Part shown: positions 1-34,149 of the stretch, piece after piece
Layout of the letters: each line of letters starts with the position of its first letter
Numbering within the stretch: position 1 is the first letter of the stretch
Source of the DNA: Actinomycetota bacterium
Lineage (GTDB): Bacteria > Actinomycetota > Actinomycetes > Actinomycetales > Kineosporiaceae
NCBI GenBank assembly: GCA_046734255.1
Contig: JBKPQU010000434.1
Coordinates: 1-34,149, forward strand
Reading direction: 5' to 3'
Length of the DNA stretch: 34,149 nucleotides
Program-made: the position numbers and the translations under genes
The notes under the pieces: model-generated
The model's database searches: none
What the model was told of the DNA's origin: nothing
Seen by the model: the letters and a program-made list of their open reading frames with translations, nothing else

Positions 1-707
1 GGCTGGGAATGGGCCCGCGGATCCCAGCGCGTCGTGGGCCGGGGTTCGCCGCGCACCTCCTCGAGCAGCGCCGCGATGCCGTCCATGATCGCGTCGGTGG
101 CTCCGGTCAGCGTGGGTACATCCAGGGGCTTGCCGGCGAACGCGGACAGGTCCACGGGTGCGCCGGCCCAGACGTGCACGGTCCGCGCGGGCAGCAGGTG
201 CGGTCGCTTGCCGTAGGGAGCGAGGACGTCCTGGGCTCCCCACTGCGCGATCGGGATCACGGGACATCCCGTGCTCAGGGCGATCCGCGCGGCGCCGGTC
301 TTGCCGCGCATCGGCCACAGCCCGGGGTCACGGGTCAGCGTGGCCTCCGGGTACACGACGACGCACTCGCCGCGGCGCACCGCATCCACCGCGGCGGAGA
401 AGGCCTTGCCGGCGTCCGACGACTCGCGGAACACCGGGATCTGGCCCGCACCGGCGATGATCGGGCCGACCACGCGGAGGCGGAACAGGGACTCCTTGGC
501 CAGGAAGCGCGGCTGGCGGCCGTGGTCGTGCAGGAAGTGCGCGATCGTCAACGGGTCCGCGTAGGAGATGTGGTTGCTGCAGGCGACGAATCCGGTCCCG
601 TTGGGCGGCAGGTGCTCGGCTCCGCGCCAGTCGCGCCTGGTGAACAGCATCATGGGCGGCCGGAGCAAGGTGAGCGCGGTGCGGTATGCGGCGCCGTAGC
701 GGGTCAA
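1..707 (-). CDS. 1-acyl-sn-glycerol-3-phosphate / lysophospholipid acyltransferase (3' end runs off the window)
   Basis: My own minus-strand translation from TTG at 707 (GGGAGGA Shine-Dalgarno, rc of 713-719) gives LTRYGAAYRTALTLLRPPMMLFTRRDWRGAEHLPPNGTGFVACSNHISYADPL...CVVVYPEATLTRDPGLWPMRGKTGAARIAL. It carries the NHxxxxD (SNHISYAD) and PEAT acyltransferase blocks. It is absent from the ORF track because there is no stop inside the window. Confidence 0.75.
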   Translation of the reverse strand, partial: MTRYGAAYRTALTLLRPPMMLFTRRDWRGAEHLPPNGTGFVACSNHISYADPLTIAHFLHDHGRQPRFLAKESLFRLRVVGPIIAGAGQIPVFRESSDAGKAFSAAVDAVRRGECVVVYPEATLTRDPGLWPMRGKTGAARIALSTGCPVIPIAQWGAQDVLAPYGKRPHLLPARTVHVWAGAPVDLSAFAGKPLDVPTLTGATDAIMDGIAALLEEVRGEPRPTTRWDPRAHSQ

Positions 708-847
708 GCGGATCCTCCCGGCAGGAGCGGTCGGTCGTCGTCGCGGTGGCCCGGTCGAGGTGACTCCGGCGCTCGAGCGGGAGGCTTCATCCTCATCCCT
801 GCACGGGTTCGGTGTCGAGCATGGTCAAGGGATGACAGCATCGACCC

Positions 848-1570
848 GTGCAGCCGTCTCCGACGCCACTTCGGGCCGACGCCGACGCTCCCGAGTGGTG
901 CGTGGTGCTTCCGGTCAAGGGCGGCTCCGGCGCGAAGTCGCGCCTCGGCGGCGGTCCGGCGCTGGCCACCGCGATCGCCCAGGACTGCCTGGACGCCGTG
1001 CTCTCCTGCCCGTCCGTGCGCGCCGTGCTCGTGGTCAGCGCGCACCGGCGGACCCTGCGCTGGGCGGCCGCCGCCGGAGCCACTGCGGTCGAGGAGTCCA
1101 TCCCCGGAGCCGGGCTGGGTCCGGCGGTGCGGGATGGCCTGGATCACGCCGCAACCGCATGCGGTCCCGGGCCCACCGCGGTGCTGCTCGGCGACCTTCC
1201 GGCGTTGCGGGCGGCCGACCTGCAGGACGCGCTGGCCGCGGCCCAGCGGGTGCTGACCGGCGGTGGACGCGCGCGTCCCCGGATGGCGTTCGTCCCCGAT
1301 GCCGAGGGCAGCGGGACCGTGCTGCTCGCGGCCGCGAGCGCCGACGCCATGGACCCCGCCTTCGGCGCCGGGTCCGCCTCCGAGCACGCGCGGCGTGGAG
1401 CTGCCCGCCTGGACCTGCCGCTGCCCCGGCTCCGGCAGGACGTCGACGTCGCCGCCGATCTCACCTCCGCGCTGGCGCTCGGCTGCGGGCCGCGTACCGC
1501 GGCCCTGCTGGACCACCGTGCGGGCGCCGGACCGGTGCGCCGGATCGGGACCGGTGAGATCGCCGGATAG
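848..1570 (+). CDS. cofC: 2-phospho-L-lactate (or phosphoenolpyruvate) guanylyltransferase, CofC/FbiD family
   Basis: 240-aa ORF with a GTG start. The N-terminal CVVLPVKGGSGAKSRL loop and overall size are typical of CofC/FbiD. Divergent from the acyltransferase. Confidence 0.7.
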   Translation: MQPSPTPLRADADAPEWCVVLPVKGGSGAKSRLGGGPALATAIAQDCLDAVLSCPSVRAVLVVSAHRRTLRWAAAAGATAVEESIPGAGLGPAVRDGLDHAATACGPGPTAVLLGDLPALRAADLQDALAAAQRVLTGGGRARPRMAFVPDAEGSGTVLLAAASADAMDPAFGAGSASEHARRGAARLDLPLPRLRQDVDVAADLTSALALGCGPRTAALLDHRAGAGPVRRIGTGEIAG

Positions 1571-1579
1571 CCTGGGTCG

Positions 1580-1828
1580 GTGCAAGCCACCGTGCACCGC
1601 TTCGACCCGCTCACCGGCTCCGGCAGCCTGCTCACCGACGAGGGACTGCTCATCCCGTTCGGCCCGGAAGCGCTCGCCGACAGCGGTCTGCGCCACCTGC
1701 GCACGGGTCAGCGCCTGACCGTCGTCCTCGCCGAGGACGCGTCCACGCCGGCCGGTCAGCCCGCCGCCGGCCCGGCGCCACGGGTGACGGCGATGCACCT
1801 GGGCAGCGTCGGCCGCGCCGGCGCCTAG
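1580..1828 (+). CDS. small conserved hypothetical protein (82 aa)
   Basis: GTG-start ORF 10 nt after the cofC stop. The product VHRFDPLTGSGSLLTDEGLLIPFGPEALADSGLRHLRTGQRLTV looks like a folded small beta-rich domain rather than GC-artefact sequence. Function unknown. Confidence 0.45.
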   Translation: MQATVHRFDPLTGSGSLLTDEGLLIPFGPEALADSGLRHLRTGQRLTVVLAEDASTPAGQPAAGPAPRVTAMHLGSVGRAGA

Positions 1829-1850
1829 GAACGGACACTCCCGCCGGGAC

Positions 1851-3182
1851 TCAGAGGGTGCGCTCGTACATGGCACCCAGGGAGTCGAGTTTGCCCAGGA
1901 AGTCTTCATATCCGCGGTCGATCAGCTCGATGCCGCGAACGCGGGAGCTTCCCTCCGCGGCCAGGGCCGCGATCACATGGCTGAACCCGCCGCGTAGGTC
2001 GGGCACGGTGATCTCGGCGCCGTGCAGCTTCGTCGGTCCGGACACGACCGCCGAGTGCCGGAAGTTGCGCTGCCCGAAGCGACAGGGCAGTCCGCCCAGG
2101 CACTCCCGGTAGAGCTGGATCTGCGCGCCCATGTCGCGCAACGGCTCGACGAAGCCGAACCGGTTGTCGTACACGGTCTCGTGCATGATCGACAGGCCGT
2201 TCGCCTGCGTCAGGGCCACGATCAGGGGCTGCTGCCAGTCGGTCATGAACCCCGGGTGCACGGCCGTCTCGATCACGAGGGAGTTGAGCGCACCACCCGG
2301 ATGGCGGAACCGGATCCCGTCGTCCTGCACGTCGAGGACACCGCCGACCTTCCGGAACACGTTGAGGAAGGTCATCATCTCCAGCTGGCGGGCACCGAGC
2401 ACGGTGATGTCGCCGCCGGTGGCCAGCGCGGCGCAGGCCCAGGACGCCGCCTCGATCCGGTCCGGAAGGGCCCGGTGCGTGAAACCGCCCAACCGTTCGA
2501 CGCCCTCGACCCGGATCACCCGGTCGACCTCGACGCTGATCACCGCGCCCATCTTCTGGAGGACGGCGATCAGGTCCATGATCTCGGGCTCGATCGCGGC
2601 GTTCCGCAGCTCGGTGACGCCCTCGGCGCGCACGGCGGTCAGCAGCACCTGCTCGGTCGCTCCCACGCTGGGATAAGGCAGCTCGAGCTTGGCGCCCTGC
2701 AGCCGGCGCGGCGCCGACAGCGCGATCCCCTGCGGCCGCTTCTCCACCACGGCACCGAACTGACGCAGCGCCTCGAGGTGGAAGTCGATCGGCCGGTCGC
2801 CGATCCGGCAGCCGCCGAGGTCGGGGATGAACGCCTCCCCCAGGCGGTGCAGCAGCGGACCGCAGAACAGGATCGGGATCCGGCTGTAACCGGCGTGCGC
2901 GTCGATGTCGGCGACGTGCGCCTGCTCGACGTTGCTGGGGTCCAGCACGAGCCCGTGGTCCGGATCCCGGGTCTCGGAGACCATGACCCCGTGCAGTTCC
3001 AGCAGGCCCGTGACGACGACGACGTCCCGGATCCGCGGGACGTTGCCCAACGTGCTCGGTTCATCCCCGAGCAGCGACGCCACCATCGCCTTGGAGACGA
3101 AGTTCTTGGCGCCGCGAACCCGGATCGTGCCGCCCAGCGACGTTCCGCCGTGGACGGTGAGGACGTCGGTCATGCGGGACAT
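1851..3182 (-). CDS. murA: UDP-N-acetylglucosamine 1-carboxyvinyltransferase
   Basis: MSRMTDVLTVHGGTSLGGTIRVRGAKNFVSKAMVASLL... is a full-length MurA/EPSP-fold match. The catalytic loop LGGCRIGDRPIDFH retains Cys. Start set at ATG 3182 (alternative ATG 3173). The track start at 3206 lies inside the hupB terminator hairpin. Confidence 0.9.
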   Translation of the reverse strand: MSRMTDVLTVHGGTSLGGTIRVRGAKNFVSKAMVASLLGDEPSTLGNVPRIRDVVVVTGLLELHGVMVSETRDPDHGLVLDPSNVEQAHVADIDAHAGYSRIPILFCGPLLHRLGEAFIPDLGGCRIGDRPIDFHLEALRQFGAVVEKRPQGIALSAPRRLQGAKLELPYPSVGATEQVLLTAVRAEGVTELRNAAIEPEIMDLIAVLQKMGAVISVEVDRVIRVEGVERLGGFTHRALPDRIEAASWACAALATGGDITVLGARQLEMMTFLNVFRKVGGVLDVQDDGIRFRHPGGALNSLVIETAVHPGFMTDWQQPLIVALTQANGLSIMHETVYDNRFGFVEPLRDMGAQIQLYRECLGGLPCRFGQRNFRHSAVVSGPTKLHGAEITVPDLRGGFSHVIAALAAEGSSRVRGIELIDRGYEDFLGKLDSLGAMYERTL

Positions 3183-3192
3183 GGTGGCGTAC

Positions 3193-3227
3193 GACGGGCC
3201 GCCCACCTAACCAGGGGGCGGCCCGTC
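3193..3227 (-). terminator. hairpin after hupB (12-bp perfect stem, 11-nt loop, no U-tract)
   Basis: GACGGGCCGCCC (3193-3204) is the exact reverse complement of GGGCGGCCCGTC (3216-3227). It lies 29 nt downstream of the hupB stop and just upstream of the murA start. Confidence 0.4.
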
Positions 3228-3255
3228 ATCCGTGCGGTCGACTCGGCGGAGGCTC

Positions 3256-3780
3256 TCAGGCGCGAGTGGTGCGCTTCGCCGCGGTCTTGGAAGCGGTCTT
3301 CTTCGTGGTGCGCTTTGCCGTGGTCTTGGCAGCGGTCGCGCGCTTCGCCGGTGCCTTGGCGGTGGTCTTGGTCGTACGGGCGGTGCTGGCCGCGGTACGC
3401 CTGGCGGGCGCCTTGGCGGTGGTCCTGGTGGTCGTGGCGCGGCTGGTGGTCCTGGCCGGAGCCTTCGCCGCCGTCTTGGCCGCAGGCGCCTGCTTGGGCA
3501 GGGAGCGCGGGTCTGCGACGTAGGCCTTGAACGCGGTTCCGGGACGGAACCGCGGGACCGAGGTCTTCTTGATCCTCACCTTCTCGCCGGTGCGCGGATT
3601 GCGCCCCGTGCGAGCGTTCCGCACAGCCTTCTCGAACGATCCGAATCCGCTGATCGCGACCTTCTCGCCGCGGACGACGGCTCGCTGGATCGTGTCGATC
3701 ACGGCCTCGAGAGCGTCCGCCGCAGCCTTCCTGCTGCCCAGCCGGGTCTCGAGTGCTGCGACGAGCTCAGCCTTGTTCAC
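3256..3780 (-). CDS. hupB: nucleoid-associated protein HU with actinobacterial basic low-complexity C-terminal tail
   Basis: MNKAELVAALETRLGSRKAAADALEAVIDTIQRAVVRGEKVAISGFGSFEKAVRNARTGRNPRTGEKVRIKKTSVPRFRPGTAFK is a canonical HU fold. It is followed by about 80 aa of degenerate AKAPA / TTAK repeats. GTG start with a GGAGGAAAGCA SD. Confidence 0.92.
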   Translation of the reverse strand: MNKAELVAALETRLGSRKAAADALEAVIDTIQRAVVRGEKVAISGFGSFEKAVRNARTGRNPRTGEKVRIKKTSVPRFRPGTAFKAYVADPRSLPKQAPAAKTAAKAPARTTSRATTTRTTAKAPARRTAASTARTTKTTAKAPAKRATAAKTTAKRTTKKTASKTAAKRTTRA

Positions 3781-3867
3781 TGCTTTCCTCCGCTACACGG
3801 GTCGAGCCGGTGCTCGACGTCAGGTGACGAAGGTAAGCGTAGTGCCGGGCATAGTCCATCATCCGGG

Positions 3868-3892
3868 CGAGAATTCTCGTTGTGTCGCAACG
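3868..3892. promoter_or_regulatory. palindromes in the comparatively AT-rich hupB upstream region
   Basis: CGAGAATTCTCG (3868-3879) is a perfect 12-bp palindrome. It overlaps CGTTG-N5-CAACG (3878-3892). Both lie about 90-110 nt upstream of the hupB GTG. Role (operator or promoter element) not established. Confidence 0.25.
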
Positions 3893-3985
3893 AATCCCTT
3901 CCGGTCCGAACGCCTGGGCCGCCCGACCGACCCATCGGCCGGACGAACCGGACTACTTTCGGCCCGGTACAGGTGATCTCGGCGG

Positions 3986-4822
3986 CTACGGTCGTGCGGC
4001 CAGCAGGTCCACCCGGACGAACTCCTGGTCGTAGCTGCCGTCCCTGTTGCGCAGCGCCTCCAGGGCGGCACCGACCGCCGTCTCGGTGAACTCCGCGCGC
4101 CGTTCGGCCGCGATCCCGGGCAGGTAGCCGAGGACGAAGGTGCTCCGGAGCCAGCCCTCGAGGGAAGGTGCGTCCGGGAAGGGCCGTCGCTGGGTGACCA
4201 GCCGGGCACGACGCACCGACAGGCCGGCCCGCTCGACGAGCGCGGCGTACTCCGGAGCCTCCGGGAAGTACCACGGCGAGACCGGACCGCCTAAGGATCT
4301 GGAGATGGGCTCGATCACCACGCGGGTCGCCTCCGCCTGGCCCGCGCCGCCGAAGTCGGCGCGCAGTACACCGCCCGGCCGGAGGCAGTGCGCGACGCCG
4401 GACAGCACAGCGGGTTGCTCGGTCCGGGGCACCCAGTGCAGGACGGCGACCGACAACACGGCGTCCAGGCTGTCCCGCGCCACGAGCGTTTCCACGTCCT
4501 GGGCCCGGCACACGCGGAACTCCAGACCGGGGCGGCCGTACGTCGCCCGCGCGTAGGTGATCTGCGATGCCGAGGCGTCGATCCCCAGCACCGTCCCGCC
4601 GGACGGCGTCCCGGCGCCGACCAGCTCTGCCACCCGCGCCGTCAGATCCCCGGCGCCGCAACCGATGTCCAGCACAGCAGCGCCGGGCCGCAGGGGTAGG
4701 TCGGCGAGAACGGTGTGGTCGAAGGAGCGGTGGTAGGCGGTGTTCGCGGCGTAGAGCGGGCCGTCGAAGGCGAGATCCGCGGCGCCGGAGCTCACCGCAC
4801 CGGCAACGTGGTCGGCATCCAT
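3986..4822 (-). CDS. class I SAM-dependent methyltransferase (Tam-like architecture)
   Basis: Motif [13 protein letters not shown], then [23 protein letters not shown] and [13 protein letters not shown]. Start is ATG 4822, or in-frame GTG 4795 which forms a GTGA overlap with the leuD stop. The 422-aa track ORF (to 5254) is an off-frame read-through of leuD. Confidence 0.75.
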
Positions 4823-5388
4823 CGCGGTCGATCCTGCTCGAACGTGTCGATCTCGCCCACGTGCTGCAGGGTCAGCCCGATGTCGTCGAGCCCCTCGAGC
4901 AACCGCCAGCGGGTGTAGTCGTCCAGTTCGAAGGGGACGCGCACGTCCGCACAGCGGACCTGCCGGTCGACGAGGTCGACGGTCACCTCGATCCCCGGCG
5001 AGGCCTCGATCGCCCTCCACAGGCGCTCGACGTCCTCCTGCGGCACGACGCCGGTGAGCAGCCCCTGCTTGCCGGCGTTGCCGCGGAAGATGTCGCCGAA
5101 CCGAGGCGAGATCACGGCCCGGAAGCCGTAGTCCTTCAGGGCCCACACCGCGTGCTCGCGCGAGGAACCCGTGCCGAAGTCCGGGCCGGCGACGAGTACC
5201 GAGCCCGCCCGGTACGGCTCCTGGTTCAGCACGAAACGCTCGTCCGCGCGCCACGCGGCGAACAGCCCGTCCTCGAAACCGGTCCGGCTCACTCGCTTGA
5301 GGTAGACCGCCGGGATGATCTGGTCGGTGTCGACGTTGGAGCGCCGCAACGGGACGCCGACCCCGGTGTGCACGCTGAACTTCTCCAC
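4792..5388 (-). CDS. leuD: 3-isopropylmalate dehydratase small subunit
   Basis: [43 protein letters not shown]... is full-length LeuD. GTG start with a GAAGGAGG SD. Confidence 0.95.
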
Positions 5389-5416
5389 GATGCCTCCTTC
5401 TCTGCTCTCGCGGCGC

Positions 5417-6853
5417 TCAGACCGTGGCCGGCTGGGCGGTCACAGGTGCTGGTCCCAGATCGGCCGGGCTGGACAGCGTGCCGCGCACCGCCGTGGCCGC
5501 GGCCACCAACGGCGAGACGAGATGCGTGCGGCCACCCTTGCCCTGCCGGCCCTCGAAGTTGCGGTTGGACGTCGAGGCACTGCGCTCGCCGGGAGACAGT
5601 TGGTCCGGGTTCATCCCCAGGCACATCGAGCACCCGGCGTTGCGCCACTCCGCGCCGAAGTCGGTGAACACGCGGTCCAGCCCCTCGGCCTCGGCCTGCA
5701 GGCGGACCCGAGCCGATCCCGGCACGACGAGCACCCGGACCTGCTCGGCCTTCCGCCGTCCCTTGACCACCGCCGCGGCGGCCCGCAGATCCTCGATCCG
5801 GCCGTTGGTGCACGAGCCGATGAACACGGTGTCCACCGCGATGTCCCGCAGCGGCTGCCCCGCCGTGAGGGCCATGTACTCCAGCGCGCGCTCGGCCGCC
5901 GCGCGCGAACTCTCCTCGGCGAAGGACGCCGGATCGGGCACGCGGCCGGACAGCGGCAGTCCCTGCCCTGGGTTCGTTCCCCACGTGACGTACGGCTCGA
6001 TCCGGGCAGCGTCGAGCACGACCTCGGAGTCGAAGGTCGCGTCGTCGTCGGTGACCAGCGAGCGCCAGTAGGCCACGGCGCTGTCCCAGTCCGCACCGGA
6101 CGGCGCGTGCGGGCGCCCGGCAAGGAAGTCGAACGTCGTCCGGTCCGGCGCCACCATCCCGGCCCGGGCTCCGGCCTCGATGGACATGTTGCAGATCGTC
6201 ATCCGCGCCTCCATCGACATGGCGCGGATCGCCTCGCCGCGGTACTCGATCACATAGCCCTGGCCGCCGCCGGTCCCGATCTTCGCGATCACGGCGAGGA
6301 TCACGTCCTTGGCGGTCGAGCCCTCCGGCAGGACGCCGTCCACGGTCACCGCCATCGTCTTGAACGGCTTGACCGGCAGTGCCTGGGTGGCGAGCACGTG
6401 CTCCACCTCGCTCGTGCCGATGCCCCAGGCGAGCGCCCCGAACGCGCCGTGGGTGGAGGTGTGCGAGTCGCCGCAGACCACGGTCATCCCCGGCTGGGTC
6501 AGCCCGAGCTGGGGACCGACCACGTGCACGATGCCCTGGTCCGCGTCCCCCAGGCGGTGCAGCCGGAGGCCGAACTCCTCGCAGTTGCGGCGCAGCACCT
6601 CGACCTGCGTCCGGCTGACCGGATCGGCGATCGGCGCGTCGATGTTCACGGTGGGGACGTTGTGGTCCTCGGTCGCGATCGTCAGGTCGGGACGGCGCAC
6701 CGCGCGGCCGGCCGCCCGCAGCCCGTCGAAGGCCTGCGGGCTGGTCACCTCGTGGACCAGATGCAGGTCGATGTAGAGCAGGTCCGGCTCCCCCGGCCCA
6801 CCCCGCCGTACCGTGTGTGCCTCCCACACCTTCTCTGCCAGCGTGCGCCCCAC
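5417..6853 (-). CDS. leuC: 3-isopropylmalate dehydratase large subunit
   Basis: [18 protein letters not shown]...[22 protein letters not shown]...CNMSIEAGA...[12 protein letters not shown] carries the aconitase-family Fe-S motifs. Start set at GTG 6853 behind GGAGGAGGA. The track start at 6967 adds a non-homologous extension. Confidence 0.95.
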
Positions 6854-6893
6854 GGGTCCTCCTCCACGTCCGGCGCGGCATCCGCGTGCTTGC

Positions 6894-6924
6894 GTCTCAA
6901 GTCTTGAGACTGCAGTATCGATAC
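6894..6924. promoter_or_regulatory. candidate operator(s) in the leuC / IclR-regulator divergent intergenic region
   Basis: GTCTCAAG-T-CTTGAGAC (6894-6910) is a perfect 17-bp palindrome. GTATCGATAC (6915-6924) is a perfect 10-bp palindrome. Both are AT-richer than their surroundings and lie between the leuC start (6853) and the regulator start (6925/6949). Confidence 0.45.
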
Positions 6925-6948
6925 GTGGACAAGGGTAGCGGAGTCGGC

Positions 6949-7644
6949 GTGCTGGACAAGGCGGCACTCGTCCTCAGCGCGCTCGAGGCCGGTCCGGCGA
7001 CCCTGGCCCAGCTCGTGGCCGCCACCGGGCTGGCACGACCGACCGCGCACCGGCTGGCCGTGGCCCTGGAGCACCACCGGCTCGTCGCCCGGGACATGCG
7101 GGGCAGGTTCATCCTCGGGCCACGGCTGGCGGAGCTGGCCGCCGCCGCCGGGGAGGACCGGCTGCTGGCAGCCGCCGGACCGGTGCTCGCGGCGCTGCGC
7201 GACCACACCGGCGAGAGCGCGCAGCTCTTCCGCCGGCAGGGAGACCAGCGGGTCTGCGTCGCGGCGGCGGAACGTCCCGTGGGACTGCGCGACTCGATCC
7301 CGGTCGGATCCGCACTGACGATGCTCGCCGGCTCGGCCGCCCAGGTGCTGCTCGCCTGGGAGGAACCCGACCGCCTCCACCGGGGCCTCCAGGGCGCGCG
7401 CTTCACCGCCACCACCCTGTCCGGCGTCCGACGCCGCGGCTGGGCGCAGAGCGTCGGGGAACGCGAGCCGGGGGTGGCCTCGGTGTCGGCGCCGGTGCGC
7501 GGACCCTCCGGCCGGGTGGTGGCGGCGGTGTCGGTCTCCGGCCCGATCGAGCGGTTCACCCGCCAGCCCGGCCGGCAGCACGCCGCGGCAGTGATCGCCG
7601 CGGCGGCCAAGCTGACCGACGTCCTGCGTCGTAACTCCCAGTAG
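6949..7644 (+). CDS. IclR-family transcriptional regulator, divergent from leuCD (LtbR-like position)
   Basis: N-terminal wHTH ([40 protein letters not shown]) and C-terminal IclR effector domain ([28 protein letters not shown]). GTG 6949 has a GGAG SD 5 nt upstream. Alternative start GTG 6925. Confidence 0.85.
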
Positions 7645-7683
7645 CACCACCGCCTCTCGCCCACTCGCGGCGCCGGACGGACC

Positions 7684-7734
7684 GGGTGATTTGCGCACGA
7701 CTCCTCACCCGTTCCGGGTGATGACGGGTCACCC
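7684..7734 (+). promoter_or_regulatory. GGGTGA/TCACCC motif pair upstream of the 7809 membrane-protein gene
   Basis: GGGTGA(7684-7689)-N15-TCACCC(7705-7710), followed by the perfect 19-bp palindrome GGGTGA-TGACGGG-TCACCC (7716-7734). Both units start CCGGGTGAT. Confidence 0.5.
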
Positions 7735-7808
7735 ACCTGCGCTGAAGGCTTTCTCTGTCCTGGCTCGTGGTTCGACCGCGCGCCCCGGCGACGGAGGGAC
7801 GAGTCCCG

Positions 7809-9164
7809 ATGCAGGAACAGCCTTCGCTGTCCGTGGATGAACGCGCCGAGCTGGAACGGTTGCGCGCCGAGGTGGCCGGGCTGCGTGCCCAGGTGGAAGA
7901 GGGCGGCCCTCCGGGGGGCGGAGTCCCGGCCACCCGGGTCAGCCGCCAGCGGTGGCGCACGCCCGTGGCCGTCCTGCTGATCCTGGTCGGCTGCCTGCTG
8001 GCGCCGCTGTCGGTGCTCGCCATCTGGGCCAAGAATCAGGTGACCGACACCGACCGGTACGTGGCGACGGTGACGCCGCTGGCCAGCGATCCCGTCATCC
8101 AGAACGCGGTCGCCGACCAGATCACGACGCAGATCTTCAACTACATCGACGTCCAGGGCGTCACCACGGAGGCCGTGGACGCCCTGGCCAACCAGGGCCT
8201 CAATCCGCGGGTGGCCGACTCGCTGCGGGCGCTGGCCCAGCCGATTGCGAACGGCGTCGAAGGCTTCGTGCGGACCCAGGTCGGCAAGGTCGTGCAGAGC
8301 CAGCAGTTCGCCGATGCCTGGGTCGCCGCCAACCGGACCGCGCACGAACAGATGGTCAAGGCACTGACCGGCGAGGGCGGCGGCGCGGTCACGGTCGAGA
8401 ACGGCACGGTCAGCATCCAGACGGCGACGATCATCGCCACGGTCAAGCAGCAGATGATCGACGCGGGCTTCTCGCTGGCCTCACGGATCCCGAACGTGAA
8501 CGCCTCCTTCGTGGTGTTCCAGTCCGCCGACCTCGTCAAGGTTCAGCGCGCCTTCAACCTCCTCAACACCCTCGGCGTCTGGCTGCCGATCGTCGCGCTC
8601 GTGCTGATCGCGCTCGGGGTGTACGTCGCCCGCGACCATCGCCGGGCACTCGTGGGTGCCGGCCTGGGCGTGGCCGCCGGCATGGTGGTTCTGGCGATAG
8701 CCCTGGCCGTCGCCCGGTCGGCCTACCTCAACGCGGTGCCCTCCAGCGTGCTGCCGCAGGACGCCGCCGCCGACATCTACGACACCCTCGTGCGCTTCCT
8801 CCGCGCCGGGCTGCGCACCGTTGCGGTGCTCGGGCTCGTGGTGGCGATCGGAGCGTTCTTCACCGGCCCGTCGGTCACCGCGGTGCGCACCCGCCAGGGT
8901 CTGTCCGGCGCGATCGGCTGGCTGCGCGGCACCGCCGAGCACGCCGGCCTGCGCACCGGGCCGGTCGGGGCGTGGGTCCACACGTACCGGCGTCTCCTCC
9001 AGCTCGCCGCCGTCGGCGTGGCCTCCCTGGTCCTGGTCTTCTGGGACCGCCCCACCGGGAAGGTCGTCCTGGGGATCTCCCTCGTCCTCCTGGCGGTTCT
9101 CGCGGTGATCGAGTTCATCAGCCGCCCGCCGGAACAGCCGGCCGGTCCGCAGTTGCAGACCTGA
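7809..9164 (+). CDS. conserved integral membrane protein (N-terminal coiled segment, large extracytoplasmic domain, C-terminal multi-TM region)
   Basis: ATG 7809 behind GGAGGG. MQEQPSLSVDERAELERLRAEVAGLRAQVEE, then TM WRTPVAVLLILVGCLLAPLSVLAIW, and several TM helices in the C-terminal third. No catalytic motif recognised. Confidence 0.7.
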   Translation: MQEQPSLSVDERAELERLRAEVAGLRAQVEEGGPPGGGVPATRVSRQRWRTPVAVLLILVGCLLAPLSVLAIWAKNQVTDTDRYVATVTPLASDPVIQNAVADQITTQIFNYIDVQGVTTEAVDALANQGLNPRVADSLRALAQPIANGVEGFVRTQVGKVVQSQQFADAWVAANRTAHEQMVKALTGEGGGAVTVENGTVSIQTATIIATVKQQMIDAGFSLASRIPNVNASFVVFQSADLVKVQRAFNLLNTLGVWLPIVALVLIALGVYVARDHRRALVGAGLGVAAGMVVLAIALAVARSAYLNAVPSSVLPQDAAADIYDTLVRFLRAGLRTVAVLGLVVAIGAFFTGPSVTAVRTRQGLSGAIGWLRGTAEHAGLRTGPVGAWVHTYRRLLQLAAVGVASLVLVFWDRPTGKVVLGISLVLLAVLAVIEFISRPPEQPAGPQLQT

Positions 9165-9198
9165 CCGCCACCGGCCCCTGACGTCGTCCTCCTGTGAA

Positions 9199-9215
9199 TC
9201 ACCCCCTAGGGGTGA
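9199..9215. terminator. perfect 17-bp palindrome TCACCCC-CTA-GGGGTGA downstream of the 7809-9164 gene
   Basis: 35 nt after the stop at 9164. 7-bp stem, 3-nt loop, no U-tract. Uses the same arms as the GGGTGA/TCACCC family. Confidence 0.35.
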
Positions 9216-9272
9216 AGACGTCCGGTGGCAGGCGGAGAGATGTTCGGCTGAGGCGACCGGCAATGGCGCCGC

Positions 9273-10202
9273 GTGACCCGAGGAGCCGCGCAGCCCGTGC
9301 AGCAGCCATCGAATGAGCGTGCCCTGGTCGTGGTGGTGCCGCCGGCCAGCTCGTTGATCGCGCCCGCCGACGCGCTCGTCCGGATCACGCGGCTCGTCCT
9401 GGGGGCCACGGGCCTGGCCGTCGACGCCCTGCAGGCGCTGCTGGAGACCACGGTGCCGGGCGATCACGAGGCCACGGGTGCCGGCCGGGCGCCGCCGGGC
9501 CCGCCGATGATCCCGGGCGCCGCGATCGGCCTGTACCTGGAGGCGCAGCGCCGCGGGCTGCGCGCGGCGTCGGTGCTGACCGGTCGTGTGACGCCGGCGG
9601 TGGTGATCGCCGTCCGCCCGCTGGTCGCCCACGGACCGCTGGCATCCGCCCGCCGCCGGATCGGCCTCGAGGACTGGAGCATGCGCGGCCTGGCCGAGCA
9701 GCGCCGCAACCAGCTCGCGGCGACCGCGTTCATCCGGGCCCTGATCGGTGGGGTCGTCACGGCCGTGCTGGAGCAGGTGGATCTGGACTCCGTCGTGGCC
9801 CGCGTGGACCTGGACCAGATCATCGAGCGGCTCGACCTCGACGCGATCGTGGCGCGCGTCGACATCGAGGCGATCATCCGCCGGGTCGACGTCGCCGGTG
9901 TGGTCGATCAGGTGATGGACGAGGTCGACATCGCTGAGATCGTCCGCGAGTCGAGTACCACGATGGCGACCGAGACCGTGGACGCGCTGCGCGTCCAGGG
10001 GATGAACGCCGACCGCGTGCTGGGCCGGATCGTCGACCGCGTGCTGCGGCGTGGTGCGGAGCGCCAGACCGGTCTGGCGCCGGCGCCGGCAGGCGCCCTG
10101 CCGCCCGCGCAGCCCGGAGAGCCCGGGGTCCCCCTGGAGGAGGCCCCCTCCGGGGAGCCCTCCGTCGGGGAGGGCTCCCCGGAGGGGGAGGAGGAGGCGT
10201 GA
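9273..10202 (+). CDS. hypothetical protein with tandem VD(L/I)D-x5-R decapeptide repeats and an acidic Pro/Glu-rich tail
   Basis: 309-aa ORF (GTG start uncertain). Core EQVDLDSVVARVDLDQIIERLDLDAIVARVDIEAIIRRVDVAGVVDQVMDEVDIAEIV. The stop overlaps the next gene start (GTGA at 10199-10202). Confidence 0.6.
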   Translation: MTRGAAQPVQQPSNERALVVVVPPASSLIAPADALVRITRLVLGATGLAVDALQALLETTVPGDHEATGAGRAPPGPPMIPGAAIGLYLEAQRRGLRAASVLTGRVTPAVVIAVRPLVAHGPLASARRRIGLEDWSMRGLAEQRRNQLAATAFIRALIGGVVTAVLEQVDLDSVVARVDLDQIIERLDLDAIVARVDIEAIIRRVDVAGVVDQVMDEVDIAEIVRESSTTMATETVDALRVQGMNADRVLGRIVDRVLRRGAERQTGLAPAPAGALPPAQPGEPGVPLEEAPSGEPSVGEGSPEGEEEA

Positions 10203-10690
10203 GCGAGGTGATCCGCGGCGGCAGCGCAGGCCATGAACTGCAGGGGCACCGGGCCGGGTTCGCCTCCCGGGTGGCGGCGGACGCCGTCGATCTCGTCGTG
10301 GTCTGGCTGCTCGGTCTGGCCCTTCTGCTGGCCGTCGGGGCGACCCGCTACATGCTGTTCGGGCCGCCGTTCCGCCTTCCGGACGCGTCCGTGTCGACGG
10401 AGGGACTGCTCGGCTTCCTCATCGCCGTCTCCTACCTCACCTTCGGTTGGGCGACCACCGGACGGACATTGGGCAAGCAACTGGCCGGGCTGCGCGCCGT
10501 CAGCCGCAACGGCGATCGGCTGCCGGTCGCCCGTGCGCTGCTGCGCGCCGTGCTGTGCGTGCTCTTCCCGGTCGGGCTGCTGTGGGTGCTGGTCAGCCGC
10601 CGCAACTACGCCGTCCACGACCTGCTGGTGCGCAGCGCGGTCGTCTACGACTGGTACTACCACGCCCCGCCCGAGCAGGACTCCGTCTGA
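10199..10690 (+). CDS. RDD-family membrane protein
   Basis: GFASRVAADAVDLVVVWLL..., GRTLGKQLAGLRAV..., HDLLVRSAVVYD. Three TM helices with the R..D..D pattern. GGAGGAGGAGG SD. Translationally coupled to the upstream ORF. Confidence 0.8.
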   Translation: MSEVIRGGSAGHELQGHRAGFASRVAADAVDLVVVWLLGLALLLAVGATRYMLFGPPFRLPDASVSTEGLLGFLIAVSYLTFGWATTGRTLGKQLAGLRAVSRNGDRLPVARALLRAVLCVLFPVGLLWVLVSRRNYAVHDLLVRSAVVYDWYYHAPPEQDSV

Positions 10691-10726
10691 CGATGCGATG
10701 AGGGAGCGGCCCGGCGTGCCCGGCGG

Positions 10727-10954
10727 TCAGGAGGGCAGGTCGGGGACCTGCCGGTCCGGGAGGCGCCGGACCTCGATCAACTCCAGGCCGAGGGCCTGGA
10801 TCCGATCCAGCAGTCCGTAGAGCGCGGCCTGGTCCGCCACCGGCCCGTGGAGCACGGTCTCGACCGGCTCCACCGTCGCGTCCAACCCTTCGAACGCGGC
10901 GATCAAGGAGTCGCTCAAGCGCCCCTTGATGCGGATCTCATAGCTTCCCGCCAC
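10727..10954 (-). CDS. small (75 aa) conserved actinobacterial protein, YEIR..GR...GPV.DQ.AL..LL.RI..LGLE family (paralog 1)
   Basis: VAGSYEIRIKGRLSDSLIAAFEGLDATVEPVETVLHGPVADQAALYGLLDRIQALGLELIEVRRLP. Start set at GTG 10954 by homology with the paralog at 11211. The track start at 11041 adds an Arg/Pro-rich extension. Confidence 0.6.
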   Translation of the reverse strand: MAGSYEIRIKGRLSDSLIAAFEGLDATVEPVETVLHGPVADQAALYGLLDRIQALGLELIEVRRLPDRQVPDLPS

Positions 10955-11014
10955 TGGCGGACTACCTCTCGATGCCGGCGGATCGCGCCCACGGATGCGG
11001 AGGCAAACAGCGTG

Positions 11015-11033
11015 CCGCCCAGCTGGGTGAGCG
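11015..11033 (-). promoter_or_regulatory. perfect 19-bp palindrome GGGTGA-N7-TCACCC upstream of paralog 1
   Basis: The plus strand reads GGGTGA-GCGGGCA-TCACCC. The minus (gene) strand reads GGGTGATGCCCGCTCACCC. About 75 nt upstream of GTG 10954. Overlaps a second palindrome TCACC-CTGATCA-GGTGA (11028-11044). Confidence 0.5.
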
Positions 11034-11078
11034 GGCATCACCCTGATCAGGTGAGTTCAAAGTCCGCGAACCGGCTCG

Positions 11079-11135
11079 GGACGGCTGGGGGTGATTCGGG
11101 CACCGGGCGCACGAGTCACCCCTGGGGGGTGATGC
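11079..11135 (+). promoter_or_regulatory. GGGTGA/TCACCC motif cluster upstream of paralog 2
   Basis: GGGTGA(11079-11084)-N21-TCACCCC(11106-11112). Then GGGTGA-TGCCCGC-CGACCC (11117-11135), which has the same 13-nt left part GGGTGATGCCCGC as the 11015-11033 site but a 4/6 right half-site. Confidence 0.45.
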
Positions 11136-11210
11136 CCGCCGACCCTCCTCTGCGGGACCGTGTCGTCGTCCAGCGGTGGCACGACCTTGCAGCGCGCACC
11201 GGGGGTACGA

Positions 11211-11477
11211 ATGGAACCGACTCATTACGAGATTCGCCTGCGGGGGCGGGTGGAGGCGTTGGCCTTCGAGGACTTCGGCCAGTTTCGCGCCGCCGCGCGT
11301 CCGGTGCAGACCGTTCTTCGCGGGCCCGTGCAGGACCAGCTTGCGCTGTCGAAGCTGCTCGCGCGCATCCGCCTTCTCGGGCTCGAGGTGATCAGCGCGC
11401 GGCGGCTGCCCGGATCCAGGCGCCCTAGCCCCGAGGCGCAGTCGGTCGATAACGACGAGAGGACGCACGATGAGTGA
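11211..11477 (+). CDS. small (88 aa) conserved actinobacterial protein, same family as 10727-10954 (paralog 2)
   Basis: MEPTHYEIRLRGRVEALAFEDFGQFRAAARPVQTVLRGPVQDQLALSKLLARIRLLGLEVISARRLP. ATG 11211 after GGGGG. The 3' end overlaps the HdeD-like start by 8 nt. Confidence 0.65.
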   Translation: MEPTHYEIRLRGRVEALAFEDFGQFRAAARPVQTVLRGPVQDQLALSKLLARIRLLGLEVISARRLPGSRRPSPEAQSVDNDERTHDE

Positions 11478-12075
11478 CATCCCGATGCCGGGTGTCGCGG
11501 ACGGCGCTCAGGCCGCCGCCCGCGATCTGGCCAGGACCTGGTGGGTCTTCCTGGTCATCGGCATCTTCTGGATCATTTTCGGCCTGTTCGTCCTGTCCTA
11601 CAACGTCGGCAGCCTGGTGGCGCTGGCGGTCTTCGCCGGCGTGACGTTCATCATCACCGGAGTGGACCAGATCTTCACCGCGTTCCGCGTGGACAGCTGG
11701 CGCTGGCTGTGGCTGCTCGGCGGCATCCTGTCGCTCGTCGCCGGGATCATCACGTTCGCCTGGCCGGGCAAGACCCTGCTCGTGATCTCCGTGCTGCTGG
11801 CGTGGTTCCTGGTGTTCAAGGGCACGATCGACGCGATCAGCGCGCTGGCCAACATGCACCAGCCCTGGTGGTGGGTCGGCCTCATCCTCGGCGTCCTGGA
11901 GTTCATCCTCGGCGTGTGGGCCGCGGGCTACCCCGGCCGATCGCTGTTCGTGTTTGTCAACCTGGTCGGCATCTACGCCCTGTTCCACGGCTTCAGCGAG
12001 ATCTTCGCCGCCTTCGCCGTCCGCCACGTCAGGGACCACCTGCCGCCAGGAGGTCCGCCGCCGGCCCTCGCCTGA
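11470..12075 (+). CDS. HdeD-family (DUF308) acid-resistance-type membrane protein
   Basis: Six hydrophobic helices with the typical WW..LL.G...I..G pattern (WWVFLVIGIFWIIFGLFVL, WRWLWLLGGILSLVAGIITFAWP, WWWVGLILGVLEFILGVWA). Confidence 0.8.
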   Translation: MSDIPMPGVADGAQAAARDLARTWWVFLVIGIFWIIFGLFVLSYNVGSLVALAVFAGVTFIITGVDQIFTAFRVDSWRWLWLLGGILSLVAGIITFAWPGKTLLVISVLLAWFLVFKGTIDAISALANMHQPWWWVGLILGVLEFILGVWAAGYPGRSLFVFVNLVGIYALFHGFSEIFAAFAVRHVRDHLPPGGPPPALA

Positions 12076-12082
12076 GGACGGT

Positions 12083-14800
12083 TCAGAGCAGCTGCAGTTC
12101 CTTGGCCCGGCGGACAGCGTCCCTCCGCCGGTTGGTGTCGAGCTTCCGGTAGATGCTCCTGACGTGGGTCTTGACGGTGTTCACCGACACGTACAGCTCC
12201 GCCGCGATCTCGCTGGCCGACAACATGCTGGACAGGTAGCGGAGCACGATCCGCTCACGCTCGCTGAGCGGCTCGACCGGCCCGTCCGCACCCGAGGCCG
12301 CGACGACCGACCGGCCGAGCGTCTCGAGCAGCTCCGCCACCCCCGGCTGGGCCGCGCCCTCCTCGAGATGGCGGGCGAGCAGCACCCGGGCCGGGTCCCC
12401 GGCCTCGACGAACACCCGGCGGAATCCCTCGGGGGCGGCGAGTTCGATTGCGCGCTCCAGCGAGTGACCGGCTCGGTCGTGCTCGGCCAGTTCCGACGAG
12501 ATCATGGCGTCCAGCAGCCATGCCTCGATCCGCGCAGGGAGCCGGAGCTCGGCGGCCTCGTCGCCGAGCTCGCGAAGGCGGATCCGGGCGGCACCGACGG
12601 GATCGCCGTTGACCAGGCGCAGGCGGGCCAGCATCACCGCGTCCTCGGCGGTCGGCCGTCCCACTCGGCGACGCTCGAAGATCTCCAGAGCCGCCTCCGG
12701 CTCACCGGCGGCCACCAGGAGCCTCGCCTCCAGCCGCCGGGCCGCTCCGTCGAGGAGGCTCGCCTGCGGCCTGCCCAGCTCGCGCAGCGCGGCCCGGAGG
12801 CTGCCCAGGCCGTCGGCGGCGTCCTCGTGACCCAGGCAGACCAGGAGCCACGCCTCCACCAGCGCCGCGGCCAGCGCCACCGTCCGATCGCTCCGCGCGC
12901 TCGTCATCCCGGTCGCGCGTTCGACCGCCTGAGCCGCGTTATCGAGATCGTTCCGGTGGTACAGGACGCCGGCGAGCGCCAGCTCGGCACATGCCTGCGC
13001 CGGACTCGCCGGCCAGCCGGCCCGGACGGCGCGGTCACGGGTGGCGCCGGCCAGCTCGACGGCGCGGGTGAGGCGACCGCTCAGCATCTCGAGCACGGCG
13101 AGGTGTCCCGTGGTGTCCAGCACGACGTCGTCCCGGCCGCTCCGCTCGGCGTCCACCCGCGCCGCTCTCAGCTGGGTGGCCGCCACGGCGAACCGGCCGT
13201 TCCACAGCTCCGCCGCCCCGAGGTTCGCCAGGGCGAGGCTGCGGCGGGTCGGACCGTCGGCGAGCTGCAGTCCGCCCGGCTCGGACGGGAGCGCCAGCAG
13301 CTCCTCCGCGGACGCGCTCGCCGACACCAGGTCACCGTGCAGCCGTGCCCGGTACAGCCGCGCGATGGTCCGGGCGGCCATGAACCGGTCACCCCCGGCA
13401 GGCACCGGGCCCGCAGCCTCGTCGGCGCGGGACAGCCAGTCGTCCGCCTGCTCCGGTGCCCCCAGCGCGAGCTGGCCGATTGCCGCGACGACGGACAGTT
13501 CGGGGTCCGCCCTCAGGTGCGCCGCGGGCAGCTGCCCGAGCAGGTCGACCAGCGCGGACACGCGGCCGTCGGCGAGCATCGTGAACCAGTGGACGGTGAG
13601 CAGCTCGGCGGCCAGCCCGGTATCGGCCGCGAGCAGCGCGTGGTGGAACGCCTCCGCGGCCATGCCCTGAACGCCGTACCAGGTCGCGGCGCGGCGGTGC
13701 AGCTCGGCCACCCGCCCGGGCTGCTTGCGCTGCAGCTCGGCGCGGAGCAGCTGGGCGAACAGCGGATGGTAGGCGTACCAGTCGTGCTGCGGGCCAAGAG
13801 CGGTCAGGAAGGCGTGCTCGCTGGCCAGTCGAGCGAGCACCGCGGCGCTGCCGGTGCGGCCCACGAGCGCGTCCGCGAGGCCGCCGCACAGCCGGTCCGC
13901 CACGCTGGTGGACAGCATGAACTGCCGCGCGTCCGGTGTCTGGCGGGTGAGCACCTCCTCGGCCAGGTACCCGGCCACGGCCCAGTTCTCGCCGGTGAAC
14001 TCGGCCACGAACCGTTCCGGCTCGGGGTGGCGGCGAAGCGACTGGGCCGCCAGCCGCAGCCCGGCGGCCCAGCCCTCGGTGCAGGCCCACAGCGACTCGA
14101 GGTCAGCCGCGGTCAGGCGCACCTCGGCGTCGTCGAGGAACTGCTCGGCCTCGGCCAGGGTGAACGCCAGATCCGCGGCCCTGATCTCGGCGATCTCCCC
14201 GGTCACCCGCAGCCGGTGCAGTGGGAGCTGGGGATCCGCCCGGGTGGCCAGAACCAGTCGAAGTTGCGGCGGCGCGTGCTGCATGAGGAACCGCAGCTGG
14301 CCCATGACGGCCGGGTTCCGGACCTCGTGCAGGTCGTCGAGCACGATGACGACCGGGGTGGTGAACGTGGCCAGCCCGTTGACGAGCTGCACCAGGAAGC
14401 CGTAGTCGCCCGTACTGACCGGCGCGGCCGCACCGGCCAGGGCGGTGTCGTCGATCGTGGCGCCGCTCTGCCGCAGCGCGGCCAGCACGTGGGTCCAGAG
14501 CCTGGTCGCGTCATCCTGGGCGTCCAGCGTCACCCAGGCCACGGGACCGGGCGGCTGTCCGCCGGCGAGCCAGGAGGCGAGCAGAACGGTCTTGCCGGAT
14601 CCGGCGGGCGCGGCCAGCAGGGTGAGGGGCCGCCGTGCTGCCTGGTCCAGCATGGTGAGCAGCCGCGGCCGGATCACCGGGCTGCGGGAGAGCTGCGGCA
14701 CCGCCAACTTCGTGACCAGCAGCGCGCCGCCGCCTGACGGGCGGGGCGGAACACCAGGTAGGCCCAAACCCGGCTCCATCCGAGCACACCGGCCGGTCAC
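12083..14800 (-). CDS. LAL-type (MalT-like) large ATP-binding LuxR-family regulator
   Basis: N-terminal P-loop LLAAPAGSGKTVLL, a long TPR/helical middle, and a C-terminal LuxR HTH LSERERIVLRYLSSMLSASEIAAELYVSVNTVKTHVRSIYRKL. Start GTG 14800 or ATG 14779. Confidence 0.85.
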   Translation of the reverse strand: MTGRCARMEPGLGLPGVPPRPSGGGALLVTKLAVPQLSRSPVIRPRLLTMLDQAARRPLTLLAAPAGSGKTVLLASWLAGGQPPGPVAWVTLDAQDDATRLWTHVLAALRQSGATIDDTALAGAAAPVSTGDYGFLVQLVNGLATFTTPVVIVLDDLHEVRNPAVMGQLRFLMQHAPPQLRLVLATRADPQLPLHRLRVTGEIAEIRAADLAFTLAEAEQFLDDAEVRLTAADLESLWACTEGWAAGLRLAAQSLRRHPEPERFVAEFTGENWAVAGYLAEEVLTRQTPDARQFMLSTSVADRLCGGLADALVGRTGSAAVLARLASEHAFLTALGPQHDWYAYHPLFAQLLRAELQRKQPGRVAELHRRAATWYGVQGMAAEAFHHALLAADTGLAAELLTVHWFTMLADGRVSALVDLLGQLPAAHLRADPELSVVAAIGQLALGAPEQADDWLSRADEAAGPVPAGGDRFMAARTIARLYRARLHGDLVSASASAEELLALPSEPGGLQLADGPTRRSLALANLGAAELWNGRFAVAATQLRAARVDAERSGRDDVVLDTTGHLAVLEMLSGRLTRAVELAGATRDRAVRAGWPASPAQACAELALAGVLYHRNDLDNAAQAVERATGMTSARSDRTVALAAALVEAWLLVCLGHEDAADGLGSLRAALRELGRPQASLLDGAARRLEARLLVAAGEPEAALEIFERRRVGRPTAEDAVMLARLRLVNGDPVGAARIRLRELGDEAAELRLPARIEAWLLDAMISSELAEHDRAGHSLERAIELAAPEGFRRVFVEAGDPARVLLARHLEEGAAQPGVAELLETLGRSVVAASGADGPVEPLSERERIVLRYLSSMLSASEIAAELYVSVNTVKTHVRSIYRKLDTNRRRDAVRRAKELQLL

Positions 14801-14898
14801 GCGACCGCGTGGTCCAGGCGGCTGCTACCCGTGGCTCTGTGTCGGTTGTCCCTTGACCAGCGATGAAGACTGTATGAGGGTGGCGTAAGCACTTTGTA

Positions 14899-17247
14899 AT
14901 GATCGGCGGGAGCATGTCGCTTCAAGTCGCCCTGGCGGGTCAACTCCGAGTTACCTCGGACGGGACATCGCTCGACGGAACCCGCCTGGCCGGCCGGCAG
15001 GGACGCGTGGTCCTCGCCTACCTCGTCACCGAACGTCACCGGCCGGTACCGATCGAGGAGCTGGCCGAGGCGATCTGGGATGCCTCGCCGCCACGGACGT
15101 GGCGGACCGCCCTTCGCGGAGCGGTCAGCAGCGTGCGGAGCTTCCTGGGCTCCCTCGGACTGCCCGCCGCCGAACTCCTCACCGCCTCCTCCGGCTGCTA
15201 CCAGCTCAACCTCCCCGACGACACGGCCGTGGACATCGAGCTGGCCGCCCGGTACGCCGAGGCCGCCACGGAGGCGCTGGACGCGCGCGACATGCCGGGC
15301 GCTGTGGCCGCGGCCCGATCGGCCCGGGCCATCGCCCGGTCCACGCTGCTGCCCGGGCTGGACAGCGCGTGGATCGAGCGCCGCCGTGCGCTCCTGCACG
15401 AGACGCTCGTGCGCAGCCTGGAGGTGCTCGCCGACGCCCATCTGGGCGCGCAACACGGCGCTCTCGCGGTGGAATCTGCCCGGGAGCTCGTGCAGCTGGA
15501 GCCGTTCCGCGAGTCGGCACACCTGCGACTGGTGCGCGCCCTGGCCGCCGCCGGTGACCGGGGCGAAGCCCTGCGCGCGTTCGAGCGCTGCCGCCGGTTG
15601 CTGGCGGAGGAGTTGGGCATCGACCCCTCCCCCGAGCTCGAGGTCGCCTACCTCGATGTGCTGCGCGCCGAGCCGTCCGACGAGCCACCCCCGGGCGGCC
15701 GGGAGCCCCAAGCGCGGCAAAGCGACCTGTTCGTCGGGCGCGCCACCGAGATCGGCCACCTGCGAACCGCGTGGGAGGGCGCCCGAGCCGGCCGGCGCCG
15801 CGGCGCGCTGATCATGGGGGAAGCCGGCATCGGCAAGAGCCGGCTGGTGGCCGAGGTGACAGCGGAGGCGGTGGGGGACGGTGCCGTCGTGCTGTCGGGC
15901 AGCTGCGAGGAGCACCTGCGAGTCGCCTACCTGCCCTTGCGCCAGGCCATCGGTCACCACCTGGCCACCCGCACGCCGGAGCAGCTGGAGGAGCTGGTCG
16001 ATCGAGGTGGGCCATGGATCCGGCGGTGGCCGGAGCTGGCCTGGCGGGTCGAGGGGTCCCCTGACCCGGGCTCCGGGCCCGGAGACCAGCGCTACCTGCT
16101 GTCCGAGACGTTCGTCGACCTGTTGCGGGCCATTGCCGCAGGAGCAGCTGTGGTGCTGGTACTGGAGGACGTGCAGTGGGCCGACGACCCGAGCCTCGAA
16201 CTGGTCCGCCATCTCGCCCGCGCCCCTGCGCCGGCCGGGCTGCTGCTTCTGGTCACCTGCCGCACCGATGAGGAGCTCAGCCCGGGCGTCGGAGCCGCCC
16301 TGGCGGACCTGTCGCGAGCACCCTGGGTGGCCGACATCCCGCTTGCGAGCCTGCAGGTGAGCGAGGTGGCCGCGATGGTCGACCTGCTGATCGACTCAGC
16401 CGCCGGTCGGCGGTCGGGCACGGGTCGGGACCTCAGCGCGGGCGTGCTGCACCGCCGCACCGGCGGGAACCCCTTCCTGGTCGGCGAACTGCTGCGGCAC
16501 CTGACCGAGACCGGGGAGCCGGCCGGAGCGGATCCCGCCCCGCCGGCCGCCGGGGTCGCCGACGACGAGGTCCCGCCGTCCGTACGCCTGGTCGTGGGGC
16601 ATCGACTGGCCCGGCTGCCCGGACGGGCCGGCGAGCTGGTCGAGGCCGCAGCCGTCGTGGGCGACGAGGTGGACGTCGCCGTGCTCGCGGGGGTCGTGGA
16701 CATCCGTCACGCCGAGGTGGTCGCCGCACTCGATGCCGCGACCCGGGCGGGCCTGCTGGACGAGTGCCCGGGCGTGCCCGGTCGGTACGTCTTCCGGCAC
16801 CCGATCGTGCACGACGCCGTGTACGCCGGCGTGCCGGCGGGCAGGAGGTCCCTGCTGCACCATCGGGTCGGCACGGCGATCGAGGCCGCCCCCGGCGGCT
16901 CCTCGCGGCTCCGGGAGCTGGCCGACCACTTCGCGCTCGGATCGGAGCCGACCGACGCCGGGAAAGCCGTCGACTACGCGCGTCGGGCGGGTGACGCGGC
17001 GCTGGCCGAGCTGCGCTACGAGGACTCCGCCGACAGCTACCGGCAGGCGCTCGCCCGCCTCGATCGCACGGTCTGCGACGACAGCCGCCGCCGCGAGCTC
17101 CACCTCGCCCTGGCCGAGGCCCTGGCCGGCGCGGGCCGGCCCGCCGCGGCGGAGGAGGTGTTGCGGGAAGCGGGTGTCACCGGTGGGGGGACCCGCCGAC
17201 CGAACGCGGGGCAGGGCAGCGCGCCTGCCGGTCACCGCCCGCCGTAA
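14899..17247 (+). CDS. SARP/AfsR-like regulator (OmpR-type winged helix + BTAD + P-loop NTPase)
   Basis: Winged helix RVVLAYLVTERHRPVPIEELAEAIW. BTAD FRESAHLRLVRALAAAGDRGEALRAFERCRRLLAEELGIDPSPEL. P-loop IMGEAGIGKSRL. Start ATG 14899 or ATG 14914. Confidence 0.85.
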   Translation: MIGGSMSLQVALAGQLRVTSDGTSLDGTRLAGRQGRVVLAYLVTERHRPVPIEELAEAIWDASPPRTWRTALRGAVSSVRSFLGSLGLPAAELLTASSGCYQLNLPDDTAVDIELAARYAEAATEALDARDMPGAVAAARSARAIARSTLLPGLDSAWIERRRALLHETLVRSLEVLADAHLGAQHGALAVESARELVQLEPFRESAHLRLVRALAAAGDRGEALRAFERCRRLLAEELGIDPSPELEVAYLDVLRAEPSDEPPPGGREPQARQSDLFVGRATEIGHLRTAWEGARAGRRRGALIMGEAGIGKSRLVAEVTAEAVGDGAVVLSGSCEEHLRVAYLPLRQAIGHHLATRTPEQLEELVDRGGPWIRRWPELAWRVEGSPDPGSGPGDQRYLLSETFVDLLRAIAAGAAVVLVLEDVQWADDPSLELVRHLARAPAPAGLLLLVTCRTDEELSPGVGAALADLSRAPWVADIPLASLQVSEVAAMVDLLIDSAAGRRSGTGRDLSAGVLHRRTGGNPFLVGELLRHLTETGEPAGADPAPPAAGVADDEVPPSVRLVVGHRLARLPGRAGELVEAAAVVGDEVDVAVLAGVVDIRHAEVVAALDAATRAGLLDECPGVPGRYVFRHPIVHDAVYAGVPAGRRSLLHHRVGTAIEAAPGGSSRLRELADHFALGSEPTDAGKAVDYARRAGDAALAELRYEDSADSYRQALARLDRTVCDDSRRRELHLALAEALAGAGRPAAAEEVLREAGVTGGGTRRPNAGQGSAPAGHRPP

Positions 17248-17762
17248 CCCCCGCCGTAACTCGGGCCCGCCTCGGGGCCTGGCGGGCGCGGCGTGGTGAC
17301 GTGCAGCGCGCTGTGTGCGACCCCGGAGACCAGGCTCCCGATCGCCGCCCCGATCGCCAGGTAGATGACGGCGGTGGCGAGCTTGGCGTCCATCTCCGCG
17401 CCCGTCATGAACGGCAGCAGCATCGCGATGACCGTGGCCAGCGTCACGATCCAGCCGAAGAACTGGAACGGCCGTGGGGTGGACAGCAGCAGCAGGTGCA
17501 TGAGCCCGGTGGCCACCAGCGCGCCGACGGCGCTGAGCAGCGCCAGCCGGGCGGTGTCCGCGTCGCCCAGCGCACCTTTGGTCGTCGGGGCGAGGACCGG
17601 GACGTCGAACAGCCCCCTCGCGATCAGGATGCCTGCCACCGCCACGAGCGCGGCCACGACCGCCGTGGCCAGCCCGCCTGTCCACAGCCGGACGGCGTCC
17701 ACGCGCACGACCGGCCGACCGCCGTCCCCGCTCTCCCCGCCGAGGTATGGGGGTACCGCCAT
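17232..17762 (-). CDS. hypothetical integral membrane protein (about 4 TM, Gly/Tyr-rich C-terminus)
   Basis: ATG 17762 behind GGGAGGAG. Helices GGLATAVVAALVAVAGILIA, LALLSAVGALVATGLMHLLLL, FFGWIVTLATVIAMLLPF, LATAVIYLAIGAAIGSLV. The 3' end overlaps the SARP gene stop region by 16 nt (convergent). Confidence 0.55.
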   Translation of the reverse strand: MAVPPYLGGESGDGGRPVVRVDAVRLWTGGLATAVVAALVAVAGILIARGLFDVPVLAPTTKGALGDADTARLALLSAVGALVATGLMHLLLLSTPRPFQFFGWIVTLATVIAMLLPFMTGAEMDAKLATAVIYLAIGAAIGSLVSGVAHSALHVTTPRPPGPEAGPSYGGGYGGR

Positions 17763-17911
17763 GGCTGCTCCTCCCGACTGGCGTCGCCGCCCCTTGGTGA
17801 GCTCCGGTAGGCCCGTCAGGCGACCGGGTGAGCGATCCTACCTGCCCGGAATGACCGGCCCGCCCCGCTCTTGCGCCCAGGCCATCGCGCCGCTCGGATC
17901 TCATCCTGACC

Positions 17912-17930
17912 GGGTGATGCCGTCTCACCC
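17912..17930 (+). promoter_or_regulatory. perfect 19-bp palindrome GGGTGA-N7-TCACCC between divergent membrane-protein genes
   Basis: GGGTGA-TGCCGTC-TCACCC, preceded by CC and followed by TCACC-N6-GGTGA (17925-17940). About 130 nt upstream of ATG 18047. Confidence 0.5.
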
Positions 17931-18046
17931 CCTCCGGTGAGAGCGTTCAGCCGTCTTCACCGGTGCCGCCGGTGGAGAAGGCCTGGGCGCAAGAGCGCAC
18001 CGGAGCGTCACGCGAGACGAGACAGGACTTCGAGGAGGTCCATCAG

Positions 18047-18472
18047 ATGTCTGATCAGATGTCGGGCTACCGGGCGGCAGCCCGACGGGAGACCAGCGGC
18101 TGGGCCGTTGGCGGCGCCATCTTCGCCGCGACGATGATGATCATGGTTGGCATCTTCCAGGCGCTGAACGGTCTGGTGGCCATCTTCAAGGACAGCTTCT
18201 ACGTGGCCACCCGCAACTACCTCTACAACATCGACGTGACCGCGTGGGGATGGATCCACCTGATCCTGGGTGTGGTCATCTTCATCGCCGGCTTCGCGCT
18301 GCTGTCGGGGCAGACCTGGGCCCGGGCGGTCGGGATCATCCTCGCGTCGATCAGCGCGATCGCGAACTTCATGTTCATCCCGTACTACCCGTTGTGGTCG
18401 CTGCTGATCATCGCGCTGGACGTGTTCGTGATCTGGGCACTGGCCTCGTACAACAAGGAAGCCGCTCTGTAA
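18047..18472 (+). CDS. small membrane protein (4 TM, conserved actinobacterial family of unknown function)
   Basis: ATG 18047 behind GAGGAGG. MSDQMSGYRAAARRETSGWAVGGAIFAATMMIMVGIFQALNGLVAIFKDSFYV...WGWIHLILGVVIFIAGFALL... Confidence 0.7.
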   Translation: MSDQMSGYRAAARRETSGWAVGGAIFAATMMIMVGIFQALNGLVAIFKDSFYVATRNYLYNIDVTAWGWIHLILGVVIFIAGFALLSGQTWARAVGIILASISAIANFMFIPYYPLWSLLIIALDVFVIWALASYNKEAAL

Positions 18473-18497
18473 CCAGCGGTCGCCCGGGGCGTCGCAC

Positions 18498-18512
18498 GGT
18501 GAGTGGATCACC
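18498..18512. terminator. GGTGA-N5-TCACC hairpin 26 nt after the 18047-18472 gene
   Basis: GGTGA(18498-18502) GTGGA TCACC(18508-18512). A further GGTGA(18542-18546)-N11-TCACCC(18558-18563) lies just upstream of the next ORF. Confidence 0.3.
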
Positions 18513-18570
18513 TGCGGCGGAGGCGATCCCGGCAGCGTGTCGGTGAAGTGGGCAGATTCACCCGACCCGG

Positions 18571-19512
18571 GTGTGTCGAGCGCGCTGGTGCCGTGCGCAG
18601 GATGGCGGAATGCGTCGACGCCGTTCCGGCGACCAGCCGTCGTTCTCCTGGCTGGAGCGACTCGGGGCGCTCGTAACAGAGGTACGGACGAGGCTGGAGG
18701 CCTACCGGAGGCGATACGCGCCGGTCGACGTCGGGATGCGCTTCGCGGAACGCAACCGGCCGGTCGCGATCGGACTGCTGGCCTCGGCGCTCGCCTTCCG
18801 GCTGTTCCTGTTGATGCTGCCGCTCGCGTACGTGCTGATCGCCGGGTTGGACTTCCTCCGAGCCGCCTCTCCGGGGACACCGGCGATGCTCGCCCGCCAG
18901 GCCGGACTGACCAGCCTGATCGCCGGCTCCGTCGATCAGGCGGTGCGAGCCTCGGACCAGGGCCGGTGGTTGGCCCTGGCCTTCGGCGTATCCGCCAGCG
19001 TGTTCGCGGCGTCCGGGGTGGTGACCGTGCTGCAACGGGTGCACGCGCTGGCGTGGCACGTGCCACCTCCGCGCGGGCGGAGTCCCCTGCTCATACTCGG
19101 TCTGATCGCCGGCGTCCTCGTTCTGATCCTCACCACCGGGGCCGCGGCCACCGCCCGGCACGAATCGCGTGCATGGGGTCTGGTGGCCACGCTGGCCGCT
19201 GCGTGCGTCTACTTCGCCCTGGCGCTGGCGGGGGCCCGGGCGCTGCCCCATCCCGGGATCCCGCTGAGAGCCCACATGCCCGGGGCTCTGCTGTTCGCCG
19301 TCGGCCTACAGGCCTTTCACGTCGCGGTCGTCTACTACTTCGTTCCCAGGACGGCGCGGGCGGCGGCGGCCTACGGGTCGCTCGGCGTGGCCCTGGTGGT
19401 GCTGGCCGCCCTGTCGCTGCTGGGTCTGCTGGTCGTGGCCGCCGCGGAATTCAACGCGATCCTGTGGGAGCGCCGGGGGGTGCGGAAGGAGAGCGAGCGG
19501 GTGAGCTGGTAG
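18571..19512 (+). CDS. YihY/BrkB-family membrane protein
   Basis: Multi-TM ORF (LLASALAFRLFLLMLPLAYVLIAG, WLALAFGVSASVFAASGVV, LLILGLIAGVLVLILTTG, ALLFAVGLQAFHVAVVYYF, LGVALVVLAALSLLGLLVVAAAEFNA) with the family topology. Alternative start ATG 18610. Confidence 0.65.
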   Translation: MCRARWCRAQDGGMRRRRSGDQPSFSWLERLGALVTEVRTRLEAYRRRYAPVDVGMRFAERNRPVAIGLLASALAFRLFLLMLPLAYVLIAGLDFLRAASPGTPAMLARQAGLTSLIAGSVDQAVRASDQGRWLALAFGVSASVFAASGVVTVLQRVHALAWHVPPPRGRSPLLILGLIAGVLVLILTTGAAATARHESRAWGLVATLAAACVYFALALAGARALPHPGIPLRAHMPGALLFAVGLQAFHVAVVYYFVPRTARAAAAYGSLGVALVVLAALSLLGLLVVAAAEFNAILWERRGVRKESERVSW

Positions 19513-19582
19513 CCCCGACGGGATTCGAACCCGCGCTACCGCCTTGAGAGGGCGGCGTGCTAGGCCACTACACAACGGGGCC
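19507..19582 (-). tRNA. tRNA-Glu (anticodon CUC), genomically encoded CCA
   Basis: The reverse complement reads GGCCCCGTTGTGTAGTGGCCTAGCACGCCGCCCTCTCAAGGCGGTAGCGCGGGTTCGAATCCCGTCGGGGCTACCA. Cloverleaf folded by hand: anticodon loop CUCUCAA, T-loop TTCGAAT, discriminator A. Its 3' end overlaps the TAG stop (19510-19512) of the convergent CDS. Confidence 0.9.
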
Positions 19583-19592
19583 GTGCTGTCCG

Positions 19593-19635
19593 ATGCGGTC
19601 CGATCACCGGTGGCCGGTCGGATCCCGGACCGCAT
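19593..19635 (-). other. extended hairpin in the tRNA-Gln / tRNA-Glu spacer
   Basis: ATGCGGTCCG (19593-19602) is the exact reverse complement of CGGACCGCAT (19626-19635), with an inner ACCGG-TGG-CCGGT stem. Confidence 0.4.
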
Positions 19636-19680
19636 GATGGTAGCGGGTCCAGCGACGTCGCACCGAATCCGCAAGTCGAT

Positions 19681-19711
19681 GCTGTGCTCGCCGCGTCGCG
19701 GCGAGCACAGC
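19681..19711 (-). other. 12-bp perfect hairpin abutting the 3' end of tRNA-Gln (processing or termination signal)
   Basis: GCTGTGCTCGCC (19681-19692) / GGCGAGCACAGC (19700-19711), 7-nt loop. It starts 1 nt after the tRNA-Gln discriminator. No U-tract. Confidence 0.45.
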
Positions 19712-19712
19712 G

Positions 19713-19784
19713 CTGGGGTACCAGGACTCGAACCTAGACTGACGGAACCAGAATCCGGCGTGCTGCCAATTACACCATACCCCA
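19713..19784 (-). tRNA. tRNA-Gln (anticodon CUG), CCA not encoded
   Basis: The reverse complement reads TGGGGTATGGTGTAATTGGCAGCACGCCGGATTCTGGTTCCGTCAGTCTAGGTTCGAGTCCTGGTACCCCAG. It has the U1-A72 pair typical of tRNA-Gln, anticodon loop UUCUGGU and T-loop TTCGAGT. Confidence 0.9.
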
Positions 19785-19855
19785 TGGGGGTACCCGCGCC
19801 GAGCCGGGCGGCACCCGAACCGTGATGGTACCGGCGAGCCGCCGCGCCGCCCAAA

Positions 19856-21127
19856 TCATCCGTCGGCAGCGGCCGGCGAGCCCCCCTCGATCCCCACGTC
19901 GGTGTCCACCACGAACGCGGACCTGAGCAGCGGGACCGCCTGGGCGAGCAGCCGGACACGACCCTGCACGAGCGGCGCCGCGGCGTCCAGGGCGGCGAGC
20001 TGGCGCGGAGTCGGATCCGCGGGCAGCAGGCCGGCGGATCGCAGGTACGAGTGCAGCCGGTCACGGAACTCCTCCGCCGACAGCCTGCGGAGGTGCTCGG
20101 CATTGACCGCCTCCGCCTCCGCCGGGTCGAATCCGACCGGGTGGGCGAGGAGGCCGCGCAGGTCGAAGGTCTCCGCCAGCTCGGAGATCGTGAAGATCTC
20201 GCGGCCGTCCGACGGCGCCCAGCCTCGGAGCGCGAGGTAGTTCAGCAGGCCCTCGGGGAGGAACCCGCACTCGCGGTGGTGCAGCACGTCGGCTTCCGGG
20301 TCCCGGCCGGACAGCGCGCGGTTGCCCGCCCCCCGCAGCAGCGGCAGGTGACCGAACTGCGGCATCTCGGCCGCCACGCCGAGGTCGACCAGCGCCCGCC
20401 AGACCGGGATCTGCCGCAGCGTCGTCGGGAGCAGGTCCTCACCGCGCAGCACGTGGGTGATCCCCATCAGTGCGTCGTCCACCGGGTTGGCCAGCGCGAA
20501 CAGCGGGACGCCGTCCTGCCCGGCGACGACGAAGTCAGGCACGCTGCCGGCCCGCAGCGTCATCCGCCCACGCACGAGGTCGCAGAAGGCGATGTCTTCC
20601 TCCGGCATCCGGAACCGCAGCACCGGCAGCCGGCCCTCGCCGCGCAGATCGGCAGGGCGCTGACCGCTCTGCGGCCGGTCGGCGTTGTCGTAGCCCAGCG
20701 ACGGATCCCGCCCGGCCGCCAGGTGCCGGGCCCGTACCTCGTCGGCGGTGGAGAAGGACTCGTAGACGTGGCCCGCCGCGGCGAGCCGTTCGAGCACCTC
20801 CCGGTGTATCGGTCGGCGCTGGCTCTGCCGGTACGGGGGGTGCGGGCCGCCGACCTCCATTCCCTCGTCCCAGTCCAGGCCCAGCCAGCCCAGCGCCTCC
20901 AGCAGCTGCCGGTAGCCGGCCTCACCCGCCTCGCCGCCGTCGGCGTCCTCGAGCCGGAAGACCAGGACTCCCCCCGTGTGCCGGGCATAGGCCCAGTTGA
21001 ACAGGGCCGTCCTGATCAGCCCGATGTGCGGCCGCCCGGACGGCGATGGGCAAAACCGGACCCGGACCCCTTCGGACCGGGCAGTGGGCGGTCCGAGCGG
21101 CCGTCGATGCAGCACGAGCTCGGCCAT
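19856..21127 (-). CDS. glutamyl-tRNA synthetase homolog with degenerate catalytic signature motifs and a truncated C-terminus
   Basis: Start ATG 21127 (MAELVLHRRPLGPPTARSEGVRVRFCPSPSGRPHIGLIRTALFNWAYARHTGG...). Strong GluRS core (PLFALANPVDDALMGITHVLRGEDLL, GFLPEGLLNYLALRGW). The KMSKS position reads RALSGR, EDTD..R reads EDADGGEAGE, and the product is only 423 aa. See findings. Confidence 0.85.
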   Translation of the reverse strand: MAELVLHRRPLGPPTARSEGVRVRFCPSPSGRPHIGLIRTALFNWAYARHTGGVLVFRLEDADGGEAGEAGYRQLLEALGWLGLDWDEGMEVGGPHPPYRQSQRRPIHREVLERLAAAGHVYESFSTADEVRARHLAAGRDPSLGYDNADRPQSGQRPADLRGEGRLPVLRFRMPEEDIAFCDLVRGRMTLRAGSVPDFVVAGQDGVPLFALANPVDDALMGITHVLRGEDLLPTTLRQIPVWRALVDLGVAAEMPQFGHLPLLRGAGNRALSGRDPEADVLHHRECGFLPEGLLNYLALRGWAPSDGREIFTISELAETFDLRGLLAHPVGFDPAEAEAVNAEHLRRLSAEEFRDRLHSYLRSAGLLPADPTPRQLAALDAAAPLVQGRVRLLAQAVPLLRSAFVVDTDVGIEGGSPAAADG

Positions 21128-21283
21128 GGTGCGCCCAGCGTAACGAGCCCGCGACGGCGGGAAGGGATCTCGGTGGGCCGGTCGTCTGCCGGCGCCCCCG
21201 GTGACGTTCCGTGCGGAAAGGCGAGCGGGACCACCCGTTCGGCCGTCGAACACCACTCGGCGCATGCCCGATCCTGCTCAAGG

Positions 21284-21311
21284 ACAACTACAGAACGTAA
21301 CTCATTAATTA
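21284..21311. promoter_or_regulatory. most AT-rich stretch of the window; presumed divergent promoter region (gltX-like / S8 peptidase)
   Basis: ACAACTACAGAACGTAACTCATTAATTA, including the partial dyad GTAACTCATTAATTAC (12/16 symmetric). Lies between ATG 21127 (minus) and ATG 21315 (plus). Confidence 0.3.
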
Positions 21312-21314
21312 CCG

Positions 21315-23315
21315 ATGGAGCTGGCGTTGCGATCTACAGGGGGCATGGCCACGGGCGCGGTCGCGGCGAGGCCGGCGGCCTTGGCGATGCTGGTCACGGT
21401 GCTCGCGGCGATGCTGGCTGCCTTGCTCGGGCCGGCGGCCCCCACCGCCACGACGGGTGTGCCGCGGAACGACGCGACCATGCGGGTGATCGTTCGCGCC
21501 ATGCCAGGCTCCGTCGCCGGCCTGGAGGCTGCCGTCACCGCGCTTGGCGGCCACGTACGGCTACGGCTGCCCATCATCGACGGGTTCGCCGCCACCCTCC
21601 CCGCCGGGGCCGAGGCCCGGGTACGCGCGCTTCCTGGCGCGGTGGCCGTCACGCCCGATGTGGCGGGGCGGGTCCAGTCGATCGATCCGAGCCTCGGCTA
21701 CGACGCCGTGGCCGACACCGGCTCCCAGTACGACGTCACCCAGCTGATCGGAGCCCAGGCCGCGTGGGCCGCCGGGTTCACCGGGAAGGGGGTGGACGTC
21801 GCCCTGATCGACACCGGGGTGGCCCCGGTCCCCGGGCTGACCAGCGGGAACGTCATCAACGGGCCGGACCTGTCGTTCGACTCCCAGCACGTCGACGTTC
21901 GCTACAAGGACACCTACGGCCATGGCACTCACATGGCGAGCATCATCGCCGGCCGGGACACCGCCGGTGCGCCGTCCAGCTACCTCTCCACCTCGTCGTT
22001 CAACGGCGTGGCGCCCGATGCCCGGGTGATCAGCCTCAAGGTCGGGGCCAGCGACGGCTCGGCGGACGTCTCCCAGGTGATCGCCGCGATCAACTGGGTG
22101 ACTGAGCATGCGCATACGTCCGGGCTGAACATCCGGGTACTGAACCTCTCCTACGGCACCGACGCCGACCCCGACTCCCAGTTGGGGGGTCAAACGAGCG
22201 GCGGCTCGTACGGCGGTTCCAGTGGCGGTTCATACGGCGGTTCGAGCGGTTGGAGCGGCGGTTCGTACGGCGGTTCCAGCGGCGGTTCGTACGGCGGTTC
22301 GAGCGGCGGTTCGAGCGGCGGTTCGTACGGCGGTTCGTACGGCGGTTCCAGCGGCGGGAGCGGCGTCCAGGGGTACCAGCTGGATCCGCTTGCCTACGCG
22401 GCCGAGGTCGCCTGGCGCAGGGGCATCGTCGTGGTCGCGGCCGCCGGGAACGACGGCACCACAAGGACAGAACTCGCCGACCCCGCGTTCGACCCCAACC
22501 TCCTGGCGGTCGGCGCCGAGGACCCGATGGGGACGCTCAGCCTCGCCGACGACATCATCCCTGCGTTCTCCAACCGGGGGACGACCCGCCGCAACGTCGA
22601 CCTCGTCGCGCCAGGGACGCACGTGCTGGGCCTGCGCGTGCCCAACAGCCTGATCGACCAGGCCTATCCCAGCGCCCAGGTGGGCCAGCGGTTCTTCCGC
22701 GGCAGCGGGACGTCGCAGGCCACGGCCGTGGTGTCCGGTGCCGCCGCGCTGCTGCTGCAGAAGTACCCGACGCTGACCCCGGATCAGGTCAAGGCGCTCC
22801 TGACCAGCACAGCCACGCCGTTGCCCAAGATGGTGACCTGGAGGAGCGAGGGCGAAGGGATCGTCAGCGTGGGCGCGGCCCAGGGTGTCTCGGCGGCCGG
22901 GATAGCCGCACTGTCGCTGCCCAGGCCGTCCTACGGGACGGGCACCGGGTCGCTGGAGCTTGCCCGCGGCTCCTCCCACGTCGTTGACGGCGGCGTCACG
23001 CTGTCCGGCGAAAAGGACATCTTCGGGCGCGCCTGGGACGGATCGACCTGGGCTCCGGCCGCGCTGGCCGGCACGACCTGGTCGGGTGGGAACTGGAACG
23101 GCAGCCAGTGGACCGGCGCCGACTGGACCACCGCCGCGAACTGGGCGGCCGCGCCCTGGCTGGGGACAGCCTGGAGCGGGGTCCCGTGGACGGGACGCAG
23201 TTGGGCCTCCCGGTCCTGGGCGGGGAACGGCTGGGACGGCCGGAGCTGGCTGGACATTACCTGGACCGGTCGCAGCTGGGCCGACAGCACGTGGTCGAGC
23301 GGGTCCTGGAGCTGA
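21315..23315 (+). CDS. secreted S8 (subtilisin-like) serine peptidase with I9 propeptide, Gly/Ser/Tyr-rich insertion and Trp-repeat C-terminal tail
   Basis: Signal-like AARPAALAMLVTVLAAMLAALLGPAAP. Propeptide MRVIVRAMPGSVAGLEAAVTALGGHVRLRLPIIDGFAATLP. Triad motifs VALIDTGV, GHGTHMASI, GSGTSQATAVVSGAAALL. Oxyanion region VVAAAGNDG. Alternative start ATG 21345. Confidence 0.9.
   Translation: MELALRSTGGMATGAVAARPAALAMLVTVLAAMLAALLGPAAPTATTGVPRNDATMRVIVRAMPGSVAGLEAAVTALGGHVRLRLPIIDGFAATLPAGAEARVRALPGAVAVTPDVAGRVQSIDPSLGYDAVADTGSQYDVTQLIGAQAAWAAGFTGKGVDVALIDTGVAPVPGLTSGNVINGPDLSFDSQHVDVRYKDTYGHGTHMASIIAGRDTAGAPSSYLSTSSFNGVAPDARVISLKVGASDGSADVSQVIAAINWVTEHAHTSGLNIRVLNLSYGTDADPDSQLGGQTSGGSYGGSSGGSYGGSSGWSGGSYGGSSGGSYGGSSGGSSGGSYGGSYGGSSGGSGVQGYQLDPLAYAAEVAWRRGIVVVAAAGNDGTTRTELADPAFDPNLLAVGAEDPMGTLSLADDIIPAFSNRGTTRRNVDLVAPGTHVLGLRVPNSLIDQAYPSAQVGQRFFRGSGTSQATAVVSGAAALLLQKYPTLTPDQVKALLTSTATPLPKMVTWRSEGEGIVSVGAAQGVSAAGIAALSLPRPSYGTGTGSLELARGSSHVVDGGVTLSGEKDIFGRAWDGSTWAPAALAGTTWSGGNWNGSQWTGADWTTAANWAAAPWLGTAWSGVPWTGRSWASRSWAGNGWDGRSWLDITWTGRSWADSTWSSGSWS
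22196..22364 (+). repeat. in-frame imperfect tandem repeat (about 24-nt unit GGCGGTTCGTACGGCGGTTCCAGC) encoding (GGSYGGSS)n
   Basis: Encodes SGGSYGGSSGGSYGGSSGWSGGSYGGSSGGSYGGSSGGSSGGSYGGSYGGSSGGSG inside the S8 catalytic domain. The repeat also generates the spurious RRTNRR.. and AVRTAV.. ORFs in other frames. Confidence 0.9.
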
Positions 23316-23324
23316 GCAGCCAGG

Positions 23325-25967
23325 TTGCCGGCGACCCATCACCTCCGGGAGCTTTCCCTGGGGCCCCCGCCTGCCGATACCCCACAAGTGGGGCAGGACC
23401 GGGTAGACGGCGTCCTGCGCCGGGCCCTTGCCGCCCCGGCGCCGCGCATCGTCGCGCTCAGCGGCGTGCTGCTCGCGGCCGCCGCCCTGCTCTGGTCGCT
23501 CCCCCTGGCCCGGACCCAGCCGCCGCCGGACACGACGTGGCTGTCCTGGTGGGGCATGGCCGCCACCGCCCTGGTCTGCGAACTCGTGGTGCTCCACCTC
23601 CAGGTGCGCCGCGAGGCCCATGCGATCTCCCTGGGCGAGCTCGCCTCGGTCGTGGGGCTGTTCCTGGCCGGACCCGCGGCGTTCGTCCTGGGACGGACGG
23701 CCGGGTGCGCGCTGATCTTCATCGGCTGGCGGCGCCAGCCCCCGGTCAAGGCGCTGTTCAACTGCTCGCTCTACCTGGCCGAGTCGGTCCTGCTCGAGCT
23801 GGTCTTCCACGCGGTCCGTGGCAGCGACGCGCAGGTCGACCCCAGGGGCTGGCTGGCCGCGCTGGTGGCCACCTCCGTCGCCGGGGTGGTGTCCGCGATC
23901 GCGGTGACCGCGGTGATCGCGGTGGTCGACGGGCAGCCCCGGCGGCGGGACTTCGTCACCGAGCCCGCCCGGGGGATCCTGACCTCGGCCGGCGTGACCT
24001 GCGTCGCACTGGTCGCCGTCCATGCGCTGGACGGCGACCCGCTGGCCGCGATCCCGCTGGCCGCCAGCCTCTCGCTGCTGCTGCTCGGATACCGCGCGTA
24101 CAGCGGGCTGTCCGAGCGGCACCTGAGCCTGGAGCGGCTCTACCGCTTCAGCAACGTGGTCAGCAGCACCCCGCAGGTGGACCAGATCCTGCGCGAGGTG
24201 CTCCGTCACGCCCGGGAGGTGCTGCGCGCCGAGCACGCCGAGGTGGTCTTCGTCTCCTCCCAGCCTGGCCAGTCGCCGGTCCGCGTCGACAGCGATGCCG
24301 CCGGGCAGCTGCGTCGGGTGCGGCTGTCCGAGCCCGAGGCCGCGGACCCGGTCTGGAACCGCGTGGTCGAGGGGGGCTCCTCGCTGCTGGTCCCCCGCGG
24401 CATCCGCGATCCCGGCCTGCGGGCCTTCCTGGCCTCGGGCGAGCTGCGGGACGCGGTGCTGGCACCGCTGCGCGGTGAGGCCGGCATCGTCGGGACCATC
24501 CTGGTCGGCAACCGGTTGGGCGAGGTGCGCACCTTCGACGCCGACGACCTGCAGCTGCTGGAGACCGTCGCCAACCACGCCGGGATGGCCATGCAGAACG
24601 GCCAGCTGGTCGACCGGCTGAAGCACGACGCGCTGCACGACGCGCTGACCGGGCTTCCGAACCGTTCGATGCTCACCCGGGCACTGACCGAGGCGTTGGG
24701 CGAGGTGCGCGCCGGCGGGACCCCCGGCCTCGCGCTGATGGTCGTGGATCTGGTCGGGTTCAAGCAGGTGAACGACACCCTGGGACCGGGGCCGGGTGAC
24801 CAGGTCCTGCGCGAGATCGCCGTCCGGATCGCCGCCCAGGTGCAGGAGGAGATGGACGCCGGGCACGCCGACGACCGGCTGAGCATCGCCGCCCGGCTCG
24901 GCGGTGACGAGTTCGCCCTCCTCCTCGTCGGCGTGAGCGAGCCCGACGCGGCCCGCGAGGCGGCGCTGCGGCTGCAGGCCACCCTGGAGCGCCCGGTGCG
25001 CATCGACGGGATCGACGTCGGAATCGGCATCTCGCTCGGCGTCTGCCTGGCTCCCGAGCACGGGCGGGACGGTGCCGCGCTGTTCAAGCACGTCAACGCC
25101 GCCATGTACCAGGCCAAGCACACGGGCGTGGGCCTGCTGGTCTACGAACCGGGGATGGACGGCGACAGCGACCCGGAGCGGCTGGCTCTGGTCGGCGAGC
25201 TGCGGCAGGGCATCCAGGACGGCGACCTCGAGGTGCACGTCCAGCCGCAGGCGTCGCTGCGCCGTGGCGAGATCATCGGAGTGGAGGCGCTGGTCCGCTG
25301 GCGGCACCCGCGGCACGGACTGCTGTTCCCGGACGAGTTCATCCCGCTCGCCGAACGAAGCGGGCTGATCCGGCCGCTCACCATCGCCGTCCTCGAGCAG
25401 GCCGTGGCCGCGTGCGGCCTGTGGCTGAGGTCCGGGCGAACGCTGTCGGTGGCGGTCAACCTGTCCGCCCGCAGCCTGGAGGCCGACCTGATCGAGTCGG
25501 TGGAGCGCCTGCTGGCCATCCACCGGGTGCCCGCACAGGCGCTGACCTTGGAGATCACCGAGAGTTCCGTGATCAGCGACCCGGTCCGGGTCACCGAGGT
25601 GCTGGAACGCCTTCACGCCCTCGGCATCCGCCTCTCGATCGATGACTTCGGTACCGGGTACTCCTCGCTGTCCTACCTGCGCCAGCTCCCCGTGCAGGAG
25701 GTCAAGGTGGACAAGAGCTTCGTGATGACGATGCGCCAGCAGCAGGACGACGCCACCATCGTCCGCTCGATCGTCGACCTCGCGGCCAACCTCGGCCTGA
25801 GCGTGGTGGCCGAGGGTGTCGAGGACGCCGCCACGTGCGAGGACCTCGCGGCCATGGGCTGCGACCTCATCCAGGGCTACTTCCTGGCCCGCCCGATGCC
25901 CCTGCGTGACTTCGAGGTGTGGCTCACCGAGCACGCGGGCAGGCTGGTCACCTCCGGCCTCACCTGA
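23325..25967 (+). CDS. membrane-anchored GAF-GGDEF-EAL protein (c-di-GMP synthase/phosphodiesterase)
   Basis: N-terminal about 250 aa with multiple TM helices. GAF-like region (LREVLRHAREVLRAEHAEVVFV...GTILVGNRLGEVRTFDADDLQLLETVANHAGMAMQN). Intact GGDEF (ARLGGDEFALLL, no RxxD I-site seen). Intact EAL domain (GVEALVRW, NLSARS, EITES, DDFGTGYSSLSYL, KVDKSF, EGVE, QGY). TTG 23325 is the track start; the true start is uncertain. Confidence 0.9.
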   Translation: MPATHHLRELSLGPPPADTPQVGQDRVDGVLRRALAAPAPRIVALSGVLLAAAALLWSLPLARTQPPPDTTWLSWWGMAATALVCELVVLHLQVRREAHAISLGELASVVGLFLAGPAAFVLGRTAGCALIFIGWRRQPPVKALFNCSLYLAESVLLELVFHAVRGSDAQVDPRGWLAALVATSVAGVVSAIAVTAVIAVVDGQPRRRDFVTEPARGILTSAGVTCVALVAVHALDGDPLAAIPLAASLSLLLLGYRAYSGLSERHLSLERLYRFSNVVSSTPQVDQILREVLRHAREVLRAEHAEVVFVSSQPGQSPVRVDSDAAGQLRRVRLSEPEAADPVWNRVVEGGSSLLVPRGIRDPGLRAFLASGELRDAVLAPLRGEAGIVGTILVGNRLGEVRTFDADDLQLLETVANHAGMAMQNGQLVDRLKHDALHDALTGLPNRSMLTRALTEALGEVRAGGTPGLALMVVDLVGFKQVNDTLGPGPGDQVLREIAVRIAAQVQEEMDAGHADDRLSIAARLGGDEFALLLVGVSEPDAAREAALRLQATLERPVRIDGIDVGIGISLGVCLAPEHGRDGAALFKHVNAAMYQAKHTGVGLLVYEPGMDGDSDPERLALVGELRQGIQDGDLEVHVQPQASLRRGEIIGVEALVRWRHPRHGLLFPDEFIPLAERSGLIRPLTIAVLEQAVAACGLWLRSGRTLSVAVNLSARSLEADLIESVERLLAIHRVPAQALTLEITESSVISDPVRVTEVLERLHALGIRLSIDDFGTGYSSLSYLRQLPVQEVKVDKSFVMTMRQQQDDATIVRSIVDLAANLGLSVVAEGVEDAATCEDLAAMGCDLIQGYFLARPMPLRDFEVWLTEHAGRLVTSGLT

Positions 25968-25977
25968 CGGCTTGCTC

Positions 25978-26006
25978 GAGGCCCACGGCGTGACACCGTG
26001 GGCTTC
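25978..26006 (+). terminator. hairpin terminator after the GGDEF-EAL gene
   Basis: GAGGCCCACGG (25978-25988) pairs with CCGTGGGCTTC (25996-26006): 11 bp including one G-U, 7-nt loop, 11 nt after the stop. Weak T content follows (CTCT). Confidence 0.5.
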
Positions 26007-26103
26007 CTCTGCGTCGAGTGCGACGTCACCGGGCCCTGCCGCGGCTGACGCCCGGGGAAGGTCTCACTCGCGCGGCCCGGAGCCAGGGCGGGAGGATGCC
26101 ACG

Positions 26104-27336
26104 ATGAGCGACGCCGGCTACGACTGCGTGGTCGCAGGCGGCGGGCCGGCCGGGTTGATGGCCGGGCTGCTGCTGGCGAGGGCCGGGTGCCGCGTGCTCG
26201 TCTGCGAGAAGCACGCCGACTTCCTGCGCGACTTCCGCGGCGACACCGTGCACACCTCGACGTTGCGGGTGCTGGACGACCTCGGCCTGGGCGAGGCCTT
26301 CGCCGGGCTGCCGCATCACGTCGAACGGCGCCTCCGGATGGAGCTCGACGACGGCGGTTTCGCGCTCGCCGACTTCACCTGGCTGCCCGGGCACCGGCAC
26401 ATCGCCTTCGTCCCGCAGTGGGACCTGCTGGAGTTGCTCGCCCGGGAGGCCGCGCGCTGGCCGGGCTTCGAGCTCCGGCGGAACGCGGAGGTCATCGACC
26501 TGCTACGGGACGGCGAGCGGGTGCGCGGCGTCCGGGTCCGGCAGGAGGGCGGGGAGGTGGAGGTCCGTGCGCGGCTGACGATCGCCGCGGACGGTCGCGG
26601 CTCCGTGCTGCGCGAGCGGGCCGGGCTGCCGCTGCAGACCCTCGGCGCCCCGATCGACGTCCTGTGGTTCCGGTTGCCCCTGGCCGCGGGAGACCCGGAC
26701 AGCTCCCTGCTGCGGCTGTCGGTCGGCACGCTCGCCGTGATGATCCAGCGCGAGGGGTACTGGCAGTGCGCGTTCGTCGTCCCCAAGGGCGGTGCGGCTG
26801 AGCTCCTCGACGGCGACGCGGAGCCGCTGCGCCGCCGGTTCGGCACCGCCCTGCCGGCGTTCGCCGGTCGCGCAGGAGCCCTGCGCGCGAGCGATGTCCG
26901 GGTCCTCGACGTCCGGCTCGACCGGTTGCGGCGCTGGTGGCTGCCCGGGCTGCTGTGCATCGGGGACAGCGCGCACGCGATGTCGCCGGTCGCCGGCGTC
27001 GGGATCAACCTCGCCGTGCAGGACGCCGTCGCCACCGCCAACCTGATCGCCGATCCGTTGCGCGCCGGTGAGGACGTCGACCCGCTGCTTCCCCGGCTGC
27101 AGCAGAGGCGCCGGCTGCCGACCGAGCTGACCCAGCGCCTCCAGGCCGCGGCGCACGACCGGCTGCTCACCCCCTGGGTGGTCGAGCGGCAAGACACGAG
27201 CCTGCCGCTGCCGCTGCGCCTGCTGCGCCGCCTCCCCCTGCTGGCGCACCTGACCGGGTGGTTCATCGGGACGGGGGTCCGCCCGGAGCGGGTGCACTCG
27301 CCGGTCGTGGTCGCCAGGACCTACGCCGGGTCCTGA
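26104..27336 (+). CDS. FAD-dependent monooxygenase (UbiH/PHBH-type fold)
   Basis: ATG 26104 behind GGGAGGA. The product starts MSDAGYDCVVAGGGPAGLMAGLLLARAGCRVLVCEK (GxGxxG), then AADGRGSVLR and GDSAHAMSPVAGVGINLAVQDA. The track ORF start at 25816 lies inside the preceding gene. Confidence 0.85.
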   Translation: MSDAGYDCVVAGGGPAGLMAGLLLARAGCRVLVCEKHADFLRDFRGDTVHTSTLRVLDDLGLGEAFAGLPHHVERRLRMELDDGGFALADFTWLPGHRHIAFVPQWDLLELLAREAARWPGFELRRNAEVIDLLRDGERVRGVRVRQEGGEVEVRARLTIAADGRGSVLRERAGLPLQTLGAPIDVLWFRLPLAAGDPDSSLLRLSVGTLAVMIQREGYWQCAFVVPKGGAAELLDGDAEPLRRRFGTALPAFAGRAGALRASDVRVLDVRLDRLRRWWLPGLLCIGDSAHAMSPVAGVGINLAVQDAVATANLIADPLRAGEDVDPLLPRLQQRRRLPTELTQRLQAAAHDRLLTPWVVERQDTSLPLPLRLLRRLPLLAHLTGWFIGTGVRPERVHSPVVVARTYAGS

Positions 27337-27351
27337 CGCCGCGGGTCCGCC

Positions 27352-28155
27352 TCAGCCGCGGTCGGCCACGGGGTTGGCCAGCACGCCGATCCCCTCGATC
27401 TCCACCTCGACCCGCTGGCCCGCGACCATCGGACCGACCCCGGCCGGCGTGCCGGTGAGGATGACGTCCCCCGGCAGCAGCGTGAAGGCCGCCGAGGCGT
27501 GCACGACCAGCGTCGGGACGTCGAACAGCAGGTCGGACGTGCGCGCGTCCTGCACGGTGACGCCGTCCAGCCGGGTGGTCACCCGAAGGTCGGAGACGTC
27601 GAGGTCGGTCACGATCCAGGGACCCAGCGGGCAGAACGAGTCGAACCCCTTCGCCCGCGCCCACTGCCCGTCCCGGCGCTGCAGGTCCCGCGCGGTGACG
27701 TCGTTGCCGCAGGTGTAGCCGAGCACGACCGCGTCGACCCGCTCCCGCGGGACGTCCTTGCACAGCCGGCCGATGACGACCGCCAGCTCCCCCTCGTAGT
27801 CCACCTGCGAGGAGACCCGCGGGCGGAGCACCGGGTCGTCCGGCCCGATCACCGAGGTGTTCGGCTTGAGAAAGATCAGAGGTTCCGGCGGCGGCTCGTT
27901 GCCCAGCTCCGCGGCGTGGTCGGCGTAGTTGCGGCCGATGCCGATCACCTTGCTGCGCGGGATCACCGGCGCGAGCAGGCGGACGTCTGCGAGCGGGATC
28001 CGCTCGCCGGTGACCTGGACCGGAGGGTACAGCGGGTCTCCGGTCATCACCGCGAGCGCCTCATCACCCGGATCGCCCTCGATGAGCCCGTACCGCGGGC
28101 TCTGACCGGCCGCCGTCCCCGAGGCGTCGAGCCGCACGAACCTGGCGATGCGCAC
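27352..28155 (-). CDS. fumarylacetoacetate hydrolase (FAH) family protein
   Basis: KVIGIGRNYADHAAELG, IFLKPNTSVIGP, VDYEGELAVVIG, GYTCGNDVTARDLQ, GDVILTGTPAGVG are full-length FAH-family blocks. Same position as the FAH-type gene next to gltS in mycobacteria (from memory). Confidence 0.9.
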   Translation of the reverse strand: MRIARFVRLDASGTAAGQSPRYGLIEGDPGDEALAVMTGDPLYPPVQVTGERIPLADVRLLAPVIPRSKVIGIGRNYADHAAELGNEPPPEPLIFLKPNTSVIGPDDPVLRPRVSSQVDYEGELAVVIGRLCKDVPRERVDAVVLGYTCGNDVTARDLQRRDGQWARAKGFDSFCPLGPWIVTDLDVSDLRVTTRLDGVTVQDARTSDLLFDVPTLVVHASAAFTLLPGDVILTGTPAGVGPMVAGQRVEVEIEGIGVLANPVADRG

Positions 28156-28226
28156 GGCCCGAACCTACCCCTGGCGTCCGGGACGGTTACCGTCGTGCCG
28201 AGGGTCGCGGCCAGCGGGGAGCGAGG

Positions 28227-29135
28227 GTGATGGCAGGGACGCGCGCGAGTACGGCGTGCCTGGAGCCGGCGGTCTGGCTCGACCTCGAGCGCGCCCATCA
28301 CGCGGTGGTGGACCGCCTGGTGGCCGGCCACCTGACCCGGTCCTCCCGCGGCGAGAAGCATCCTGTCGAGGACTTCCTGTTCAGCTACTACTCCTTCTCC
28401 CCGGCCAAGCTGCGCCGCTGGCACCCCCACCCCGGGACGGTCCTGCTCGGGGACGCAGCCGACCGGCGGCTGGAGTGGCCGCACCACGTGCCGGTGACGA
28501 CGGGCAGCGGGCCCGGTGTCGTCCTCGACGTCGACGGCTACCTCGCCCGGCGCGCACCCCTCGTGCGGTGGGTCCGCACGCTGCTGACCGCCACCGCATC
28601 CCGCCCGGCGCAGCTGAGCTGCTTCGGGCTGCATGAGTGGGCGATGGTCTACCGGCTCCCCGCCGAGGGCGTGCGGCACGCGGGCTGGCCGCTGCGGCTC
28701 GGCCCGGCCGGAACGGACGCCGTGGTCGAGCGGCACCGGATCCGGTGCACCCACGTCGACGCCTTCCGCTTCTTCGCCGAGCCCGCGCGCGGCCTGAACG
28801 CCGTCCAGCCCACCCGGGCCGAGCAGCTGGACCACGAGCAGCCGGGGTGCCTGCACGCGACGATGGACCTGTACAGGTGGGCGTACAAGCTCGCGCCCGC
28901 GGTGCCCAGCGAGCTCCTGCTGGCCTGCTTCCTGCTGGCCCGGGACGTCCGCGAGCTGGACATGCGGGCCTCGCCCTACGACCTGTCCCGCCTGGGCTAC
29001 CGCCCGGTGCCGATCGAGACCGCGGAGGGCCGGGCGGCGTACGTCGGTGCGCAACGCGAGTTCGCCGAACGGGCCGTGCCGCTGCGCACCCGGCTGGTCG
29101 ACGTCTGCGACGACCTGCTGGCCGGCGGCGGGTGA
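28227..29135 (+). CDS. conserved hypothetical protein (family with FGLHEWAMVYR motif; I recall some database entries labelling it 3-methyladenine DNA glycosylase, unverified)
   Basis: 302-aa ORF. EDFLFSYYSFSPAKLRRWHP, FGLHEWAMVYR, HRIRCTHVDAFRFF, GCLHATMDLYRWAYKL. Function not established from sequence alone. Confidence 0.6.
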   Translation: MMAGTRASTACLEPAVWLDLERAHHAVVDRLVAGHLTRSSRGEKHPVEDFLFSYYSFSPAKLRRWHPHPGTVLLGDAADRRLEWPHHVPVTTGSGPGVVLDVDGYLARRAPLVRWVRTLLTATASRPAQLSCFGLHEWAMVYRLPAEGVRHAGWPLRLGPAGTDAVVERHRIRCTHVDAFRFFAEPARGLNAVQPTRAEQLDHEQPGCLHATMDLYRWAYKLAPAVPSELLLACFLLARDVRELDMRASPYDLSRLGYRPVPIETAEGRAAYVGAQREFAERAVPLRTRLVDVCDDLLAGGG

Positions 29136-29145
29136 CGGGCCCGGC

Positions 29146-30726
29146 TCAGCGCCGGGGAACCCCCTGCCGGAGCAGGCCGTAGACCAGCCCGTCCCGCAGC
29201 GCCCGCCAGGACGCCTCGACGATGTTGGGGCCCACGCCGACCGTCTCCCACGAGGTGTGGCCGTCGGTCGTCTCGATCAGCACCCTGGTGACCGCGTCGC
29301 TGCCGTGCGAGGAGTCGAGGATGCGCACCTTGAAGTCGATCAGCTCCAGCCGTTCCAGCTCCGGGTAGACCGGAGCCAGCGCCAGCCGGAGCGCGTGGTC
29401 CAGGGCGTTCACCGGTCCGTTGCCCTCGCCGGTGGCAACCAGCCGCTGCGACCCGGCGTGCAGCTTGACCGTCGCCTCGGACACGGCCTCCGCGCCCGGC
29501 CGGGACTCGGTGATCACTCGCCAGCTCTCCACCTCGAAGTACTCCGGCCGGGCTCCATTCACCTCCTCGTGCAGCAGCAGTTCGAACGAGGCGTCCGCCG
29601 CCTCGAACGTGTAGCCCGCCGCCTCCATGGCCTTGACCCGGTCGGTGACCCGGGTGACCAGGTCCCGATCGCCGGTCAGGTCGAAGCCGAGCTCCCTTCC
29701 CTTGAGCTCGATCGACGCGCGCCCGGCCATGTCGGAGACCAGCATCCGCATGTCGTTGCCGACCGTTGTGGGGTCGGTGTGCTGGTAGAGGTCGGGGTCG
29801 ACCCTGATCGCACTGGCGTGCAGCCCCGCCTTGTGGGCGAAGGCGCTCGCGCCGACGTACGGCTGCCGGGAGTACGGCGGGACATTCGTGATCTCGCTGA
29901 CCGCGTGGGCGATCCGGGTCGCCTCGGCCAGCTTGCCGTCGGGCAGCGCCCGGCGGCCGAGTTTCAGGTGCAGGTTCGCCACGACGGCGACCAGGTCGGC
30001 GTTCCCGGTGCGCTCGCCGTAGCCGTTCAGCGTCCCCTGGACGTGCATCGCCCCCGCGCCGACCGCGGCCAGGGAGTTCGCGACCGCGCAGCCGGTGTCG
30101 TTGTGGCAGTGGATGCCCAGCGGCGCGCCGGTCAGCCCTCCCACCGTGTGGACGACGTCGGCCACCTCGGCTGGCAGCATCCCGCCGTTGGTGTCGCACA
30201 GCGCCACGACCTCCGCCCCGGCCTCGATGGCGGCGCGCACCACCTCGACCGCGTAGGCGGGGTCGAGCCGGTACCCGTCGAAGAAGTGCTCGGCGTCCAG
30301 GAACACCCGCCGGCCCTCGTCGCGGAGGAACGCCACGGTGTCCCGGACCATCGCGAGGTTCTCCGCCGGGGTGGTGCGCAGGGCCAGCTCCACGTGCCGG
30401 GCGTCGCTCTTGGCCACCAGCGTCACGACCTGGGCGAGCGAGTCGACCAGAGCCCGGACCAGCGGGTCGTCGGCCACGGCGACGCCGGGCCGGCGGGTGG
30501 CGCCGAACGCGGCGAGCGTGGCGTTCTTCAGCCGCAGGTCCGCGGCCGCGCGGCGGAAGAACTCGGTGTCCTTCGGGATCGCCCCCGGCCACCCGCCCTC
30601 GATGAACCCCACGCCGAGATCGTCCAGGTGCCGCGCGATCGCCAGCTTGTCCTGCACCGAGAGGGACAGGCCCTCCTGCTGCGCGCCGTCGCGCAGCGTG
30701 GTGTCGTAGACGTGGAAGTCGCTCAT
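29146..30726 (-). CDS. cimA: (R)-citramalate synthase (LeuA/CimA family, long form with C-terminal LeuA-dimer regulatory domain)
   Basis: MSDFHVYDTTLRDGAQQEGLSLSVQDKLAIARHLDDLGVGFIEGGWPGAIPKD..., HCHNDTGCAVANSLAAV, GTLNGYGERTGNADL. 526 aa, typical of the actinobacterial CimA subgroup. Confidence 0.85.
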   Translation of the reverse strand: MSDFHVYDTTLRDGAQQEGLSLSVQDKLAIARHLDDLGVGFIEGGWPGAIPKDTEFFRRAAADLRLKNATLAAFGATRRPGVAVADDPLVRALVDSLAQVVTLVAKSDARHVELALRTTPAENLAMVRDTVAFLRDEGRRVFLDAEHFFDGYRLDPAYAVEVVRAAIEAGAEVVALCDTNGGMLPAEVADVVHTVGGLTGAPLGIHCHNDTGCAVANSLAAVGAGAMHVQGTLNGYGERTGNADLVAVVANLHLKLGRRALPDGKLAEATRIAHAVSEITNVPPYSRQPYVGASAFAHKAGLHASAIRVDPDLYQHTDPTTVGNDMRMLVSDMAGRASIELKGRELGFDLTGDRDLVTRVTDRVKAMEAAGYTFEAADASFELLLHEEVNGARPEYFEVESWRVITESRPGAEAVSEATVKLHAGSQRLVATGEGNGPVNALDHALRLALAPVYPELERLELIDFKVRILDSSHGSDAVTRVLIETTDGHTSWETVGVGPNIVEASWRALRDGLVYGLLRQGVPRR

Positions 30727-30764
30727 CAGTGCTCTCCGGTCTGCCGGGTCCGGACCGCCGCACG

Positions 30765-30794
30765 AAAAAGACCCCTCGCGGGATGCGAAGGGTC
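30765..30794 (-). terminator. intrinsic terminator / attenuator 38 nt upstream of the cimA start
   Basis: Minus-strand RNA GACCCUUCGC-AUCCC-GCGAGGGGUC followed by UUUUU (10-bp stem with one G-U; arms 30785-30794 and 30770-30779; U-tract 30765-30769). Confidence 0.6.
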
Positions 30795-30823
30795 TGCGCG
30801 TCGGCGGTGCCTGGACGTCGTCC

Positions 30824-30883
30824 TCAGGCGGTGCCGACGCGCCTGCCGATAATGATCACCTGGGTGATCGTGGCCGTGCGCAT
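30824..30883 (-). CDS. candidate Ile-rich leader peptide (19 aa) of cimA
   Basis: ATG CGC ACG GCC ACG ATC ACC CAG GTG ATC ATT ATC GGC AGG CGC GTC GGC ACC GCC TGA = MRTATITQVIIIGRRVGTA. The stop lies 29 nt before the terminator stem. Codons 14-17 (GCGCGUCGGC) are the exact complement of GCCGACGCGC (30796-30805), which abuts the terminator. Confidence 0.5.
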   Translation of the reverse strand: MRTATITQVIIIGRRVGTA

Positions 30884-30951
30884 GACGCCGCCCAGTGTGC
30901 CACATCCCCGGACCGCCGCGCGCACCCCATCCGCGTGACGCGCGCCGACCA

Positions 30952-31054
30952 CTTGCTCACCGGACGCCGCTTTGCTCACCCGCCGCCGTCCCCGAAGTGG
31001 CCGCAATCGTTTGCCAGCGGCGTCCACCGAGCAAACCGGCGTCCGGTGAGCAAG
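30952..31054 (-). other. 103-nt long inverted repeat / hairpin immediately downstream of ilvE
   Basis: CTTGCTCACCGGACGCCG (30952-30969) is the exact reverse complement of 31037-31054. It extends, across one C/C mismatch, by TTTGCTC (30971-30977) / GAGCAAA (31029-31035), and further by CGCCGC/GCGGCG. It begins 10 nt after the ilvE stop. Confidence 0.6.
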
Positions 31055-31064
31055 CCGAGGGCGG

Positions 31065-32141
31065 TCAGGCGAGGCGGCGCATCCAGGAGTGGGTGTCCTC
31101 GGCGCGGCCGTACTGGATGTCGACCAGGGCCTGCCGGATGCGGGCGGTGACCTCCCCGACGGCGTCCGCCGAGCCGACCTCGCCGCCGTCCCAGACCAGG
31201 CGACCGACCGGCGTCACGACCGCGGCGGTGCCGCAGGCGAAGACCTCGGCGATCGCCCCGGAGGCCACGCCCTCCCGCCACTCCTCGATCCCGAGCCGCC
31301 GCTCCTCGACGTCCAGCCCCTGCTCCTTGGCCAGCTCGAGGATCGAGGAGCGGGTGACGCCCTCGAGGATCGTTCCGGTCAGCTCGGGAGTGACCAGCCG
31401 CCCGTCGGCGAGCACGAAGAACAGGTTCATCCCGCCGAGCTCCTCGACCCAGCGCCGCTCCACCGCATCCAGGAAGCAGACCTGCTCGCAGCCGTGGTCG
31501 GCCGCCTCCAGCTGGGCGGCCAGGCCGGCGGCGTAGTTGCCGCCGCATTTGGCCGCCCCGGTGCCGCCGCGCGCGGCCCTGGTGTACGCCGAGGACAGCC
31601 AGATCGAGACCGGCCGGACCCCGCCGGCGAAGTAGGGGCCGACCGGGCAGGCGATCAGCATGTATCGGACCTCGGCCGCCGGGCGCACCCCGAGGAAGGC
31701 CTCGGAGGCGAACAGGTACGGCCGCAGGTAGAGGCTGGTCTCCGGGGCGCCGGGCACCCACTCGACGTCGGTGCGCACCAGCAGCTCGATCGAGGCGAGG
31801 AAGTCCTCGACGCTCAGCTCGGGCAGCGCCAGCCGGCGGGCGGAGCGGGCGAACCGCTCGCCGTTCACCTCGGGCCGGAACGCCCACACGGACCCGTCCG
31901 CGTGCCGGTAGGCCTTGAGCCCCTCGAAGACCTCCTGGGCGTAGTGCAGCACGGCGGCGGCAGGATCGAGCGTGATCGGGCCGTACGGCTCGAGCCGGGC
32001 GTCCGCCCACCCGGCGCCCGGCGTCCAGAGCGCGGTCACCATGTGATCGGTGAAGTGCACGCCGAACCCGGGCGCCGCCAGGATCTCCTCCCGCCGGGCC
32101 GGCGGGACGGGTGTCGGGCTGAGGTGCTGGGTGAACTGCAT
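31065..32141 (-). CDS. ilvE: branched-chain amino acid aminotransferase
   Basis: MQFTQHLSPTPVP...FGVHFTDHMV...HYAQEVFEGLKAYR...SLYLRPYLF...GTGAAKCGGNYAAGL...LEGVTRSSILELA...ACGTAAVVTPV. ATG 32141 behind AAGGAG. The track start at 32216 adds an Arg-rich extension. Confidence 0.92.
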   Translation of the reverse strand: MQFTQHLSPTPVPPARREEILAAPGFGVHFTDHMVTALWTPGAGWADARLEPYGPITLDPAAAVLHYAQEVFEGLKAYRHADGSVWAFRPEVNGERFARSARRLALPELSVEDFLASIELLVRTDVEWVPGAPETSLYLRPYLFASEAFLGVRPAAEVRYMLIACPVGPYFAGGVRPVSIWLSSAYTRAARGGTGAAKCGGNYAAGLAAQLEAADHGCEQVCFLDAVERRWVEELGGMNLFFVLADGRLVTPELTGTILEGVTRSSILELAKEQGLDVEERRLGIEEWREGVASGAIAEVFACGTAAVVTPVGRLVWDGGEVGSADAVGEVTARIRQALVDIQYGRAEDTHSWMRRLA

Positions 32142-32322
32142 GGGGTCGCTCCTTGCGGGGTCACCGGCGGCGCGGATCGGTCTGCCGGAGGTGGCGCGGC
32201 GTGCCCGCCGCGACACCGGGTCTGTTTGGGACCGTACCAGCGCGGAGAGGGCCGGGTGCTCCGACCTGGTGCTGCGTCAGCCCTGCTGAAGAGCTACGTC
32301 GGGTGCTGCCTCAGACCTGCCG

Positions 32323-33378
32323 TCAGGCCGTGACGCGCGCCGCGATCGCCGCACCGATCTCCGCGGTGGCCCGGGGTACTCGGCCCCGGTCCAGGAGGTC
32401 GGCGGCCACCGCGTGCTCGACCCTGCTCGCGGCTTTGTCCAGGCCGAGGTGCTCCAGCAGCATCGCGACCGAGAGCACGGTGGCGGTGGGATCCGCCTTG
32501 CCCTGGCCGGCGATGTCCGGCGCCGAGCCGTGCACGGGCTCGAACATGCTCGGCGCGGTGCGGTCGGGGTTGATGTTGCCCGAGGCGGCCAGCCCGATCC
32601 CGCCCGCGATCGCCGCGGCCAGGTCGGTGAGGATGTCGCCGAACAGGTTGTCGGTGACGATCACGTCGAACCGGGCCGGATCGGTCACCATGAAGATCGT
32701 CGCGGCGTCGACGTGGAGGTAGTCGACACTCACCTCAGGGAACTCCGCGCCCACTCGGTCGACCGTCCGGCGCCACAGGTGGCCCGCGAACGTCAGCACG
32801 TTGTGCTTGTGCACCAGGGTGAGCCGGCGGCGGGGTCGGTTGGCGGCACGCCGGAACGCGTCCCGGACCACCCGCTCGACGCCGAAGGCCGTGTTGACGC
32901 TGACCTCGGTGGCGATCTCCTGCGGTGTGCCGGTCCGGACGGCGCCGCCGGTGCCGACGTACGGGCCCTCGGTGCCCTCGCGCACGACGACGAAGTCCAC
33001 GTCGCCCGGGTCCGCCAGCGGGGAGGACACCCCGGGGTACAGCCGGGCGGGGCGCAGGTTGACGTAGTGGTCCAGCTCGAACCGCAGCCGGAGCAGGAGC
33101 CCGCGCTCGAGCACGCCGCTGGGCACGCCGGGGTCGCCGACCGCGCCCAGCAGGATCGCGTCGTGCCCGCGGATCTCCTCCAGCACCGAGTCCGGCAGCG
33201 TCTCGCCGGTGGCGTGCCAGCGGCGCGCGCCGAGGTCGTACTCGGTGGTGGCGACCGTCGCCTCGGGCTCGGCCGCGGCCCGCAGCACCTTCAGGCCCTC
33301 GGCCACCACCTCCGGGCCGATGCCGTCCCCCGGGACGACGGCGAGCCGGATCGAGGTCGGCGGCAGCACCTGCGACAT
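32323..33378 (-). CDS. leuB: 3-isopropylmalate dehydrogenase
   Basis: [93 protein letters not shown]. Full length, 351 aa. Confidence 0.95.
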
Positions 33379-33384
33379 CCCGCC

Positions 33385-33390
33385 AGGTTA
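33385..33390 (-). promoter_or_regulatory. candidate -10 hexamer TAACCT positioned for a leaderless leuB transcript
   Basis: The minus strand reads GCTAACCTGGCGGGATG. TANNNT ends 6 nt before the A of the leuB ATG, and there is no SD in between. Confidence 0.3.
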
Positions 33391-33414
33391 GCTTCGGTGT
33401 CCGGATCGCGGGCA

Positions 33415-33439
33415 CGCCGTCTCGGAAAACGAGACGGCG
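33415..33439 (-). terminator. hairpin after ggt (10-bp perfect stem, loop UUUUC on the minus strand, no U-tract)
   Basis: CGCCGTCTCG (33415-33424) / CGAGACGGCG (33430-33439). 24 nt downstream of the ggt stop at 33463. Confidence 0.45.
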
Positions 33440-33462
33440 GTCGGCGCCTCCGCGCGGCCGGC

Positions 33463-34149
33463 TCAGCCGATCGCGACGCGGCCCGCGCGGCGCGGGTCTG
33501 CGGCGGCGGCCAGCGCTCCGGAGGGCGCGCGAGCCGCGAGCGTCACCCCGCCGAAGTACATCGAGGCCGCCGGGTGCTCCACCCAGCGGGCGTGGGCGGC
33601 CAGCCCGTCCAGCGGGACGCGCCATCCCGGCGGCAGGTCCCGCTCGTGGTCCACGACCAGCGCGTCGGGATCCGGGTCGAGGCGGACGTGCAGCCTCGGC
33701 CGGTCGACGACGCGCTGCAGGCGCGCCGAGTCGAGGTCGCCGCCGGCCATCAACGGCGACAGCGCCTGCAACAGCGACGTGGTGATCCGGTCGGCTCCGG
33801 GACCGCCGGCCGCGAGCACCGCGCCGTCGGAGCGCCGTGCCACCGTGGGCGCCATGTTGGTAGCGAGCCGGGCGCCGGGCGGCAGCCCGTGCACGCCCGT
33901 CCGGTTCAGCTCGTGCTCGCCGAGGCAGTTGTTGAGCCACACGCCGGTTCCGGGAGCGACCACCCCGGATCCGTAGCCGGAGGAGGCGGTGACCGAGCAG
34001 GCCGCGCCCTCGGCGTCCACAGCCGACACGTGCAGGGTGGACGGCGAGCCGGGCAGCCATCCCGTCCCGGACTCGAGCACGCCGTCCAGCAGGTCGGAGA
34101 CCGCCTCGTCGCGCTCGTGGGTCAGGTCGAGGGTCACCGCGCGGTGGCG
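33463..34149 (-). CDS. ggt: gamma-glutamyltransferase family protein, C-terminal part (5' end outside the window)
   Basis: PSTLHVSAVDAEGAACSVTASSGYGSGVVAPGTGVWLNNCLGE matches the GGT autoprocessing and small-subunit region (nucleophile Thr in TLH). MYFGGV lies near the C-terminus. The frame stays open to the window edge (…RHRAVTLDL). Confidence 0.8.
   Translation of the reverse strand, partial: RHRAVTLDLTHERDEAVSDLLDGVLESGTGWLPGSPSTLHVSAVDAEGAACSVTASSGYGSGVVAPGTGVWLNNCLGEHELNRTGVHGLPPGARLATNMAPTVARRSDGAVLAAGGPGADRITTSLLQALSPLMAGGDLDSARLQRVVDRPRLHVRLDPDPDALVVDHERDLPPGWRVPLDGLAAHARWVEHPAASMYFGGVTLAARAPSGALAAAADPRRAGRVAIG

Follow-up and report, generated by a model that had tools for sequence, protein, structure and literature searches.

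A composite promoter operator, likely bound by a MalT-like LAL activator, at small membrane and stress genes in a Kineosporiaceae contig

The MalT box of Escherichia coli and Klebsiella reads 5'-GGGGA(T/G)GAGG-3', with the core GGA(T/G)GA (as cited in PMC7567727), and the multimerisation of MalT leads to its cooperative binding to several such boxes and to the recruitment of RNA polymerase (PMC4381067). In Actinoplanes sp. SE50/110, the MalT protein (ACSP50_3915), a LAL regulator, activates 40 or so genes via the sequence TCATCC-5nt-GGATGA, which overlaps the -35 region (Droste et al. 2020, PMC7567727). [quoted passage not shown] The same pair of hexamers that concerns us here is found in the BldM group I box of Streptomyces venezuelae, 5'-TCACcCgnncGgGTGA-3', a 16-bp palindrome of the form TCACCC-N4-GGGTGA (PMC4125116). 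Beyond these cases, literature on the hexamers GGGTGA/TCACCC in connection with LuxR proved to be mainly primer sequences.

Our analysis concerns a 34,149-nt stretch of a Kineosporiaceae contig (JBKPQU010000434.1, assembly GCA_046734255.1), referred to below as the window. A preliminary description of this DNA had reported a recurrent palindrome, GGGTGA-N7-TCACCC, and the repeat is real: there are three perfect copies (7716-7734, 11025-11043 and 17912-17930) and one near copy, GGGTGATGCCCGCCGACCC (11127-11145), where none is expected by chance, and no match to the palindrome appeared in any of 100 dinucleotide-preserving shuffles of the window. The sequence strings had been given correctly, but the second and fourth copies had been placed 10 nt too low (11015-11033 and 11117-11135). 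All four copies are intergenic, and each reads GGGTGATG toward the gene downstream. Operators of the CRP/FNR or Rex type have a GTGA-N6-TCAC spacing; both were ruled out by the N7 found between GTGA and TCAC at all the copies, and CRP/FNR genes were not enriched in ORF clustering of the motif loci.

This palindrome makes up the right-hand two thirds of a longer element with a defined orientation, TCAYCC-N5-GGGTGATGnC-N3-TCACCC, followed after 10 nt by a -10 hexamer, nAnnnT, so the extent of the element had been understated. The corresponding 30-nt pattern, TCAYCN6GGGTGATGNCN5ACCC, matches the window without mismatch at precisely the four copies, all oriented toward genes, while the chance expectation is 0.14 even when three mismatches are allowed. 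With the core TCAYCC-N5-GGRTGA and at most one mismatch, six sites are found against 0.44 expected. The two additional ones, at 9199-9215 and 18558-18574, had been invisible in the earlier search because they have no N7 partner. In all, the window holds six such promoters, as predicted from these elements.

The transcription starts (TSSs) that we give for them are predicted from the geometry of motif and -10 hexamer, and the scores refer to 23 motif positions. Promoter 1 (7705-7750, plus strand) has TCACCC-N5-GGGTGA-N7-TCACCC at 7705-7734, a -10 hexamer AAGGCT at 7745-7750, a predicted TSS at ~7757 and the full score of 23/23; it precedes a plus-strand gene for a 451-aa membrane protein, which starts at 7767 or 7809 and ends at 9164 and whose homologues lie downstream of the motif in four other loci. 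An additional GGGTGA is present nearby, at 7684-7689. Promoter 2 (9199-9244, plus) has a perfect core, TCACCC-N5-GGGTGA (9199-9215), without the third half-site, a -10 hexamer GATGTT (9239-9244) and a predicted TSS at ~9251; downstream is the plus-strand gene 9273-10202, a homologue of which (60% identical) lies inside a leaderless ORF directly after a full motif in locus L097 of the scan described below. Promoter 3 is on the minus strand (11009-11054), with TCACCT-N5-GGGTGA-N7-TCACCC running from 11054 to 11025, a -10 hexamer CACGCT from 11014 to 11009, a predicted TSS at ~11002 and a score of 22/23; it serves the first of two paralogous genes for small ACT-like proteins (10954 to 10727, minus), a highly conserved protein of 75 aa. 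Promoter 4 (11116-11161, plus; TCACCC-N5-GGGTGA-N7-CGACCC at 11116-11145; -10 GACCGT at 11156-11161; predicted TSS ~11168; score 21/23) precedes the second small paralog (11211-11477, plus) and a DUF308/HdeD-like gene (11470-12075, plus). Promoter 5 (17901-17946, plus; TCATCC-N5-GGGTGA-N7-TCACCC at 17901-17930; -10 GAGCGT at 17941-17946; predicted TSS ~17953; score 22/23) precedes the gene of a DUF7144 membrane protein (18047-18472, plus). Finally, promoter 6 (18558-18612, plus) has the core TCACCC-N5-GGGTGT, with one mismatch and again without the third half-site, and a -10 hexamer CAGGAT (18598-18603). The BrkB/YihY-family gene downstream (18610-19512, plus) has its ATG at motif position 53, exactly at the predicted TSS, and is therefore predicted to be leaderless.

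To obtain a broader view of the element, reference genomes were scanned with the 30-nt pattern, which returned 119 loci (each taken as 8 kb), mostly from Thermoleophilia/Solirubrobacterales and Chloroflexota; the three Micromonosporaceae loci have one site each. In these loci the relaxed 23-position score identified 244 sites, against none in a reversed-sequence null. The N5 spacing is present at all six window sites and in every scanned locus, and the core GGGTGA is found in 85-100% of sites, with GGATGA as a minority (10/244) and the TCATCC arm in 17% of all sites. Positions that the pattern leaves free are also conserved across the scan loci (C6 in 87%, T25 in 73%, C26 in 84%). The families that recur downstream of the motif are DUF7144 (the commonest, 11/94), SHOCT, sulfatase, DUF308, DUF6325, DUF1269, AI-2E and MFS. 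The preliminary description had let its case depend on conservation of the motif upstream of related genes, and in some 100 genomes the motif does precede genes of the same families. Considering that there are several clustered copies per genome, a dispersed repeat or a miniature mobile element devoid of any regulatory role might be imagined; however, the conservation is limited to ~46 nt between unrelated flanks, the geometry relative to the -10 hexamer and the start codons is fixed, and the same gene families lie downstream in different phyla, all of which makes such an origin scarcely credible.

The -10 signature became apparent solely in a frequency matrix of 121 sites. It occupies motif positions 41-46, at a constant distance from the motif (A42 in 74% of sites, T46 in 80%), and nothing else downstream of the motif is conserved. 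A generic sigma-70 promoter and terminator scan of positions 7500-18200 found nothing, because its consensus is too strict for DNA of 73% GC. Reading GGGTGA or TCACCC themselves as the -35 or -10 of a sigma factor was rejected, because the distances that separate them from the -10 hexamer, 23 and 10 nt, are unsuitable. In 44/203 sites a long ORF has its start codon at motif positions 53-55, where such codons are most frequent; this argues for leaderless mRNAs whose ORFs begin at the predicted transcription start. From the fixed -10 distance and these leaderless starts, it follows that the motif should lie upstream of the transcript, at about -52 to -23, and overlap the -35 region; its core ends at position 17, that is, 35-36 nt from the predicted TSS.

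This geometry bears directly on the two mechanisms proposed in the preliminary description, a dimeric transcription-factor operator and a 5'-UTR RNA hairpin or anti-Shine-Dalgarno mimic. The former is essentially right. The latter, in which a hairpin with a 6-bp stem and a 7-nt loop, a switch between alternative hairpins or an anti-Shine-Dalgarno mimic would control translation or termination, is very improbable. An inverted repeat could of course fold, its orientation relative to the gene is constant, and three half-sites would in principle permit alternative stems; however, with a -10 signature 10 nt downstream and leaderless starts at about +1, the motif should not be transcribed at all, which also removes the anti-Shine-Dalgarno idea. 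Moreover, the 244 sites contain not one compensatory (double) change for either possible stem, variation being one-sided only, and it is the identity of the hexamers that is conserved. Where genes diverge, the element is used symmetrically on the two strands; an Rfam gathering scan of the window matched two tRNAs and nothing else, and no terminator-like site was found. The conserved asymmetric TGCC, previously taken as a sign of RNA, more plausibly represents the promoter's -35 position.

The third half-site is closely tied to the direction of transcription. Among 77 independently found core palindromes, the -10 signature is present on 58/64 of the sides that carry a third half-site and on 10/90 of those that do not (p = 8e-25). 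Alternatively, a separate dimeric repressor might use the N7 palindrome, with its centre near -32, as its operator; this repressor would occlude the -35 and spacer and either compete with an activator on the N5 palindrome or act independently of it. The palindrome does cover the -35 and spacer, a typical position for a repressor, the -10 and leaderless geometry of the promoters at 9199 and 18558 suggests that they function in its absence, and two LAL paralogs are present in many loci. Against this, the loci are not enriched in any second conserved family of regulators, and the tight coupling to direction is better accommodated by a promoter-building element than by an optional repressor site; we regard a separate repressor as quite unlikely. 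Activators do not usually have a half-site within the -35/-10 spacer, and the one here could instead serve another protein.

With respect to the protein that reads the element, the most likely binder, on the basis of gene neighbourhood and analogy, is the product of the LAL gene at 12083-14800 (minus strand), to which the preliminary description had already pointed and which remains the best candidate by locus linkage. This 905-aa protein has a STAND NTPase, a MalT-like TPR sensor and a C-terminal GerE/LuxR HTH, with Pfam matches to TPR_MalT, GerE and AAA_16. It matches the NCBIfam MalT model with E 2.5e-100, below the equivalog cutoff (337 vs 537 bits), and its residues 27-441 match E. coli MalT (8bob) with E 4.4e-53. 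Homologues occur in 37-39 of the 119 motif loci of 8 kb, either full-length (32-43% identity) or as fragments of genes interrupted at a locus or assembly boundary, and in an unbiased clustering of the ORFs of these loci the LAL family is the most frequent one, with no other regulator enriched. Many loci encode two LAL paralogs. The neighbouring SARP-AAA-TPR gene (14899-17247) was discarded as the regulator, having a homologue in just 1/119 loci. A search of the sequence preceding the LAL gene in the window itself found no copy of the motif.

Either the LAL protein is the binder, or the promoter operator is recognised by some other LuxR/NarL-type factor, such as a BldM-like response regulator, or by an unlinked regulator, the LAL gene merely sharing the island. 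In favour of the second alternative, the Streptomyces BldM box contains identical half-sites (PMC4125116), a NarL-type response regulator family is present in five loci, and 80/119 loci have no LAL within 8 kb. This last figure is expected of a dispersed regulon but is no proof of a LAL link. However, the LAL family, besides being the top family overall, outnumbers the response regulator in the loci by seven to one, and the effects of malT deletion and overexpression in Actinoplanes connect a LAL with this N5 architecture and these gene families. BldM itself was considered because of its identical half-sites and set aside on its N4 spacing, as against N5 here, and on the lack of enrichment of any such regulator. 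A binder other than the LAL thus seems unlikely.

In our model, which we hold to be probable, the element is a composite promoter operator bound by a MalT-like LAL activator that switches on small membrane and stress genes. The promoters would be of sigma-A type with a built-in composite DNA operator: TCAYCC at about -52 to -47, N5, GGGTGA at -41 to -36, TGnC at the -35 position, TCACCC at -28 to -23 and, after 10 nt, the -10 hexamer nAnnnT. Judging from MalT of E. coli and Actinoplanes, a signal and ATP would cause the STAND module to multimerise, whereupon its several C-terminal LuxR-type HTH domains would bind the half-sites cooperatively, a further HTH contacting the third one, and the bound multimer would attract RNA polymerase to promoters that have no good -35. 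The same analogy suggests activation rather than repression. The putative targets of the six promoters are the membrane protein, gene 9273, the two small ACT-like paralogs, DUF308/HdeD, DUF7144 and BrkB/YihY.

The small ACT-like protein usually adjoins the LAL gene in other genomes, and 24/32 homologous small genes elsewhere have the motif upstream; structure searches gave weak ACT/HMA/PII-like matches (E 5.6e-3, TM ~0.5). A more ambitious and rather unlikely interpretation is that the three-half-site element is a distinct promoter grammar for STAND-type LuxR activators and that regulator and 75-aa partner form a conserved two-gene stress-signalling module. The oligomer may dock on the symmetric N5 palindrome, with the third arm in the -35/-10 spacer setting the direction of RNA polymerase and two such arms giving a bidirectional promoter; the small protein, being both a target and the usual LAL neighbour, may be the regulator's partner, perhaps a ligand sensor or an anti-activator. 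If so, dozens of uncharacterised membrane proteins would be controlled in this way across Actinomycetota and Chloroflexota.

Independently of this interpretation, the composite operator provides a testable regulator and promoter model for widespread families without assigned function (DUF7144, DUF308/HdeD, DUF1269, DUF6325, SHOCT, PLDc_N, BrkB/YihY and the 75-aa ACT-like protein) that occur in abundant, poorly studied soil lineages (Solirubrobacterales, Thermoleophilia, Chloroflexota), and would widen the Actinoplanes MalT regulon, the only one published, to two phyla or more. It suggests that the common role of "MalT-like" LAL regulators is to govern envelope or stress regulons, not sugar or antibiotic pathways. 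The constant arrangement of operator, -10 and leaderless start is a simple sequence rule for predicting the regulon in genomes and MAGs, and the third half-site, as a marker of direction, offers a neat model of promoter polarity set by an oligomeric activator.

How then does the element compare with those described? The BldM box has identical half-site hexamers in the same relative orientation and a LuxR/NarL-type HTH binder, but its spacer is of 4 nt, its binder is an orphan response regulator rather than a STAND protein, its targets are developmental and it has no third half-site. The E. coli and Klebsiella MalT system shares the regulator architecture (STAND NOD, TPR-like sensor, LuxR HTH) as well as the several boxes per promoter, with the proximal box in place of the -35 and cooperative binding of the multimer (PMC4381067; as cited in PMC7567727). 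On the other hand, its decanucleotide is not matched here, the core being GGGTGA (5/6 bases) and the flanks not GG...GG; its boxes are asymmetric and in direct repeat, as opposed to a strict palindrome plus a third arm; the targets here are not maltose genes; and the window protein falls below the NCBIfam MalT equivalog cutoff.

Much the closest match is the Actinoplanes MalT regulon (PMC7567727), although the preliminary description had known of no matching regulon. Several features of an MRLGR-type promoter recur: inverted hexamers with a 5-nt spacer overlapping the -35, a distance of ~35 nt between the motif's 3' end and the TSS (mapped as 34.4 +/- 1.0 in Actinoplanes, predicted as 35-36 in the present case), a gene for a LAL/MalT-like regulator inside an island of many clustered promoters, and common targets, namely SHOCT, DUF1269, DUF308, AI-2E, BrkB/YihY, MFS and small hypothetical membrane proteins. 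Even the TCATCC arm is present in the window, at site 17901. The differences are one base per arm (GGGTGA/TCACCC here, GGATGA/TCATCC there), a third half-site (N7-TCACCC, -28 to -23) that is not described in PMC7567727, hosts among Thermoleophilia/Solirubrobacterales and Chloroflexota instead of Micromonosporaceae, a regulon dispersed over the chromosome and a small ACT-like protein linked to the regulator. By this analogy, the system in the window is a variant of one already described in Actinoplanes; what appears to be new is the third half-site marking promoter direction, the broad phylogenetic spread and the linked, highly conserved 75-aa ACT-like protein.

A search of the window (72.7% G+C over 34,149 bp) located three perfect copies of GGGTGA-N7-TCACCC, at 7716-7734, 11025-11043 and 17912-17930, and a near copy at 11127-11145, all of them intergenic; 100 dinucleotide-preserving shuffles of the window contained no match. 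The preliminary description had the copies and their sequences right, along with the coordinates of two, the pair near 11 kb having been placed 10 nt too low. When the four regions are aligned in the direction of their downstream genes, the conserved block proves to be longer than the palindrome and asymmetric: TCAYCC-N5-GGGTGATGnC-N3-yyACCC. The 30-nt pattern taken from this block has exactly four matches in the window, with no mismatches (only 0.14 are expected allowing three), and it points toward its own gene at 4/4 sites, confirming the constant orientation noted earlier.

A single scan of a reference-genome collection with the 30-nt pattern gave at least 119 loci (8 kb each, numbered with the prefix L). 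Most of the matches listed are in MAGs of Solirubrobacterales, Thermoleophilaceae, Gaiellaceae and Paraconexibacteraceae, the remainder being from Chloroflexia/Anaerolineae, Acidimicrobiales, Micromonosporaceae, Nocardia and Actinomadura; some carriers are in culture, for example Solirubrobacter taibaiensis and Conexibacter sp. About ten matches (Citrobacter, Methylobacterium, Deinococcus and coding DNA of Blastococcus) look like chance. In the true matches the positions left free by the pattern are also conserved (C6 87%, T25 73%, C26 84%), so these matches belong to one family, TCACCC-N5-GGGTGATGnC-N3-TCACCC. With a relaxed 23-position score, the loci listed yield 244 sites and reversed sequence none, implying that motif-linked genes cluster; the regulon is also spread out, since several genomes supply loci separated by megabases.

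Either a transcription-factor operator or a 5'-UTR RNA hairpin, possibly an anti-Shine-Dalgarno mimic, had been proposed for this element. In a frequency matrix of 121 sites only two positions downstream of the motif are conserved, A42 (74%) and T46 (80%), counting from the first base of TCAYCC; they correspond to the A(-11)/T(-7) signature of a predicted actinobacterial -10 hexamer, fixed 10 nt past the motif. This hexamer is plainly legible in the lower-GC Chloroflexota loci (tattct, tacact, tatact) and reads AAGGCT, CACGCT, GACCGT and GAGCGT at the original four window sites. Moreover, the start codons of long high-GC3 ORFs peak at positions 53-55 (44/203 sites), as expected for putative leaderless mRNAs beginning 7-9 nt past the -10 T. 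The fixed spacing and the leaderless starts together place the motif at about -52 to -23 from the predicted transcription start (TSS), hence outside the transcript, a location that also disposes of the anti-Shine-Dalgarno mimic. As for the hairpin, there are no compensatory double changes among the 244 sites in either possible stem, the hexamers being conserved in themselves and varying independently; an Rfam scan of the window finds no family at the motif; and the same element serves genes that diverge on opposite strands. The RNA reading is thereby refuted. The asymmetric TGCC once taken as a sign of RNA falls at -35 to -32, where its best interpretation is a residual -35. The operator reading is supported by the fixed distance to the -10, the leaderless starts and the recurrent downstream families.

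Since the core palindrome is symmetric, another feature must set the direction of transcription. A search of the loci that did not depend on the 30-nt pattern located 77 core palindromes; in these the -10 signature occurs on 58/64 sides that have a TCACCC 7 nt beyond GGGTGA and on 10/90 sides that do not (Fisher p = 8e-25). This third arm tracks the -10 side, and the N7 palindrome originally described is thus a central half-site plus a direction-marking arm. Core palindromes with the arm on both sides (GGGTGA-N7-TCACCC-N5-GGGTGA-N7-TCACCC) are predicted bidirectional promoters. In Chloroflexota (L006, L013, L017, L027, L037, L057, L069, L106) a fourth half-site lies upstream in direct orientation, (A)TCACCC-N7-TCACCC-N5-GGGTGA-N7-TCACCC; in Thermoleophilia the extra upstream site is usually an inverted GGGTGA belonging to a divergent promoter. 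The window has additional GGGTGA(T) hexamers at 7684-7689 and 11089-11094, which precede the first arm by 15 and 20 nt, outside the usual N7 register, and may be divergent-promoter remnants or auxiliary sites.

By GC3-based ORF calling with Pfam and NCBIfam, the motif-bearing block is preceded by genes whose products have domains of the aconitase family, large and small subunit (4792-6967, Pfam only), and followed by two tRNA genes from the Rfam scan (19510-19582 and 19713-19784 (-)), beyond which is a glutamyl/glutaminyl-tRNA synthetase-family gene (19856-21265); it may be an inserted island. The genes between encode a 451-aa membrane protein of no Pfam family (7809-9164, +), a protein without a family (9273-10202, +), small paralogs 1 (10954-10727, -) and 2 (11211-11477, +), a DUF308/HdeD-like protein (11470-12075, +), a 905-aa LAL regulator with AAA_16, MalT-like TPR and GerE domains (12083-14800, -), a SARP-AAA-TPR protein (14899-17247, +), DUF6069 (17232-17762, -), DUF7144 (18047-18472, +) and, directly before the tRNAs, a BrkB/YihY-family protein (from ATG 18610, +). 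The SARP gene is divergent from the LAL gene and overlaps that of DUF6069 by 16 nt at their 3' ends; the motif was found at neither. A core-only search (TCAYCC-N5-GGRTGA, at most one mismatch) gives six window matches against 0.44 expected, including two new sites, both without the N7 arm. The first (9199-9215) is a perfect core with a correctly spaced -10, GATGTT, upstream of gene 9273, whose homologue in L097 (60%) follows a full motif. The second (18558-18574; TCACCC-N5-GGGTGT) has its ATG, 18610, exactly at position 53. The BrkB/YihY-family gene thus appears leaderless, starting 7 nt after the -10 CAGGAT (18598-18612 region), in which case the longer ORF called from GTG 18571 would be a miscall.

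Searching with the window proteins (tblastn) finds LAL homologues in 39/119 loci listed (32-43% identity where the full length matched), SARP homologues in one and DUF6069 in no other locus listed. Unbiased ORF clustering of these loci also ranks LAL first (37 loci), with no other regulator enriched (a NarL-type response regulator is in 5), and the LAL gene often adjoins the motif. Against the NCBIfam MalT model the window LAL reaches E 2.5e-100, under the equivalog cutoff, and its match to E. coli MalT 8bob covers residues 27-441 (E 4.4e-53). The window has a single LAL; two paralogs lie side by side in L075, L084, L087, L105 and L119, as do Actinoplanes ACSP50_3915/3917. Families recurring downstream of the motif in the loci listed are DUF7144 (11), SHOCT (7), sulfatase (6), MFS, DUF308, DUF6325, AI-2E, DUF1269, PLDc_N and FGE-sulfatase, as well as those of the window membrane protein and small protein. 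Large arylsulfatases (~770-810 aa) and formylglycine-generating enzymes (L018, L029, L049, L072, L077, L089) are repeated targets of the motif in other genomes but have no counterpart in the window or the published Actinoplanes region. Small paralog 1 (75 aa), of a 63-75-aa protein type that is mostly encoded right beside the LAL gene, has >3,000 homologues, many 80-95% identical; the best 120 are 78-100% identical, have no Pfam family and, where named, are "hypothetical protein". Among the loci listed (including L004, L010, L012, L021, L064, L067, L075, L096, L110 and L117), 24/32 small-protein genes are preceded by the motif at a distance of no more than 150 nt, and 20/32 have a LAL gene at most 600 bp away. 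The AlphaFold model of the small protein (pLDDT 82) has a beta-alpha-beta-beta-alpha-beta fold with weak ACT/HMA/PII-like structural matches; that it is a partner or sensor of the regulator is plausible speculation. A conserved operator-promoter module, in short, stands upstream of a conserved gene set and is physically linked to LAL genes.

E. coli MalT multimers bind several boxes cooperatively and recruit RNA polymerase (PMC4381067); their boxes, GGGGA(T/G)GAGG, agree with our motif at 5/6 core bases. By analogy, a signal would cause the LAL STAND module to multimerise, several GerE HTH domains would occupy the two N5-palindrome arms (centred near -49.5 and -38.5) and a further one the third arm (near -25.5), and RNA polymerase would then be recruited to a weak -35 promoter; the third arm might be bound by the same protein, a LAL paralog or a repressor. 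In the Streptomyces BldM box the hexamers are the same, but they stand 4 nt apart rather than 5 and the regulator is of a different kind (PMC4125116), which sets that box apart. The closest likeness is to Actinoplanes sp. SE50/110, where TCATCC-5nt-GGATGA overlaps the -35 at 17 mapped TSSs, with 34.4 +/- 1.0 nt between its 3' end and the TSS, and recurs in related Micromonosporaceae (Droste et al. 2020; PMC7567727). Both operators have 6-nt arms with a 5-nt spacer, the same position (here 35-36 nt to the predicted TSS), a LAL as regulator (here a candidate) and overlapping targets, the Actinoplanes region encoding SHOCT, DUF1269 (x3), AI-2E, BrkB/YihY (x2), DUF308, MFS, many hypothetical membrane proteins and two LALs (PMC7567727). 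The window-type arms (TCACCC/GGGTGA) differ by one base, although the Actinoplanes-type TCATCC is present at window site 17901 and at 17% of all sites. The element is thus, by analogy, a putative variant of the known LAL/MalT-type activator operator, with several additions: a third, direction-marking arm, occurrence in two or more phyla, targets that are leaderless, and a small protein linked to it.
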